Assembly: GCA_963724765.1 (NCBI GenBank)
Contig: CAVRVY010000004.1
Coordinates: forward strand, 1,440,001 to 1,504,000
DNA: 64,000 nucleotides
Direction of reading: 5' to 3'
DNA from: an uncultured delta proteobacterium
Lineage (GTDB): Bacteria; Desulfobacterota; Binatia; Binatales; Binataceae
Shown: piece after piece, positions 1 through 64,000 of the stretch
How positions within the stretch are numbered: the stretch's first letter is position 1
How the letters are laid out: each line of letters opens with the position of its first letter
Notes under the pieces: generated by a model
Seen by the model: only the letters and a program-made list of their open reading frames with translations
Database searches by the model: none
Told to the model about the DNA's origin: nothing
Position numbers and translations under genes: made by a program

Positions 1-446
1 GGACGCGCTCCAGCGCCGAGCGCGCGCCGGATCATCGGACGAACCGGCGCAATCGCGGTACCCTCCGTGATAAAGACGCATTCCTTTTCGGGCACGCGGT
101 CCATCGTGAACGCTCCGAATGGTCCCGTGAACTGGAGTTCATCGCCGAGCTTGCGCTCGAACAGGTATCGCGCGCCCACGCCGCCCGGCACCCGGTTGAA
201 GCAAATCTCGATCGCGTCGGCCTCCTCCGGGCTGGAAGCGACGGTGTATGGCCGCACGCGCGTCTCATTTTCCAGCGCCAGCGAGATCGATATGAACTGG
301 CCGGGCACGAAGCTCAACTGTCCGCCGTCGATTAGCTTGAGGAACAGCGAGCGCGTGTCGCTGTTGTGATCGCGCATCCGCTCGACACGGGCACGATAGA
401 CTGGCCGTCGCGGCGGCGATGCGCCAGGCGCTCCCTGCTCAGCCAT
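1..446 (-). CDS. FNR-like FAD/NAD(P)-binding oxidoreductase (ferredoxin reductase family); 3' end runs off the window
   Basis: Not in the ORF track. Manual translation from ATG at 446: MAEQGAPG...FVPGQFISI...RVRPYTVASSP...GGVGARYL...GPFGAFT...FITEGTAIAPVRPM, containing the FNR motifs PGQF, RxY(S/T), GPxGxF and a variant of GGTGIAP. Confidence 0.85.
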   Translation of the reverse strand, partial: MAEQGAPGASPPRRPVYRARVERMRDHNSDTRSLFLKLIDGGQLSFVPGQFISISLALENETRVRPYTVASSPEEADAIEICFNRVPGGVGARYLFERKLGDELQFTGPFGAFTMDRVPEKECVFITEGTAIAPVRPMIRRALGAGAR

Positions 447-485
447 CGTAGTGGTAAAGCCCTCGGCTCGAATCGCTGCGTGCGC

Positions 486-869
486 TCACGGCTCCGGCTT
501 GGCCCCGCCTTCGCTAATCTGATTGATGGTATAGCGGGGAATTACGACCACTAACTCGGCGTCGCGATCCTCGATCACGGCCTGACAGGCCAGGCGCGAG
601 GTCGGAGTCAGCCCTGGCGCTTTATCGAGCAAGTCTTCCTCCTGTTCGGAGGACTCGGAGAGCTTGTTGAACCCGGATTTGACGATCACGTGACAGGTCG
701 TGCAGGCGCAATTGCCACCGCAAGCATGTTCGAGGTGAATGTGATTGCCGAGCAAGACATCGAGAATCGAGCCGGGCTGGCCGTCATGATGGAAAGGCGC
801 ATCGGCGGGGTTGAATTCGATAACCCGGTCGGGCTCACCGCTTTCAAAAATCACGTGAATCTTGGCCAT
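486..869 (-). CDS. fdx: Adrenodoxin/ISC-type [2Fe-2S] ferredoxin
   Basis: HACGGNCACTTCHV...EEDLLDKAPGLTPTSRLACQ motif. ATG at 869 (MAKIHV) chosen over the longer ORF. Confidence 0.9.
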   Translation of the reverse strand: MAKIHVIFESGEPDRVIEFNPADAPFHHDGQPGSILDVLLGNHIHLEHACGGNCACTTCHVIVKSGFNKLSESSEQEEDLLDKAPGLTPTSRLACQAVIEDRDAELVVVIPRYTINQISEGGAKPEP

Positions 870-923
870 CTCTTTCCAGTGGATCAGTTTTTGACGCTCA
901 ATGCGAGGGTTGTTTTCAGGTAC

Positions 924-952
924 TTGCCGATTCGCCTGATTTTCGCCATCAT
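924..952 (+). promoter_or_regulatory. Putative lexA sigma70 promoter with a direct-repeat operator (TTCGCC-N5-TTCGCC) in the spacer
   Basis: TTGCCG (924-929), 17 bp, CATCAT (947-952). TTCGCC at 931-936 and 942-947 (11-bp period). Confidence 0.5.
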
Positions 953-995
953 GACGATGCCGCCAACGAAGATTCCGCTGGAGGTTGATAAATCG

Positions 996-1604
996 ATGGC
1001 CACGCTCACCAAACGACAGAAACAACTCGTCGACTTCCTTGAGAACTATATCACCGAGCACGGCTATGCGCCGACGCTCAGCGAGGTCGGCCAGTATTTC
1101 GGTCTTTCCTCACTGGCCACCGTGCATAAGCATCTGCACAACCTGGAGGAAAAGGGCTTCATCAGGCGCGTCCACAATCACAGCCGCGCGCTCGAGATCA
1201 TGGTCGAACGCAAGCAGCCGGCGGCGCAGGAGTTAAAGCTGGTCGGCACTGTCGCGGCAGGCGCGCCTATCGAGGCGGTCGAGGGCAACGACACGATTGC
1301 GGTGCCCGAGGAGTTCGTACGGCGCGACAACACGTTTTGTCTGCGGGTGAAGGGAGAGTCGATGATCGATGAGGGCATCCGCGACGGCGATTACATCATC
1401 GTCGAGGGACGCGACGCGGCGAGTCCGGGCGAAACGGTGGTCGCCCTGATTGGCGACGAGGCCACAGTCAAAAAATATTTTCCCGAAACCGACGGTAAAG
1501 TCCGTCTGCAGCCGGCCAACGCAACGATGGAACCGATCTTCGTGAGCGAAGACGACCTCAGGATTCGCGGCGTCGTGATTGGCCTTATGCGCCACTACCG
1601 TTAG
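996..1604 (+). CDS. lexA: SOS repressor LexA
   Basis: LTKRQ...GYAPTLSEV...TVHKHL winged HTH; VAAG cleavage site; GESM Ser; EATVKK Lys; GGAGG upstream of ATG 996. Confidence 0.97.
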   Translation: MATLTKRQKQLVDFLENYITEHGYAPTLSEVGQYFGLSSLATVHKHLHNLEEKGFIRRVHNHSRALEIMVERKQPAAQELKLVGTVAAGAPIEAVEGNDTIAVPEEFVRRDNTFCLRVKGESMIDEGIRDGDYIIVEGRDAASPGETVVALIGDEATVKKYFPETDGKVRLQPANATMEPIFVSEDDLRIRGVVIGLMRHYR

Positions 1605-1700
1605 GGCACGCAGTCCAGGAACGCCGATCGAGCGGCGCTCTCAACCGCGCCGCCTGCCCGACTCTCTGCGCTTGTCTATCTTGGTCGGCATGAACGCTCG

Positions 1701-2642
1701 TTAGATGAACACAACCGGATCGGCGGCGCTGCCGGCGGCTTTGCGCGGCGATGGTGACGGTGGCTGAATAGCCGCGGGCGTAGGGACGTGCTTGCCTCTG
1801 CTGGTGCGGTCAAAAATTCGCTTGCCGATTTTTCCCGCGCTCTGCTCGGCCACCATGGGGGTCGGCGGAATGCGCACTATGAAGCGCGAGCCTCGCCCGG
1901 GCGTCGAGCTGACCTCGAGCTTGGCGCCCAGCGCCGAGACGTTGCGATGCACCACCGCGAGGCCCAAACCGAGTCCGCGAAATTTGCGCGCACTGGAGTG
2001 CGAGAGTTGCGCAAACGGCTCGGCCGCCTGCTTGATTAGCTCCGGGCTCATCCCCAACCCGGTGTCGGCGACCTCGAGCACGACGCCGGGCTCCGCGCGG
2101 CGAGTCCGTGAGCTGCTGATCCGAACAGTCACGCTGCCGCGCTCAGTGAACTTGATCGCATTTAATACCAGGTTGGAGAGAATTGAACGCAGCGGGCGGC
2201 GCGAGGTGTGAATCGTCAGCGGCGCATGCTCAAGGTCGATTTTCAGAGTCAGTTCCTTGCCGCCCCTGGCCGCTTCGATCGCCGGCGCCAGGTCATTCAG
2301 TAGGCTGCTGATTGACACGTCCTCTTCCATGCGGCTGGTGGCGCCCGCTTCCGACATAACGAACTCCATGATGTTGTCGACGGTCTGGGAGAGGTCGTGC
2401 AGATTGCAGTTCATCCGTTCGAGCATAGCGCGCGGCTCGGGATCGAACTTTTCAGCCCATTCGTCGCGCAGGATGTCGACATAGCCGAGCAGCACCTGCA
2501 ATGGCGTGCGCAACTCGTGCGCGAGGTTGGCCAGCACTTCCAGCCGCACACCCTCAATCCATTGGCTCAGCGGGCCCTTGGACTCGATGGTGGTTTGAGG
2601 CTTCGTACCCGGATCGTCGTCGGATGAAGGTCGGTTTGCCAT
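1701..2642 (-). CDS. Cytoplasmic histidine kinase (HisKA + HATPase) with no evident sensor domain
   Basis: H-box LAHELRTPL, N-box NLVLNAIKFT, DTGLG and GLGLGL boxes. Only about 35 aa precede the H-box. Confidence 0.88.
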   Translation of the reverse strand: MANRPSSDDDPGTKPQTTIESKGPLSQWIEGVRLEVLANLAHELRTPLQVLLGYVDILRDEWAEKFDPEPRAMLERMNCNLHDLSQTVDNIMEFVMSEAGATSRMEEDVSISSLLNDLAPAIEAARGGKELTLKIDLEHAPLTIHTSRRPLRSILSNLVLNAIKFTERGSVTVRISSSRTRRAEPGVVLEVADTGLGMSPELIKQAAEPFAQLSHSSARKFRGLGLGLAVVHRNVSALGAKLEVSSTPGRGSRFIVRIPPTPMVAEQSAGKIGKRIFDRTSRGKHVPTPAAIQPPSPSPRKAAGSAADPVVFI

Positions 2643-2844
2643 GAGCGTCTCCTGTTTGCCCTTGCGACGCACGGCATGGCGAGCCTTGGCGGCGAAGCAT
2701 GGGCGAATTCATGCTTCGCAAAATAGTTCACGCACGGCAGATGCCCAATCGGGAAACCGCTTAGAAGGAGGAGAAAAAGCGCCTATTTTTCTTGGGAAAA
2801 GTACCTAGAAAACACGAGCAGCAAAACGCAAAACCCCGGACCGC

Positions 2845-3063
2845 TCAGCAGCATCGATTCGGCCCCTTGCCGTGATGTGCCAGCGTCTGCTTCACGATGC
2901 GCACGCGCTCGCCCCGCGAACCGGCGCCCGCCCCGATACGGTTGAGGCGGCGCAACTCCCAGGCTGTCAGCGACGCCGCTACTCGCATCGCGCGGGCGAT
3001 TCGCTTCATCCGCGCCCACAGCGGAGCGGCGTAGTGTCGTGGGTGGATGGCTGCGCGGTTCAT
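2845..3063 (-). CDS. Small basic hypothetical protein ending GKGPNRCC
   Basis: 72-aa ORF from ATG 3063 filling the gap between the kinase and aguB. The C-terminus recalls the YbdD/YjiX ...RCC tail. Confidence 0.4.
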   Translation of the reverse strand: MNRAAIHPRHYAAPLWARMKRIARAMRVAASLTAWELRRLNRIGAGAGSRGERVRIVKQTLAHHGKGPNRCC

Positions 3064-3196
3064 CGCGAGGCCAAGCCTATTCCGTATCGCGCCCTGCGCC
3101 AATCGAGATCGGCGATTCTCCGGATCATCGTAGCGACACGAGCGCTTCATGCAAGCTGCTGGCGGCGTCCGCGAACGGTTGCTATCAAGGTAGGTC

Positions 3197-4066
3197 ATGA
3201 CTTCCGAGCCGCTACGTATCGCGCTGGTGCAGATGAGCTGCGAGGCCGAGCCGCGACACAACCTGGACAAGGCGCTCACGCGGATCGACGAGGCGGCTGC
3301 GCGCGGCGCCAGGGTAATCTGTCTCCAGGAGCTATTTCGCTCGCGCTATTTCTGCCAGTCCGAGGAGGCCAGCAGCTTCGACCTCGCCGAGCCGATTCCT
3401 GGACCGACCACCGAGGCGTTGAGCGCGGCAGCAGCCGCGCGCAAGGTCGTCGTCGTGGGTTCGATCTTCGAGCGCCGCGCCGAAGGCATCTATCACAACA
3501 CGGCGGTGGTGATGGACGCCGACGGTCGTCTCGCAGGCCGCTACCGCAAGATGCACATTCCTGACGATCCGCACTACTACGAAAAATTCTACTTCACACC
3601 GGGCGACCTCGACTTCACCGCTCATCGCACCGCCCATGCGACGGTCGGCGCGCTGGTATGCTGGGACCAGTGGTTTCCCGAGGCGGCGCGTCTGGTCGCA
3701 CTGGCCGGCGCGCAGATCGTTTTCTATCCCACCGCGATCGGCTGGGAGCGCGGCGAAGTCGAGCCGATGCGCCGCCGCCAGCTCCAGGCCTGGGAGACCA
3801 TCCAGCGCGGCCACGCGATCGCCAACGGGATGTTCGTCGCGGTGGCCAACCGGGTGGGCGCCGAGGACAGCCTGGAGTTCTGGGGCAACTCGTTCGTGGC
3901 CGATCCGTTCGGCGAGGTAATTGCGCGCGCCGGCGCGAGCACGGAGGAAATTCTCATCGCCGACTGCAATCTCGCGCTTATCGAAGAGACCCGGCGCAAC
4001 TGGCCGTTCCTGCGCGACCGGCGTATCGACGCCTACGGCGATCTGCTGCGCCGCTTCCGCTCCTGA
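3197..4066 (+). CDS. aguB: N-carbamoylputrescine amidase (nitrilase family)
   Basis: LQELF, YRKMHIPDDPHYYEKFYF and VCWDQWFPEAAR give the E-K-C triad; adjacent to agmatine deiminase. Confidence 0.9.
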   Translation: MTSEPLRIALVQMSCEAEPRHNLDKALTRIDEAAARGARVICLQELFRSRYFCQSEEASSFDLAEPIPGPTTEALSAAAAARKVVVVGSIFERRAEGIYHNTAVVMDADGRLAGRYRKMHIPDDPHYYEKFYFTPGDLDFTAHRTAHATVGALVCWDQWFPEAARLVALAGAQIVFYPTAIGWERGEVEPMRRRQLQAWETIQRGHAIANGMFVAVANRVGAEDSLEFWGNSFVADPFGEVIARAGASTEEILIADCNLALIEETRRNWPFLRDRRIDAYGDLLRRFRS

Positions 4067-4108
4067 TTCAACGAAAAGTGGAACCGCCTGACGTGAAAGC
4101 GTGAAAAG

Positions 4109-5197
4109 GTGAAATCTCCTTCGCCTGCATCGCCGCAGCTCGCGGCGGCCTACCGGATGCCGGCCGAATCGGCGCCGCATCTGGCGACCTACCTGGTATG
4201 GCCGCACAACCGCGACACGTGGCCGGGCAAGTTCGAGGCGATCCCGCCGGTGTTCGCCCGGATGGCGGCGGCAATCGCGGAGTTCGAGCCGCTGCGATTG
4301 CTGGTCGGCGACGAGGACATGGCCGAGGCGGCGCGCGAGACGATCCTTGCGACGGCAGGCCCGGCGGCGTGCCTGGATCGAATCGCTTTCACGATCGTTG
4401 CGACCAACGATTCATGGATTCGCGACCACGGACCGATCTTCATCAATCGTGCCGCTCCCGGCGATGCTCCTGCGCAGGTCGCGCTGGATTTCGGCTTCAA
4501 CTCGTGGGGCGAAAAATACGGCGCCTTCGATCTCGACGACGCGGTGCCGCGCCGGCTGGGCGAGCGATGGGGCTTCGAGGTCCTCGAGCCCCCGATGGTT
4601 CTCGAAGGCGGTTCGATCGACGTCGACGGCGCGGGCACCCTGCTCACCACCGAATCGTGTCTGCTCAATTCCAATCGCAATCCGGCGCTCGACCGCGCCG
4701 AGATCGAGCGGCGGCTCAAGTACTGGCTCGGCGTGAGCAGCGTGCTCTGGCTCGGAGAGGGAATCGCCGGCGACGACACCGACGGCCACGTCGACGACCT
4801 CGCGCGGTTCGTCGCTCCCGCAACGGTGGTGACCGTGATCGAGGACGACCCGCGCGACGAAAACCATCGCGTGCTCGCCGACAACCTTAAGCGGCTGAGA
4901 GCCATGCGCGACGCCGAGGGCCGAGCGCTCAAGATCGAGACGCTGCCGATGCCGCCCGCGCTGTTCCACGAAGGGACGCGCGTGCCGGCGTCGTACGCGA
5001 ACTTCTACATCTTAAATGCCGGCGTAATAGTGCCCACGTTCGATTGCCCGCAGGACGCGACCGCGATCGCCACGCTTGTCCGGCTATTCCCGGGGCGCCG
5101 CGTCGTCGGTATCCCGTCACACGACCTGGTCTGGGGCCTCGGTGCAGTCCACTGCCTTACCCAACAGCATCCGGTGCCACCGACCGCGCTCGCCTGA
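4109..5197 (+). CDS. aguA: Agmatine deiminase (peptidylarginine deiminase family)
   Basis: RMPAE...WP, DSWIRDHGP, LEGGSIDVDG, DDTDGHVDD, ASYANFY, GAVHCLTQQ. Confidence 0.93.
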   Translation: MKSPSPASPQLAAAYRMPAESAPHLATYLVWPHNRDTWPGKFEAIPPVFARMAAAIAEFEPLRLLVGDEDMAEAARETILATAGPAACLDRIAFTIVATNDSWIRDHGPIFINRAAPGDAPAQVALDFGFNSWGEKYGAFDLDDAVPRRLGERWGFEVLEPPMVLEGGSIDVDGAGTLLTTESCLLNSNRNPALDRAEIERRLKYWLGVSSVLWLGEGIAGDDTDGHVDDLARFVAPATVVTVIEDDPRDENHRVLADNLKRLRAMRDAEGRALKIETLPMPPALFHEGTRVPASYANFYILNAGVIVPTFDCPQDATAIATLVRLFPGRRVVGIPSHDLVWGLGAVHCLTQQHPVPPTALA

Positions 5198-5231
5198 GAC
5201 GCATACGCGAAGGCATACTCACCGGCATCAT

Positions 5232-6866
5232 CTATGGGAAAAAGCTCGGCGGCGCGGTTCTGACGAGCTCTGGAATTCCGTCCAGGCGCGCGGCAGACGA
5301 ACCGGCGCGCGCAAACAACGCGCATATCGGGTCGCGGTAGATCAGGCGCCATTCGGCCTGCGCCATCATCAGTATATAAGCGGCCGACCCGGTCGGCATC
5401 AGCACGAAATCGTTTGGGTAGGCGTCGAGGACGCGTGCGGCGCCCGGCTCCGCGTAGTTGATTGCGGCAAAAACGCTTTGCACCTGATGCGGATAGTAGG
5501 CCTCGAAAATGCTCTCAATGAAAATCTTCCAACGTGCGGCATCGTGGAAGAGCAGATAGTCGGCCCATCCGAAATCGCTCAGCACGTTGCCGTGGAAATC
5601 ATGCTCCTGCATGAAAGCCAGCGCGCCCACTGGCTTGGCTTCGACCGCGGGCAGCGCTTTCGATAGTAGCCCGGTGTGGATCGCAAAACCAACCGCCAGC
5701 ACGGCAAGTGCGGCGTGCAACGCTTGCCAAATCCGCACCGGGCGCGCCACGTCGGCACTCGATGGAGACCGCAGGCGATCGATGAGCAGATCGGCATGGC
5801 GGCAGAGCGGAATACAACAAGCGATCACGGCCAGCGCCGTGTTGCGTACGGCGTAAAGCGCGCTGACCGTCATCAGCGCCGCGACCGCGAACAAGGCGAG
5901 ATCGTCGGCACGTGGTGTGAGCGCGAAGGTAACCAGGAGCCCGGCCATGATTGCGAGTGCGGAGATGAAGGTGAACAGCGGCCGATGGTTGCGGTGAAAA
6001 TCGACCACGACCGCCAACAGCGAGCGGAACTCGGAGATATGGCGCAGCGTGAAGGGATTGCGCAGCACGCCGGCGATCACGATCCAGTCCTTCATCCCAT
6101 AGGGGTTGAGGAGCGTAGCCAGCGTCGCCGCCGAAGTCAGCGCCGCGAGCTCAATCGCGCGGCTGAGCCCGCGCCCCTCGGCCAGGTCCTGTGTTGCGCG
6201 CACCGCCGTGTACAGGCCCATCGCCACCAGGCCGACGAAGAACCCGCCGTGCAGATTGGTCCACAGGGCGAGCATCGGCACCGCGAGCCACAGCCGTGCG
6301 CTACGGCCATAGCTCTCGCGCGCGAACATCGCCATCAATGCGGCCAGGCAGACGTCGTCGGCGAGGAAGGTGCGAAACTGCATGTGCGCGATGATTGCGA
6401 ATGCCGCCGCCAGCAACGTCAGCCCTTGCACTATCAGCGCCGCTCCGGTCTCGGCCATCCCCAGCGACAGCAACACCATCACCGCCGCGACGCATGCGAA
6501 CTTGGCGAGTTTGAGCCCGACCACGCCGGCCACGTTGTACACCAGCGCCATCAGGACCTCGCCCAGCCAGTCCACCATGATCCAATCTCGCGGACCCGGG
6601 GGGCAGGCATACGACGACGGTGCGTGGAAGAAGAATTGATGCCGCGTGAGGACGATATTGCCGAAATGGATATGGCCCCAGAGATCGGTATCCGCGGCGC
6701 GCATCGCGTCGGCGATCACGATCGCGAACAGCACCACCCCAGGCGCGGAGCGCAGCAGCGAGCGGCCGGGCGGTTGCGAACCGGCTTCCGGCGGCGCGTC
6801 GATGGCAGCGCGGCGCGGCGATGATAGACCAGCGCTCCGCGGCGCCTGCTCAAGACTCCCCCCCAA
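5232..6866 (-). CDS. Polytopic membrane protein, probable GT-C-fold glycosyltransferase-like
   Basis: Many hydrophobic helices; DTDLWGH loop after TM1 and LWTNLHGGF motif; GGAGG before the TTG start. Confidence 0.6.
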   Translation of the reverse strand: MGGSLEQAPRSAGLSSPRRAAIDAPPEAGSQPPGRSLLRSAPGVVLFAIVIADAMRAADTDLWGHIHFGNIVLTRHQFFFHAPSSYACPPGPRDWIMVDWLGEVLMALVYNVAGVVGLKLAKFACVAAVMVLLSLGMAETGAALIVQGLTLLAAAFAIIAHMQFRTFLADDVCLAALMAMFARESYGRSARLWLAVPMLALWTNLHGGFFVGLVAMGLYTAVRATQDLAEGRGLSRAIELAALTSAATLATLLNPYGMKDWIVIAGVLRNPFTLRHISEFRSLLAVVVDFHRNHRPLFTFISALAIMAGLLVTFALTPRADDLALFAVAALMTVSALYAVRNTALAVIACCIPLCRHADLLIDRLRSPSSADVARPVRIWQALHAALAVLAVGFAIHTGLLSKALPAVEAKPVGALAFMQEHDFHGNVLSDFGWADYLLFHDAARWKIFIESIFEAYYPHQVQSVFAAINYAEPGAARVLDAYPNDFVLMPTGSAAYILMMAQAEWRLIYRDPICALFARAGSSAARLDGIPELVRTAPPSFFP

Positions 6867-7186
6867 GACCTCACCTCCGCCCGATTGCCGGGCGCCGACG
6901 TTGCAGCGGCCAGTGCGGCCTTAAGAACCGCGGCTCCGCTCCCCACGGCTGACACTCTAACGGTGCGCGGCGAAAGCGTCAAAACGAAGCGCTGCCGGTC
7001 TGCGGCACATGCCGAAACGGCTCACCACGCGTAGGGCAGACGTCAGGGACGCCGCTACAACTCGGAGCCGCCGGAGCGACGCCGGCAAATCGTGGGCTGA
7101 AATAAAGTACGCCCCGAACCCGGCGCGACATTGCGCGCGGGGTGCGGGGCGATAAGTCGAGCGATACGTCTTGCGGATCGAAACTT

Positions 7187-7780
7187 TCAGGTTTGCGGTG
7201 GGCGCGATTTGGCCTCGGCGCGCCATTCGTTGTTGGTGCTGCGGTCGCCCGCAAGCCACTTGCGCAGGTCCTCATGCGCGCTGGCGGAGCGTTTGGCCGC
7301 AATCTTGTCGGCCGCGGGATGATCGACTGTGAACTCGAGGTTCAAACCATTAGGGTCGGTGACATAGAGCGACACGCAATAGCCATGGTCGATAACCATG
7401 GTCTCGTGGCCGGCGGCTTCGAGCCGGCGCTGCATCTCCTGCTGGCCGGGCGCGTCGGCCACCTTCAGCGCCAGGTGAACAAACGGTGAGTGCGGTCCGT
7501 AGTGCGCGAATTTTTCGTGCTGCTTGGGATTGGCGAAATGAAAGAACGCCAGCGCTCCGCCGTCGGCGATCTGGAAAAACAGATGGCAGTAATACAGTTC
7601 GTCCTCGCCGAACACCTTATCGCACTCGCGCCAGGCCGCGACCATCGGCCAGCCCAATATGTCCTCGTAAAACTTCCGCGTCTGCTCGAGGTCGCGGCAG
7701 ACGTAGGCCGCGTGATGCAGCCGCGTCGGAACCGTGTCCAGTTTGCCGCGCCCCTGACCGTTGGTTTGCGTTGTGCTCAT
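7187..7780 (-). CDS. VOC/glyoxalase family protein
   Basis: LHHAAY...FYEDILG, HLAL, IDHGYCVSLYVTDPNGLNLEFT. Confidence 0.85.
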   Translation of the reverse strand: MSTTQTNGQGRGKLDTVPTRLHHAAYVCRDLEQTRKFYEDILGWPMVAAWRECDKVFGEDELYYCHLFFQIADGGALAFFHFANPKQHEKFAHYGPHSPFVHLALKVADAPGQQEMQRRLEAAGHETMVIDHGYCVSLYVTDPNGLNLEFTVDHPAADKIAAKRSASAHEDLRKWLAGDRSTNNEWRAEAKSRPPQT

Positions 7781-7805
7781 GGTGATTTGCCCTCGTAACC
7801 CGTTT

Positions 7806-8411
7806 CTAATCCTTGTACCGGGCCTCGCGCAACGGGACTCGGCGGTCTGCCGGTTGTAGGTCCTGGCGCGCGGACCCAGCGTCCCGAACCGCGTCGGCGT
7901 CTAGGTTGCGCTTGATGCAATCGAGCTGCTCACGCAGCAGCGGTATTTTCTTGGGCGATATTCCTGCCAGCGCGACCTGGTTCACTTCCATCGCGTAGGG
8001 CAGCAGCACTTCGCGCAGCCGCCGGCCTTCGTCGGTGAGACGGATATTGACCTTGCGCCGGTCCTCGGAGTTGCGCGTGCGGCTAATAAGCCCGCGCCGC
8101 TCCATGCTTTCCAGCGCGGTCGCCGTGGTCGGCTCCATCATCCTCACCCGTCGGCTGAGCTCGCGCTGGGTAAGCCCGTCTTCCTCCCACAGCGCGCGCA
8201 GGAAGTACCACATCCCGATACTCACGCGATGCCTCGATACGCGCGCACCCAGGGCGCGGAGAAAGGCGCGATGGGTTTCGCGCACCAGGTAACCGACGCT
8301 CTGGTCGGGCGGAAAATCCGCGCCGGACTTCCGGGCCGGCGGCGCCGCCGCCTTGGAAGCCGCCGCCTTGGTCGTCATTGCTCTTCCATTGTTCACGCTA
8401 TGCCGGTTCAT
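7806..8411 (-). CDS. MarR family transcriptional regulator (start may be 8378)
   Basis: SVGYLVR...LWEEDGLTQRELS...LESMERRGLISR..DRRKVNIRLTDEG; divergent from the catabolic operon. Confidence 0.92.
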   Translation of the reverse strand: MNRHSVNNGRAMTTKAAASKAAAPPARKSGADFPPDQSVGYLVRETHRAFLRALGARVSRHRVSIGMWYFLRALWEEDGLTQRELSRRVRMMEPTTATALESMERRGLISRTRNSEDRRKVNIRLTDEGRRLREVLLPYAMEVNQVALAGISPKKIPLLREQLDCIKRNLDADAVRDAGSARQDLQPADRRVPLREARYKD

Positions 8412-8507
8412 TTCTGCGCTTCGTTCAGCCCTTCGCGATCAACGCTTGTCGAAGACTCTGCCATAGCCCGCAGCATAGCAGGCGCTCCGCCCCGAGCTTA
8501 TGCGGTC

Positions 8508-8588
8508 TTGACGAATAGCCGGGAGGGGGACTACTAAGAATACTTAGATATCTTTGCATTAGATATCCTGGCGTTTAGAAAGCTTGGC
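8508..8588 (+). promoter_or_regulatory. Promoter (-35 TTGACG) followed by three degenerate TTAG-N4-C(T/C) repeats, candidate MarR operators
   Basis: TTGACG 8508-8513; ACTTAGatatCTTTGC 8542-8557; CATTAGatatCCTGGC 8557-8572; GTTTAGaaagCTTGGC 8573-8588. Confidence 0.5.
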
Positions 8589-8652
8589 ATTTGGCGCACT
8601 TGCCTGCGAGCAAAGCTGACCGGCGCGCCGCCTTATTATACGGAGCGTTCAC

Positions 8653-9900
8653 GTGGAAGCAGTCGCGCAAAACTCCCCGAAAAATTCCCGTCGCTGGCCG
8701 CCCGAGGGTCTGGGCCGCGTCCCCTACTGGGTCTACAGCGATCCTGAGGTCTATGCCCTGGAGCAGACGCGCATTTTTTCCGGCCCGTACTGGAACTACG
8801 TCGCGCTCGAGGCTGAAATTCCGAAGCCCGGAGATTTTGTCCGCAGCCACGTCGGCGAACGCCCGGTAATCGTGGTGCGCGACAAGCACGGCGGTATCAA
8901 TGTAATGCTCAACCGCTGCGCCCATCGCGGCGTCCAGTTCTGCCGCGCCAACTGGGGCAACACGCGCTCATTCACCTGCCCCTACCACCAGTGGAGCTAC
9001 GATCTGAAGGGCAATCTCACCGGAGTGCCGTTTCGCCGCGGCGTCAACGAGAATGGCGGGATGCCCGGGGATTTCGATCCGTCGCAAAACGGGCTGACGC
9101 GCCTCGAGGTCGCGGCGCGCCACGGCGTGATCTTCGCCAGCTTCGATTCCGCCGTACCGCCGCTGGAGAAGTATCTCGGCCCCGCGATGCTGCCATATTT
9201 CGATCGCGTCTTCGACGGACGCGAGTTGCGCGTGCTCGGCTATTCGCGCCAGCGCATCCCCGCCAACTGGAAGCTGATGTTCGAGAACATCAAGGATCCC
9301 TATCACGCGAGCCTGCTCCACGTGTTCCTGGTCACCTTCGGCTTGTTCCGCGCCGACCAGCCCTCGGCGGTGAAGATGGACTCGAGCGGGATGCATTGCG
9401 TGCTCACCTCCAGCAAGGGCGAACAGAAGCTCAACGCGACCACCAAGGAAATGAAAAACTTCCGCGCCGACTTCAAGCTCAACGACCCGCGGCTACTCGA
9501 CCCGGTGCGCGAGTTTCCCGGCGCGGCCACGGTCGTGATGCAAACGCTGTGGCCCAACATCATCATCCAGCAGCAATCGAACACGCTCGCGATGCGCCAC
9601 CTGGTGCCGCGCGGCCCCGAACTCTTCGACCTGATGTGGACGTTCTTCGGCTATGCGAACGACACGCCTGAAATGACCCAGCGCCGCCTGCGCCAGGCGA
9701 ACCTGATGGGGCCCGCCGGACTGGTTTCGATCGACGACGGCGAGGTGATGGAGTTCTCGCAGCAGGGCGTCCGCCAGCGTCCCGGCGGCGCAGGCATGCT
9801 CGAGATGGGCGGTCGCGGCACGGACGACGAGGATCACATGGTGACCGAGGCGGCGATCCGCGCCTTCTACAAACATTACCGCGCGGTGATGGAGTTCTGA
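8653..9900 (+). CDS. Rieske ring-hydroxylating oxygenase alpha subunit (salicylate 5-hydroxylase/anthranilate dioxygenase-like group)
   Basis: CAHRG...CPYHQW Rieske motif; ENIKDPYHASLLH and IDDGE mononuclear Fe ligands; RQANLMGPAG signature. Confidence 0.93.
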   Translation: MEAVAQNSPKNSRRWPPEGLGRVPYWVYSDPEVYALEQTRIFSGPYWNYVALEAEIPKPGDFVRSHVGERPVIVVRDKHGGINVMLNRCAHRGVQFCRANWGNTRSFTCPYHQWSYDLKGNLTGVPFRRGVNENGGMPGDFDPSQNGLTRLEVAARHGVIFASFDSAVPPLEKYLGPAMLPYFDRVFDGRELRVLGYSRQRIPANWKLMFENIKDPYHASLLHVFLVTFGLFRADQPSAVKMDSSGMHCVLTSSKGEQKLNATTKEMKNFRADFKLNDPRLLDPVREFPGAATVVMQTLWPNIIIQQQSNTLAMRHLVPRGPELFDLMWTFFGYANDTPEMTQRRLRQANLMGPAGLVSIDDGEVMEFSQQGVRQRPGGAGMLEMGGRGTDDEDHMVTEAAIRAFYKHYRAVMEF

Positions 9901-9905
9901 TCCCG

Positions 9906-10400
9906 ATGGCGCGCGCGCAGCAGGACTTGCAAAACTTCGCCTTGCGGCTCGAAATCGAAGAGCTGTTCACCGAGTACGCTCACGCGCTGGACAACGGCGA
10001 GCTGGAGCAGTGGCCGGAGTTTTTCACCGACGATTGCCTCTATCAGATAGTCTCGCGCGAGAATCGTGAGCGCGCTCTGCCGCTCGCGCTGATGCGATGC
10101 GAGAGCAAGGCGATGCTGACCGATCGCGTGGTGACGATCCGCCAAACCCAGATGTTCGCGCCGCGCGCCCTGCGCCACCTGGTCAGTTCGCTCAGGATCG
10201 CACCCGCGACGGCCGACGGTGTCGACGTGCAGGCCAACTACGCCGTGCTGCAAACTCTGGTCGACGACGAAACCCGTATCCTGAGCGCGGGCCGTTATAT
10301 CGATACGCTCGTGCGCGACGGCGACGTGCTCAAATTCAAATCGCGGACCTGCGTGTACGACACCGTCTTGGTGCCGAACTCGCTGATTTATCCTCTATAA
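9906..10400 (+). CDS. Ring-hydroxylating oxygenase beta subunit
   Basis: YAHALDNGELEQWPEFF...RENRERALPL..MLTDRV; ends VYDTVLVPNSLIYPL. Confidence 0.92.
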   Translation: MARAQQDLQNFALRLEIEELFTEYAHALDNGELEQWPEFFTDDCLYQIVSRENRERALPLALMRCESKAMLTDRVVTIRQTQMFAPRALRHLVSSLRIAPATADGVDVQANYAVLQTLVDDETRILSAGRYIDTLVRDGDVLKFKSRTCVYDTVLVPNSLIYPL

Positions 10401-10475
10401 ACGAGCAGCCCCCTATAAGCGACGAACGCCACTGTGAACGATTATGCTATTGCAAATTTCCACTGAGGCGGCGCG

Positions 10476-11477
10476 ATGAACGTTCAGGCGCTATGGATAA
10501 CGGAGGCGGAGGTCGCCGCGCTCGTCGACATGGGCGATGCGATCGCGGCGCTGGAACGTGGGCTCTCGGCGGAGGCTGCGAGCGCCGCTGTCAACATGGT
10601 AAAGACTCATACCACGTTCGGCCATGACGACACGTTGCACGCGATCGGCGCAACGATGCTCGCCGAGGGCGTGGTCGGCACCAAGACCTGGGCACACACC
10701 GAGGGCGGCGCGAATCCGCTGCTGATCCTGTTCGACGCGCGCAACGGCCAGCTAATTGCAGTGATCGAAGCGTTCGCGCTGGGACAGTTGCGCACCGCGG
10801 CAATCAGCGGGCTCGCCACACGATGGCTCTCCGCGCCGGGAGCCTCCGAAATGGCGCTCATCGGCACGGGCAAACAGGCGCTCGCGCAGGTCGCGGCGAT
10901 CGCCGCGGTGCGCAAGCTGCGGCGCGTGCGGGTGGCCAGCCGCAATCCCGAAAACGCCGCGGCCTTCGCCAAGCGCGCGAGCGCGGAATTGAAATTGGAA
11001 GTCGAACCCGCCGCCACTATCGCCGCCGCCGTGAAGGACGCTGATATTATAACTTTGGTCACGCGCGCGACCGCGCCCTTTTTGCAATCCGCGATGGTCG
11101 CGCCGGGAGCGCATATCAATGCGGTCGGGGCCGTCGTGCCCGAGCGCGCAGAGTTCGAGCCGTCGATGCTCGCGCGATGCGCCGTCGTGGCGGCCGACAC
11201 CGTGCCAGGAGTGCGCGGCCTCTCGCGCGAATTCATCGAGTTCTTCGGCAACGACGATCGCGCGTGGGACGCCGTGCTCGCGCTCAGCCGCGTGATAGCG
11301 GCGGGCAAAGGTCGCCCAGCGGGAGCGGACCTGACGCTGTTCAAGGCGATGGGTATGGGAATTTCGGATCTCTCGATCGGCGTCGAAGTTCTGCGCCGCG
11401 CGCGCGCCAACAGCGTCGGACGGCCATTGGCTCCAACGCTTCGGGCCAAGCCGCGGCTCGGCGGCGGAAAAGCATAA
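10476..11477 (+). CDS. Ornithine cyclodeaminase/mu-crystallin family protein (imine reductase-like)
   Basis: LGQLRTAAISG, IGTGKQA, HINAVGA, LFKAMGMGISDL. Confidence 0.88.
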   Translation: MNVQALWITEAEVAALVDMGDAIAALERGLSAEAASAAVNMVKTHTTFGHDDTLHAIGATMLAEGVVGTKTWAHTEGGANPLLILFDARNGQLIAVIEAFALGQLRTAAISGLATRWLSAPGASEMALIGTGKQALAQVAAIAAVRKLRRVRVASRNPENAAAFAKRASAELKLEVEPAATIAAAVKDADIITLVTRATAPFLQSAMVAPGAHINAVGAVVPERAEFEPSMLARCAVVAADTVPGVRGLSREFIEFFGNDDRAWDAVLALSRVIAAGKGRPAGADLTLFKAMGMGISDLSIGVEVLRRARANSVGRPLAPTLRAKPRLGGGKA

Positions 11478-11533
11478 ACCGGCGCCGGCTCACAGAATTC
11501 GGCGTCTAAAAATTCAAGTGCGAGGCAATACCA

Positions 11534-12622
11534 ATGAGCGAAAACAAATTCCGATTCGTCGATCGCAGCGGTTACGTCACTCCCAAGCTTGATCTGTGGC
11601 CATCGATCGTCATCTCCAAGGAAGAGATCGAAGCCGAGGTGAATCGGCTGGCGAGCCTGCCGCCACCGGCCAATGGACGGCGCCGCTCGCTCATCGTTCA
11701 TCCCAACGAAAACGGCACCGGCCTTGCCCCCGGCATCCAGGTCGCGCTCGACGTGCTCAAGCCGGGCGAGCGCACCAAGCCGATCCGCCACAACTCCTCG
11801 CAGGTCAACTTCTGCATCCGCGGCCGCGGACATGCGGTGGTCAACGGCAGGCAAATCAACTTCAGCCAGTACGACGTCTGGAACACGCCCTCGCTGAACG
11901 TCTACCAAAACTTCAACGATAGCGACGAGGTGCAGGTGCGGTTGACTTACAGCAACGCCGCGCTGCTGGAAAAGATGAACGCGCATATCGTCGAGGAAAA
12001 TCCGCCGGCCGAAGAGATCAAGGGCGAGGCCCCGTCCGGCGAGCCTGACGCGCGCCACGTCAACCCGTTCGGCACCTTCGCACTCAACAACGATGGCGCG
12101 TACCTGCTGCCCTACGAAAAGCTGATAAGTCCCGACGTGATCGAATCGCCCGTGCTGTTCTGGCCATGGCGTCAGGTCAAGGAGCATCTCGACAAGTTGC
12201 AGGCGCTCGGTTCGTCCTACGTCGGACGGCGCCTATACCTGCTGTATAACCCGGCCACCGGACGCACCAACGGCACGACGCACAACTTTTTCGCGACCAT
12301 GACTGTGCGTCCGCCGCACATCGTCGACAAACCGCATCGCCACGCCGCCGCCGCCATCAATTACTATTTCTCGGGCAGCGGCTACAGCACGGTGCAGGGC
12401 AAGGTACTGCCGTGGAAAGCGGGCGACCTGATGCTGTCGGCGCCGGGCTGGGCGGTCCACAATCACGCCTCGAACGACGAGCCAGTGTACGAACTGACTA
12501 TCCAGGACAGTCCGCTCCACATCGCGATGGATTCGCTGATGTGGCAGGAAGATCTGAAACATCCGGCACGCCTGTTGGGCTCGAGCTACGGCTTCGACAC
12601 CAACCGGGTCAAGGTCGCCTAG
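11534..12622 (+). CDS. Bicupin ring-cleaving dioxygenase (gentisate/1-hydroxy-2-naphthoate 1,2-dioxygenase-like)
   Basis: Two cupin repeats (LKPGERTKPIRHNS; PHRHAAAAINY..GSGYS..WKAGDL..PGWAVHNH..IQDSPL). Confidence 0.8.
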   Translation: MSENKFRFVDRSGYVTPKLDLWPSIVISKEEIEAEVNRLASLPPPANGRRRSLIVHPNENGTGLAPGIQVALDVLKPGERTKPIRHNSSQVNFCIRGRGHAVVNGRQINFSQYDVWNTPSLNVYQNFNDSDEVQVRLTYSNAALLEKMNAHIVEENPPAEEIKGEAPSGEPDARHVNPFGTFALNNDGAYLLPYEKLISPDVIESPVLFWPWRQVKEHLDKLQALGSSYVGRRLYLLYNPATGRTNGTTHNFFATMTVRPPHIVDKPHRHAAAAINYYFSGSGYSTVQGKVLPWKAGDLMLSAPGWAVHNHASNDEPVYELTIQDSPLHIAMDSLMWQEDLKHPARLLGSSYGFDTNRVKVA

Positions 12623-12626
12623 CGTT

Positions 12627-13538
12627 ATGCTGGCGCTTAACCGGAATTTTCTTCGCGGCTCCTACCCTCCGCTGGTCACGCCGTTTCGCGGCGGCGCCGT
12701 GGAATACGACGCGTATGCGCGGATGGTCGCGCGACAGGTGGCCGAAGGCTCGCACGGAATCGTCGTCAACGGCACAACCGCCGAGCCGAGCACGCTCAGC
12801 ATCGACGAGCGCAACGAGTTGGTGCGGCTCGCGGTGCAAACCGCGCGCGGCCGCATCCCAGTCGTCGCCGCCACCGGCTCGCAATCGCATGCCGACACGA
12901 TTGAGCTCACCGCCGCCGCGCAAGAAGCGGGCGCCGACGCGGTCCTGGTCGTGACGCCATACTTCATCCGGCCGCCGCAGCGCGGCCTGGTCGAATACTA
13001 TGTCGATATCGGCCGGCGGACGCGGCTGCCGATGCTCATCTACCACATACCCGGACGCGCGGCGGTGAACGTCGAGGCCGCCACCATCGAGCGCATCGCC
13101 GAGCGCACCCCCAACCTGGTCGGGATGAAGCACGCGGCCAACGATCTCGCGCTGGTCACCCAGGTGCTCGCGCGGATGGGCAACGATTTCCGCATCTTCG
13201 TCGGATTGGAAGAGCTGAGTTTTCCGATGATGGCGATCGGCGCGTGCGGCCTGATGAATGCCGCGGGCAACTTGAAACCCGGGGCGCTCGCGCAGATGTG
13301 CGAGGACGTATTCGCCGAGCGTCTCGCGCCGGCACGCACCGCGCACGACGCGCTGTTCGAGCTCAACCAGGCGATCTTCTTCGACACCAATCCCACGCCG
13401 CTCAAATACATGATGAAACGGATGGGGCTGCTCGAAACCGAGGAACATCGTCTGCCGATGATGCCGGCGACGCCGGAGCTCGCCGCGCGGCTTGACGGCG
13501 TGCTTACGCGAGCCGGCCTGATTGGAGCAAATGCCTGA
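12627..13538 (+). CDS. DapA/NAL-family class I aldolase or hydratase-aldolase
   Basis: PLVTPF, GTTAE, YHIPGR, GMKHA (Schiff-base Lys), TNPTPLK. The catabolic context argues against DHDPS. Confidence 0.85.
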   Translation: MLALNRNFLRGSYPPLVTPFRGGAVEYDAYARMVARQVAEGSHGIVVNGTTAEPSTLSIDERNELVRLAVQTARGRIPVVAATGSQSHADTIELTAAAQEAGADAVLVVTPYFIRPPQRGLVEYYVDIGRRTRLPMLIYHIPGRAAVNVEAATIERIAERTPNLVGMKHAANDLALVTQVLARMGNDFRIFVGLEELSFPMMAIGACGLMNAAGNLKPGALAQMCEDVFAERLAPARTAHDALFELNQAIFFDTNPTPLKYMMKRMGLLETEEHRLPMMPATPELAARLDGVLTRAGLIGANA

Positions 13539-13569
13539 TCGGGGCAAATGCGTGATTGGAGTGAGTTGA

Positions 13570-14703
13570 ATGAGCAGGGACAAAGGCGCGGACGAACCTC
13601 GGCGCAAAACCAATCCGCTCTTCAACGACCGCAAGCTCAAGCTCGGCACGTTCTCGAGCAACCTGAGCCACGGATGCGCGATCACCACGATCGATGGCGT
13701 GCTGAAGGCCGACTGGCAGAGCACGCTCACGCTGGCACGGCTCGCGGATGAGATGGAGTTCGAGGCCCTGGTGCCGGTCGGCCGCTGGAAGGGCTTCGGC
13801 GGCGTGACGAATTTCAATGGCGCCGGCTTCGAGCCGTACACCTGGGCCGCCGCGATCGGCGCCGCGACAAAATATCCAGCCGTCTTCGCGACCTCGCACG
13901 TGCCGACGATGCATCCGATCATGGCCGCCAAGCAGGCGACGACCATCGATCACGTCACCGGCGGCCGCTTCGCGCTCAACGTCGTCACCGGATGGTTTCT
14001 GCCGGAGATCGAGATGTTCGGCGCGCCGCAGATGGATCACGATCTTCGGTACGATTGCGCAGTCGAGTGGCTCGACATCATCAAGCGCCTCTGGACCGAG
14101 GACGAGGAATTCGACTACAGCGGCAAGTACTACCAGATTAAAAAGGGGATTCTGCGTCCCAAGCCGATCCAGGCGCCATATCCGGTCGTCATGAATGCGG
14201 GCGGTTCGGACAAGGGGCGGCACTACGCGGCCAAATATTGCGACGTGGCGTTCGTCATTTTCGATCCCGACGATGCCGCCGGCGCCAGAGCCCGAGTCAG
14301 GAGCTATCGGGAACTTGCGCAGCGGGAATACGGCCGCGACCTCCAGTTGTGGACCGCCGCCTACGTGGTCCAGGGAGAGACGGAAAAGGCGGCCCGGGAT
14401 TTCTTCGATTACTACGTCCATCAAAAAGGCGATTGGGTCGCGGTGACCAACCTGGTCGAAACCATGGGCATCAACGCGAAAATTCTGCCGCCTGAGACGT
14501 TGCGATCGATGAAGACCCACTTCATCGCGGGATGGGGCGGCTATCCGCTCGTCGGCACCAACGAACAGATCGTCGAAGGGCTGGAGCGGCTATCCGAGAT
14601 GGGTCTCGATGGCGCGGTGCTTTCGTGGCCGCGTTATATCGAGGGTATGCGGCAATTCAAACAGGAAATCATGCCGCTCGTGAGGCAGGCTGGGCTTCGT
14701 TAG
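13570..14703 (+). CDS. LLM-class flavin-dependent monooxygenase (RutA/SfnG-like)
   Basis: PVGRWKGFGG, HPIMAAKQATTIDHVTGGRFALNVVTGW, MNAGGSDKG. Confidence 0.88.
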   Translation: MSRDKGADEPRRKTNPLFNDRKLKLGTFSSNLSHGCAITTIDGVLKADWQSTLTLARLADEMEFEALVPVGRWKGFGGVTNFNGAGFEPYTWAAAIGAATKYPAVFATSHVPTMHPIMAAKQATTIDHVTGGRFALNVVTGWFLPEIEMFGAPQMDHDLRYDCAVEWLDIIKRLWTEDEEFDYSGKYYQIKKGILRPKPIQAPYPVVMNAGGSDKGRHYAAKYCDVAFVIFDPDDAAGARARVRSYRELAQREYGRDLQLWTAAYVVQGETEKAARDFFDYYVHQKGDWVAVTNLVETMGINAKILPPETLRSMKTHFIAGWGGYPLVGTNEQIVEGLERLSEMGLDGAVLSWPRYIEGMRQFKQEIMPLVRQAGLR

Positions 14704-14727
14704 AACGCGCGCAAGGAGAAATTTCGG

Positions 14728-16233
14728 ATGTCTGACGCGAGCCAACAAACGCAACCGTCGCAACCATCAATCGACCAAAGAGAACTGGTCGCTTCAATTC
14801 CGCGCGACCTCTACTACTCGGGCGGCTGGCACGCCGCCGCCGAGGGCGCTCGCACCGAGGTCTGGAGCCCCTCGACGGGACAATCGCTGGGCAAGGTCGC
14901 GTGGGCCGGAGCGGAGGATGTCGATCGCGCCGTGCGCGCGGCACATGCGGCGTTCTTCCAGTGGCGGGACGTGAAGCCGCTCGAGCGCGCGAAAATCCTG
15001 CGCGAGGTCGCTGCGCTGCTGCGCCGGCACGGACGCGAACTCGCGCTCATCGACGCCGCCGATTGCGGCAACCCGATCGCCGAGATGATAAACGACTCGG
15101 CCATCGGGGCCGCCAGCGTGGAATACTTCGCCGGCCTGGTCTCCGAGGTCAGAGGCAGCACCATCCCGATGGGCCCCGGCGTGCTGAACTACACGCTGCG
15201 CGAGCCTTTGGGAGTGATCGCTCGTATCAACGCATTCAACCATCCATTGTTGTTCGCCGCGATGCGCACTGGCGCACCGCTCGCCACCGGCAACACCCTG
15301 ATCGTCAAGCCGCCCGAACAGGCGCCGCTATCCTCACTGCGATTCGCGGAGCTTGTCGGACCGCTTTTTCCGTCCGGCGTGTTCTCCGTGCTTCCGGGCG
15401 GGCGCGAGTGCGGCGCCGCACTGACGGCGCATCCGTTGGTCGCGAAGGTTGGGCTTATCGGTTCGGTACCGACGGGAAAAGCGATCATGCGGGCGTCGGC
15501 CGATTCGCTCAAGAAGGTGGCGCTCGAACTCGGCGGCAAGAATGCGCTGATTGCCTATCCTGACGCCAACCCCGACAAAGTGGCCGCCGGAATCATCCGC
15601 GGGATGAACTTCACCTGGTGCGGTCAATCCTGCGGCTCGACCAGCCGCGCCTTCGTGCACGAGACGATCCACGACGCGGTGCTGGAGCGTGTGGTCGCCG
15701 CGGCACGCGCGATAAAACCCGGCATCCCTACCGAACAGAGCACCGCGATGGGCAGTCTGATTAGCAAGGAGCAGTTCGACAAGGTCACGCGCTACATCGG
15801 TTACGGCGTCGAGGACGGCGCGCGGCTGGTCGCCGGTGGCAAATCGCCGCAGGATGCGCATCTCAGCAAGGGCTTCTTCATCGAGCCGACCATTTTCGCC
15901 GACGTCACGTCGAAGATGCGAATTGCACGCGAGGAAATCTTCGGCCCGGTGCTCAGCGTGTTTCGATGGTCGGATGAAGCCGAGATGCTGCGGGCCGTCA
16001 ATGACGTCGAATATGGTCTGACGGCTTCGATCTGGACGCGCGACCTTGCCACCGCGCATCGTACCGCCGCGCGCGTCGAAGCCGGCTACGTATGGGTCAA
16101 CTCATCGAGCGCCCATTATCTGGCCGCCCCGTTCGGCGGTTATAAGCAGTCGGGCGTGGGCCGGGAAGAGTCGATCGAAGAAATGATGGACGCCACGCAA
16201 ATCAAGAACGTGCACGTCGAGTTCGATGCCTGA
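14728..16233 (+). CDS. Aldehyde dehydrogenase, PhdK (2-carboxybenzaldehyde dehydrogenase)-like
   Basis: LELGGKN, GMNFTWCGQSCGSTSR (resembles the PhdK subfamily), EEIFGPV, PFGGYKQSG. Confidence 0.88.
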   Translation: MSDASQQTQPSQPSIDQRELVASIPRDLYYSGGWHAAAEGARTEVWSPSTGQSLGKVAWAGAEDVDRAVRAAHAAFFQWRDVKPLERAKILREVAALLRRHGRELALIDAADCGNPIAEMINDSAIGAASVEYFAGLVSEVRGSTIPMGPGVLNYTLREPLGVIARINAFNHPLLFAAMRTGAPLATGNTLIVKPPEQAPLSSLRFAELVGPLFPSGVFSVLPGGRECGAALTAHPLVAKVGLIGSVPTGKAIMRASADSLKKVALELGGKNALIAYPDANPDKVAAGIIRGMNFTWCGQSCGSTSRAFVHETIHDAVLERVVAAARAIKPGIPTEQSTAMGSLISKEQFDKVTRYIGYGVEDGARLVAGGKSPQDAHLSKGFFIEPTIFADVTSKMRIAREEIFGPVLSVFRWSDEAEMLRAVNDVEYGLTASIWTRDLATAHRTAARVEAGYVWVNSSSAHYLAAPFGGYKQSGVGREESIEEMMDATQIKNVHVEFDA

Positions 16234-16978
16234 CGCTGGCGTGCCGGCGCTGGAGAACGCCTCGGACGTGATCGTCGAGCTTGTAGCGGCGAACCATATC
16301 CTGTTCGACCAGGGCGTGGTCGACGGATTCGGGCATGTCAGCGTCCGCCATCCGACGGAGAGTGGCCGGTTCCTGCTAGCGCGCAGTATCGCGCCGGCGC
16401 TCGTCATGGCGGCCGACATCATGGAGTTCGACCTCGACGGGAATCCACTCGACGCCGGCGGCCGCGCGGTCTATCTCGAGCGCTTCATCCATAGCGAAAT
16501 CTACCGCACGCGGCCGGACGCAGGCGCGGTGGTCCATAGTCATTCGCCGGCGGTCGTGCCCTTCAGCGTGGCTAAACACGTGCCGCTGCGTGCCGTCTGG
16601 CATCTCGGGGGAGTTCTGGGCGAAGGCTGTCCGGTCTTTGAGATCCGTACGGCCGCCGGGCCGGCGACCGATATGCTAATCCGCGATCGCGGCCTGGGAG
16701 CAGCCCTGGCCAAATCGCTCGGGCGAGGATCGGTGGTGCTGATGCGCGGACACGGCTGCACGGTTGTGGGATCGACCGTGCGCCACGCGGTTTTCAACGC
16801 GGTCTATACGGAGGTAAGCGCCGCGCTGCAGTCCGAGGCAATGCGATTAGGCACCGTGATCTATCTTACGCGCGAGGAGGCTGAAGCCGCCGCGGCCTGC
16901 AACGCCGCGCAGATCGATCGGTCCTGGGAGTTGTGGAGAATGCGAGCGGAGCGCCAACGGCTTCAGCCCCAGACCTGA
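16226..16978 (+). CDS. Class II aldolase/adducin-fold protein resembling 3-hydroxy-2-methylpyridine-4,5-dicarboxylate decarboxylase
   Basis: DGFGHVSVR, YLERFIHSEIY, VHSHSP, LMRGHG, C-terminal AQIDRSWELW. Confidence 0.8.
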   Translation: MPDAGVPALENASDVIVELVAANHILFDQGVVDGFGHVSVRHPTESGRFLLARSIAPALVMAADIMEFDLDGNPLDAGGRAVYLERFIHSEIYRTRPDAGAVVHSHSPAVVPFSVAKHVPLRAVWHLGGVLGEGCPVFEIRTAAGPATDMLIRDRGLGAALAKSLGRGSVVLMRGHGCTVVGSTVRHAVFNAVYTEVSAALQSEAMRLGTVIYLTREEAEAAAACNAAQIDRSWELWRMRAERQRLQPQT

Positions 16979-18114
16979 CGCGCCGTTTCTACGATCAGTT
17001 CCAGCTTGCGCTTTTGATCGTCCTCGCTGACCAGATTGCCGACGAACTCCGAAGCGAAGCCGCACTGCGGGCTCAACGCCAGTTGTTCGAGCGCGACGTA
17101 GTGGCTGGCTTCGTCGATTCGCCGCTTCAGATCGTCAATCGTTTCAAGTTGCGCCACCTTGGTGCTGACCAACCCGAGCACAATCGTCTTGCCGCTGGGC
17201 ACGAAGCGCAGCGGTTCGAAGCCGCCGGCGCGCGGCGAATCGTACTCGAGCAGGAAGCGATCGTGGTTCAGTTCGTTGAACAGCATCTCCGCGATCGCGT
17301 CGTAAGCGCCCTCGCGATGCCACATGCTGCGCTGGTTTCCGCGGCACAAATGAATTCCGAAGGTCACATCGCCGAAGCCGCGGATCAGATCGTTGTCGGC
17401 TCTGAGCGAACGCTTGAAATTGAGTATCGGATCTTCACCGCGTTCTCGCATCGCGTCGAGTGACGGACCGTCTACGTAGGCGGTGTAGCCGGGCGCATCG
17501 ATATGAACGTAGCGGCATCCCGCGGCGGCGAGGCCCGCGATCATCGCGCGCTCGACCTCGACCACATCGGCGAGAAAATTCTCCATCGCCGGGTAAACAT
17601 GCGCGGAGTTGGCAAGGTCGACGCGCTGCGAAATGCGATCGGGTCCGATCAATGTAACCTTGACCGGCTTGCGCGCGACCGCGGCCGCGTAGCCGTACTC
17701 CTCGAGCACCAGGTTGCGCCTAAGCCGCAGCCGCTCGACCACGCGCTGGCGCTGCACCACGGGCGTTCCCTTGCGCTGTTCAACGCCGAGCGGAAGCTCG
17801 AAACGCTGGAGCGGTTTCGCTCTCGAAGTCCGCTGGTCGTAGAAATCGAGCGTCGCCTGTCCGCGGTCGTAGCCCGAAACCGCTTCGCCGAAGCTGTCCT
17901 GGAAATTGAGCCGGCGAAACTCGCCGTCGGTGACGACGTCGAGTCCGATCTGCTCCTGCAAGCGGATCGCGCGATCGACGGATTCGTTTTCGGCCGCGCG
18001 AAATTCGAGCGCGTCGATCTCGCCGCGCTCGTAGCGAAGCCGGGCCTGCCCCAGCGCCTCGGGCCGCAGCAGGCTGCCGACGACGTCGGTGCGGATGCGG
18101 CCGAAGCGATTCAT
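16963..18114 (-). CDS. Single-barrel cobalamin-independent methionine synthase II-like (MetE-core) protein
   Basis: VVGSLLRP, TDGEFRR, Zn ligands HLCRGN, LLEYD and PQCGFAS. Confidence 0.88.
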   Translation of the reverse strand: MNRFGRIRTDVVGSLLRPEALGQARLRYERGEIDALEFRAAENESVDRAIRLQEQIGLDVVTDGEFRRLNFQDSFGEAVSGYDRGQATLDFYDQRTSRAKPLQRFELPLGVEQRKGTPVVQRQRVVERLRLRRNLVLEEYGYAAAVARKPVKVTLIGPDRISQRVDLANSAHVYPAMENFLADVVEVERAMIAGLAAAGCRYVHIDAPGYTAYVDGPSLDAMRERGEDPILNFKRSLRADNDLIRGFGDVTFGIHLCRGNQRSMWHREGAYDAIAEMLFNELNHDRFLLEYDSPRAGGFEPLRFVPSGKTIVLGLVSTKVAQLETIDDLKRRIDEASHYVALEQLALSPQCGFASEFVGNLVSEDDQKRKLELIVETARQVWG

Positions 18115-18879
18115 CTAGATGAACGCAAGGCCACCATCGCAGTTGATCGTCTGGCCGGTGATGAAGCCGGCGTCGTCCGAAGCGAGGAATGCCGCCACGC
18201 CGACCAGGTCCGCCGGCGTTTCGTGATGCTTGAGGCACTGCGCCTTGAGCATCGCCTCCTTCTGTTCCGGGGTGACGGTGGCACGCGCGATCTCGGTGTA
18301 AACCGGTCCCGGCGTGATCGCATTGACGCGCACGTTGAACTCGCCGAGCTCGCGCGCCATCGCACGCGTCAGGCCGAGCACTCCGGCCTTGGACGCCATG
18401 TAGTGCGCGTAGCCCGGACGGGCCAGCATATAGGCCGCCGACGAGATGTTCACGATCGCCCCGCTCTTCTGCTCGCGCATCGGTGCGCTGCACGCCTTGC
18501 CCGCGAGCCACACGCCCTTGAGGTTGACCGCCATCAGGCCGTCCCATTCGGCGACGCTCATTTCCCAAAACGGCTTCATCTGGATGGTCGAGAAAATCGC
18601 CGCGTTGTCGATCAGCACGTCGACGTGGCCGAACGCTTTCAGCGCCTCGTCGACCATCTGCTTGCACGACGGCTCGCTGGAGACGTCGGTGGTGCAAAAG
18701 ATAGCGTTGGCGCCGGAGTCGGTGACCTCGGCCAGCACGCCGCGGCCCTTGTCCGCGTTGACGTCGGCCAGCACCACGTTGCATCCCTCGTCGCGGAACC
18801 GGCGCGTGTACGCGCGTCCGATACCTTGAGCGGCGCCAGTCACGATTACGGTTTTGCCTGCCAATCCGTTTAGAGGCAT
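18115..18879 (-). CDS. Classical SDR oxidoreductase
   Basis: TGAAQGIG, NISS, YMASK, VNAITPG. Confidence 0.92.
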   Translation of the reverse strand: MPLNGLAGKTVIVTGAAQGIGRAYTRRFRDEGCNVVLADVNADKGRGVLAEVTDSGANAIFCTTDVSSEPSCKQMVDEALKAFGHVDVLIDNAAIFSTIQMKPFWEMSVAEWDGLMAVNLKGVWLAGKACSAPMREQKSGAIVNISSAAYMLARPGYAHYMASKAGVLGLTRAMARELGEFNVRVNAITPGPVYTEIARATVTPEQKEAMLKAQCLKHHETPADLVGVAAFLASDDAGFITGQTINCDGGLAFI

Positions 18880-18965
18880 GGGTCACACTTCCTTTGAGCG
18901 ATAAGTTGGTTCGCCCGCGGGCACATTACCTCGGGTTTTGCACAGCGCTTAAGCACCTGGAAAAC

Positions 18966-18981
18966 ACTTAGCAATCTAAGT
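18966..18981. promoter_or_regulatory. Perfect palindrome ACTTAG-CAAT-CTAAGT upstream of the SDR-metE operon
   Basis: 6-4-6 inverted repeat in an AT-rich gap; same half-site as the repeat at 8542. Confidence 0.6.
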
Positions 18982-19014
18982 AATTTGCTTATTACCACCG
19001 GCGCGGCTTGAGCG

Positions 19015-19905
19015 TCAAGCCCGACTAGCGCGGGCGCGCGCTTCGAGCAGCGCCTTGAGCCGCGGCGGCAGGGCGCTGTGGAATTCCATCGCGATGCCGG
19101 AGACCGGATGGTGAAACTTCAGCTCGCACGCGTGCAGCGCGAGCCGCCGCGCGGAATCGGTCTTTGCGCCATACTTGCGATCGCCTATGACCGGATGACC
19201 CAGCGCGGCGAGTTGAACGCGGATCTGGTTGCGGCGTCCGGTTTCGAGCGTACACTCGAGCAGCGATTTATCAGCTTTTGCGCACAGCACACGGTAGTGA
19301 GTGATCGCCAGTTCACCGCCGTCGTCAACCCGACGAACCATCAATGACTTGCTTTCAACCAGTCTGTCCCTGAGCGTTCCCTGCGACTCGGCCGGCGCAC
19401 CTTCGACGACCGCGAGATATCTTTTGATGACGCTCTTCCAGTTCCGCTGCAGCGCGGCCTGCGTCGACTCAGTCCTTGCGAACATCATGAGGCCGGAGGT
19501 CTCACGGTCGAGCCGATGCACGATAAAGATCTGTTGCGCCCGCGTTTTCATCAGCGCTTTCAGATGCGTGTTCAGGATTCGATACGCGGTCTTCTCCTTT
19601 TCGCGTTCCGAACCCATCGAAAGCAGCCCCGCCGGTTTCTCGACTACGACGACCGCATCATCCAGATGCACGATTGCGAATCCATGGCGTTCAAGCGCCG
19701 CGCCGCCGACCTGCTTGCGCGCCGTGATAGTCACGACATCCCCGGGCGCCAAGTCGGTATCGTGCCGGACGGTGGTCTTGCCCTTGACCATTACCGCCCG
19801 GAAGCGGAGCAGGTCCTTGGCCTGTTTGCGCGACAATCCCAGCGGCAGTCCGGTCAGGTATGGCAGGAGTTCGCATCTGGATGCGATCAGAAACTGACGA
19901 TCCAT
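19015..19905 (-). CDS. RluA/RluD family pseudouridine synthase
   Basis: KPAGL, HRLDRETSG (catalytic Asp), TGRRNQIR, GDRKYG, LHA. Confidence 0.93.
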   Translation of the reverse strand: MDRQFLIASRCELLPYLTGLPLGLSRKQAKDLLRFRAVMVKGKTTVRHDTDLAPGDVVTITARKQVGGAALERHGFAIVHLDDAVVVVEKPAGLLSMGSEREKEKTAYRILNTHLKALMKTRAQQIFIVHRLDRETSGLMMFARTESTQAALQRNWKSVIKRYLAVVEGAPAESQGTLRDRLVESKSLMVRRVDDGGELAITHYRVLCAKADKSLLECTLETGRRNQIRVQLAALGHPVIGDRKYGAKTDSARRLALHACELKFHHPVSGIAMEFHSALPPRLKALLEARARASRA

Positions 19906-19991
19906 CGTTTGAGGAGTTTAGTCATAGACCGCGCCGATTCGGAACTCGGGCGATGGCCTGGATTTTGCTTGCCTCGTGTCGGGATCGACCT

Positions 19992-21068
19992 ATGAAAGTG
20001 CACCCGTTCAGCGATTTCGATCTCGATATCGCCAGCACCCGTATCGTCCTGTCCTTGCTGGCGATGCTCTCGCTCTATATCGATCCGACTACGGCCGGCG
20101 GCTTGTTTCATCTGACCCCTTTCGTGCTGGCGACTCTACTTTGTCACTTGGCCTACAGTTTAGGGACCTACTTCCTCCTTGAATCCCAGGTTGCCAAGCG
20201 CTGGCTGCCGACGGTCACGACGCTGCTCGATCTGTTCTTTGCGATGGCGATCGCGTACCTGACCGAAGGCCAGACCGGTCCTTCTTATGTTTTTTTCGTG
20301 TTCGCGATTATCGCGGTCGGCGTGCGAGCGACACTGCGCGCAATCATCCATGTCACGCTGTTGGGTGTGGGGCTCTACCTGGTGGTGATTTCCGCCAACA
20401 ACCGGTTGACCGGCGCCTACGTGATGCGCGCCGTGTACCTGGCTATCGCGGGCTACCTGGTTGGCTTCTTTGCGCAACAACGGGCGAACTCTGAAGAGCG
20501 GGTGCGTGAGCTCGAGGCGCAAGCTGAACGGCAGTCGATCGCGCGGCTGCTGCACGACAGCTACGTGCAATCGCTCGCCGGCGTCAACCTGCGGCTCGAA
20601 ACCTCCCGCGAGTTGTTGCGCAGAGGACGCCCGGACGACGCCTCGCGGGAGCTGAAAGAGCTTCAGCTTGGAGTAAAGCGGCAATTCGACGAGGTGCGCG
20701 AATACGTGCGCTCGCTAGCCGGGGTCGACTCGAACTCGACGCACGAGATCGCGGACATCTCGGCCGATCCGAAGATCACTATAAGAGGCGCATTCAACGG
20801 CAGCAGCCGGCTGGGCGAACGGATACTTCAGATAATGCTCGAGGGGCTGCGCAACGCGCGCAAGCACGCACGGGCGACTTCGGTGCGAATCGACGCCTCC
20901 GAAAGCGCCGGCCGAGTGCTGATCACAATCGCCGACGATGGGGTGGGCTTTCCGCCCGCGGCCGATCCTCCGTGGACGATTGCCTCCCACGTCGCCGAGA
21001 CGGGCGGCCGGCTGAGCTTCAGCGAGAGCGGTCCGGCCTGCCTGCAAATCGAGATACCCAAGGCCTGA
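19992..21068 (+). CDS. Membrane sensor histidine kinase, HisKA_3 (NarX/LiaS-like)
   Basis: About six N-terminal TM helices; ERQSIARLLHDSYVQSL; EGLRNARKHA; DDGVGF. Confidence 0.87.
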   Translation: MKVHPFSDFDLDIASTRIVLSLLAMLSLYIDPTTAGGLFHLTPFVLATLLCHLAYSLGTYFLLESQVAKRWLPTVTTLLDLFFAMAIAYLTEGQTGPSYVFFVFAIIAVGVRATLRAIIHVTLLGVGLYLVVISANNRLTGAYVMRAVYLAIAGYLVGFFAQQRANSEERVRELEAQAERQSIARLLHDSYVQSLAGVNLRLETSRELLRRGRPDDASRELKELQLGVKRQFDEVREYVRSLAGVDSNSTHEIADISADPKITIRGAFNGSSRLGERILQIMLEGLRNARKHARATSVRIDASESAGRVLITIADDGVGFPPAADPPWTIASHVAETGGRLSFSESGPACLQIEIPKA

Positions 21069-21082
21069 GAGGAGAGCGTCCA

Positions 21083-21703
21083 CTGAGCCCATTGCGTTTG
21101 ATAATTGCCGATGACCATGCGCTTTTCCGGCAGGGATTGCGTTCGCTGCTGGCGCTGGAGGGCCTTGAAGTGGTAGCCGAAGTTGAACAGGCGAGCGGCC
21201 TGGAAACCGCGCTAGCGGCCAATCCGTGCGACGTCTTGCTGCTCGATTTGCAGATGGAGCATTGGTCGATGGACCAGGTTCCCGAGCTCTCGCGCAAGAC
21301 GGCCGTAATCGTCCTGACCGCGAACGAGGGCGTCGACACCGGACTGACGGCGCTGCGCCTGGGAGCGCGCGCGATCGTGCACAAACGCTTCGCGATCGAA
21401 TCGCTGATGACAGCTATCCGGGCCGTGGCCGACGGACTGGTCTGGATGCCGCCCGCGATGCAGGCGGCATTGGTCGCGCAGGACAGCCCGGCGGCGAAAA
21501 AGCTGACCCCGCGCGAATCGGAAATCGTACGCTACGTGGCAGTGGGGATGCGCAACGCCGAAGTGGCGGCGCGGCTCTCGCTCAGCGAGAGCACGGTCAA
21601 AACTCACCTGACCAACATTTTCCAGAAACTCGGAATCCGCGATCGGATTGAACTCACCCGCTACGCGATCAGGGCCGGACTGGCAACGGTTCAGGATCAC
21701 TGA
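21083..21703 (+). CDS. NarL/LuxR family response regulator (start CTG 21083 or TTG 21092)
   Basis: IADDHALFRQG, LLDLQM, LTPRESEI..GMRNAEVA..TVKTHLTNIFQKL; GAGGAG at 21068-21073. Confidence 0.92.
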   Translation: MSPLRLIIADDHALFRQGLRSLLALEGLEVVAEVEQASGLETALAANPCDVLLLDLQMEHWSMDQVPELSRKTAVIVLTANEGVDTGLTALRLGARAIVHKRFAIESLMTAIRAVADGLVWMPPAMQAALVAQDSPAAKKLTPRESEIVRYVAVGMRNAEVAARLSLSESTVKTHLTNIFQKLGIRDRIELTRYAIRAGLATVQDH

Positions 21704-21839
21704 TGACTGCGGGCCAAACCTCCGCCCGCATCGCAGCCTAGCGCCTGCCAAGCGGGCGGCATCTGCTCGCCTCGCCAGCAACCGATTCTGCGCGCGTTTT
21801 TCTATCTCCGTCCGGATCATCGCGCCCAGCGCCAAAATC

Positions 21840-21878
21840 TACGACCTTCGGATGACCTCGCGTTCGCCTTCGGTCGTA
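21840..21878. promoter_or_regulatory. Two degenerate TACGAC-N4-GTCGTA boxes upstream of amtB
   Basis: TACGACcttcGGATGA 21840-21855 and TTCGCCttcgGTCGTA 21863-21878; the outer arms CTACGACC/GGTCGTAG are perfectly inverted. Confidence 0.5.
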
Positions 21879-22023
21879 GCTCTTCATCGGCCTCGGGACT
21901 CGTTCAGCTTTCGCGCAGCCGGCGGCACATCCATTGCTCCGTAGCGCGCTGATCCCAGGCGCGCGTTCCCAATCAGCCCCGCTGACGGCAACGAACCGGA
22001 ACCCAGCAGGAGGAAGCATCAAA

Positions 22024-23589
22024 GTGTTCGGCGAAAAAATAATAGGAACCTACACTCTGTTTCTGGAGAGGCTGCGAGACGCGGACGTTCGCAAAAAAGC
22101 GGGCTCGCTGTTGCTGGGAAAGATGATCGGCCTCGCGATCGTCCTCTTCCTGGCCTCGAAATGGTATCTGCCCGTGCAGGCCTACGCGGACACAACTCCC
22201 CCATTGCCGCCGCCGCACATCAACGCGATCAACACGGTATGGACGCTGGTCGCGGCCTACCTGGTGTTCTGCATGCAGGTCGGTTTCGTGATGCTGGAGT
22301 CAGGGTTTGCGCGTTCCCGTGAGACCGTCAACATCATGGTCGAGGGAATCGCCGACACCTGTATCTGCGGCATTACCTTCTGGCTGTGGGGCTTCGCGTT
22401 TATGTTCTGTCCCGGCACTCCATGGATCGGCACGACCGGCTTTATGCTCCATGGGCTCCCGGCAACATACGGCACCACCGGAGTGCCGTTGCTCGCATAC
22501 TGGGTCTTCCAATACGCGTTCGCGGATACGTGTTCGACGGTGACCTCGGGAGCGATGATCGGCCGCTGCGATTTCATCGGTGATCTGCTCTACAGCGTTG
22601 GTGTCACGGGCTTCATCTATCCGATTATCGGCCACTGGGCGTGGGGTCCGGATGGTTGGCTGGCCAACATGACTCCAATCCCGTTCCATGACTTTGCCGG
22701 CTCCACGGTCGTGCACACGATCGGCGGAACCATCTCGTTGGCCGGAGCAATCGTGCTCGGCCCACGGCTCGGCCGGGTTTTCAAGCGCGACGGCGGACAG
22801 CCGATGAAGCCGCACGATCTCATCATCGGCGCGACCGGCGGTCTCATCCTGTGGTTCGGATGGTACGGGTTCAACCCCGGAAGCACGTTGTCGGCGCTCG
22901 ACGCTCAAGGGATCGGCCGCGTGTCCTTCAACACCACTCTGGCGGCCTGCTCCGCCGGCCTGACCTCTCTCTTTTACTCTTACTACAAGAGCGGGAAGTG
23001 GGATCTGGCTCTGACAGTCAACGGTTTTCTGGCAGGATTGGTCGCGATCACGTGTCCCTGTTACTGGGTAGACCCCGAAGGCGCGTTCCTCCTGGGAATC
23101 GGCGCAGGCATCGTCGTAGTCTGGGGCATCGATCTGCTTGAATACCTGCGCATCGACGATCCGATCGGCGCGGTTCCGGTACACATGATCGCGGGCATCT
23201 GGGGCACACTCTCCCTGGGATTGTTTGCCGCCGGCAAATACGGCGCGCCTACACCGTTGGGGGCTGACACGAGCACGGTCGTCACCGGGCTCTTCTACGG
23301 CGGCGGATTGGGGGTCCTCAAGGCGCAAATGATCGGGAGCTTCTCGATCACGATCGCGACCTTCATCGTATCGATGGCGCTGATGTACGCCATCCACTAT
23401 GGCTTCAGATTGCGTATCCCGACCGAGGGCGAGATCGAGGGACTCGACCTGCACGAGCACGGCTTCCCGGCCTACCCCGAATACGTAGTCACGGGCGAGG
23501 ACGGATGCCCTAAAACAATCGACGATGTGCCGGTTGGCCGCCGCACAGGAACGAAACTTCCGCGGATCGGGATGAAAAAGGCCAGCTGA
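22024..23589 (+). CDS. amtB: Ammonium transporter
   Basis: MQVGFVMLESG, DFAGSTVVH, LWFGWYGFNPGS, DDPIGAVPVH (twin His); AGGAGG before GTG 22024. Confidence 0.95.
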   Translation: MFGEKIIGTYTLFLERLRDADVRKKAGSLLLGKMIGLAIVLFLASKWYLPVQAYADTTPPLPPPHINAINTVWTLVAAYLVFCMQVGFVMLESGFARSRETVNIMVEGIADTCICGITFWLWGFAFMFCPGTPWIGTTGFMLHGLPATYGTTGVPLLAYWVFQYAFADTCSTVTSGAMIGRCDFIGDLLYSVGVTGFIYPIIGHWAWGPDGWLANMTPIPFHDFAGSTVVHTIGGTISLAGAIVLGPRLGRVFKRDGGQPMKPHDLIIGATGGLILWFGWYGFNPGSTLSALDAQGIGRVSFNTTLAACSAGLTSLFYSYYKSGKWDLALTVNGFLAGLVAITCPCYWVDPEGAFLLGIGAGIVVVWGIDLLEYLRIDDPIGAVPVHMIAGIWGTLSLGLFAAGKYGAPTPLGADTSTVVTGLFYGGGLGVLKAQMIGSFSITIATFIVSMALMYAIHYGFRLRIPTEGEIEGLDLHEHGFPAYPEYVVTGEDGCPKTIDDVPVGRRTGTKLPRIGMKKAS

Positions 23590-23603
23590 ATGTAATGGTG
23601 AGT

Positions 23604-23643
23604 GGGCGGGCCGGCTCCAAGCGGAGCCGGCCCGCTCTTGTTT
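23604..23643 (+). terminator. Intrinsic terminator after amtB
   Basis: GGGCGGGCCGGCTCC-aagc-GGAGCCGGCCCGCTC followed by TTGTTT. Confidence 0.8.
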
Positions 23644-23685
23644 GCGGCTGACGCGTCTGGTTCTATCGCAAGACCGAGATCAGCT

Positions 23686-24861
23686 TCAGGCGAATCCGAG
23701 TTCCGTCGCGGCGATCATCTCCAGCACTTCATCGCGCTTGAGCGTGTGCAGCGGTGCCGAGCGCAGGTCGCGGAAGTAGCGTTCCAGCGGATTGCCCTTG
23801 AGATAGCCCTGGCCGCCGGCGATGCGGGTCGCCAGGTTCGCGACCTCCAGCATGTTCTCCGCGACAAACGTGCGCAGCGTCTCGATTGTCATCACCTGGC
23901 GCTCGCCGTAGGTCCGTCCCTCGGACATCTCGCGCGCTAGGCTGTAGATGAGCGTGCGGCAGGCCTCCAGCCGATTGTACATCTCGCCGAGCGCGAAGCG
24001 GGTCGCCGGCAAACTGCCCACCAACTGCCCGCTCTTCTGCAACTTGCGTGTCCGCGCGTATTCCAGCACGTAGTTATACGCGGCCTGGCCAATGCCAAGG
24101 TAAATCGCGGAGAAGGACAGGCAGTACCAGTGCGCCACCTTGACGAACTCCTCGAAAAAGTGACCCTCCTGACCAATCAACTGATCCTGCGCCGCGAAAA
24201 CGTCGCGAATCATAATCGTGTGGCTGCCCGTCGCGCGCATCCCCATCGCGTCCCAGTTTTCGATCACCTCCAGGCCGGGCGCATCGCGCGGCAGCAGGAA
24301 CACGCATCCGCCGGAAGCCGATCCCTTGTAATCTTCGAGCGAAGTGCTGATGCCAAAATAATCGACCACCGGCGAAAGGGTGCAAAAGACCTTCTGGCCG
24401 TTGAGCAGATAACCGCCTGGCACCTTGCGGGCCTTGGTGTTGGGCGAGAGGATCGAGCGCGCGCCGCCGCCCTCGGTGTAATATCCGTTCATCAGCATCT
24501 TTTTGCGGCCGGCGTTCTCCAGGTACAAGCCTTTCTGCGCCGCGCTCATGAACGGCGTATAGAAGCCCACAGAGTTGAGATGCATGTTGATCGCAAAGGC
24601 GGTGGCGCAGCAGCCCTGCACGAGCTGCTCCTGGGCCAGGATGAAGGTAAACGGATCGGCGCCCCAGCCGCCATTCTCCTTCGGCGTGGTCATGGCCGTG
24701 TAGCCGGTTTCCTTCAGGCGCGCGATATTTTCGAATGGGAAGCTGCCTTCACGGTCGTGCTGCTCCGCACGTGGCGCGAACTCCTGCGCAAGTTCCCTGG
24801 CAAGATTGATGATGCGCTGCTGCTCCGGCGTAAGCTCGACAAACATGGATATCTCCTGCAA
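23686..24861 (-). CDS. Acyl-CoA dehydrogenase-fold protein (possibly a flavin-dependent monooxygenase); start may be 24846
   Basis: GSFPFEN, WDAMGMRATGSH, LERYFRD. Confidence 0.85.
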   Translation of the reverse strand: MQEISMFVELTPEQQRIINLARELAQEFAPRAEQHDREGSFPFENIARLKETGYTAMTTPKENGGWGADPFTFILAQEQLVQGCCATAFAINMHLNSVGFYTPFMSAAQKGLYLENAGRKKMLMNGYYTEGGGARSILSPNTKARKVPGGYLLNGQKVFCTLSPVVDYFGISTSLEDYKGSASGGCVFLLPRDAPGLEVIENWDAMGMRATGSHTIMIRDVFAAQDQLIGQEGHFFEEFVKVAHWYCLSFSAIYLGIGQAAYNYVLEYARTRKLQKSGQLVGSLPATRFALGEMYNRLEACRTLIYSLAREMSEGRTYGERQVMTIETLRTFVAENMLEVANLATRIAGGQGYLKGNPLERYFRDLRSAPLHTLKRDEVLEMIAATELGFA

Positions 24862-24876
24862 AGGGGATGCGCGCTT

Positions 24877-25347
24877 TCAGGCGCGCGTGATCGCGATCGC
24901 TTCGACCTCGATCAGCAGTCCGGGAAAGGCCAGCGCCGCGATCACCACCGCGGTGCTCGCGGGCGGGTCACTGCCGAAGATTTCGCTCCGCACCGCAAGC
25001 ATGTCCATGAACTTCGACCCGTCGGTGATGTAAGTATTGATCTTGACGATATCCTTCAGACCGCTCCCGGCGCTCTCGAGCACGCTCTTGATATTCTCGA
25101 AAACCTGACGGGTCTGCGCTTTCATATCGCCCTCGCCCACCAGCTTGCCGTCTGAATTGTAGGCGACCTGTCCAGAGACATAGATCGTGTTGCCGATCTG
25201 TTTGCCCTGAGCGAGCGGCAAGCGATCGTCCCACGCCCATCCTGGATCTACGGTCCGCCTTTGAGCAGGCGAAGCGGTTACCCGGCGCACCTTGGGGGCG
25301 CTGGTTTTGCCACGTCCGCGACCAAGCTGCTTCTTTTTGCCCGGCAT
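24877..25347 (-). CDS. Rid (RidA/YjgF) family protein
   Basis: IYVSGQVA, QTRQVFENIK..L..AG...DIVKIN, PPAST, LIEVEAIA. Confidence 0.9.
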   Translation of the reverse strand: MPGKKKQLGRGRGKTSAPKVRRVTASPAQRRTVDPGWAWDDRLPLAQGKQIGNTIYVSGQVAYNSDGKLVGEGDMKAQTRQVFENIKSVLESAGSGLKDIVKINTYITDGSKFMDMLAVRSEIFGSDPPASTAVVIAALAFPGLLIEVEAIAITRA

Positions 25348-25521
25348 ATTTTCTCCTGTCTAAATGGCGGAGCAGTGATGCTATAGAAGAGTCTTTATCC
25401 GGGAAGTTGAGAAAAAAGGCAAAGCTCGCGCGCCATCTTCCCGGAACTTGAGAGCGGCCTCATACGGCTCAGGCGAATTCTGACCAGCCCAAATGCCGCA
25501 GCGGCGCGGAGGAGGTCCCCG

Positions 25522-26373
25522 GTGAAAAGGAAGCTGACTCGGTTGCCCGGCCGTATGCTGGCGGCCGCGTTGTTCGGTCTCGTGCTGGCCGAGGCCGCAC
25601 CGTCGATCGCGCTGGCCCAAGCAAGCTCGCAGGCACAAGCACAGCGAGGATCGCTTGCCGAGGCGTACCGGATCATCGCCTCGAAGCAGTTCGTCGACCT
25701 CACGCACTCCTTCAGCCCGTTGACGCCGGTCTGGAAAGGGTTCGGCCAGGCAACGTTCTCGGCCGCCGCCAACCCCGCGACGGGGCGTCCCTACACAATC
25801 GAGAAGGATGGGTTTCGGGCGTTTTTCTACTCGATGGTCGGGCAGTACGGCACGCACGTCGACCCACCCGCGCACTTCGACCCCGACGGCGAAACGATGG
25901 ACCAGATCCCGCTCAAGCAGATGATCCTGCCGCTGGTGGTCTTCGATATGACACCGATCCTCAAGACGGATCCCAATCACGCGCTCAGCGTCGAGGACAT
26001 CAAGGCGTGGGAGCATCGGCACGGCCGGGTCCCGCCCGGGGCCTTCGCGGCGCTCCGCACCGACATGTACAAGGATTGGAACACCAATCAGCAGCGCTTC
26101 AAGCGCGCCCCATTCCCGGCCTGGTCGCTCGCCGCGATCCAGTTCCTCTACGAGCAACGCGGGATTGTGGCGAACGGTCACGAATCGATGGATACGGACG
26201 CCACCGACGACCTCAAATCCGAGGCCTGGCTACTCAAGCACGGCCACTGGCAGATCGAAGTGATGGCCAACCTGGACAAGGTTCCGGCCACCGGCGCGTT
26301 GATCGTCGTAACGTGGCCGAAGCCCGAGCACGGCCTGGGCTTTCCAGCGCGCGCGTTCGCGATACTGCCGTAA
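25522..26373 (+). CDS. Secreted cyclase/kynurenine formamidase-family metallohydrolase
   Basis: Signal peptide (..ALA-QA); VDLTH; QYGTHVDPPAHF; ends GFPARAFAILP. Confidence 0.85.
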   Translation: MKRKLTRLPGRMLAAALFGLVLAEAAPSIALAQASSQAQAQRGSLAEAYRIIASKQFVDLTHSFSPLTPVWKGFGQATFSAAANPATGRPYTIEKDGFRAFFYSMVGQYGTHVDPPAHFDPDGETMDQIPLKQMILPLVVFDMTPILKTDPNHALSVEDIKAWEHRHGRVPPGAFAALRTDMYKDWNTNQQRFKRAPFPAWSLAAIQFLYEQRGIVANGHESMDTDATDDLKSEAWLLKHGHWQIEVMANLDKVPATGALIVVTWPKPEHGLGFPARAFAILP

Positions 26374-26545
26374 CTGCGCGCCGCTGGTTTTGGCAAAATG
26401 CCCGCGTGAAAAATCAGACGTCACGAAAGCTTCACCAATGCCAAGGCGGACAAGATCGGCGCGGCGGGAATCTCCTACGACAAATCCGCTGATGTCGCGA
26501 GAGTGCGCAACGGTGTCAGTGACACAATGGCTGCTTCCACAGACG

Positions 26546-27281
26546 TCAGCAACGCTCTCGGGCCGTTGGCGTTTTCAGTTTGTTTTTGGCGGTTCGACTT
26601 TGCTTGCGGCCCTGAGCACGCCCGTTCAATTTGGCGGAGCGCTGCTGCGCGTGTGAAGATTCCGGGGACGATTCGTCAGTGAACCAGGCCGCGATCGTGA
26701 ATCGCTGACCGAATGTGATCGGGCGAACTTCATGAAGAGTGCTTGGACGAAAAGCGATCAGCAGGCCGGGCGAGGCCTCGAGCGGGAAGCCACACTTCTC
26801 CCACTGAGCGCCTTGGATCAGACCATAGAACGCCAAGGCCCCCCCCGCCGTAGCAATCTTGAGCCGTCGAATTCTCCCCCGCGGCATTCAGGAAGACAAC
26901 TACTGAAACTCGCCGTTTCAAAAACTCGGCGGGAGCGCCACGCGCGACGTCACGATGTGGTTTGTAAAAGTCCTCTGGTCCGTACCTAAGAAAATAAGGA
27001 CCATCACAACCCGTCAATGAGGTTTGAAAATGCTCTTCTAATTTTGGCTTCAGTTGCGCTAGCTGCGATTCGACCAAGAGCTCCGTGGACTTCGAAACGT
27101 GTGAGCACAACACTCGGCGGATGGACTCGTCCACTTCCACTTCGCGGGTCTTCGCGAGAATTTTTCCCTTGCGCGAAGCGGCCTCGAGCATTTCCGATCG
27201 GAGCCGTGCGCAAGACGCGAGGTCCAGGAAATCGTTGACGACGAATAGACCTAGCTTTCCAAAGAACTCAGGACGCGGCAT
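26546..27281 (-). pseudogene. 2OG-Fe(II) oxygenase split by a +1 frameshift in a G8 tract (or a sequencing error)
   Basis: HxD motif (PHRD) in ORF 26730-27281; distal His and Arg (LHEV...RFTIAAW) in ORF 26546-26887. Removing one base from the C8 run at 26839-26846 joins them as YGGGALAFYGL. Confidence 0.8.
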
Positions 27282-27399
27282 CGTCGTCAGCCCGTAGCGG
27301 CCATACCCGTCACCATCACTTATCGAGCCTTTTGGTCAAGGCAGAGTCAAGTCAGGCAGGTGCTTTGGTGATTTTCTTCGTAATCGGGACGACGGATTC

Positions 27400-28332
27400 T
27401 CAGCCCGCCGAGCGGCGCACGCCGGCGTCGGCCGACCAGTCGGAGCACACGATGCACTCTTCGGCTAACTTGCCTTCCGCGGCCGCCGCTTTGTCGTCCT
27501 CGGTCTGATACGTCGGCTCTTCGGTGCGCTCGGTGCGGTTATCACCTTCGCCCGCTCCGGCATGTTTCCAGGAGTGATCGGCGCTCCACTCGAACGGCAG
27601 CATCTTGATCGAACCCGGCGTCTGAAGCGTCTCGAAGGCACGCAAGGTTTCGATCATGATCTGGCGCTGGAGCCGGCGGTCGAACGCCTTGCCCGCCGTA
27701 TGTCCCAACGGAAAATCATCGAAGACCGCTCGCGGCGGATTGACCGCGCGCGTGATGTCCAGCGCACTGCTCATCGTCATCGTGGGAAAACCGGCCGCTT
27801 CAGCGTGACGTGCGATCAGTCCGACGGACTGATGACACACGGGTCAAACAGGCACCAGCAGCGCGAGGTCGGCGCGCTCGGCCACCAGCCGTTCGGTAAT
27901 CGCCGGGGCCACTTCCTCGCGCACGCGGCGCGACGAATAGATTCCGCCCATGAAGGTAAAGGCGTGTTCGGTCAGTCCGCCGATGAATCCGTCTTGCACC
28001 AGGCCGCGGAGAGTATCGATCGGAAATACGACGTTGGGGTCCTTGCGCGCGTCGGTCTGGTCGTAAGCGAAATGCGAGGTGCGGAGTTCCTCCGTGCGGA
28101 CGTCGGTGGGAATGAGCCGCAAGCTCGTATCGTCCTTGGAATGAAAGGCGACCTGTCCGTGGCGATAGATCCCGCCCGAAGCGATCAGCGCCACGCGCGA
28201 TTGGTTAAGCGGCTTGCGAACCGGCTGCCAGGGCGGCGGGTCGGTGTTATAGACCCATCCGTAGGGTTTGTAGCCGAGCTTGGCATACTGCCTCGTGATG
28301 CTCGCGATATATTCGACCGGTCGTTCAGCCAT
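27400..28332 (-). CDS. PrdB/GrdB-family (proline/glycine reductase selenoprotein B-like) selenoprotein, 310 aa, Sec at UGA 27846-27844
   Basis: Two in-frame ORFs separated only by TGA, reading LLVPV-U-PVCHQSVGLIAR; also VALIASGG, DPNVVFPID and FPLGHTAG motifs; hairpin just 3' of the UGA. Confidence 0.88.
27809..27841 (-). promoter_or_regulatory. Bacterial SECIS-like hairpin
   Basis: After UGA: CC-CGTG-TGTC-ATCAGTCC-GTC-GGACTGAT-CG-CACG; 8-bp upper stem, G first in the loop, loop 18 nt after the UGA. Confidence 0.75.
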
Positions 28333-28445
28333 TCACGCGCTCCCGTGACAATCATTCTAACCAAAGCGGTATCTGCATGACAGCGGCATTACGGCGGCAG
28401 CACAGCGACGCGGCAGCCGTCGCGCCGGTCAACGCTAATTCTTGG

Positions 28446-29585
28446 CTAATGGCCTGCCGCGAGTTCGCGAAAGATCAGGATCTTCTGCACCTCGTTGGTA
28501 CCGTCGTAAATCTGAAACACGCGCGCGTCGCGATAGAATTTCTCGACCGGGTAGTCGTTGATGAAGCCGTAGCCGCCATGGACCTGAATCGCCGCCGAGC
28601 ACACGCGCTCGCACATCCGGGAGGCGAACAGCTTCGACATCGAAGCCTCCTTGATGCAACGTACCTGCTCCTCTTTCAGCGCGGCGGCGTGACGGCACAT
28701 CTGGCGCGCCACTTCGATCTCAGTCGCCATCTCGGCCAGCTTGAACGCGATCGCCTGATGCTCCGTCAGCTTTTTGCCGAACGCCTCACGCTCCCGGGCA
28801 TAAGCGAAGGCGGCGTCGAAAGCGGCGCGCGCGACGCCGATCGATTGCGCGGCGACGCCGATACGCCCGCTGTCGAGGCCGGAAAACGCGACTTTCAATC
28901 CGCGTCCAGGATCGCCGAGCATATTCTCGGCCGGAACTTCGAGATTCTCGAGCTGGATCTGGCAGGTGTCGTTGCTGCGATGGCCGAGCTTGTGCTCGAC
29001 TCGGAGCACATGGTAGCCGGGTTCGTCGGTGCGCGTCAGGAACGCGGAGATGCCGCGCTTGCCGGCCTCAGGATCGGTGACTGCGATCACCACCGCGACG
29101 GCGGCCGAGCGTCCCGAGGTTATGAGGGATTTCGTGCCATTGATCACGTAACGGTCGCCGCGGCGCACGGCGCGAGTGCGCAGATTGGCCGCGTCGGAGC
29201 CGGCTTGCGGCTCGGTGAGCAGCATGCAGCCGAGCTCGCGGCCGCTCGCCACCGGAGTCAGGAAACGATCCTTCTGCTCCGGCGTGCCGAAATCGCGGAT
29301 CTTGAAGCCGTAGGAGTTGCTGGCGCTGACCATGTTGCAGACACCGGCATCGCGGTAGGCGAGTTCCTCCGTCGCCAGCGCATAGGAGGTGAAATCCGCG
29401 CCGCTGCCACCCCATCGCTCCGGAATGCACACGCCGAATAGTCCCAGCGCGCCGATCTTGCGCAGCGTGTCCAGCGGTACCGTCGCGTCGCGGTCCCATT
29501 GCGCGGCGAAAGGAGTGACCTCCTTGCGGACGAACTCGCGCGTCATGTCGCGAATCGCAATCTGCCGCTCGGTGAGCTGGCTCAT
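28446..29585 (-). CDS. Acyl-CoA dehydrogenase
   Basis: LTEPQAGSDA, INGTKSLIT, GRIGVAAQ, HGGYGF..YPVEKFYRD; IYDGT has Asp where the catalytic Glu usually sits. Confidence 0.92.
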   Translation of the reverse strand: MSQLTERQIAIRDMTREFVRKEVTPFAAQWDRDATVPLDTLRKIGALGLFGVCIPERWGGSGADFTSYALATEELAYRDAGVCNMVSASNSYGFKIRDFGTPEQKDRFLTPVASGRELGCMLLTEPQAGSDAANLRTRAVRRGDRYVINGTKSLITSGRSAAVAVVIAVTDPEAGKRGISAFLTRTDEPGYHVLRVEHKLGHRSNDTCQIQLENLEVPAENMLGDPGRGLKVAFSGLDSGRIGVAAQSIGVARAAFDAAFAYAREREAFGKKLTEHQAIAFKLAEMATEIEVARQMCRHAAALKEEQVRCIKEASMSKLFASRMCERVCSAAIQVHGGYGFINDYPVEKFYRDARVFQIYDGTNEVQKILIFRELAAGH

Positions 29586-29723
29586 GCGCCCACCCCCCGG
29601 CGCCGAGGCGCCCAAACCAACCTGACGAATTCTGTTTGCATCACAGACCCGCTGTAGCAACGTTGATGATGAATTTCAAAGGTTGCCGCGCTGTTGTTAA
29701 GCTGCACGGACGAGGCAAGCGAA

Positions 29724-30506
29724 ATGGACTTTGAAACCATAATCACGCAGCAGGCAGGTCCGTCGTTCATCGTCACGCTCAACCGGCCGCATCGGCGCAA
29801 CGCCGTGGACCTTCAAATGATGGAGGAAATAATCGCGGCGGCGCGGCAGGCCGAGGCCGAGCCGACGGTGCGCGCCTTGATTATTACCGGCGGCAACAAC
29901 TACTTCTCGGCCGGAGCCGATCTCAACGACGCGCTGGCGGTCAAATCGCCGGCTGCCGGCGCAGACTACTTCGGCCGCTGGCATCACCTCAACGCGACGC
30001 TGGAGAAGCTGGGCAAGCCGGTGATTGCCGCGATCGAAGGGTTTTGCATGACCGGCGGCTGCGAGATGGCGCTCGCGTGCGACATCCGGGTCGCCGGCGA
30101 GGGGGCGAGCTTCGCCATTACCAGTTCCCGCATCGGCACCGTGCCGGGCGCGGGCGGCACTCAGCGTCTGCCACGTATCGTGGGAATCGCCAAGGCGCTG
30201 GAGTTGATGTTTTCGGCTGAAACGATTGACGCGGCGGAAGCTTACCGCATCGGGCTGATCAATCGTCTCGTGCCCGCGGGCGCCGCGCTCAAGGAAGCCT
30301 GCGCGATGGCGGCGGTCTACGAAAAGCGTGCGCCGCTCAGCCACGCTCTGATTAAGCGAGCGGTGCGCCAGGGCATGCAGGTGGACCTCGCCTCCGCGGT
30401 GGAGTTCGAGACCTTCGTGGTTAACACTATCTACGGCACCGAGGACAAGCACGAAGGAATTTCCGCCTTCCTGGAAAAGCGCGAGGCCTCTTTCAAAGGC
30501 CGCTAG
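29724..30506 (+). CDS. Enoyl-CoA hydratase/isomerase family protein
   Basis: TLNRP..RNA, FSAGADL, GGCEMALACD, PGAGGTQRLPR. Confidence 0.92.
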   Translation: MDFETIITQQAGPSFIVTLNRPHRRNAVDLQMMEEIIAAARQAEAEPTVRALIITGGNNYFSAGADLNDALAVKSPAAGADYFGRWHHLNATLEKLGKPVIAAIEGFCMTGGCEMALACDIRVAGEGASFAITSSRIGTVPGAGGTQRLPRIVGIAKALELMFSAETIDAAEAYRIGLINRLVPAGAALKEACAMAAVYEKRAPLSHALIKRAVRQGMQVDLASAVEFETFVVNTIYGTEDKHEGISAFLEKREASFKGR

Positions 30507-30569
30507 ACATCGATTTCCGGCTGCTAGCGCCCGGCTGCTATTTTCAACCAGCCGTTAGAGGAGACGCGA

Positions 30570-31628
30570 ATGGAATTCGCAATCGCATACCCGGCCCGCC
30601 CCGATGCGTGGAAGGATCTCGTAATTGCCGAAGACCACGGATTCACTCACGCGTGGTTCTACGATTCGCAGATGCTCTACAGCGACGTCTTCGTCTGCCT
30701 GGCGCTCGCCGCGGAGCATACCAAACGGATCAAACTTGGCCCCGGCGTGGCGATCCCGTCCAATCGCATCGAGCCAGTCACCGCTCACTCGATTGCAACC
30801 ATCAACCAACTCGCGCCGGGCCGCGCGATGCTGGGGATCGGCACCGGATTCACCGGGCGCAATACGATGGGCCTGCCACCGATTCCGCTCGGCCGCCTTC
30901 GCGAGTACGTACAGAGCTGCCGGACGCTGCTCAGCGGCGATGAAGTGCTGTTCCACGAGGGCGAGCGCGAGCGATGGATTCGATTCCTGCATCCCGACCA
31001 CGGCTACATCAATATCCAGGAGCCAATTCCAATTCACATCGCAGCCAACGGCCCCAAGGCGATCGAACTGGCGGGCGAACTGAGCGACGGATGGATCACC
31101 ACGCTCTCGGACGCCGACCGGATGCGCAGTGACTTGATCCATCTAAGACGAGGCGCGGAGCGCGCCGGACGCAGCGTCACGAATTTCCCGATCATGATGA
31201 TGACGACCGGTTGCGTGCTCAAGCCGGGGGAATCGGCAAGGTCACCGCGCGTGATCGAGCGGGTCGGCCCGCGCGCGATCGTCCCGCTGCACGCGATGTG
31301 GGAACGGTCGGCGGTCACGCCGCCATGGATGGCGCGCGGCTTATGGGAACGCTATCGCGACGAGTACGTGGCCAGGATGCAAACGCCCGCGGACCGCCGC
31401 TACCTCGAGGTTCACGAGGGCCATCTCATCTATCTGAAGCCCGGCGAAGAGCGGTACCTCGACGAGGGGCTGATCCGCGCCACCACGCTGACCGGCACAG
31501 CCGAGGAAATAACAGCGCGCCTGAGGGCGTTGGAGGCAGCCGGTATCACGCAGGTCGCGATCCAGGTTGTGACGAAAGGGCGGGAGATGATCGAGGAGTT
31601 CAGTCGCGAGATAATCGCAAAATACTAA
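30570..31628 (+). CDS. LLM-class flavin/F420-dependent oxidoreductase
   Basis: AEDHGFTHAWFYDSQML, LAPGRAMLGIGTG, IAANGPK. Confidence 0.87.
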   Translation: MEFAIAYPARPDAWKDLVIAEDHGFTHAWFYDSQMLYSDVFVCLALAAEHTKRIKLGPGVAIPSNRIEPVTAHSIATINQLAPGRAMLGIGTGFTGRNTMGLPPIPLGRLREYVQSCRTLLSGDEVLFHEGERERWIRFLHPDHGYINIQEPIPIHIAANGPKAIELAGELSDGWITTLSDADRMRSDLIHLRRGAERAGRSVTNFPIMMMTTGCVLKPGESARSPRVIERVGPRAIVPLHAMWERSAVTPPWMARGLWERYRDEYVARMQTPADRRYLEVHEGHLIYLKPGEERYLDEGLIRATTLTGTAEEITARLRALEAAGITQVAIQVVTKGREMIEEFSREIIAKY

Positions 31629-31653
31629 GTGATGATATCCTTGAGACAATAGT

Positions 31654-32097
31654 ATGATCGAACACGGTTCCATTCGCGACGGCCGCGTCTTCGAATCCGC
31701 GAACGCCCTTAAGGTCACGCGCAAAATGATCGCGGACTTTTGCGCTGCGACCGGTGAAACCAATCCGCTGTATACGGATCCCGCAGCCGCGAAAGCGGGT
31801 CCTCATGGAGGCCTCGTGGCGCCGCCGCCGTTCGCCGCCATCTTCGACGACGGTGAAAATATTTTCGAGCATTTTCCCGAACTCGATACGCGCCGGCTGC
31901 TGGCCGGAATCGACGTGGAATTCCTGGCGCCGATCCGGGCCGGGGACTCGATAACGACGGTTTCCCGGGTCAAGGAAATTTACGAGAAGACCGGCCGCAG
32001 CGGCCCGATGGTGTTTATCGTCATAAGCTCGACCCTCAGGAAACAGAACGGCGAACTGGCCGCGCGCATCGATTATCGCTTCACGAATCCACTGTAG
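31654..32097 (+). CDS. MaoC-like hotdog dehydratase
   Basis: FCAATGETNPLYTD...APP, PIRAGD, EKTGRSG. Confidence 0.82.
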   Translation: MIEHGSIRDGRVFESANALKVTRKMIADFCAATGETNPLYTDPAAAKAGPHGGLVAPPPFAAIFDDGENIFEHFPELDTRRLLAGIDVEFLAPIRAGDSITTVSRVKEIYEKTGRSGPMVFIVISSTLRKQNGELAARIDYRFTNPL

Positions 32098-32114
32098 CGC
32101 CCGCAATCCGTGAT

Positions 32115-32685
32115 CTAGCTCGGCGACGAGAGATTTTCGGCGGGAACCACGACGCTGGGGTTCGGCGTCTGGACTTCGACCTGGGCTTCGGCCTTAACTC
32201 CGCTCGGCAGGTATGGTAGGACGCTGAGCCAGGCCAAAGGCGGACCAAGAAGCAGCGCTACGGTTGCGTATAGCCAGGGCACAAACAAAGCAGGAATCGT
32301 GGTGACCTGCGCCGCCAGGGCAACCCCCACGTAACAGGCAAAGCCGAAGAAAATCCCTGGAATCAGCCCAAAGACCGGAATCCGCGCAAGGTAGAACAGA
32401 CCGAGCGCCATTACGAATATGATGAGGCTGTTGGCGAGCGCCACCGAGCCCACGATTGGATCGATCTTGAAAGTAAGCGCGAAGAAGATAGCGCCGGCGA
32501 CGGTACCGACGATCAGGGTCGGGTACAGCTTCTTGATGCCCTCCATGTTCGGAGCGATCAGAAAAGCGCCGGCCCAGGTGACGTAGGTCGCCCATTATCG
32601 GCAGCTTGGTGTAGATGGAGAGCGGGATGGTGAGAGCTGCAAGAGCGGCGATAAACCATTCCATGGGAATGGGGTTCTTTTGCAT
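32115..32685 (-). pseudogene. DUF1097-like membrane protein with a +1 frameshift near 32595
   Basis: Removing one A joins MQKNPIPMEW..KLPI to WATYVTWAGAFLIAPNMEGIKK..IPGIFFGFACY; total length is 570+1 nt. Confidence 0.7.
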
Positions 32686-32848
32686 CGCGCAATTCTCCCT
32701 TCTCTCAGAGATTCGCGGCGACCCCTGTGGAACCGAGTCTGTTGGCGCGACCGCGCGGCACGACCACGTCGTCGATTACTCGCATACCTACGTAGCTTCT
32801 CCGCTTGCGTCAAGTGCTACGCAGCCCCAGGTTTAGAGCTGTTCGATT

Positions 32849-33316
32849 CTACTTCTTTGCTGGCGGACGGGTCATGCTGCCCATCGCCTGCGCCCCAGTC
32901 ACTTTGACCGGGTACTGGGAATAGTTGGCCTTGAGCTCGATCATGTATTGATCCGGATCGAGAATATATATCGAGGTCCCGAACCCGGTCGCACCATAGA
33001 GTTCGCGAAGCGGTGAAGCCGTTTCAACCTTCTTCTCGGCCAGATATTCGACGATTTTGTTCATGTCGCCGCGAATGCTCAGGCAGAGATGATCGATGCC
33101 CCGCTGCGTTCCCTGACCCAGACTGGCGCCTGCGGGCAGCACGCAGAGGTCGATCAGGTTTCTGCCGCAACGAAGCTGATAGATGCCGACGTCATCGATG
33201 ATCCTTTCCAGGCTCAGCCCAAGTACGTCCACATAGAAGCCCAGGCTGCGTTTTATATCCGTCACTCGCAGGACCGCGTGATCGATTCCGTCGAATTCCA
33301 AAGGACGTGTCGACAT
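32849..33316 (-). CDS. VOC/glyoxalase family protein
   Basis: IDHAVLRV..SLGFYVDVLG, DHLCL, YGATGFGTSIYILDPD..IELK. Confidence 0.87.
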   Translation of the reverse strand: MSTRPLEFDGIDHAVLRVTDIKRSLGFYVDVLGLSLERIIDDVGIYQLRCGRNLIDLCVLPAGASLGQGTQRGIDHLCLSIRGDMNKIVEYLAEKKVETASPLRELYGATGFGTSIYILDPDQYMIELKANYSQYPVKVTGAQAMGSMTRPPAKK

Positions 33317-33397
33317 GCCGACTTCCCCATTGTTGATGCCACATTGCCGGTCATGCGCCGACCGGGCTCTGCCGGATACCCTCTCCTGGCGTGACGT

Positions 33398-33871
33398 CTA
33401 CTTGAGTGCGACGACCAGTTGCTTGGCCCATCCTTCGTCATAAGGGACCGCCAGCCTCAGGTTGATCCGCAAGTGTTTATATTTCCACTGGCCATTGAGC
33501 TTTACGTACTCGTCCTTATATTGCAGCGCCAACCACCTCGCTTGTTGACCCTGACGAAACCTGAAAGGGCCCATGAAGTACCATTCGCCGGTCGCCGTGT
33601 CGCCATGGACTTCAATGATTGGATTCATGACATTGTGTTGCGAGAATTCGATCAGTTTTTGAAATCCCTGGAAAAGTTTGCGGATTTCCGCGTGCCCTCT
33701 GCCAGTCCCAAACTCGGCGCTTTCCCAGACCCCGTCCTCAGCGAACACGGAAGTGATTCTCTCTGGATTGTGGTCGTCGTCGCAGATCTCACAGTATCTG
33801 GCCTTAAGTTGTTTGATTGCCTCGATGTCTTCGAGGCGGGTCAATCGCCCCTCGATTCCCTCAAGATCCAT
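33398..33871 (-). CDS. SnoaL-like/NTF2 protein (BaiE/LinA-like)
   Basis: LEDIEAIKQLKARYC..CD, QHNVMNPIIEV.GDTATG.W; AGGAG before ATG 33871. Confidence 0.85.
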   Translation of the reverse strand: MDLEGIEGRLTRLEDIEAIKQLKARYCEICDDDHNPERITSVFAEDGVWESAEFGTGRGHAEIRKLFQGFQKLIEFSQHNVMNPIIEVHGDTATGEWYFMGPFRFRQGQQARWLALQYKDEYVKLNGQWKYKHLRINLRLAVPYDEGWAKQLVVALK

Positions 33872-34241
33872 GCTTTGATCTCCTATGTTGGCATCTTTCC
33901 TTGCAGGCAAGCGGGGTTGCCGGGAAATGACCCCAGTTATCCACAGTCGTTCAGAGAGTGCCAGAGTCTCATCAACTGCAACCGTCGGCAATCACGCAGA
34001 AAATTTTCCTCCCGGCATGAGAAATAATTTCAAAGCATGGGTTCTCTTCTAACTCACTGAAGGCAAATGGAAGCAGACGAACGAACAGAGAATGAGTGCG
34101 CACTGACGTAAAGCAAATGCGCCAGTTCCAAGATTGTCGAAAGATCGACTGCAAATTTTTACAGCCGGGCACGTGATGGCGCGAGCTTCGCTCGCGATAT
34201 TCTGCATTTAAGTTCACAAATTGAGGCTGGCCTTAGCCTAT

Positions 34242-34257
34242 TGGCATGGTGTTTGCT
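34242..34257 (+). promoter_or_regulatory. Sigma54 -24/-12 promoter for the ExeA-LysM gene
   Basis: TGGCATG-GTGT-TTGCT (GG-N10-GC), about 30 nt before ATG 34289. Confidence 0.7.
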
Positions 34258-34288
34258 CCAACCATCCAGCGGACAGGCACAAATTGCT

Positions 34289-35863
34289 ATGTACTACCAA
34301 CACTTCCGCCTGACGGGTCCGCCGTTCGAAGCCGCACCGGGTTCTGAAGCGCTCTACCTGAGTCGAGCTCATCGCGAGAGCCTGGCAGCGCTGGAGTGGG
34401 GTTTGCTGCACGAGCCGAGCGGCTTCACCACGCTCACGGGTGAGACCGGAACGGGCAAAACCACCTTGGTGTGCTCCATACTCGCGCGCAATTTCGCACA
34501 GCTGCGCGCCGCATACGTGATTAATCCGAGGCTCTCGTTCGAGGACATGTTACGAGTCGTTCTCGGACAGTTCGGCGTTCAGTATGCGGGAACTACCAAG
34601 CTGGACCATATCGAAGCACTTGTCGGCTTTCTCGAGCGTCGGCCGCCGCAAGAACGGCTGGCAATCATCGTCGACGAGGCCCAGGACCTGAGTGACGACG
34701 CTCTCGAAGAGCTTCGCCTGTTATCGAATTATGGCCAGCAGCTCGGCAGATATCTGCAGCTCGTCCTGGTCGCGCAACCTGAACTGGCCGTGCGCCTGAA
34801 GCTCCCGTCGTTGCGTCAATTCAATCAGCGAGTCGCCGCTCGCTCGGTGCTTAGCCGGTTGAGTTTCGATGAAGCTCATGAATACCTCGGCTATCGGTTG
34901 CGGGCGAAGAATGGACGCTCGAGGGACATCTTCGATTCGGACGCTCTTGCCTATCTGCTTCGCCACAGCGATGGCATCCCTCGGCAAATAAATGTGCTAT
35001 GCCACAACGCTATGCTGCTGGCGTATTCATCTGGAAAGCTGCGCGTCGATCGCGATACCGCCAGGGCGGCTGTGGCCGAGTATGGCGACTCGCTATTGAG
35101 CGGATTTGGAGTACCGGCTATTGCGCGAAAGTGGGACCGATCTATGTCCGTTGGCGCGGCTGCGTTGGGTCTGCTTCTGTTCGCCGGGTATGCCTACAAG
35201 GAGACGCCCAAGGATATGCCGCGGACCAACCGCAACGCGCCAGTCACAGTCGCGCTGGAGTCAAAAGCACCCCCCAAGGAGATAGCGAAACCAGTAGCGG
35301 TCAGCGCAGCGCCCTTGCCGGCGGCCTCGCCCGCCGCACGATCAACCTCGGAAAATCCGAAGCAGGACGCTTCGAGCAAGCGACCGGAAATAGCAACTTC
35401 CTACCCTCAAAAGACGCAACTGGATACCAGTGCCGCGATCATCCTGCCTGCTCTGTTGCCTGTCGAGTCAGCCATGGAGCAGGAAGAGGGCAGCGCCCGG
35501 CAAGCAGTTCACATATCGATGCTATCTCCTGCGCCAGTGGTCGATCAGAAGCGCGGCATTATGCAGAAGCGCGGCATTACGGTCAGGTATGGAGACACGC
35601 TCGAACAATTGTCGCTTCGGTATCTTGGCTCACGATCCGCAATGAATGAGCTCATAGACGCTAATCCGCAGATAACGGATATCAATAAAATATACGCTGG
35701 TCAGGAAATCCATTTGCCCGCCGGACCTCATTCAGGCGCCAGCGGGATATCCACTGCCCAGGCCACGCCTCGACGATCGGCTTCCTACGTCAGCGACACC
35801 GCGCGCGGCGATGGCCCGAATGGCTTCGATGCTACACGCACTGCCGGGGTTGACGAAAAATAA
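34289..35863 (+). CDS. ExeA/GspA-type AAA ATPase with a TM helix and C-terminal LysM domain
   Basis: MYYQHF, GETGTGKTT, IIVDEAQDL, GIPRQINVLC; LysM VRYGDTL...ANPQI.DINKIYAGQEIHLP. Confidence 0.88.
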   Translation: MYYQHFRLTGPPFEAAPGSEALYLSRAHRESLAALEWGLLHEPSGFTTLTGETGTGKTTLVCSILARNFAQLRAAYVINPRLSFEDMLRVVLGQFGVQYAGTTKLDHIEALVGFLERRPPQERLAIIVDEAQDLSDDALEELRLLSNYGQQLGRYLQLVLVAQPELAVRLKLPSLRQFNQRVAARSVLSRLSFDEAHEYLGYRLRAKNGRSRDIFDSDALAYLLRHSDGIPRQINVLCHNAMLLAYSSGKLRVDRDTARAAVAEYGDSLLSGFGVPAIARKWDRSMSVGAAALGLLLFAGYAYKETPKDMPRTNRNAPVTVALESKAPPKEIAKPVAVSAAPLPAASPAARSTSENPKQDASSKRPEIATSYPQKTQLDTSAAIILPALLPVESAMEQEEGSARQAVHISMLSPAPVVDQKRGIMQKRGITVRYGDTLEQLSLRYLGSRSAMNELIDANPQITDINKIYAGQEIHLPAGPHSGASGISTAQATPRRSASYVSDTARGDGPNGFDATRTAGVDEK

Positions 35864-36042
35864 AACTTGAAGTTTGGCGTCCACGAACGCGCGCCGGGTA
35901 AAGCCACCAGGCCGTGTGGATGCTGACCGGGCGCATGAACGCGCCCAGCCGCATTGACGCGACGCTGTCATTGTCTGACGCTAGGGTCGAGCGCTGGATG
36001 GGATCATTTCGCGTTTTCCAGACTCCGAGATTCGTGCGCAGG

Positions 36043-37242
36043 TCAGAGCGACGAAAGCGCGCGCATTGTTCTCGCGACGGACTGTATCACTCCCGGTCCG
36101 AGAGCGTTGCTGAACTGCGAGCGGTTCCCCTGCTCTTGTCCCAGCCGCGCAAGATTCTCTCCCAGTTCCATTTGCGTCGGTTCCCAGTGACGCAATGCCG
36201 CAGCTACGTCGCGCCCATGCGCGCGCAGGCCGCGGCCTAGAGCGACGGCATTGGCACACGCCTTGTACGTGCTTGCCGCCGGGTGCGGGCGTGGAACGAA
36301 AGCCGCGTCGCCGAGCAGGCAGACGCGCCCAAAGGCCATCCGCGGCACCGAGAGATCGTAAATGGGCTGGATGAATGGTTCTGCTGTGACGGCGAACAGA
36401 CGCTGGAAGATTTCCGGTAAGACGCGAGCCGCCACCTCACGCTGGCGGCGCCAGAGCGCCGGTTCGACGGCGCCCTGGGGCACTGAGTAGTCGTGAATCA
36501 GTCCGCTTCGATCGGTGAGAGTTTCCCGAAGCTGTTCGCCTTCGGGCACATTCCAGTACCATACCCAGTTGACCCGACGCTCGCCCGCAGCGGTCTCACC
36601 CGCTGGCCCGGGAACGAAATAGCTCAACATCTGGGTATGTCGGGCGTGGAAGAAGGTGAACTTCTCCGCCAGGAGATCGCCCGCCCAATCGGTCACCTCG
36701 CGCTCGCCGACCATCCCGCGCCAGGCCACATAGCCGGCGTAGCGGGCAGCTACGTCAGGCAGCAGCAGGCGGCGCGCCGTCGAGTTTGCGCCGTCGGCGC
36801 ATACGAGCAGATCGCAGGCTTGCTCGCGGCCGTCCTCGAGGCCGGCGTACACCCGATCGATGTGCTGCCGGATTTCCATGAGCCGGGTTCCATAATGGTA
36901 ATGAGCTTGGGGAAAGGCGCGCTTGAGGTGACGGTAGAGCGAGTCCCAGGAGGTCATTAGCTGGGGGCTGCTCTCGGTCCAGGTAACGCTTCCGTCGCGA
37001 GCCAGAAGCTGTCTCGCCCACGAGCGCACGCCGAGATCATCGGGAATAGCGCCGCAGTGCTCCGTGACGAAGTCAAGCACCTCGTCCTGAACCACCAGGC
37101 CTGCGCCTCGTTCCTGCATTTCGCGCGGCGATTTCTCGAAAATCTCGACTGCGCAGCCGGCGTCACGCAGGACCAGGCCCGCAAAGAGACCCGCCATCGA
37201 TCCGCCGATGACTATAGCGTCGAGCGGTTTTGATTCGTCCAC
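36043..37242 (-). CDS. FAD-dependent monooxygenase (2,6-dihydroxypyridine 3-monooxygenase-like)
   Basis: IGGSMAGL, ADGANS, YAGYVAWRG, LLGDAAFVPRPH; GTG 37242 chosen as start. Confidence 0.85.
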   Translation of the reverse strand: MDESKPLDAIVIGGSMAGLFAGLVLRDAGCAVEIFEKSPREMQERGAGLVVQDEVLDFVTEHCGAIPDDLGVRSWARQLLARDGSVTWTESSPQLMTSWDSLYRHLKRAFPQAHYHYGTRLMEIRQHIDRVYAGLEDGREQACDLLVCADGANSTARRLLLPDVAARYAGYVAWRGMVGEREVTDWAGDLLAEKFTFFHARHTQMLSYFVPGPAGETAAGERRVNWVWYWNVPEGEQLRETLTDRSGLIHDYSVPQGAVEPALWRRQREVAARVLPEIFQRLFAVTAEPFIQPIYDLSVPRMAFGRVCLLGDAAFVPRPHPAASTYKACANAVALGRGLRAHGRDVAAALRHWEPTQMELGENLARLGQEQGNRSQFSNALGPGVIQSVARTMRALSSL

Positions 37243-37418
37243 GGCGAGGTCAAATCTCTCAACCCAGACCAGGAAGTTGAACAGGTACGAATCCCGGGCC
37301 ATAGTTCGCGCCGCACGGAAAAATGTCAAGTATGAGCGTTTATCCGGATCAGCGGACGGATGCAGGCGAAAGCAAAGGCTCGCTATACCACGAGCCGAGC
37401 ACAGGGTATCATCGGGTC

Positions 37419-39452
37419 GTGAGCGCCACGATCCGCACCATGTGTCCCATGAATTGCTTTCCCACGTTGTGCGGGATGCTGGCCGAGGTTGAGGACGGAC
37501 AGCTCGTCGGCGTCCACGGCGACCCGGACAACCCGGACAGCCGCGGCTTCTTGTGTATCCGCGGTCAGGCCTCGCGCGAGATCATTGGCAACCCGCGCCG
37601 CCTGCTGATGCCGCTCCTGCGCGCGCGACGTGGCAACGAGTTGCGCCGCGCCTCGTGGGACGAGGCGCTGGATCTCATCGCCACGCGGATGCGCACGGCG
37701 GGGCGCGAGGCCGTCGGCACCTGGGCGGGGCATGGGCTTTTCGCCAACAACTATGGCACTCGCGTCGGATCGCATCTGGTGCGCCGCTTCTCGAACCTCT
37801 ACGGCTGTCAGTGGTGGAACCCGACGATGATTTGCTGGGGCCTCGGCGCCTTCGGCCTGGGCCTCACCGGCATCCTCGAGACCAACACCAAGGAGGACAT
37901 GGGCGCGCACGCAGCACTGATCCTGCTCTGGGGCGCAAACCTCGCGAGCCAGCCGAACACGGCGCGCCACCTCGTGTCCGCCAGGCGGCGCGGCGCGCAC
38001 GTCGTCACGATCGACGTGCGCCGCACCGAAGCGGCGGTGCAGTCCGACGAGACGCTCGTGATCCGTCCCGGGACCGACGCCGCGCTCGCGCTCGGCATGA
38101 TGCACGTCGTCGTCCGCGAGCGGCTGTATGACGCGGAGTTCGTGGCCCGCAACACCGTCGGTTTCGACGCGCTCGCGGCGCACCTCGAAGAGCACTCGCC
38201 ACAGTGGGCTGCCGGCATCACCGGTATCGCGACCGAGCGGATCACCGCCCTCGCACGGCGCTATGCGACGACGAAGCCGGCGATGCTCGTCCTCGGCGGC
38301 AGCTCTATGCACAAGGGCAGCAACGGCTGGCAGGGGGCGCGCGCTATTGGATGCCTTCCCGCGCTCACTGGCAACGTCGGCGTGCCTGGCGGCGGCTTCG
38401 GCCCGCGTCACGGCAGCGCCGTGCATGGCCAGGCGCTCAACAACGATCTGCTCGCGCTCGACCGGCGCCCGGCCGGACGGTACAGCCCGAACCAGATGCC
38501 GCGCATCACCGAAGCTTTGCTCGACGGCGACGTGCGCGTGCTCCTGCTGTTCGGCACCGACATGCTGTCGTCCTACGCTGACGCCGGAAGCCTGGCTGAA
38601 GGGCTGGCGCGCACCGACCTCGTGGTAAGTTACGACCTCTTCATGAACGATACCGCGCGGCGCTTCGCCGACGTCGTCCTGCCGGCCACGGCATGGCTGG
38701 AGGAGCTGGGCTGCAAGAGTACCAACACGCACCTGTACCTGATGCCGAAGGTGTTGGAGGCCGCCGGTGAAACACGGCCTATCGGGTGGGTGCTGAGCGA
38801 GCTGGCGCAGCGGCTGGGAGTGGCGGACTTCTATCCGTGGAAGAACGCGGAGGGACCGATCGACGCTATCCTCGATCATCCGGCGACCGGCCACGCGACG
38901 GTGGCAGCGCTGCGGGCTGAAGGCGGCATCCGCGCGCTGAACATTTCGCACGTGGCCCATCCCGATCTGCGCTTCCCGACGCCGTCCGGCAAAATCGAAC
39001 TGTACTCGGAGCGCGCGAAGGAGCTGGGGCTGCCGGCGCTGCCAGTGCATGAAGAGCACGAAAATCTTGCGGCGCAAGGCTACCCGCTCAGGTTCCGCCA
39101 GGGCCGCACGCTGACGCAATTCCACGGCTTCTATGATCACGGCCGCGCGCTGCCGACGCTCGCCGCCGCGGACCCGGAGCCCTTGTTGTGGATCTCGCGA
39201 GACGACGCGGCCGAGCGCGGCGTGAAGGACGGCGATGCAATCCGCGTTTACAACCAGCGCGGCGAGATGCAGGCGCGCGCGTGCGTGACCGACGATGTCC
39301 CGCCGGGCACCGTCTGGATGCGCGACGGATGGCTCGGACTCAACACGCTCACCGACGGCGCTGCGGTGATCCCTGATGAAGCGGTCGATGTCTTCGGCTT
39401 CTCTGGCGGTCAGGCGAGCTTCGACGCCGGCGTAGAGGTCGCGCCGCGCTAG
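37419..39452 (+). CDS. Molybdopterin (bis-MGD, DMSO reductase superfamily) oxidoreductase with an N-terminal Fe-S motif
   Basis: CPMNCFPTLC...LCIRG, RPGTDAALALG, ADVVLPA, TPSGKIEL; probable Cys Mo ligand in TMICWG. Confidence 0.88.
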   Translation: MSATIRTMCPMNCFPTLCGMLAEVEDGQLVGVHGDPDNPDSRGFLCIRGQASREIIGNPRRLLMPLLRARRGNELRRASWDEALDLIATRMRTAGREAVGTWAGHGLFANNYGTRVGSHLVRRFSNLYGCQWWNPTMICWGLGAFGLGLTGILETNTKEDMGAHAALILLWGANLASQPNTARHLVSARRRGAHVVTIDVRRTEAAVQSDETLVIRPGTDAALALGMMHVVVRERLYDAEFVARNTVGFDALAAHLEEHSPQWAAGITGIATERITALARRYATTKPAMLVLGGSSMHKGSNGWQGARAIGCLPALTGNVGVPGGGFGPRHGSAVHGQALNNDLLALDRRPAGRYSPNQMPRITEALLDGDVRVLLLFGTDMLSSYADAGSLAEGLARTDLVVSYDLFMNDTARRFADVVLPATAWLEELGCKSTNTHLYLMPKVLEAAGETRPIGWVLSELAQRLGVADFYPWKNAEGPIDAILDHPATGHATVAALRAEGGIRALNISHVAHPDLRFPTPSGKIELYSERAKELGLPALPVHEEHENLAAQGYPLRFRQGRTLTQFHGFYDHGRALPTLAAADPEPLLWISRDDAAERGVKDGDAIRVYNQRGEMQARACVTDDVPPGTVWMRDGWLGLNTLTDGAAVIPDEAVDVFGFSGGQASFDAGVEVAPR

Positions 39453-39492
39453 CGTTGTCGCGGTATACCCGTCGCGGGCGTGGCGCTGCAGC

Positions 39493-39867
39493 TCAGATCC
39501 AACTGCCGAGCGCGATACCCGCGATCGCGGCGACGCCACCGGTCACCACACTTCCAATCAGGTAGACCGCTCCCAGCAGCATTTCACCATCCTGAACCAG
39601 CCGAACAGATTCATACTCAAAGGTCGAAAAGGTCGTATAGCCGCCGACCACGCCAACCGCAAAGAAGAGTCGCCAATAGGGACTCAACGAAACGCGCTCC
39701 TGCGCGTAGGCAAGAAAGAGCCCGATGATAAAGCTGCCCGTCACATTGATCGCAAACGTTCCGTATGGAAACGCGGCGCCAAACCGGGCTGCAAACCATC
39801 CGCCCAGCAGATAGCGAGTAGCCGAACCGATGGCCCCGCCTAGCGCGACGAGCAATACTCCCAGCAC
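39493..39867 (-). CDS. crcB: Fluoride channel Fluc/CrcB
   Basis: GGAIGSATRY, FPYGTFAINVTGSF, GGYTTFSTF. Confidence 0.95.
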   Translation of the reverse strand: MLGVLLVALGGAIGSATRYLLGGWFAARFGAAFPYGTFAINVTGSFIIGLFLAYAQERVSLSPYWRLFFAVGVVGGYTTFSTFEYESVRLVQDGEMLLGAVYLIGSVVTGGVAAIAGIALGSWI

Positions 39868-39893
39868 TCTTTAAATCCTTCCCTGCTTTTTCG

Positions 39894-41177
39894 TCAGGTC
39901 AGCAGCGCCCGCATCATCTCGGTCCGTCCCACGATCCCCACCAGCTCGCCGTCAGCGTTTATCACGGGCAGCCGCTTGACCCGTTTTTCCGCCGAGAGCG
40001 CCAGCGCGCTGGCGACCGGCATCTTGTCCAGCACGGTGATCACGTCGCGGGTCATAAAATCCTTCGCTGAGCGGGCGCGCAGCTTCTGAATATGCTCGCG
40101 CGACTCACTGCTGACTCTGCCGATTGGGACCTTCGAGATGAGAACCTCAATGATCCCCGGCCAGCTCTCGCGGCTTACCCTGGAGATCAGATCGGAGTCG
40201 GCGATAATCCCGACCACATGTCGCCTGTCATCAAGGACCACCACGCGCTTGTGCGACGACGATAACAGCAGTTCGAAGATTTCCTCGACGGTGGCTGAAT
40301 CGTGTACGGTTGGAACCTCGCGCGTCATCACGTCGGAGACTGTCGCCTGCTCACCGGCGGGATGTGCCGCGGGATGCCATTGGGGCAGATGGACGGCCGC
40401 GATGGTATTTAAAATGTCCAGTCGGCCCAGGATACCCATTAGCTTTCCATCGCTATCCACCACCGGCAGGCGTTTGAGATGTTTTTCGACCATCAGCCTG
40501 GCAGCCCGGGCAATAATGGCGTCCGGACCAATCGTCACCACTTCACGCGTCATCACCTCCGACACTTTGTGGTCGGGGTTCTCGAGCGACTCGTGAAGCC
40601 CGCGCACGTAGTCCAAATCGGTCGCCTTTTTCAAACTGATCGTGACGGTCATCCCGCCGCGCGTCAGCAGGTCATTGTCACTGACCATTCCGATGACTTT
40701 GCCCTGGTCGTCGAGTACGGGCACCGCGGTGAAGCCCTTGTCCAACAGCAGTTCAACGACCTTGGTGATTGGGCTGTCGGAATGCACCGTGGCGACTTCC
40801 CGGTGCATTACCTCTGAAACCTTCACGTCGGGCAGGCCTTCCTTGAAGGGCGCTCCGGATTGGACAACTTCCACCTCTTGAACCGTGATGAGCGCGCTCG
40901 GAGCCATTTCGCGCAAGGGGCCGATGATGCAATCGATCCGTTCGGGGCGGTCCACGACGATGATCACGACCGGGAGATCCATCGACAGTCGAAGGATCGC
41001 GGCAGTGTGAATCAGCGACGACAAGCCAAACCCTGCAACGCCGCGGACGACCGTGGCGCCGCTGCATCCCTCGCGCCGAAGCATTTCCATGATCGCCATG
41101 TACAGTGCCTGGTGATGGTATTTCTCGGTTTCGCTGATGAAGATGGTGAGTTCTTTGCCCCTTCCCGTGAACATCAT
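39894..41177 (-). CDS. DUF190 (PII-like) domain fused to four CBS domains
   Basis: LTIFISE...GATVVRGVAGFG..IHTA..LRLSMDLP, then four repeats of the V(S)xVMxR(E/D)V type. Confidence 0.85.
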   Translation of the reverse strand: MMFTGRGKELTIFISETEKYHHQALYMAIMEMLRREGCSGATVVRGVAGFGLSSLIHTAAILRLSMDLPVVIIVVDRPERIDCIIGPLREMAPSALITVQEVEVVQSGAPFKEGLPDVKVSEVMHREVATVHSDSPITKVVELLLDKGFTAVPVLDDQGKVIGMVSDNDLLTRGGMTVTISLKKATDLDYVRGLHESLENPDHKVSEVMTREVVTIGPDAIIARAARLMVEKHLKRLPVVDSDGKLMGILGRLDILNTIAAVHLPQWHPAAHPAGEQATVSDVMTREVPTVHDSATVEEIFELLLSSSHKRVVVLDDRRHVVGIIADSDLISRVSRESWPGIIEVLISKVPIGRVSSESREHIQKLRARSAKDFMTRDVITVLDKMPVASALALSAEKRVKRLPVINADGELVGIVGRTEMMRALLT

Positions 41178-41300
41178 AACCGACCTCCGGGCTCAGACTT
41201 TACGCGGGTGCAAACCTGCGCATCGTTCATCCGAAAGTCTACCAGATGCTGGATGTTGCGAATCAAAAGGACTCTGTCCCTTCCGGCAGAGTCCTTTCGC

Positions 41301-41337
41301 AAAGAAAAGCCCTACCCGTGTCTTACACCAGTAGGGG
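41301..41337 (-). terminator. Riboswitch expression-platform terminator
   Basis: Minus strand CCCTAC-TGGTGT-AAG-ACACGG-GTAGGG-CTTTTCTTT, overlapping the 3' end of the aptamer. Confidence 0.75.
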
Positions 41338-41384
41338 TCATCAGCTCACGCGGAGGAGCGGTTCTCGGTGGAACCCCATCACCG
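41331..41384 (-). ncRNA. Fluoride riboswitch (crcB motif)
   Basis: Minus strand GGTGATGGGGTTCCACCGAGAACCGCTC..GAGCTGATGACCCCTAC fits the known aptamer layout and lies upstream of DUF190-CBS and crcB. Confidence 0.92.
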
Positions 41385-41537
41385 TTTGCGCCCATATCAA
41401 ACGATAGAATGAGCCCGGCAGTCAAGACACTGTTGACATAACGCACTTGGGTTCGGCCGAGATCGACGAGGCTGCCGGTCCATGAGTGTGATCACAATCG
41501 GGCGCGACGTTGGTGTTCAGGAGGCTCGGCCCTGCGG

Positions 41538-42710
41538 TCATTTGGTAATCACGGTCAGCTCGTCGGGAAAGTTGCTGAGTTCTTTCAGGCCGTCCGCCGT
41601 CACCAGGAAATTTCTCTCCCACAGGAAATTTCCTAGCGCAGTGGCCGTGACCCATTCGGGGGCGATGACCATGCCCGGTTCCAACGTGAGGCCTTTGGGT
41701 GAGCGTGTTCCGAACCACGGACGTTCGACCACCTCTGCACCCAGGCAATGCCCCAGGAAGCTGCCTTGCAACAGGTCCCTGACATGATGTTTCTCGAACA
41801 CTGCGGTGGTATCCGATGCGATCTCGGCGAATGGGCGGCCCGGCCGCCACGCTTCCATAGCCTCCTGATAGACATCCTTGAGCTGGGCGTGTGTCTTTAC
41901 CTGATCCATGGTCGCGTCGCCCCAGGCGATAAGAATGTCGAAGTCGCAGGTGTAGCCGTTGTAGGTCGCGCCGGCGTCGAACCATTGCAAGTCTCCCGGC
42001 TGCATCGCACGGCCTGGGATTTGAGCGCCGAAAATGGCGCCGGTTGGATGCGTGGTGGAGAGCACCATACCGATCTCGTTGGCCCCCGCTTCGCGCTGGC
42101 ACGACAGCATCTCGAATATGAGGTCAAATTCGGTCATCTTACGGGAGATTCGCCCGCAGAAGGTCCTGAACGCAGCGTTCTGGATCTCCACTGCCCGGCG
42201 CATGCATGCGATCTCAGCCGGCGTCTTGATCATGCGCAAGCGCCCGAACAGCTTGCTGACATCGCGCACGTCGAAGCCACTCAGTTCGTGGCGCAAAATG
42301 TCGAGCTCCCCCGGACTGACGCCGGAGGGTGAACCGATGTCGACCCCCACTGTTCCGGAGCGAATGCCCCGGCTCTCGAGTATCTGGCGAATCATGCGAG
42401 GCCGATCGGCAGGAGACATCACCGGCCGAATGTCGCCAAAGTGGGTCTCTTGTGCGTACGCCTCAGCAATCGCGGTAAGGCCGGTCAAAGCCGGCTCGCC
42501 GGTCAAAGGAAGGACAACTTTCGGCAGGATCACCTGCTGCGTGTACTCTGGGATTCGTCCAGCCCCGGAACCGCCACGAAAGCCGCTGAGCCAAAATTGA
42601 TTTCCCGGACTGTAACCGACAATCGCCTGAACGCCGGCCTCAACCATGAGCGTGCGGGCCCGTTGGTAACGCCCGTCGAACTCGCTTTTGGGGAAAATTG
42701 GTTCAGCCAT
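41538..42710 (-). CDS. M24 Xaa-Pro peptidase/creatinase-family hydrolase
   Basis: LRMIKTPAEI, DAGATYNGYTCD, GHCLG, APEW, WERN. Confidence 0.85.
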   Translation of the reverse strand: MAEPIFPKSEFDGRYQRARTLMVEAGVQAIVGYSPGNQFWLSGFRGGSGAGRIPEYTQQVILPKVVLPLTGEPALTGLTAIAEAYAQETHFGDIRPVMSPADRPRMIRQILESRGIRSGTVGVDIGSPSGVSPGELDILRHELSGFDVRDVSKLFGRLRMIKTPAEIACMRRAVEIQNAAFRTFCGRISRKMTEFDLIFEMLSCQREAGANEIGMVLSTTHPTGAIFGAQIPGRAMQPGDLQWFDAGATYNGYTCDFDILIAWGDATMDQVKTHAQLKDVYQEAMEAWRPGRPFAEIASDTTAVFEKHHVRDLLQGSFLGHCLGAEVVERPWFGTRSPKGLTLEPGMVIAPEWVTATALGNFLWERNFLVTADGLKELSNFPDELTVITK

Positions 42711-42771
42711 CAGTCGGTACCTTTCCGCCTACCCACCGGCGAGCCTGGGTGAACTGTCGACGAAGCGGCGC

Positions 42772-42890
42772 ACGCATCTGGAGTGGGCGGGCGAGTATGG
42801 CGAGTTGCAGGCCGCGAATCATCGCCTGGCGATCGTGATACCGGTCGCGCTCTGTCTGATCATGGGCGTCCTGTATGCAGCGACACATCC
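42772..42890 (+). pseudogene. Fragment of a CusA/CzcA heavy-metal RND efflux gene
   Basis: HLEWAGEYGELQAANHRLAIVIPVALCLIMGVLY resembles the segment around RND TM8; no rest of the gene is present. Confidence 0.6.
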
Positions 42891-42938
42891 ATCAGCTTTG
42901 GGAGGAAGGTCACTCGCTCGTCGCCGCTCCCCCGCGAT

Positions 42939-44270
42939 TTACTTCAAGCTCAACTCGCTCAAGCACTCACGATCTACGACTGGTACGCGCTTAGCGCCCG
43001 GCGCCAGCTTGAGACTTCCGGGGATGCGCTCAAACGGGTCGAGAAGGCCTATCTCCTTTGCGTGCGCCTTAAGTGTGGGTATTACCTCCTGGGCGAATAA
43101 TCGCATGCTGGTACGGCGATCGTCATCGGCCACCGGCCCCTGGATACTCAGAATAATGAAAATTCCGATGCGCAGTACACTCATAATAGTCTTGATCTTC
43201 GGTATGATGGTCTCTGGCGTGCCGGCGAGCACCTGCATGTTCTGCTGCCCCCGCAGCAGCGCGGCGTGTAGCTTGCGGCGAATCTCAGCGTAATCGATCG
43301 GCCCGGCATCGGCGCCATGCATTTGCTCTCTTACTTTCTCGCCGCTAATACCTAACCACGCACTGGTCTGTTGTTTGGCGAGTATCCGGATTGCGGCCTT
43401 GGAGTTGTATCCCGGCGGCATCGTATACTGCGGTGCGGAAAAGGCATTCTGGCCGCCGCCATATACGAACCCTTCCGCCAGCGCTTGGGCTTTTTCCTCG
43501 GTTTCGGCCAGCACGGTCGCAACCATATAGCCGAAGTTCTCGGGACCTGCCTGGTAGCCATGTTTGGCGGCCTCGTCAGCGTAGAAGTCCCACAGGTCAC
43601 AGGTTGGCGCCAGCGGTGTGCCGAGACCTATGTATGGATAACGATGCTCGGCGCACCATTGCACGGTTTCGGGACTGAGCGTGCCCGGAATCCACATCGG
43701 TGGGTACGGCTTCTGGTACGGCAGCGCCCATGGATTCACGTGGCGGTAATGGAAATGCCTGCCCTCGTAGCGCCAGGGGCCGGGTCTTGTCCAGGCCTGC
43801 ACGATGAAGTCGTGCGCCTCGTTGAACATCTCACGATTGTAAGCAGGATTGGCGTTGTTGAAGAACTGCTCACTGCCTGCGCCACGCACCCATCCGGTGA
43901 CCAGGCGACCGCGCGAGATTAAATCGATCTCGGCCAGTTCCTCAGCCATCCGCAACGGATGTTTGATTACCGGCAACGGGTTGCCGATTAAAACGAGGCG
44001 CACCCGTTTGGTTCGATAGGCGAGCACGGCGGCCTCGACATTCATCACCGACCCCATGCATATTGGGTTGCCGTGATGCTCGTTGAGCGCGACTGCGTCG
44101 AAGCCAAGGTCCTCGGCGTAGCAGTTTTCGTCGAGATAGTAATGGTAATCGTCAGCCGCCTTTTCGCGGTCGTATAACCTATTGGAGACGGCGAAAAACC
44201 CGCCGTTTTTGAGAATCTCTTCTTCCGGCAGCCATCGATACGGACGTTCGGTAAAATAGCCTACCTGCAT
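42939..44270 (-). CDS. LLM-class flavin-dependent oxidoreductase
   Basis: AEDLGFDAVALNEHH, HPLRMAEELAEIDLISRGRL, PYQKPYPPMWIPG. Confidence 0.88.
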   Translation of the reverse strand: MQVGYFTERPYRWLPEEEILKNGGFFAVSNRLYDREKAADDYHYYLDENCYAEDLGFDAVALNEHHGNPICMGSVMNVEAAVLAYRTKRVRLVLIGNPLPVIKHPLRMAEELAEIDLISRGRLVTGWVRGAGSEQFFNNANPAYNREMFNEAHDFIVQAWTRPGPWRYEGRHFHYRHVNPWALPYQKPYPPMWIPGTLSPETVQWCAEHRYPYIGLGTPLAPTCDLWDFYADEAAKHGYQAGPENFGYMVATVLAETEEKAQALAEGFVYGGGQNAFSAPQYTMPPGYNSKAAIRILAKQQTSAWLGISGEKVREQMHGADAGPIDYAEIRRKLHAALLRGQQNMQVLAGTPETIIPKIKTIMSVLRIGIFIILSIQGPVADDDRRTSMRLFAQEVIPTLKAHAKEIGLLDPFERIPGSLKLAPGAKRVPVVDRECLSELSLK

Positions 44271-44313
44271 CCACGCACTCCTTTGCGAATCGTCCCGTGT
44301 GATCTTCCCCGGC

Positions 44314-45099
44314 TCACGCCGCGAGAAATTTGCGCACTATGCGATCGAATTCCGCCGGGTTTTCCATCTCCGGGCGATGTCCCACGCCTTCGACCAGCGC
44401 AACCTGCGCGCCCTCGATCGCCGCGTGATAGGCCTCGATACACCCGCGCGGCACGATTCGGTCGCGCGTGCCCCACATGAGTAGGGTGGGGATTTTCAGC
44501 CCGCGTAGCAGGTAGGGCAAGCTGGGATTGTGCATGAACGGCTCCCAGCCTATTCGAGCGGTCTCCGAACGTGCGTCCTCGAACGCCTCGAACTGCTCGG
44601 GCGTCATGTGTGCACCGTAGGTCGTCGTAAACTCTGGAGTGTCCGCGGCCTCGGCGACTGTGGCGAGCAGGTGGTTGCGAACCGTCAACGCAAAAATATC
44701 CAGAATCTCGCCGTCCACCGGCTTTATTCCCATCGGCGCGACCAGCACCATCCGCGAAAAAATCTGCGGATCGGCAGCCGCCATCTCCGCTGCGATAAAT
44801 CCGCCCGCCGAGAAGCCAATCACGTCGATTGGCGCGGCACCCAATTCGCGGATGATTTGCGAGTATAAGCCCGCCAGGTCACGATAGCTGCGGATCCAAT
44901 CTATGCGCTCGGTGCGGCCGAATCCGGGCTGGAGCGGAATTATCAGCGCGCGCTCCTGCGCGACGCGCTCATTCCACGAAAGCCAGCCCGGATAGCCGAG
45001 CTCGTCGTGTAGAATGAGCATCGATTCGCCGGCGCCGCCGCGAATCACAGCGATTTCCGCGCCCGCTGCGCGGACGATTTTCTCGGTCGGGGTCGTCAC
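44314..45099 (-). CDS. Alpha/beta hydrolase
   Basis: PGFG, GFSAGG nucleophile elbow, WGTRD, GHRPEME; GAGGAGG RBS. Confidence 0.87.
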   Translation of the reverse strand: MTTPTEKIVRAAGAEIAVIRGGAGESMLILHDELGYPGWLSWNERVAQERALIIPLQPGFGRTERIDWIRSYRDLAGLYSQIIRELGAAPIDVIGFSAGGFIAAEMAAADPQIFSRMVLVAPMGIKPVDGEILDIFALTVRNHLLATVAEAADTPEFTTTYGAHMTPEQFEAFEDARSETARIGWEPFMHNPSLPYLLRGLKIPTLLMWGTRDRIVPRGCIEAYHAAIEGAQVALVEGVGHRPEMENPAEFDRIVRKFLAA

Positions 45100-45383
45100 G
45101 ATTTCCTCCTCGGGCTCCTTCGCGCAAGCGCAATCCTTTATCGCGATTGCGGCCGCCGCGTGTCGGCGTATCGTCAGCTTGTTCGCAGCGGACGCGGTCT
45201 CGGATGCCCGGGTACAATTTCTGCACGCCGAAGAATCTCTCGCAGGAATCGATCACCACTGTCAAATACACCATGAGGTTTTCGATAGGCACAAAATCGC
45301 CGCGCGATAGGAATCAGAACCGGTTTGGTCCGGTCGGTTACCTTCCGCTGGCAGATTGATCAGACCGAAGTCAAAAATCGGCA

Positions 45384-46223
45384 TCAGGGGCTAGGTGCGT
45401 TGTCGCGATCTTCGCCGTTATCCGTATCGGCCGCGCCCGAATCGCTCGTATCGGTGTCCGTAGAGCTCGCGCTGGACGCGCTCGGGCCGGCCTCGGGGCG
45501 CGCTGGACCGGCGTCAGCAGCCGCACCAGCGGGATTGATGTAGCGGGCGGTATAGGCTGCGTGCAAATTCGCCTCTGCCGCTTGTGCGGCGGCCGAGGTC
45601 GGGTAGGGCCCGACCTGCAGCCGATACCAGGTTTGACCGTCAATCTGGCTCTGTACGATACGTGAGGTGTAGCCGACGGCGAGCAGTCGCGACGCCATCC
45701 GCTCCGCCGCTGCGGGGTCCATCGCGGCGTCGATCACGATTTTGTATCCGCGATGGCGAGTCGCGGCGCGCGGCGGCGGAGCCCTGACCGCGCCGTGCTC
45801 TACGTCGGTGCCTGTTTCATCGCCGGGAGCTGCAGAATCGTCCCGCCCTCCGGCGGTCGTCGGCCGACGTGCCGGCGGGACGCTCGCCAGGGCCAGATGC
45901 GGCGGGGCCTTGTACTCTTGCGCCGGCTTGGCCCGCGCCGCGGGCGATATGTTCTCGGAGGCGACCGCGGCTTGCAAGGGCGACTTTGGCGTTGCGGCAG
46001 CGACCGGAGCGGCCGGCGGCTGGGCCAGTTCATCGGCTTGCGACGGCGTAGCGGCGCCCGCACCGTTGGGCATCGGATAGATACTTACGTGCTGGCTTTG
46101 CCCCTGTTCGCTCTGCGCAATCTTGCGCTCGGAAATCATTCCCAGCAAGAACACCGCGCCCGACAGGACCAGCAATCCGACCAGGACGACAAATCCGCCA
46201 CCTCGTCCGATTTCAAAACGCAT
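45384..46223 (-). CDS. Membrane-anchored SPOR-domain protein
   Basis: N-terminal TM helix, Pro/Ala linker, WYRLQVGPYPT..AA. Confidence 0.8.
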   Translation of the reverse strand: MRFEIGRGGGFVVLVGLLVLSGAVFLLGMISERKIAQSEQGQSQHVSIYPMPNGAGAATPSQADELAQPPAAPVAAATPKSPLQAAVASENISPAARAKPAQEYKAPPHLALASVPPARRPTTAGGRDDSAAPGDETGTDVEHGAVRAPPPRAATRHRGYKIVIDAAMDPAAAERMASRLLAVGYTSRIVQSQIDGQTWYRLQVGPYPTSAAAQAAEANLHAAYTARYINPAGAAADAGPARPEAGPSASSASSTDTDTSDSGAADTDNGEDRDNAPSP

Positions 46224-46276
46224 GTGTCTTTACTCGCCATCCCGGATCTTTGCGGCGGCTCTGTACACAAACTGTT

Positions 46277-46675
46277 TCAGTTGGAAGCTTCCGTTTTGAA
46301 ATCACTGGACCGTGGGCGATGCGCGGACGTAAATCGTTTCAAGCGACCGCTATGATTTTGGATGCCGGAGCGCAGGCGACCGGCGTTGATGCTTAAGGCC
46401 TCGCACACACTGACGAAGGCAAACGGGCCTGATTCCTCGTCGGAGCTCAGCCATTCGGCAGCCTCAAGGAACGCCGGGCTGTTGTCGAAAGCAGTTTCGC
46501 CACCATCGCGAAGATAACATCGAATTGCGTCTTCGAGCACTGCGAACAAGAGCCTTCGTTCGCCTTCCGAAATGAGGTTCTTCCGGCGCGTGTCGTTGTA
46601 TTGTGTCGGCAGAATGCCGATTTCATGAAAAATACTGGGCAGGTCGTCCGCCGCGGCATATGTGTCCATCGCCAT
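46277..46675 (-). CDS. Hypothetical protein (ERRLLFAVLEDA...W..S...PFAF..VCEAL)
   Basis: GAGGAG RBS, globular-looking 132-aa ORF, sigma54 site upstream. Confidence 0.7.
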   Translation of the reverse strand: MAMDTYAAADDLPSIFHEIGILPTQYNDTRRKNLISEGERRLLFAVLEDAIRCYLRDGGETAFDNSPAFLEAAEWLSSDEESGPFAFVSVCEALSINAGRLRSGIQNHSGRLKRFTSAHRPRSSDFKTEASN

Positions 46676-46762
46676 GATGGCTCTCCTCGTTGATTTGACT
46701 TTTTTAATGGCTTTTCATGCGGTGAGAGCAAACATTCGTCAAGGCAACTCGACCAAACGCAA

Positions 46763-46778
46763 AGCATTCCGCATGCCA
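46763..46778 (-). promoter_or_regulatory. Sigma54 -24/-12 promoter
   Basis: Minus strand TGGCATG-CGGA-ATGCT. Confidence 0.6.
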
Positions 46779-47063
46779 TCGTGGCGATCCATTGAAGTCT
46801 GAGTGAACTACGACTGCTTTTTACGGGTCGAATTTGGAAATTCTACGCTCAGCTCCCATTTTTGCAAAAATGTCAAGCAAATTATTTCGGCAGATTGTAA
46901 ACGCCGCCGAGATGACGTCGCCTGGTTTAGTGAACATGCCGTCGAAACCGCCCGTGACCAGCGAGGCCTTCACCGCGACCCCTCTACGCAATCCGTCAAA
47001 AAATCGTCGGCAAGCTGCGTTAGAATCCGGCTTTTTTAGGCAAGAAATTCAGGAATGTTTATC

Positions 47064-47079
47064 GGGCACAGTCATTGCG
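47064..47079 (+). promoter_or_regulatory. Sigma54 -24/-12 promoter
   Basis: GGGCACA-GTCA-TTGCG upstream of the secreted-protein pair. Confidence 0.6.
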
Positions 47080-47204
47080 TGGCTCTGGCAGCGTCGCCGT
47101 GCCATGGCGACTAAAAGGGCAGATTAGTAAAGGAGGGGCGATATAGGGACAAAGACTTTGCCAATAACGAATCTCAAGCAGAACTTTTGCCGGGAGGAGT
47201 AACG

Positions 47205-47753
47205 ATGAAAGTATTTGCGATTGGATTCACAGCGCTCTTGTTCGCCTTGGGCGCCACCCAGGTGCTCGCCGTCACAACCGAGCAACGCTACATGAGCATT
47301 AAAGGCACAGCGGCCACTGCGGTCGGGGGTCAGTGCTCTGAAGGTTATGCTGATCAGTGCCCCACAAACAGTTGCACTTGCGTAGAGGTCTCCAGTGCCA
47401 CGGTCGCCAACGTGACCGGGGAGCCTAGTTTGGCCGGGAAGGGGACTGCCGACCTGTTCCTGACATTCGACAACGGTGCGGCCACCGTGAGCGGCGTCGA
47501 CGATTGCACACCCTTCTTTGGAGTCGCGGAGTTGACCACCACCCGCGGCGGAAAGGCTTCCTCGGAAACGCTCAACCTTGTCGGAGTGAACTGCTCTCCT
47601 CTAACAACCGCCAACAGTCCAATACTGGGAGGATTCGGGATTTCGACCAGCCCGGCTCCGGTAAACGGCGGAAAAGGCTACGGAAAAATCAGCGGGTTCC
47701 TCGATCCCTCGGGCAACGTATCGATCACGCTTCATGGCCCAATCACCGAGTAA
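47205..47753 (+). CDS. Secreted six-Cys, Gly/Thr-rich protein, paralog 1
   Basis: GGAGGAG RBS; signal peptide ending VLA; CSEGYADQCPTNSCTC motif. Confidence 0.8.
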   Translation: MKVFAIGFTALLFALGATQVLAVTTEQRYMSIKGTAATAVGGQCSEGYADQCPTNSCTCVEVSSATVANVTGEPSLAGKGTADLFLTFDNGAATVSGVDDCTPFFGVAELTTTRGGKASSETLNLVGVNCSPLTTANSPILGGFGISTSPAPVNGGKGYGKISGFLDPSGNVSITLHGPITE

Positions 47754-47804
47754 TGGACCCGAGCGAGGAATCAACGCCTGAAGAGAGAGAAGAGAGGAAG
47801 GATC

Positions 47805-48371
47805 ATGCGCAAACAAATCACCTTGTTGGCAATCGCGATTGTGGCGCTCGGCGCCTCGCCGGCGCTGGCTATAAACGCGACGTTCATCGTTACGGGCCGT
47901 CTCGGGGTTACTACCACGGCCAGCAAATGCACGTCTTTGTCCTACCCTTCCATGTGTCCGTCCTCTGACAAGTGCGTCTGTTACACGGCCACAAAGACTT
48001 CGCTTCACACCGCAACAGGAGGGCCTCTGACCATTCCGCCGGGAACTACCGAGGTGGCCGTATCAGTAGACCAATCGGACAAGGCCAGCTCTCCTGGCTG
48101 CAGGCCCGCCTGGGGTGAGATTCAGTATAACCAGACTGGCGGGTCCGACACGGCGACGATCGAATTCTTTGCCTCACTATGCCAGCCACTTGCGGCTACC
48201 CTGCCCCAGAGCTTCTCTGGCGGTGGCGCCTTGACGAACGCTACGCTGAAAGTCGACGGAATCCCGATAACCGGAATTACCGGCTTCGGAACTGCTACCG
48301 GAACATATTCCGCGGCGCCTACCGGGAGTAACTTGACCCTGAATCTGACAGCGTCCGTTCCCGTTCCCTGA
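47805..48371 (+). CDS. Secreted six-Cys, Gly/Thr-rich protein, paralog 2
   Basis: GAGGA RBS; signal peptide ending ALA; CTSLSYPSMCPSSDKCVC motif. Confidence 0.8.
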   Translation: MRKQITLLAIAIVALGASPALAINATFIVTGRLGVTTTASKCTSLSYPSMCPSSDKCVCYTATKTSLHTATGGPLTIPPGTTEVAVSVDQSDKASSPGCRPAWGEIQYNQTGGSDTATIEFFASLCQPLAATLPQSFSGGGALTNATLKVDGIPITGITGFGTATGTYSAAPTGSNLTLNLTASVPVP

Positions 48372-48591
48372 GATATCCAGGACTGCGCGTCACGGCGCAT
48401 AGCTGACATTACGAGCCCGGCCCGCTACGGCGGCTCCAATGAAAAGTTGGAGCCGCCTTTCCTTTCGCCCTGGCCTGCCATGAGATGCAGTTGTTTCGTA
48501 AAACGTGACGCTGGGACCCTTGACGACCAGGGGCGAAGGGTCGTAACTGGGTCCGAGCCCACGGCAGGCGCGCGGATTATCGAGGCAGGTT

Positions 48592-49383
48592 ATGAGCATC
48601 AACAAGCTCAAGGCGGCTCTCAAAGCAGGCGGCATCGCGCTCGGCACGATCGTTTGGGATTCCCGCGGACGCGGCGTGATGCATACGCTGGCCGCGGCCG
48701 GGATGGATTACGCCTGGATCTGCACCGAGCACTCAGCCTTCAACCTGGAGACCGTGGTCGACCTGGTCGCGCAGGCGCACGCCGCCGGGATCACGCCGAT
48801 CGTGCGCATTGCGGACCTGCAGTACGAGCACGTCACCCGGTTGCTGGACTCGGGATGCCAGAGCCTGATCTTGCCGCACATCAGGAGCGGCGCCGAAGTC
48901 CGCCGCTTCATCGAACTGGCGAAGTATTATCCGCAGGGCCGCCGTGGGATGGCCATCTACGCGGGCGCCAGCACCGACTACGAAGAGGTCGATTTGCCGG
49001 CGGCGATGGCCCATGCGAACGCCAACACGCTGCTCGCGGTAATGATCGAGACGCGCGAGGCCCTGGAGAACGCCGACGAGATCTTGGTCGACGGCGTGGA
49101 CCTCGCGATCGTCGGCCATCAGGACCTCACGCAAAGCCTCGGCATCCCGGGCCAGTACGACAGCCGCACTTTCCGCGAAGCGATCGAGAAGGTGCGGGCG
49201 CTGTGCGCTGCGCGCGGAATCGCGTTTACCGGGTTTGCCGCAAAGCCGGAAGACCTCAAGGCCGCGGTCGAGGGCGGCGCGCAGTTAATCCTCTATGGCA
49301 CCGACCTTATTCTGATGCGGCGCGAAGCAGAGCGCGCCGCGCAGGCGCTGGCGCCACTTCGAAAGCGCGCCGCCGGTAAGTGA
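48592..49383 (+). CDS. HpcH/HpaI family aldolase
   Basis: ICTEHS, YYPQGRRG, MIETREA, GHQDLTQSLGIPG. Confidence 0.88.
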   Translation: MSINKLKAALKAGGIALGTIVWDSRGRGVMHTLAAAGMDYAWICTEHSAFNLETVVDLVAQAHAAGITPIVRIADLQYEHVTRLLDSGCQSLILPHIRSGAEVRRFIELAKYYPQGRRGMAIYAGASTDYEEVDLPAAMAHANANTLLAVMIETREALENADEILVDGVDLAIVGHQDLTQSLGIPGQYDSRTFREAIEKVRALCAARGIAFTGFAAKPEDLKAAVEGGAQLILYGTDLILMRREAERAAQALAPLRKRAAGK

Positions 49384-49424
49384 GCGCCGATGATCGCCGA
49401 ATCGATGGCCGAACTCCCGGCCGA

Positions 49425-50663
49425 CTAGCTTAGTTCGTTTTTATAGATGACCCCATCTTTCATGATGAGTTTCAGATTCTTCTCCGGCTGAGTCATAACG
49501 TGCACGTCATTGAGGGGATCCCCTTCTATGATCAGCAGATCAGCGTAGGCTCCAGGAGAAATCGTGCCTAGTTTTCCCTTTTGCATCAGCAAATCGGCGT
49601 TTATAGTCGTTGCGGACTGGATGATATTGACCGCGGAGTCCAATTCGATTCGCATCTCGAATTCCCGAAGTTGGGACTTTTGCGCTTCCGGTCCCCACAA
49701 ATCCGTTCCGAAGGCGATCGGGACGTGGCAATTTCTGGCCCACGAGTAAACCTGTTTTCCCTTGGCTACCGTCCGCTGGATATTGTCGACAATCGACGCC
49801 GACAAATGGGTTTCGCTCGCGCTTTCAATACGTTGAACGAGGGATATGAAGGTTGGATCGAAATAGGCATTGTTTTCCGCCATCATCGCGACGGTTTTCT
49901 CGCTCACGAAATTGGCATGTTCGATCGAGCGCACGCCGGCCTTGAGACATCGCCGCACCCCTTCGTCGGTATACACATGGGCCATGACGTAGGTGCCACG
50001 AGCGGCGGCCTCCTCCACGGCAGCTCGCAGTTCCGCTTCTGAAAATTCGTAGAGAGTCGAGTGGGATTCCGACGGAAACACGACGCCGCCTGATGCAAAT
50101 AGCTTGATCTGGGTTGCACCCTGACGCAGCTCCTCGCGGGCGGCCTTGCGCACCTCGTCGACGCCATCGGCAATCACCGACATGACGGAGAATGGGCTGA
50201 CATGACCGCATGGATCGATGTGCTCACTTGGGGTGCGAAAATCCGCCCCGCCGCCGGTCTGCGTCAGCGCTTTGCCAGAGTAGAAAAGCCTGGGCCCGAT
50301 TATGATGCCCTCGGCTATCAGTCGGGCGATCTGATAGTCCGCACCCCCCGCCTCGCGAATCGTCGTGAAGCCGTTCATGAGACTGTTACGCAAGTAGCTC
50401 GAAGCAGCAAAGGTGATCTCCGACGCAGAATAGGAAATGTTCTTAGGGCTGAGGGAAAGCCCGGTGATGTGTGCATGGGCGTCGATCAAGCCCGGCATGA
50501 GCGTTCTGCCGGCAACGTCGATGACCAATGCATCGGCATGATCGAGGGACCTCGGGGACACGGCGCTTATCAAGTTGCCGGTGACCAGAACGTTAAGGGA
50601 TGTCTGCAGATCTGCGAATCCTTCGCGAACGACGTTGGCATTTGTAAAGAGAATCTCAGGCAT
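49425..50663 (-). CDS. Amidohydrolase (prolidase-like metal-dependent hydrolase)
   Basis: PGLIDAHAH, GFTTIRE, QIKL, VMAHVY, SIEHAN, FGTDL. Confidence 0.9.
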   Translation of the reverse strand: MPEILFTNANVVREGFADLQTSLNVLVTGNLISAVSPRSLDHADALVIDVAGRTLMPGLIDAHAHITGLSLSPKNISYSASEITFAASSYLRNSLMNGFTTIREAGGADYQIARLIAEGIIIGPRLFYSGKALTQTGGGADFRTPSEHIDPCGHVSPFSVMSVIADGVDEVRKAAREELRQGATQIKLFASGGVVFPSESHSTLYEFSEAELRAAVEEAAARGTYVMAHVYTDEGVRRCLKAGVRSIEHANFVSEKTVAMMAENNAYFDPTFISLVQRIESASETHLSASIVDNIQRTVAKGKQVYSWARNCHVPIAFGTDLWGPEAQKSQLREFEMRIELDSAVNIIQSATTINADLLMQKGKLGTISPGAYADLLIIEGDPLNDVHVMTQPEKNLKLIMKDGVIYKNELS

Positions 50664-50824
50664 GTATTGAATTCCCTGCGCCCACCGCTTAGCGCCTGTT
50701 ATCGGCCACGACCGGGCCATTGCGGCCTAATCGGCCCGCCCATGTTAGAACGTTTGCTTCGTAACTATATGCGACGCCGGACGGATCGGGATAGGTTCAG
50801 GTCAGACTTCGCCCCAGTGCGTCG

Positions 50825-50909
50825 CATCGGCGGCGATCATGAACTTCTTGCCGCTGCGCAGGCACTCGAGGCCAAGGTCGAAGCGCTGGTCGCCTCGGCC
50901 GTGTCCTGA
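50825..50909 (+). pseudogene. Possible C-terminal remnant of a DUF302-like gene
   Basis: ELLAAAQALEAKVEALV followed by a stop; resemblance recalled from memory only, no intact N-terminus. Confidence 0.25.
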
Positions 50910-51031
50910 AGTGATCCGATGAACGATTGGGTCGACGACTTAGGGCACACCGTCAAACGACGGTTATGGTTCGATATTTGAGGGTAGGCACTGCGGGATC
51001 CAGGTCTACATCGTCCTTTACCGTCGGAAAT

Positions 51032-51244
51032 TCATAGACCGCCCATCCAACGCAGAATCACATCTCTTCGGTATCGCCAATCGTTGCCGACGCGGAAACT
51101 CGATATCCTGCCGCGCTTGATCATCTTACAAAGCGTAGACGAGTCGATTCGCAGCAGCTCGGAAGCCTCTTCCAATGTCAGGATTTCACGGTCAGGGGCC
51201 GGGTTCCTGACGCGGACCCCGGGACCCAGTACCACACTATTCAT
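51032..51244 (-). CDS. Excisionase-like HTH_17 DNA-binding protein
   Basis: ILTLEEASELLRI...TLCKMIKRGRISSFRVGNDWRY. Confidence 0.8.
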   Translation of the reverse strand: MNSVVLGPGVRVRNPAPDREILTLEEASELLRIDSSTLCKMIKRGRISSFRVGNDWRYRRDVILRWMGGL

Positions 51245-51304
51245 GAAGGCGCTCTCGAATGATTGGAAATGCTCTCCGCTGGCTCCGTTGGAAGATTTTG
51301 CCGG

Positions 51305-51538
51305 TCACGCGCGGTCTCGCATCACGTGCGCGCCTTCATTCTTGGCGCAGTCTGCACAGCAATAGATTTTACCGTCCTGCTCGGCGCCGTGACCGATAAT
51401 CCGGCAGCCGCAATGGGCGCAGGAGGGCGCCATCGCGTGGATGGCACATTCGAAGCTGTCGAAGGTCAACGTCCTGCCCGCCTGAGTGACGTTGAACGCC
51501 TTATCGTAGTCATTGCCACATACGTCGCATTTAGGCAT
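51305..51538 (-). CDS. Small Cys-rich metal-binding (prokaryotic metallothionein-like) protein
   Basis: CDVCGNDYDKAF...FDSFECAIH..APSCAHCGCRIIGHG....YCCADCA; AGGAG RBS. Confidence 0.85.
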   Translation of the reverse strand: MPKCDVCGNDYDKAFNVTQAGRTLTFDSFECAIHAMAPSCAHCGCRIIGHGAEQDGKIYCCADCAKNEGAHVMRDRA

Positions 51539-51730
51539 GGCTTAGCTCCTGTCAACGGGTAAAGCAGGCTCGAGTCCGGCCATTCCGAATGTTTCTCGGC
51601 GATAAAAGGAACGTTTTTACCTTCATACGCCTCGGAGGTTGCTCCGCCTTACATTATTTTGAAAATGATACCGCAGCCCGCCATTGACCGATTTCAGATT
51701 TCCCTTGACGCTAGGCGCAATGACTATTTC

Positions 51731-51931
51731 TCACTGAGGCGCCTCCATAGTCTGTTCAACCATCCAGCGCTCAATCCTGTCCTTCAGGAATCGCCAATCC
51801 GCGCCGATGCGGAAGCTTGGAATCCTGCCCTGCTTGATCATCTTATAAAGTGTAGACGGGTGGACTCGTAGTAGATCGGAAACTTCCTTTACCGTCAGGA
51901 TTTCGGGATCGACTGCCATACGATTCATCAC
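51731..51931 (-). CDS. Excisionase-like HTH_17 DNA-binding protein
   Basis: ILTVKEVSDLLRVHPSTLYKMIKQGRIPSFRIGADWRF; AGGAG RBS. Confidence 0.88.
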   Translation of the reverse strand: MMNRMAVDPEILTVKEVSDLLRVHPSTLYKMIKQGRIPSFRIGADWRFLKDRIERWMVEQTMEAPQ

Positions 51932-51976
51932 GCGCTCCTTTCTTTGGATTAGCGGTAACTCCTTCGTTTCGAGCGC

Positions 51977-51992
51977 AGCAATAGGCGTGCCG
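51977..51992 (-). promoter_or_regulatory. Sigma54 -24/-12 promoter for the HTH_17 gene
   Basis: Minus strand CGGCACG-CCTA-TTGCT, near consensus. Confidence 0.7.
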
Positions 51993-52294
51993 CCGACCCG
52001 CTTGCATTTATGGCCCTAAACCGTCGGCTCGAGGCGTGCTTAGCAAATTTTTCAGGCAAGATTTTCAGGTCTGCCAATAGCCCGATGGATATAGCCCAGC
52101 GACAAATCGCTTGCTGGTGCCGAGTACACTGACCCGAGGAAAAAGCGTGATGAGGACGGCGGAAACCCCTTTAAGTCCTGACTTGAGACTTTCCGGACCG
52201 CGCGCTCGGAGATCAAGAGTTTTTCAGCACGCGCCGCTCTCACGCAAAAAGGCGTGTCTGCGAGGTGGCAAACCCGGTCAGCCAAAACCTGTTG

Positions 52295-52853
52295 CTAGGA
52301 AGCCGGTACTATTATGGTTGGCGGAAATGGTGGCGTCACGGCAGGCGGTTCTGACGCAGGCTGTTTCAAGGGATGCAGCGGTGCTGGAATGAGTTCCGTC
52401 GAGTGACTGGGCTGCTGAACGACGGCTTTTTCATGAAAGTGGATGTTAGAACTCACAAGAACTCCGGGTTTCACGCCCACGAGCCTGTCAGACGAATAGC
52501 AGAAAGTCACCGGATGCTTTTCGTTCTTAGTTAAAGCCTCTGTCGGAGTGAGGACGATTTCGCTCAGGCCCAATGTAAGGACATCCGCCGTGCCCTCCAA
52601 AAGAGCAACTCCAGCCTTACCGCCAGCTCCGTAACCTCTCGTATAGAGACGGTACATCTCGCACTTCGTACCATCCGCCTCAAAAGCGCTGACCTCAGGA
52701 GCGCCCAATCGTTGGCGTACGGAACTCCGAGATTGTCCGACTTCGAACTTATGTAAATCTGTAGGTGTTGGTTGGGCGGTTCGCTTCCATAAACACCGAG
52801 CAACCGGATCCCGCAAAAACTACGACCGCCAGCCAGAGATTGTGCCATTTCAT
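52295..52853 (-). pseudogene. Lipoprotein gene disrupted by a 4-bp tandem duplication
   Basis: MKWHNLWLAVVVFAGSG-C lipobox from ATG 52853. GTTGGTTG at 52767-52774 shifts the frame; removing 4 nt gives CSVFMEANRPTPTDLHKFEVGQSR... Confidence 0.75.
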
Positions 52854-53399
52854 GTAACTATCCGCGCCGATCAACGTCGGCACTTAGCCGCCTCAAGCAT
52901 TTTGGTCTGCTGCAGCTCGAGCATTCCGCAATGCGTCGGTACTCATTACGGTCATATCGCGCGATGGTATTTATGCGTCGCAACGTCTGGCGCTGCCCAT
53001 TCATCATTAATTCTCTGTCAACCCGCCAGAGGGGTTATCAGCTGGGCCACTTTTAAAGCTTCTTTAGCATTGCCCAATTCTGCAGTGTTCTGAAACTTGC
53101 TTGCTCTCGATCTGATGATAAACAGCAAAACAGCGTCCACCCTCGCTGGCCACGAGCGCGAGACAAGGGACCTATCCGCCAGCGAGTTTTGATTCTGGCC
53201 CCCTTTGTTAACGGGCGGCCATCAATGAAAGATCCCGTTTTGTAAATGTCGGACGAAAACGTGTCGTCAGGTTTTGTAAAATAGAGCCTGGCGGCAGGTT
53301 CTCGTTTATAGCGGATTCCCTTGTAGAAATTCCGCTCAGACACTCAAGGGCGAGCAATAGTAGGCTATCGCCCAAAAGGCAGGCGCAAAGTGATCTTTT

Positions 53400-53415
53400 C
53401 GGCTCGCGTTTTGCA
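53400..53415 (+). promoter_or_regulatory. Sigma54-like -24/-12 site
   Basis: CGGCTCG-CGTT-TTGCA. Confidence 0.5.
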
Positions 53416-53687
53416 CGCCTCCTTATTCACATCTCCTCGAGGTCGTACCATGCCTGAATGGATTACGCTCTAACGATCGAAGATTTTCGCTAATCTGAAC
53501 GCAGCGGGAGCTTTCCGACAGCCGAAATCGGACAGTCGATGCGATTGTTTGATATTCAAGTCATCATTAGAGCATAGGCAAGACAACATACAATGGCGTG
53601 ATGAAGCCAGCTATTTTTCGGTGCCGTTAAGCTCTTAGTGGTGATATCGTTGAATCGTATTTACCGGCCCTGTCACAGGAGGACGTC

Positions 53688-55109
53688 GTGCGTACTCGCC
53701 TCATTCATCTCATCAATCCGAAAACGGATTCGCTTACGACCCGCCCCCTGTACATGAATCGAGCGTTGTACTCGCCGCTTGCAGGTCTACTCGCAGTTGC
53801 CGCATCCATTCCTCGCGACCAGTACGAAGTCGTCCTCACAGACGAGAACATCGAGACGATAGACTTCGATTTGAAGGCCGACCTCGTCGGGATTTCCGCG
53901 ATGACGAGTTACGCCAACCGCGGCTACGAAATCGCCGACCAATTCCGCGCCAAGGGTGTGCCCGTCGTCATGGGCGGGGTGCATCCAAGCTTCATGCCGC
54001 AGGAAGCTCTGAAACATTGCGACGCTGTCGTTATCGGCGAAGTCGAGCTCGTGATCGACAAGCTGCTCGATGATCTCAAACAAGGGTCGATGCGCGGACC
54101 CTATAAATCGAACACGCTGCATCCGATGGTCGGAATGCCGATGCCGCGGTATGATCTTCTGAAGAAGAACCGGTACGTGAACCGCACTTTCGTGCAGACT
54201 TCACGCGGTTGCCACCAAGGTTGTACGTTCTGCGCCGAACCCCTGATGAACGGCCTCAAGTTCCGCTATCGGCCGGTCGATGAGGTCATTTACGAGATGG
54301 AGAACTGCGGTGCGCGCACCATCTCGATCAACAACGCCGACTTTTTCGGCACGCCAGAGCGTCCGAAGGAAGTGATGCGCGCGTTGAAGGGACGCGGCAT
54401 CCGGTGGCAGGCCGGAGTGACCTCCAAACTCGCCCAGGACGACCGCATGCTCGAGCTCGCGGCCGAAAGCGGCTGCACAATGCTGAGCATCGGCTTTGAG
54501 TCGATCTCGCGCGCGACACTCAAAAGCGTGCACAAGCATGTCAATCGGCCGGAGACATTCGCCGCCCTGGTAGAGAAAGTCCACTCTTACGGGATCATGG
54601 TGTTCGGCTTATTCATCTTTGGCTTCGACGACGACGATCGTTCGATTTTCGACGAAACCGTCAACTTCAACATCGACGCCAAATACGACGCTTGTGCCTA
54701 TTCGGCGCTTACTCCCTATCCGGGCACCCTCACCTGGTACGACATGAAGAAGGCGAATCGTATCGTTTCCTTCGACTGGACGATGTACGATCAGGGCCAT
54801 GTCGTCTATTGCCCCGCGCAGATGTTGGCGGACGAGCTCCGCATCGGCCTAAGGGGCGCATACGAGGGTTTCTATTCGACATCGTCAATCGCCAGCCGAT
54901 TCCCGCTGCTGGGTAAACGGCATCGCACGCAATGGCTGATCTACAATCTTTTCATGCGCAAAGCGTCGCGGACCCTGAACATTGATTCAATCGCGGCACC
55001 GACGGCGGAGCCCGAGGTTGCTCCGATGCCCCCGATCCTGCCCGTCAAACGCGAATGGCGTGCGGCAGTGCTTGAGGCAGCAGGCGGACCGGGCCCACAT
55101 CTGAGCTGA
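53688..55109 (+). CDS. Cobalamin-binding radical SAM protein
   Basis: B12 domain (LVGISAMT, MGGVHPS, IGEVE); SRGCHQGCTFC cluster motif; TPYPGT; AGGAGG RBS. Confidence 0.92.
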   Translation: MRTRLIHLINPKTDSLTTRPLYMNRALYSPLAGLLAVAASIPRDQYEVVLTDENIETIDFDLKADLVGISAMTSYANRGYEIADQFRAKGVPVVMGGVHPSFMPQEALKHCDAVVIGEVELVIDKLLDDLKQGSMRGPYKSNTLHPMVGMPMPRYDLLKKNRYVNRTFVQTSRGCHQGCTFCAEPLMNGLKFRYRPVDEVIYEMENCGARTISINNADFFGTPERPKEVMRALKGRGIRWQAGVTSKLAQDDRMLELAAESGCTMLSIGFESISRATLKSVHKHVNRPETFAALVEKVHSYGIMVFGLFIFGFDDDDRSIFDETVNFNIDAKYDACAYSALTPYPGTLTWYDMKKANRIVSFDWTMYDQGHVVYCPAQMLADELRIGLRGAYEGFYSTSSIASRFPLLGKRHRTQWLIYNLFMRKASRTLNIDSIAAPTAEPEVAPMPPILPVKREWRAAVLEAAGGPGPHLS

Positions 55110-55307
55110 AGCGACGTTCAACAAACAACAGACACTTGGAACACCGCAGTGCCGGGTAGCGGCGATACAGCAGTAAGTCGCCAATCCTCAGTTAGACATT
55201 ACCGCAGAGAATTGTTTCTCCTGGAACGGCCATGAGTCGCAGGGGCCGTAATAGCCATTCTACAGGGGATTGGCCCGTCTGTTGCGTATGATCGATATAT
55301 CGATTAA

Positions 55308-55347
55308 CAACCGACAAAACCATCATGCAACCCACAAAACCATCATG
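55308..55347. repeat. 20-bp tandem duplication (one mismatch) in an AT-rich intergenic region
   Basis: CAACCGACAAAACCATCATG followed by CAACCCACAAAACCATCATG. Confidence 0.8.
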
Positions 55348-55387
55348 GATTTTGTGAAAAAAAATCCAACCATGCCTTAATTACCAG

Positions 55388-56575
55388 ATGTGGAAAGGAT
55401 CAGTGACAAAAGATCAATGCGAGCGTGGCCTCGGCTGTCTGCCCGATCAGCTGAAGACCTCACAGATTGACTCGAATCAGCGAGCTCAGCGGTTGCTGGC
55501 ACAGCTAGTCGAAATGATACCGCGGATGGAGCGGAATGCCAGCGAACTCGACCGTAAAAGTGAATTCCCGACCGCTGAGTTGGACGAGCTGCGCGATATA
55601 GGGGCATTGGCGGCGGTGGCGCCGGAGCGTTTTGGTGGACTGGGCTTTGGGATCGAATCGAAGAGAACATTTGACCTATTCAATCTCCTCCGCCTGATAG
55701 GACGCGGAAATCTCGCGTTGGGGCGAGTTTTCGAAGGCCACGTAAACGCGTTCGGGTTGGTGGCGGTGTATGGCAATGAAGCGCAACTCGCCGAAGCGTC
55801 ACGCGACGCACGCGAGGGAAATCTGTTCGCGATTTGGAATACGGAACCGCCGGAAGGGTTGCGAGTGGTAGGCACAAGCCTGAAAGGGACTAAGGTTTTT
55901 TGCTCAGCCGCGGGCTACGCGACCAGGGCCTTGGTCACGGCAAAGACTGAGAACGGTGAATCCCGAATGCTGCTCCTTCCGTTAGAGCGCGGGAAGCGGA
56001 CGGAACCAATGGAGTTCCGTCCCCAGGGGATGCGGGCTGCAACTACAAAGCGGATGGTGTTCGACGGACTTTCCATACCTGCGAACGCATTCATTGGCCA
56101 TGCGAATGACTACGTCAGAGAGCCGGCTTTTTCCGGGGGAGCCTGGCGTGCGTCGGCAGTTACCCTGGGCGGATTGGAAGCTTTGATCGAAGAGACGCGA
56201 GTGCAACTCGTAAGACGCGGGAGACATCGCAGTTCTCATCAACAGACGCGGATGGGCCATGCGATTATCGCACAGGAGACTGCGCGCTTGTGGTGTCAGC
56301 AGGCCGCGCTGATTGCGGAAGGGTCTCTCGCCAACCCGGAAGAGAAGACCGCTTATGTGAACTTGGCCCGGACAGCGATTGAAACCGCCACGATGGATGC
56401 GATGAGACTTGTCCAGCGCTCAATCGGGTTGGCTGGTTTCCTCGAGCCGAACCCGATCGAAAGGCTTATGCGCGACTTGGGAACCTATCTGCGTCAGCCG
56501 GCTCCGGATGAGGCTTTGGCGGAGGCAGCAGGCTGGTTCTTCGAGAATGGCGGTCTGCCGCGCCTGGAATCATGA
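55388..56575 (+). CDS. Acyl-CoA dehydrogenase-like protein (start uncertain)
   Basis: LGRVFEGHVNA, GTKVFCS, GMRA, ERLMRDLGTYLRQPAPD. Confidence 0.85.
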   Translation: MWKGSVTKDQCERGLGCLPDQLKTSQIDSNQRAQRLLAQLVEMIPRMERNASELDRKSEFPTAELDELRDIGALAAVAPERFGGLGFGIESKRTFDLFNLLRLIGRGNLALGRVFEGHVNAFGLVAVYGNEAQLAEASRDAREGNLFAIWNTEPPEGLRVVGTSLKGTKVFCSAAGYATRALVTAKTENGESRMLLLPLERGKRTEPMEFRPQGMRAATTKRMVFDGLSIPANAFIGHANDYVREPAFSGGAWRASAVTLGGLEALIEETRVQLVRRGRHRSSHQQTRMGHAIIAQETARLWCQQAALIAEGSLANPEEKTAYVNLARTAIETATMDAMRLVQRSIGLAGFLEPNPIERLMRDLGTYLRQPAPDEALAEAAGWFFENGGLPRLES

Positions 56576-57309
56576 TTCGCGCCGCGGATATCTTTTCCCA
56601 CCTTCGAGCGCTTCCGCTGGCCGGACTCGATACGATTGCGAATGATGGCAATGTGATGGTGTTGGCACCGCATCCTGACGACGAGAGTCTCGGCTGCGGC
56701 GGACTCATCACTCAACTAGCAGCTAAAGGTCAGCCGCCGGTGGTCGTAATTGTCACTGATGGGACTGGCTCTCATCCTTCCTCGCGCAGCTACCCACCTA
56801 CGCGTCTGCGCGTTTTGCGCGAACGCGAAGCGCTCGAGGCTGTCACCATTCTCGGACTTCCCGCCGAACGGCTACATTTTCTGCGCTTGCGTGACACTGC
56901 GACACCGCAATACGGACCGGAATTTGATTCAACCGTCAATGTCATCGCAGGCTTGATGAGAGATAACGGATGCCGTGTGCTTTGCGCGCCGTGGATCCAT
57001 GATCCGCATTGCGACCACGAGGGTGCGCAATTGATTGCTCGCGCCGCCGCAAAGAACACGGGCGCCGCACTGCTCTCTTATCCTGTCTGGGGATGGCTAT
57101 TGGCGGAGGAGACGCCGCTGCCCGACACGACCTTGGAGGGCTGGCGGCTGGACATCCATGAACACTTACCGTTAAAGCGCCGAGCGATAGCCGCTCACGC
57201 CTCGCAGTATTCCGATCTGATAATGGATGATCCAAATGGTTTTCGATTGCCGCCCGATTTGCTTTCTGTATTTGAGCAGCCCTACGAAGTGATTCTTCGA
57301 AACTATTGA
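56572..57309 (+). CDS. PIG-L/LmbE family deacetylase
   Basis: APHPDDESLGCGG, TDG..SH, DPHCDH, KRRAIAAHASQ. Confidence 0.92.
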   Translation: MIRAADIFSHLRALPLAGLDTIANDGNVMVLAPHPDDESLGCGGLITQLAAKGQPPVVVIVTDGTGSHPSSRSYPPTRLRVLREREALEAVTILGLPAERLHFLRLRDTATPQYGPEFDSTVNVIAGLMRDNGCRVLCAPWIHDPHCDHEGAQLIARAAAKNTGAALLSYPVWGWLLAEETPLPDTTLEGWRLDIHEHLPLKRRAIAAHASQYSDLIMDDPNGFRLPPDLLSVFEQPYEVILRNY

Positions 57310-57995
57310 GCAGACGACGCAAATCGTTGACTGCGGATTACTTTGAAGCTCTTTACGCCGTGGAGCCCGATCCTTGGCGATTTGCGACCAGCCGCTATGA
57401 GCGCCGCAAATATGCCGCGACGCTGGAGGCACTGGATGATCGTGAATTTCATGCCGCGTTCGAGGTCGGCTGCTCGATCGGTGTTTTTACCCGGCAACTC
57501 GCGCGCCACTGCCGCTCACTCCTCGCTGTCGACGTGGCAGAGCGAGCGTTGGAACAAGCGCGTCACAATTGCAAGGGGTTGCAACAGGTGCGCATCGAAC
57601 GGATGCAAATACCCGCGGAGTGGCCGGACGTTGAATTGGACCTGATTGTGTTCTCAGAGGTCCTTTATTACCTCAGCAAGGAGGATATCAACCGTGCCGC
57701 TGCACGCTCCGTAGTCAGTTTGGCGCCGGGCGGACTTATCCTGCTGGTGCATTGGACTGGTCAGACCGACTATCCATGCCAGGGACACGAAGCGGTTGCG
57801 CACTATCTCGAAGCTTGCGGTGACGAGGTCCGGCCTCTGCTCCATCGTCAAGAGCCGAGGTACCGCCTGGACTTGCTGATGCGAAAAGAGCCGAATCGAG
57901 GCCGCCGCCCTCGGCGCACGCATGCAAAATCTGGCGGGCTCGTTCGATCTCGTATTCAAGATCGACTACCGCAACTCTTCGCTTCACGAGCTTAG
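57306..57995 (+). CDS. NodS-like SAM-dependent methyltransferase
   Basis: DPWRFATSRYERRKY, EVGCSIG, FSEVLYYL, VHW. Confidence 0.9.
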   Translation: MSRRRKSLTADYFEALYAVEPDPWRFATSRYERRKYAATLEALDDREFHAAFEVGCSIGVFTRQLARHCRSLLAVDVAERALEQARHNCKGLQQVRIERMQIPAEWPDVELDLIVFSEVLYYLSKEDINRAAARSVVSLAPGGLILLVHWTGQTDYPCQGHEAVAHYLEACGDEVRPLLHRQEPRYRLDLLMRKEPNRGRRPRRTHAKSGGLVRSRIQDRLPQLFASRA

Positions 57996-58973
57996 GACTC
58001 CGTGATTCAATGCGCGCCCAAGCTGCGCCGAAATGGGGCAATGACATTGCTTTTCGAATCTCTTCGGAAGGCATCAGCAGAGCTCGCGACAGTACCGGCA
58101 GGCGGGGTGCTAATTCCTCTCGTATTCCCCACGCCGCGCGGGCGAATTTTCGCAGACAGGCTCGCCAAGTGGCGTTGAAGGCTGGTTCCAGGCGATCGTC
58201 GAGCATCTTATCCGGTTGGATAATTCGGCGGCGAATCGTATCCGCCATACCACCTGCTGCACGCCCCACAATTCGCCCAGATACTACGACACGAACCTCG
58301 GGGGCGTGACGGATGCGAGCATCGACGTGCCGCAGCGCTTCGAAAAAGGCGCGGTCTTCGCCCAAAGCAACCTGCGGGATGCCGCCGGCCCGGCGGTATT
58401 CATTGACGGTCACGGCGATGCTCGCGCCAGAATGCTCGCTATGGCGAGGCCACGGGTCAATGGGATCGGAGTCGAGACGGGCGTGAATCTCGTCCAATAG
58501 GGCGGCGTAGCGCACTCCCGTGCGTCATCCTCGTGGAGCTTCGGCGGTATAAGTGCCGCGTCTACAGGATCGATCTCAATGCGACCGAAGACGGCGTCGG
58601 CGCCTTGCCGTAGTGCGAGAAGATTGCCGGCAATCCAATTGGTACAGACGCACGCGTCCGCGTCTGTTGTAAGCAACACTCCCTTGGGCGTTACAAGTTT
58701 TTCGGCAGCCTGCATTGCCAGACGGCGAGCGTAGCCGGCGGTCGCTTTTTCAGTAGGAAGACAGACCTCGAATTGGTGAATCCGAATGGGCAAATCGTGC
58801 GCCAGGTTTCTTACGACCAAAGCAGTATCGTCCGAGCAGTTATTGAGCAACAGCACGACTCGATGGTCTGATACGCCCGACTGCAGCGACAAAGCCCGCA
58901 AGCAACGCGCGATATGATCAGCTTCGTCCTTAACGGGTATCGCGATCACAACAGAAGGCTGTTCTTCGGGCAT
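57736..58973 (-). pseudogene. GT2 glycosyltransferase with a 1-nt deletion near 58510 (or a sequencing error)
   Basis: IPVKDE, NNCSD and TTDAD in the 5' ORF; GASIAV..YRRAGG, GEDRA and VSGR..GRA.GGMAD in the 3' ORF. Adding one base gives DDARECAYAALLDE. Confidence 0.82.
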
Positions 58974-59064
58974 TTACAATTACAATCTGCCCTAGGAAGG
59001 CAGACTTCGCTCAAGCATCGCGACCGATAGGAATTTTTGCGTCATTGGCATCTTCGGTATATGC

Positions 59065-59080
59065 AGCAATTTTCCTGCCA
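59065..59080 (-). promoter_or_regulatory. Sigma54 -24/-12 promoter for the GT2 gene
   Basis: Minus strand TGGCAGG-AAAA-TTGCT. Confidence 0.6.
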
Positions 59081-59329
59081 TCTATTCTGCCGCTCATCTT
59101 GGTGGTTACCGGACGCGATTAGACACATTTGCACGCGGGAGACGAGATGGTGGCCGCGTTACCGATGAAAATATATCTGACGTCAGCAAAAATCGCTTCT
59201 AAGAAAGTGAGGCCAGATGAGCGCCTGGTCAATGGCGCCGTAGAGGTGTACTGCTAACGGGCTACTGCTTTTGCAACTTTTCAATTCTTTATGCGTTTTA
59301 GCAGTGCCTGATAACTGAAAAGCCCTCTA

Positions 59330-59680
59330 GGAAAGTATCTCGGTGGTTTGTTGCCAGCCGGAATTGCTTCTTCAGGCTGCAGACTTTGTTTTATCGATCG
59401 GCATTATCGCTTGTTTGTTCTGAGCTATGTACAGATTCCTGCCGAAGGCCACAATAAAACGGCGTAATGTGTGGGTCAGCGCGATTGTGACTTCATTCCT
59501 TTTCAAAGTAGGGAAGCTGGGTATAGGCAAAAGCGCTGCCGGTTCCTCCTGCGGTGCTGCCGGATCAATGCTTGTGCTTTTGCTCTGCGTTTACTATTCG
59601 GGCTGATTTTTTACTTCGGAGCAGAGTTTACGAAAGTGTATACTTACCGATATCGCTCACGACAAATTGCAGGGCAATCG
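59330..59680 (+). pseudogene. Decayed YihY/BrkB-family membrane protein gene
   Basis: LF*AMYRFLPKATIKRRNVWVSAIVTSFLF.VGK...GAAGSMLVLLLCVYYS, a frameshift, then IFYFGAEFTKVY; in-frame stop plus indels. Confidence 0.75.
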
Positions 59681-61957
59681 ACGGTGGAGCGATCCGAGGT
59701 CGTCAAGCGCAGGAGTCCAGAATCGGCTGAGCCAGAATCCGACCGAGCGAGGATGGTCCGAGATGAAACTAGGACGACCGGGGCCTACTTGACAAAGAGT
59801 GTGGCTGCTCCTGGCGGAACACAGAGAAACCAGCAGGTCTGTCGTTGGGTCGAGGGGCTTGTTCATGTGACGATCACAGCCCGCTTCCAGTGAGCGCTGC
59901 TGATCCTCTTTCTGTCCATAACCGGAAGCGGCAATTATTATCAGCCGACCGCCCGTCGGCTGTGCGCGCAACCTTCGAGCGACTTCGTAGCCATCAATAA
60001 CCGGCAGCCCGATGTCGAGCAACACTGCGTCGGGACGAAAATCTGATGTTAGCTTGATTGCAGCATCGCCATCGTACGCCAACTGCACTTCGAAACCCGA
60101 CCACTGCAGCAATTGAGCTACAGTCTGCGCCGCGTCTTGATTGTCATCCACCACTAAAACTCGAAGTCCATTGCATGGCGCCTGCGACACCTGCGGCCGC
60201 GCGGATTCAGCTGATGAAAGCCCCTTGTCATGCAACAGTGGCACTCTGATGACGAATTCACTTCCTTTATTAGGTCCAGCACTGTAGGCATCCACGCTGC
60301 CGCCATGTAAATCGATCAGATGTCGTACCAAGGTAAGGCCGACGCCAAGGCCGTCATGAAGAGAATTGGGTGGACGCTCGCCCTGAGCGAAAAGATCGAA
60401 AATGTTTGAAAGCATCTTCCTCGAAATCCCGGCGCCACTATCAGCCACTCGGAAAACTACTTCATTGTCCTCCTGATAGGCGGCAAGAGAGATCGATCCG
60501 CCTTCGGGAGTGTACCTCGCGGCGTTGTTCAACAAGTTGCCCAAAACTTGAGCGATGCGGCCCGGATCGGCTTTTATCCACAATGGCCGCGGCGGAGCTG
60601 AGATGGTGAAATGATGCCTGCGGGAGTCAAGCAGCGGTTTGCTGATCTCGACCGCAGTACGAATCGCTTCGGAGACTTCGAGAGGCTCGAGCTGGAGTTC
60701 AATCTTGCCGCGCGTAATCCGCGAGACGTCCAGGAGATCGTCGACTAAGCGTCCAAGATGCTTCACTTGGCGCTCGAGGACCCCTTGGGTCCAGCTCAAC
60801 CGCTCAGGATCCGAACCCACGACACGCAGCAACTCGGCAGCATTTCGGATCGGCGTCAACGGATTACGTAATTCATGGCCCAGCATGGCAAGAAATTCGC
60901 TCTTGTGGCGGTCTGCATCCTGAAGCTGCCGATATAGCTGCGCATTGTCCAAAGCGATGGCTGCGCGGCCAGTCAAATCCTCCAACAATAACAAGTCCGG
61001 ACCGCTGAACAAGCGAGCGACAGAACCCACGGCAAAGCACACCACTCCCACAATGCGGCTTCGGGCGCTCAGCGGAAAGATCGCTCCTGAACGAAGCGTT
61101 GGGACATCGGCCAATCGACCTTGATCGGCCTCTGTTCCGAGCATCTGCTCTCCAAACGGTGGGGTCGAATCGTTATTCTCGAAAAACTGCGGCTTGCGCG
61201 TGGCGAGCGCCTGTTCGACTCCCGGCCCGAGTGGCGCAGGAAGTATTTCGGTCGAGATGTTGCCCTGCAGCCCGCCCGCGGTTATCCACGCGAGTTCAGT
61301 CCTCTCGAGTCCGCCACGTTCCGTGACAGACGTGAAGCTGCAAAAGTCAGCCAGAGAAGGAACTACCAAGGAGAACAGTTCATGCACCGTGGTCCAGAAA
61401 TCAAGTGAACTGAAGAGCGCCCTCGTGGCGTCGGCCAGCAGAATGGAACGCCGGCTCGCCTCCTCCGCGGCCGCGCGCGCCGCCTGTTCTCTAACCAACG
61501 CGATGCGTTCGTCAACCTGCCGCTTGGCGGCTTGCGTCATACAATACAGATCGACGAACACTTTTACCTTTGTCCGTAATATTTCCGGGATCACCGGAGA
61601 AAGGATGTAATCAACGGCTCCTAGCGAGTATCCCTGCATGGTAAGCATTTCGTCGGGATAGGCAGTGATGAAAATAATTGGGGTATGCGCCGATCTTTTG
61701 CGTTTGCGTATCAACGCAGCGGTCTCTAGGCCATCGAGGCCAGGCATATTCACGTCCAGCAGGACGACCGCGAATTCATGTTCGAGCACTAATTTCAGAG
61801 CTTCCTCGCCGGAGCCCGCAGTGATTATCTCTTGTTCCAGCTCCTGCAGAATCGATTCGAATGCCAAGAGCTTATCCGGGCGGTCGTCTACCACCAGGAT
61901 TTTGGCGTCATGGTCTTCAGGGTCGTATAGCCGAGACCCACCAGTCATGGCTCCCAT
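59657..61957 (-). CDS. Hybrid histidine kinase REC-GAF-HisKA-HATPase-REC
   Basis: ILVVDDRPDKL..LLDVNMP; RAAIALDNAQLY; LGHELRNPL; GLGVGL; LVVDDN..LLDIGLP. Confidence 0.92.
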   Translation of the reverse strand: MGAMTGGSRLYDPEDHDAKILVVDDRPDKLLAFESILQELEQEIITAGSGEEALKLVLEHEFAVVLLDVNMPGLDGLETAALIRKRKRSAHTPIIFITAYPDEMLTMQGYSLGAVDYILSPVIPEILRTKVKVFVDLYCMTQAAKRQVDERIALVREQAARAAAEEASRRSILLADATRALFSSLDFWTTVHELFSLVVPSLADFCSFTSVTERGGLERTELAWITAGGLQGNISTEILPAPLGPGVEQALATRKPQFFENNDSTPPFGEQMLGTEADQGRLADVPTLRSGAIFPLSARSRIVGVVCFAVGSVARLFSGPDLLLLEDLTGRAAIALDNAQLYRQLQDADRHKSEFLAMLGHELRNPLTPIRNAAELLRVVGSDPERLSWTQGVLERQVKHLGRLVDDLLDVSRITRGKIELQLEPLEVSEAIRTAVEISKPLLDSRRHHFTISAPPRPLWIKADPGRIAQVLGNLLNNAARYTPEGGSISLAAYQEDNEVVFRVADSGAGISRKMLSNIFDLFAQGERPPNSLHDGLGVGLTLVRHLIDLHGGSVDAYSAGPNKGSEFVIRVPLLHDKGLSSAESARPQVSQAPCNGLRVLVVDDNQDAAQTVAQLLQWSGFEVQLAYDGDAAIKLTSDFRPDAVLLDIGLPVIDGYEVARRLRAQPTGGRLIIIAASGYGQKEDQQRSLEAGCDRHMNKPLDPTTDLLVSLCSARSSHTLCQVGPGRPSFISDHPRSVGFWLSRFWTPALDDLGSLHRRLPCNLS

Positions 61958-61998
61958 ATCATCGACCTCTCACCCAGTTCAGCTCCGATTCTTCGGGT

Positions 61999-64000
61999 TC
62001 AACGATGCAGCCAGGAGCGCAGGACGGCCAGCAGGATATCCGTGTCCACCGGTTTTGACAGATAGTCCCAGGCGCCAGCTTCCATGCACTTTTCGCGATC
62101 GCCCTTCATAGCCTTGGCAGTAACCGCAACGATCGGCAGATCCTTGCAATGCTGGAATTTGCGAATTTCCAGCATCGTGTCAATTCCGTCCATCTCCGGC
62201 ATCATAATGTCCATTAGAACGATGTCAACGGGCGATTTTTCCGCCAACAGTCGAATTGCATCGCGACCATTATCTGCGGAAACGACGTTCATACCCTGTT
62301 CTTCGAGCACTGAGGAAAGCGCGAAAATATTGCGCATATCATCGTCGACAATCAGAACGTTTTTGCCAGCCAGGATGTCGGTTGAATGATAGAGCGCGTC
62401 CAACACCTGGTACTGGGCCTCGGGAAGCTTTTCGAGTTTGCGATGAAGAAAGAGACTGACCTGATCCAGCAAGCGTTCCTTAGAATGGATCGGACGAATG
62501 ACGGGGCCACCAGTCGAGACGTGCAACGCGCTGCTACTAGCTCCGTTACAATCGCTGTCAGTTATTTTACTATAGGCAATAATCGGAAGATTGGAAACGA
62601 GCGACTCGGATTCGGACGATTGCATCAATGCCGCCAAACCAGACGTCTCTGGATTGACGATTATGCAGTCGATCAATCTTTCGCGTAGCATCTCGAGCGC
62701 GCTCGCTGCGTCCGGGACGCTGGTTATCTGTATATCCTCAGCCCTGAGATACTGCACAGTGCGTTCCCGGCTCTCCTCTTTTGGCTCAACTACGAGCACG
62801 CTTTTGAATTGCCGCGTTATGTAGTCGTTCAGGCGGGCCAGGAACGCATCCAGGATATCCTTGCTATGCACCGGCTTGGATAGGAACGCCAACGCCCCGC
62901 TGCTCAGCGCCCGTTCACGAGAATCGTCGATTGAGATCACGCATACCGGTATATGACGGCTCGTTAGATCGCTCTTGATGCGGTCCAAAACTCGCCAACC
63001 GTCGAGGTCGGGCAGATAGATGTCCAGGGTTATGGCGGAAGGTTTGTACTCCATGGTCAACGCCAATGCCGAGGCGCCGAGCGAAGTAACTATGCCTTTA
63101 AACCCTTTCTCGCGGGCCGCTCCAGTAAAAAGCGCGCGAAGGCAAGATCATTTTCCACTATCAATAGGACTCGGTCATCCTGCCGGATGCTGGCGCGATC
63201 GTCGCCGACTTCGTCAATAGGCTTGACGGTGTCGGGCGTAGCGGAAGCGACTGCCGGAGTTGTATGCGCCTCCAACACCTCATTTACACTTCCCACGACT
63301 TGCTGAAGGTCACCGGTATGATACACGTTGCGCTCGTCCGTTTATTCCCTCGCGTTGAGAAGCCGCCGGAGCAGTATCTGTACCGTTGTGGTAACCGGAA
63401 GTGGCTGGAATGGATTTGCGGAAGGCGCGCGGGGGTGAATAGGTCTGTGGCAAGTACAGCGTGAACGTACTGCCTCTGGCCGGAGTGCTGATCAGGCGGA
63501 TCTCTCCGCCCAGCAACCTGGATAGCTCACGGCTGATTGCCAGCCCCAAACCGGTCCCGCCATATTTACGACTGGTGCTCCCATCCGCCTGTTGGAAGGC
63601 TTCGAATATAATCTGCTGCTTGTCAGCGGAGATACCGATTACCCGTATCGGCGACCGAAAAAGCCACCACGTTCACGGCACGGTTGAGATCTTCATTTTC
63701 CGGATTCCACCCGCTTTGGACCGCCTCGATCGCCAGCTTTACCTGGCCACTCTGGGTGAACTTAAACGCGTTCGAAAGCAGGTTCTTGATTATCTGCTGC
63801 AGCCGTTTGGCGTCGGTCAGCATGGAGGCTGACAGTCGGGGGTCCAGACGGATCATGAAATCGACATTCTTGGCCTCTGCCACGTGGCGGAAAGTGCGTT
63901 CCACGTATTGCTGCAGCTCATCGAATTCCACCTCGCTCGGATCCACCATAACTGTGCCCGACTCGATCTTTGAGAGGTCCAGGATATCGTTGATGAGCAT
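61999..64000 (-). CDS. C-terminal part of a large hybrid histidine kinase (HATPase plus three REC domains); three apparent frameshifts; 5' end outside the window
   Basis: [27 protein letters not shown](I)[44 protein letters not shown]; frame breaks near 63639, 63310-63400 and 63120. Confidence 0.85.

Follow-up and report, generated by a model that had tools for sequence, protein, structure and literature searches.

Which compound is broken down by the operon described here, and by which route? The DNA analysed, called the window below, is a 64,000-nt stretch (positions 1,440,001-1,504,000 of contig CAVRVY010000004.1, assembly GCA_963724765.1) from an uncultured delta proteobacterium of the Binataceae. 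The carrier of the operon is a soil bacterium.

Gene content and layout

Gene calls are open reading frames, and families were assigned by Pfam and NCBIfam profile searches. Every gene named in an initial annotation of the window was found where that annotation had placed it:

7187-7780, minus strand: VOC/glyoxalase-fold protein, 197 aa (PF00903, E 3e-13)
7806-8411, minus strand: MarR-family regulator (PF01047, E 1e-11)
8508-8559, plus strand: putative promoter/operator, a conserved block with TTGACG (8508-8513) and the palindrome CTAAGAATACTTAG (8534-8547)
8653-9900, plus strand: Rieske alpha (PF00355 and PF00848)
9906-10400, plus strand: Rieske beta (PF00866 and PF13577)
10476-11477, plus strand: OCD/mu-crystallin protein (PF02423, E 8e-44)
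11534-12622, plus strand: bicupin (two Cupin_2 stretches)
12627-13538, plus strand: DapA-like protein (PF00701, E 4e-71)
13570-14703, plus strand: luciferase-like flavin monooxygenase, LLM (PF00296, E 3e-51)
14728-16233, plus strand: aldehyde dehydrogenase, ALDH (PF00171, E 5e-150)
16226-16978, plus strand: class II aldolase-fold protein (match to 2z7b)
16963-18114, minus strand: MetE-like protein, cobalamin-independent methionine synthase fold (PF01717)
18115-18879, minus strand: SDR (PF13561 and PF00106)

The eight plus-strand genes are separated by 5, 75, 56, 4, 31 and 24 nt and end in an 8-nt overlap. This eight-gene run is a real, tightly packed set for aromatic-acid breakdown, and the view of the initial annotation that it is a catabolic operon is supported. 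On the minus strand, MarR and VOC form an adjacent pair divergent from the operon, with VOC downstream of MarR, and SDR and MetE-like form a second pair convergent with it, with SDR upstream of MetE-like. No ferredoxin, ferredoxin reductase or flavin reductase gene was seen in the window.

When the MarR-Rieske intergenic region was aligned with those of nine relatives, the block at 8508-8559 was invariant or nearly so in 10/10 sequences while its flanks varied, and it may serve as promoter and operator. A consensus promoter scan returned nothing at this intergenic region, and its totals equalled chance.

Recurrence of the gene set and of a smaller core

The synteny check suggested with the initial annotation recovered the whole set, with OCD variable, in eight related Binataceae loci (L001-L008, 75-98% protein identity); the gene arrangement is therefore beyond chance. 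The set is also present in L011, where VOC was not found and MetE-like and SDR are displaced. The whole set recurs in close Binataceae relatives only, and a core of OCD, bicupin and DapA-like genes recurs across several phyla, often joined by a NagG-like Rieske pair, MarR, and a CMD-like or class II aldolase-fold protein.

Among 65 loci flanked by 4 kb or more, the genes near the bicupin gene were those for the DapA-like protein (37 loci), OCD (31), Rieske alpha (21), the class II aldolase-fold protein (15) and a CMD-like protein (12); the DapA-like gene follows the bicupin gene in 37/65 and OCD lies directly upstream of it in 31/65. The class II aldolase-fold and CMD-like genes take the same position and occur together in none of the 65. 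Across ten close relatives that keep the rest of the operon, OCD is intact in four, frameshifted in one, a remnant in one and absent in four, and since it is lost in six of the ten it may be no obligatory step in this lineage.

The remaining genes are distributed unevenly. LLM adjoins the module only in nine close relatives, as does ALDH apart from a 46% identical homologue in L056. VOC is 87-96% identical in L001-L008 and 37% in one distant locus, and MarR proteins of 47-62% identity are encoded near the module in seven distant loci (L046, L056, L057, L062, L065, L075 and L077). In L013 and L015, homologues of the MetE-like protein (69-70%) are encoded upstream of OCD-bicupin, and those of the class II aldolase-fold protein (41-44%) directly upstream of OCD-bicupin in seven alphaproteobacterial loci. 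The hydroxylases beside the module also vary: a Rieske pair resembling NagG, a two-component flavin monooxygenase of HsaA/C2 type, VanA/VanB-like proteins and an FAD_binding_3 enzyme.

Among cultured carriers, Paraburkholderia has the order bicupin, DapA-like, CMD-like, OCD. The Ralstonia solanacearum megaplasmid carries CMD-like, OCD, bicupin, HpaH (score 451, cut-off 351), HpaI (389, cut-off 369) and succinate-semialdehyde dehydrogenase (714, cut-off 646), and plasmid pBB1 of Cupriavidus necator N-1 carries HpaH, HpaI, LysR, OCD, bicupin, Rieske beta/alpha, an ABC transporter and succinate-semialdehyde dehydrogenase. Three loci in all (L081, L090 and L016) have HpaH and HpaI by the bicupin gene; no DapA-like gene was found in them, and succinate-semialdehyde dehydrogenase is nearby in two, although the HpaH/HpaI of L016 may instead go with an extradiol dioxygenase and hydrolases encoded next to them. 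True HpaH and HpaI take the place of the DapA-like gene in the cultured Ralstonia and Cupriavidus, with succinate-semialdehyde dehydrogenase nearby, which points to an aliphatic C4 aldehyde as the product rather than an aromatic one.

The core enzymes

Rieske alpha matches NagG (7c8z) at E 4.8e-151, an affinity that the initial annotation had marked for checking, and is 55% identical to an annotated nagG product; the AndAc model scores 458 on it (cut-off 750) and the AndAd model 170 on the beta subunit (cut-off 230). Where NagG and TPADO have their carboxylate-binding Arg, the alpha subunit has Arg315, and its Leu251 aligns with Met257 of NagG and Ser243 of TPADO, as these residues are given in PMC9060491. 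By sequence, the protein is placed in the NagG/AndAc/TphA2 subfamily of aryl-carboxylate oxygenases.

The bicupin is the sole match to the GDO family in a 97%-complete genome (E 6e-15 against GDO 3bu7), and scores 62.6 with the GDO model, under the cut-off of 442. It belongs to a separate, domain-permuted and tightly conserved family (63-70% identity across phyla). Its AF2 model, of moderate confidence (pLDDT 71.7), has GDO/SDO structures as top Foldseek matches (TM 0.62-0.68, 17-22% identity). H268, H270, H309 and H311 are invariant, the N-terminal barrel motif has one conserved His (H86), and the predicted His triad lies in the C-terminal barrel. The probable role of the bicupin is that of a ring-cleaving 3-His Fe(II) dioxygenase in the fold class of gentisate and salicylate 1,2-dioxygenases, of which it is a distant, permuted relative. 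Both of those enzymes cleave the bond from the carbon that bears the carboxyl group to the adjacent hydroxylated carbon. The comparison with PhdI suggested with the initial annotation does not support a PhdI-type role: the distance to a PhdI-like cupin (27% identity) equals that to gentisate dioxygenases.

The solved structures nearest to the OCD protein are ketimine reductase CRYM, Pyr2C reductase, iminosuccinate reductase and archaeal AlaDH. It retains GTK and LRTAA, with the family Lys and the RTAA Arg, and this NAD(P)-dependent enzyme is proposed to reduce an alpha-imino or alpha-oxo acid group in the ring-fission product; reduction of anything but C=N would be unusual in this family.

The DapA-like protein passes TIGR00674 (251.8, cut-off 206), scores 293.6 with TIGR02313 ('HpaI-NOT-DapA', cut-off 396.7), and is 35-36% identical to the DapA of its own genome, which holds two better dapA copies elsewhere. 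It retains YHIPGR and VGMKHA, and with them DapA's Schiff-base Lys, its Tyr and its Arg, which in DapA binds the carboxylate of aspartate semialdehyde. A PhdJ-like hydratase-aldolase, which does not have the conserved Arg, is only 25% identical (E 4e-5). The protein is nearer to true DapA than to a hydratase-aldolase, and it is proposed to act as a class I (hydratase-)aldolase releasing pyruvate and a carboxylated C4 aldehyde.

The accessory enzymes

LLM falls under every NCBIfam cut-off; its match to RutA (1e-35; SfnG, 5e-31) agrees with the RutA-type assignment made initially, and it is of the SfnG/RutA/SsuD group and would serve a lineage-specific accessory step. The best NCBIfam matches of ALDH (BADH, HpaE and StyD) are all under cut-off, and it is 37% identical to the Ralstonia succinate-semialdehyde dehydrogenase. 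As to the PhdK-likeness suggested initially, 44% identity to the ALDH in a plasmid-borne cupin-DHDPS-ALDH trio of the phenanthrene degrader Sphe3 is in its favour, but this value is not diagnostic because seven other ALDHs of the same genome reach 37-41%. As an NAD(P)-dependent enzyme, ALDH is proposed to oxidise the aldehyde that the aldolase sets free.

The class II aldolase-fold protein matches Mlr6791 (PDB 2z7b) at E 2e-58 and scores 79.8 with the PhtC model (cut-off 200). The resemblance to the pyridine-dicarboxylate decarboxylase of vitamin B6 catabolism had been noted before and is confirmed, and the protein probably decarboxylates an aromatic dicarboxylate that carries an ortho-hydroxy group. 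The MetE-like protein scores 276 with PRK06520 (cut-off 313) and has six paralogues in the genome over at least 60% of its length, five at 37-42% identity and one at 27%. SDR is matched by many SDR models at similar scores, including pyridoxal 4-dehydrogenase (217, cut-off 325), and VOC reaches no NCBIfam cut-off.

A proposed route from a monocyclic aryl carboxylate

From the gene families, synteny, fold class and HpaH/HpaI/succinate-semialdehyde dehydrogenase replacement observed above, we infer the substrate, each chemical step and the step order. The tentatively preferred reading, to which we give a little less than an even chance, is that the operon is under MarR control and serves to degrade, aerobically, a monocyclic aryl carboxylate with an ortho substituent, in the class of salicylate and anthranilate. 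1) A two-subunit Rieske enzyme resembling NagGH would oxygenate the acid; its ferredoxin and reductase would have to be encoded elsewhere. 2) The bicupin would open the ring beside the carboxyl-bearing carbon, and the product would be a C7 2-oxo(hydroxy)-dienedioate with a linear chain. 3) The OCD protein would act with NAD(P)H on the alpha-imino, alpha-oxo acid (or conjugated) function of this product. 4) The DapA paralogue would release pyruvate and the semialdehyde of a C4 acid (succinate, malate or aspartate), which 5) ALDH would oxidise. The class II aldolase-fold protein, LLM, SDR, MetE-like and VOC would be lineage-specific additions, which probably trim a substituted precursor, e.g. 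a hydroxy-dicarboxylate, to the ring-fission substrate.

In the genome of the window, two more clusters have a ring-cleaving dioxygenase gene followed by DHDPS-superfamily and OCD-family genes, which favours this reading. A link to anthranilate is suggested by L069, the only one of 82 loci in which kynureninase (285, cut-off 246) and tryptophan 2,3-dioxygenase genes precede OCD, bicupin and DapA-like in one run; neither was found in the genome of the window with the queries applied. The mass balance does not work out neatly: with succinate semialdehyde as the end point, a hydroxylase and a dioxygenase plus a single two-electron reduction fit a benzoate- or salicylate-level substrate and misfit a dihydroxy- or amino-hydroxybenzoate, so that the hydroxylase and succinate-semialdehyde dehydrogenase pull in different ways. 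Literature searches found no published description matching the cluster or its core trio, in keeping with the initial statement that no characterised cluster with this combination was known.

Alternative routes

Nitrogen chemistry, another element of the initial annotation, is plausible given the OCD Lys and RTAA Arg, a RidA gene adjoining the module in L013 and the L069 operon; the ring-stripping of a bicyclic acid that went with it is not supported. Unlikely, yet worth setting out, is a pathway for a monocyclic N-heteroaromatic carboxylate (hydroxypicolinate, pyridine-dicarboxylate or a vitamin B6-like compound), in which the Rieske enzyme, like 6-hydroxypicolinate 3-monooxygenase, would be the hydroxylase of a pyridine carboxylate. 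One carboxyl group would then be lost through the class II aldolase-fold protein, acting like HMPDC decarboxylase; opening of the pyridine ring would fall to the bicupin or LLM, and the alpha-imino acid so formed would be reduced by OCD. Picolinates carry in their ring the alpha-imino acid function on which OCD-family enzymes act, Mlr6791 is a better match than the PhtC model, and LLM is RutA-like. NMT1/THI5-like binding proteins adjoin the bicupin in L013, L044 and L050, and amidase and CN-hydrolase genes lie near it in L019-type loci. The NagG/TphA2 subfamily also contains a hydroxypicolinate monooxygenase, according to PMC9060491. However, LLM and the decarboxylase-like gene are outside the conserved core, and Pfam and NCBIfam showed no further enzyme of the B6 pathway (MHPC oxygenase, AAMS hydrolase, pyridoxolactonase) in the cluster. 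By chemical reasoning, C2-C3 cleavage of 3-hydroxypicolinate would break the carbon chain at nitrogen and would not yield the C7 2-oxo-diacid implied by HpaH, HpaI and succinate-semialdehyde dehydrogenase in relatives.

It is also improbable that the operon simply takes salicylate to gentisate and onwards with non-orthologous enzymes as replacements, the Rieske enzyme being a salicylate 5-hydroxylase, the bicupin a gentisate 1,2-dioxygenase, and maleylpyruvate being handled reductively and aldolytically (OCD, DapA-like and ALDH) instead of by isomerase and hydrolase. NagG is the closest characterised relative of Rieske alpha, no other GDO-family gene is present, HcaE-like upper-pathway clusters in the same genome could supply salicylate-type acids, and L069 and L081 have FAH-family genes close to the module. 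The low GDO score and separate, permuted family of the bicupin argue against this route, which would not need a hydratase (HpaH) and would leave the kynureninase operon and RidA unexplained. OCD would have to reduce a 4-oxo group, and we know of no precedent for this in its family.

Aromatic ring fission might not occur at all. Hydroxyproline pathways pair OCD-family and DHDPS-family enzymes, and OCD, DapA-like and ALDH might work as imine reductase, Pyr4H2C-deaminase-like enzyme and semialdehyde dehydrogenase in hydroxyproline or cyclic imino acid catabolism, with a non-ring-cleaving bicupin and a Rieske enzyme that dealkylates or hydroxylates an amino acid derivative. In L013, L016 and L090 the module has amino-acid permeases and LIV-type ABC transporters close by, which would fit. 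This is very unlikely, given an aryl-carboxylate Rieske subfamily with its Arg retained, a bicupin whose nearest folds are ring-cleaving dioxygenases and whose 3-His set is kept, other aromatic hydroxylases and aromatic-acid transporters flanking the module, and HpaH and HpaI being aromatic lower-pathway enzymes.

The least probable route, with a very slight chance, is that of the initial annotation, in which hydroxylation of a bicyclic N-heteroaromatic or amino-aromatic acid is followed by cleavage by a PhdI-like cupin and loss of pyruvate through a PhdJ-like hydratase-aldolase, and a PhdK-like ALDH turns the aldehyde into an ortho-dicarboxylate that is decarboxylated before LLM opens the remaining ring: the order DapA-like, LLM, ALDH, decarboxylase-like, the Sphe3 match and the resemblance to Mlr6791 fit it, but the three post-aldolase genes are not conserved with the core, and the decarboxylase-like gene recurs upstream of OCD-bicupin where both DapA-like and ALDH are absent. 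The DapA residues retained with 25% identity to PhdJ-like, together with the HpaH/HpaI replacement, argue for monocyclic ring fission and against the stripping of a bicyclic N-heteroaromatic.

Organisation of the operon

All of the genes named in the initial annotation were recovered in the ORF listing, Pfam, and NCBIfam, with the following layout.

Genes of the cluster (window coordinates, orientation, family assignment)
7187-7780, divergent: VOC protein
7806-8411, divergent: MarR regulator
8653-9900, plus strand: Rieske alpha subunit (PF00355 and PF00848)
9906-10400, plus strand: Rieske beta subunit (PF00866)
10476-11477, plus strand: OCD/mu-crystallin protein (PF02423, E 8e-44)
11534-12622, plus strand: bicupin, a remote gentisate dioxygenase match (E 6e-15)
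12627-13538, plus strand: DapA-like protein (TIGR00674, 251.8 against 206.15 bits)
13570-14703, plus strand: luciferase-like monooxygenase (LLM), matching RutA and SfnG among solved structures
14728-16233, plus strand: aldehyde dehydrogenase (ALDH)
16226-16978, plus strand: class II aldolase-fold protein (Mlr6791, E 2e-58)
16963-18114, convergent: MetE-like protein
18115-18879, convergent: SDR

In the ORF listing, the eight plus-strand genes are separated by gaps of 5, 75, 56, 4, 31, and 24 nt, and the last junction is an 8-nt overlap. Curated NCBIfam cut-offs were passed by two of the twelve cluster proteins, the DapA-like protein (TIGR00674) and the SDR (a generic subfamily model). This is a real aromatic-acid catabolic operon, and what is new in it is an uncharacterised, widely distributed lower module formed by the OCD, bicupin, and DapA-like genes. 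The view that the cluster is undescribed stands, as no matching publication was found within the literature that could be searched, and the same literature gave no publication describing a cluster that combines OCD, cupin, DHDPS, and gentisate or anthranilate.

TTGACG (8508-8513) and the palindrome CTAAGAATACTTAG (8534-8547) are kept in ten of ten aligned MarR-Rieske intergenic regions while their flanks drift; judged from sequence, the two elements plausibly form a promoter with a MarR operator. A scan for consensus promoters and terminators gave counts equal to chance, and an exact direct-repeat motif from the intergenic region was absent in all 92 loci.

The Rieske oxygenase and its likely substrate

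Among solved structures, the alpha subunit matches the NagG salicylate 5-hydroxylase with E 4.8e-151; it is 55% identical to an annotated nagG and scores 458.4 bits with the AndAc equivalog NF041684 (cut-off 750). It has the two-subunit make-up of the NagG/AndAc/TphA2 subfamily, i.e. a Rieske [2Fe-2S] domain and a catalytic domain, with an adjacent separate beta subunit. Arg315 aligns with the carboxylate-binding Arg in 7c8z (NagG) and 7vju (TPADO), and Leu251 sits at the position of the terephthalate dioxygenase Ser. According to PMC9060491, the active-site Arg (R323 of NagG, R309 of TPADO) forms a salt bridge to the aryl carboxylate, the Ser binds the second carboxylate, and substrates on record for the subfamily are salicylate, anthranilate, hydroxypicolinate, and terephthalate. 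Therefore, with the Arg kept and Leu in place of Ser, the alignment suggests that a mono-carboxylated aryl or heteroaryl acid is the likely substrate. The ORFs of the window include neither a ferredoxin nor a ferredoxin or flavin reductase; those serving the Rieske oxygenase may be encoded elsewhere in the genome.

The bicupin

An AlphaFold model of moderate confidence (pLDDT 71.7, pTM 0.77) was built from 15 family members. Its best Foldseek matches are the gentisate dioxygenase (GDO) 3bu7, the salicylate dioxygenase (SDO) 2phd with its mutants, and 2d40 (TM 0.62-0.68, 17-22% identity), so that in this comparison the fold is shared with gentisate/salicylate 1,2-dioxygenases. The invariant HxH...H set (H268, H270, and H309, plus H311) lies in the C-terminal barrel, which aligns to SDO residues 83-185, and the N-terminal barrel motif retains a single conserved His, H86. 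In GDO/SDO bicupins, the 3-His iron site is located in the N-terminal cupin. With the gentisate 1,2-dioxygenase model TIGR02272, the bicupin scores 62.6 bits (56.2 bits in the genome search) against a cut-off of 442.1, and it is the sole GDO-family match in the 97%-complete genome. Since the family cut-off is missed and the metal site is in the other barrel, the protein belongs to the GDO fold class but departs from GDO in two defining respects. In enzymes of the GDO/SDO class, cleavage falls between the carbon that bears the carboxyl group and the hydroxylated carbon next to it. Such a cut gives a linear C7 2-oxo-diacid, a type of compound on which HpaH/HpaI or a DapA-like aldolase could act.

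The DapA-like aldolase

The DapA-like protein matches true DapA enzymes among solved structures and exceeds the cut-off of TIGR00674 (DapA). Its top NCBIfam match is TIGR02313, a model built for DapA paralogues acting as HpaI, with 293.6 bits, short of 396.7. Two loci elsewhere in the genome carry better dapA genes (362.8 and 352.3 bits), thus the protein is a paralogue. It is not the biosynthetic copy of the cell, as it lies in a catabolic operon, and three related loci lack the DapA-like gene and have HpaH/HpaI beside the bicupin. Its YHIPGR and VGMKHA motifs correspond to YNIPGR and VGIKEA in the DapA of the same genome, and the catalytic residues, i.e. the Schiff-base Lys, the Tyr, and the Arg, are kept; in DapA, this Arg binds the carboxylate of aspartate semialdehyde.

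No close kinship to the NahE/PhdJ hydratase-aldolases was found. The DHDPS-family protein of the Sphe3 trio, the cupin-DHDPS-ALDH genes on the plasmid of a phenanthrene degrader, is 25% identical to the DapA-like protein (E 4e-5) and has Val for the Arg. The Sphe3 protein is PhdJ-like, a putative hydratase-aldolase of a PAH pathway. Overall, the HpaH/HpaI/SSADH context (SSADH, succinate-semialdehyde dehydrogenase) and the retained DapA residues suggest that the aldolase splits a linear C7 2-oxo-diacid into pyruvate and a carboxylated C4 aldehyde.

Distribution and synteny of the module

Of 6631 candidates, 2838 belong to the bicupin family at E <= 0.001, and identity is at least 63% in each of the 120 best matches. 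Among the best matches listed, the bicupin occurs at 63-70% identity in Binatia, Alphaproteobacteria, Eremiobacterota, Acidobacteriota, and Burkholderiaceae, and the names given to the best 120 are only the automatic 'gentisate 1,2-dioxygenase', 'cupin', and 'AraC family ligand binding'. The top related loci, with 90-98% bicupin identity, are from metagenome-assembled genomes (MAGs) titled Candidatus Binataceae or 'uncultured delta proteobacterium'. The trait appears patchy, since the bicupin is present in seven of 121 sampled genomes of the class, the window's own counted, and in one of 14 other genomes of its family. Nine metagenome runs of peat, soil, and freshwater sediment, belonging to six studies, contain DNA of the operon at shares of 0.21-0.50; no RNA dataset was listed as containing it.

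When a genome collection was scanned, 584 of the 597 pattern matches proved genuine, and 80 loci were kept. The window proteins were compared by tblastn with these 80 loci and two plasmid loci, with coverage of at least 55%, identity floors set per family, and a distance of less than 8 kb from the bicupin. Counts are based on 65 loci in which the bicupin has 4 kb or more of sequence on either side; ORFs of the loci came from a GC3-weighted caller, and some starts are miscalled or ORFs fused.

Occurrence of cluster genes near the bicupin (65 loci)
DapA-like protein: 37
OCD: 31
Rieske alpha: 21
Rieske beta: 21
MarR: 15
Class II aldolase-fold protein: 15
CMD-like protein of 185 aa: 12
ALDH: 10
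MetE-like protein: 10
LLM: 9, all close Binataceae relatives
VOC: 9, eight of them close Binataceae relatives, the ninth a 37% match in L065

The commonest gene order is a CMD-like or class II aldolase-fold gene, followed by OCD, bicupin, and DapA-like genes. By this pattern, the eight-gene operon is a lineage-specific elaboration of a conserved core of three to four genes. No locus has both the CMD-like and the class II aldolase-fold gene (0/65), and either one sits in the same place; they look like alternatives for one step, which is probably a decarboxylation. The CMD assignment itself is weak (Pfam E 1e-4 and 0.06); the protein has no solved relative at E <= 5 and no NCBIfam match, and it was not found in the window's genome when used as the query.

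A different, amide-rich context was found in nine Binatia loci (L019, L021, L022, L025, L026, L031, L032, L038, and L040), where the bicupin is 66-69% identical and OCD and DapA-like genes are lacking. By Pfam, examined in L019 alone, its neighbours are amidase, S15 peptidase, CN-hydrolase, amidohydrolase, esterase, LLM, and EthD proteins, together with an imine-reductase-like NAD_binding_2 protein; these neighbours group as the same proteins in eight to nine of the nine loci. A homologue in Rhodococcus koreensis (42% identity) also has no OCD or DapA-like neighbours, with just SSADH and LLM genes nearby.

Cultured carriers

The strongest functional clue is given by the cultured carriers. On the megaplasmid of R. 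solanacearum, the run starts with a two-component flavin monooxygenase (HsaA/C2-like) and its reductase, a SnoaL-like protein, and a CMD-like protein, followed by OCD (48%), bicupin (60%), HpaH, HpaI, SSADH, a second ALDH, and an SDR. Curated cut-offs are passed by HpaH (451 vs 351), HpaI (389 vs 369), and SSADH (714 vs 646). Plasmid pBB1 of C. necator N-1 carries SnoaL-like, HpaH, HpaI, LysR, OCD (44%), bicupin (46%), and Rieske beta and alpha (50%) genes, as well as a LIV-type ABC transporter and SSADH. HpaH and HpaI thus occupy the usual place of the DapA-like gene. In Paraburkholderia, the bicupin, DapA-like (65%), CMD-like, and OCD genes follow in this order, with VanA/VanB-like genes and an aromatic-acid symporter gene nearby.

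OCD and the question of nitrogen

The nearest solved relatives of the OCD protein are ketimine, Pyr2C, and iminosuccinate reductases and an archaeal alanine dehydrogenase. Its GTK and LRTAA motifs align with those of CRYM, Pyr2C reductase, BhcD, and AlaDH; in this family, the Lys and the Arg of RTAA hold the alpha-carboxylate of the substrate. In favour of a nitrogenous substrate, a RidA gene and an amino-acid permease gene adjoin the module in the related locus L013, and in L069, from an alphaproteobacterial MAG, kynureninase (285 vs 246) and tryptophan 2,3-dioxygenase genes lie directly before OCD, bicupin, and DapA-like genes on one strand. This last link occurs in one of 82 loci, and L069-type queries found neither kynureninase nor tryptophan 2,3-dioxygenase in the window's genome.

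A further point against nitrogen is the loss of OCD among the ten close Binataceae relatives: the gene is intact in four (L004, L005, L006, and L008), frameshifted in L001, and present only as remnants in L007, whereas L002, L003, L009, and L011 lack it. In the four that lack it, Rieske beta abuts the bicupin; across all ten relatives, the other operon genes are kept at 75-98% identity.

The window's own genome also carries, outside the window, two paralogous clusters, one at L093 4601-10157 (G000 C2 ~515.6-521.2 kb) and an inverted copy at C2 ~307-312.6 kb. Each has a sigma-54 activator, HcaE/HcaF-like Rieske alpha and beta subunits, an SDR (diol dehydrogenase), and an extradiol dioxygenase of BphC type (353 bits, cut-off 366). 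These are followed by a distant member of the DHDPS superfamily and by a protein of the OCD family, which shares 31% identity with that of the window. Next to one copy lie a MetE-like gene, 27% identical to that of the window, and an ORF of like size. Thus, this genome has three places where a ring-cleaving dioxygenase is paired with DHDPS-family and OCD-family proteins. Since it recurs in further clusters, the OCD/DHDPS pairing may be a general route for ring-fission products rather than a mark of nitrogen.

Two other gene groups were noted. The single-strand run of L069 (~6995-13562) also has a tartronate-semialdehyde-reductase-like dehydrogenase. Divergent from this run is an HpaG-like gene of the FAH family, which shares 57% identity with its counterpart at the border of the Ralstonia cluster. 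In the window, genes for acyl-CoA dehydrogenase-fold, RidA (L-PSP), and PF04199 'cyclase' proteins (23686-26373) follow the cluster at a distance of about 5 kb, the last from a family with kynurenine formamidase and isatin hydrolase among its members. The intervening stretch encodes a pseudouridine synthase, a two-component system, and an ammonium transporter.

A possible pathway and its alternatives

The scheme that we put forward, tentatively and at slightly less than even chances, can be described as follows. The acid would first be oxygenated, the ring would then be opened next to the carboxyl carbon, and the product would undergo an NAD(P)H-dependent step by OCD; aldol cleavage would release pyruvate and a C4 acid semialdehyde, which ALDH would oxidise. 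By mass balance, a route to succinate semialdehyde through a monooxygenase and a dioxygenase, with a single two-electron reduction and a single hydration, would fit a substrate at the level of benzoate or salicylate. The OCD family is better suited by a substrate of the 2,3-dihydroxybenzoate or 3-aminosalicylate type, from which an alpha-oxo or alpha-imino acid would form, but such a substrate would end in malate or aspartate semialdehyde, not in the succinate semialdehyde implied by the Burkholderiaceae clusters.

A monocyclic N-heteroaromatic acid is a rival substrate, of low probability but still a serious candidate. Rather improbable as a whole is a reading in which the core is a lower pathway, shared across several phyla, that runs dihydrodipicolinate chemistry backwards and conserves the nitrogen of an aromatic amine as aspartate. 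Here, a 3-amino or 3-hydroxy salicylate from anthranilate or tryptophan would be opened to 2-amino(oxo)-6-oxohepta-2,4-dienedioate, OCD would act as an imine reductase that traps this product before it cyclises to dead-end dipicolinate, and the DapA paralogue would split the product into pyruvate and aspartate (or malate) semialdehyde. The bicyclic N-heteroaromatic substrate first proposed for the cluster is not supported, in view of HpaH/HpaI and SSADH in relatives, the DapA-type residues, and the 25% identity to a PhdJ-like protein.

If the module does convert acids of the salicylate or anthranilate type to pyruvate and a C4 acid by a route of its own, it would add a new ring-fission lower pathway to the textbook set and give a catabolic role to currently misannotated OCD-family and DapA-like paralogues. 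It would also help to explain the use of plant- or microbe-derived aromatic acids by uncultured soil and peat lineages such as Binatia. As C. necator N-1 and Paraburkholderia are cultured carriers, the scheme is directly testable.

Comparison with known systems

The nag pathway of Ralstonia sp. U2 (NagGH, NagI gentisate 1,2-dioxygenase, NagL isomerase, and NagK hydrolase) has a two-subunit Rieske oxygenase of the same subfamily, then a bicupin of the same fold class, and pyruvate among its end products. However, the bicupin of the window is remote from GDO with its His triad in the opposite barrel, and the operon has OCD and DapA-like genes instead of an isomerase, an FAH-type hydrolase, a ferredoxin, and a reductase; the NagGH system has a dedicated ferredoxin and ferredoxin reductase (NagAa/NagAb), which the window cluster lacks. 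SDO of Pseudaminobacter salicylatoxidans (2phd), also a 3-His bicupin and among the best structural matches (TM ~0.67), opens the ring of an ortho-hydroxy aryl carboxylate, and its product, a linear C7 2-oxo-diacid, has the skeleton implied for the window operon, but the identity is 17-18%, the order of the catalytic barrel is swapped, and the downstream enzymes of P. salicylatoxidans differ.

The lower pathway of homoprotocatechuate is similar in that the Ralstonia/Cupriavidus module uses true HpaH, HpaI, and SSADH, in whose place the DapA paralogue stands here. In contrast, the window has no HpaD extradiol dioxygenase, HpaE, HpaF, or HpaG, the TIGR02313 cut-off is missed, and OCD has no counterpart in the hpa pathway. 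The DapA/DapB branch of lysine synthesis likewise places a Schiff-base aldolase beside a family reducing cyclic alpha-imino acids, and both enzymes would act on a C7 2,6-difunctionalised diacid skeleton, but the context in the window is catabolic, OCD is unrelated to DapB, and the reaction would be reversed. PhdI/PhdJ/PhdK, converting 1-hydroxy-2-naphthoate to phthalate, comprise a cupin dioxygenase, a DHDPS-family lyase, and an ALDH in the same order; however, identities to the Sphe3 trio are 27%, 25%, and 44%, the lyase of the window is DapA-like and not of the NahE/PhdJ type, and relatives of the operon imply an aliphatic aldehyde product. Dipicolinate catabolism was considered and rejected, as PMC11472048 assigns no functions to the genes of the dip cluster, the dip regulator is GntR, not MarR, and the known 3-hydroxydipicolinate route needs no aldolase.

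Peripheral genes and other genes of the window

Peripheral steps specific to the lineage are the best reading of the LLM, decarboxylase-like, SDR, MetE-like, and VOC genes. LLM scores below the equivalog cut-offs of SfnG (173.7 vs 383) and RutA (140.1 vs 498) in NCBIfam. The class II aldolase-fold protein aligns over residues 15-243, nearly its full length, to Mlr6791, the 3-hydroxy-2-methylpyridine-4,5-dicarboxylate decarboxylase of vitamin B6 catabolism, and scores 79.8 with the PhtC model (cut-off 200), but no other B6-pathway enzyme was recognised beside its gene by Pfam or NCBIfam. The recurrence of its homologue beside OCD and bicupin suggests that it supplies or processes the substrate of another ring-cleavage system. 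The MetE-like protein may be more than a bystander, since it is also found, at 69-70%, upstream of OCD and bicupin in two related loci (L013 and L015).

Upstream of the cluster (3197-5197), a CN-hydrolase gene adjoins an agmatine deiminase gene (PF04371, E 9e-120), which looks like an unrelated agmatine-to-putrescine pair. At 5232-6866 on the minus strand, a 544-aa ORF with good third-position GC bias overlaps a plus-strand 382-aa ORF (5676-6824); neither has a Pfam match, and of the two, the one on the minus strand is probably the real gene. Elsewhere in the window, among acyl-CoA dehydrogenase, enoyl-CoA hydratase, and hydrolase genes, are two further genes for luciferase-like monooxygenases and one for an aldolase of the HpcH/HpaI family (30570-31628, 42939-44270, and 48592-49383).
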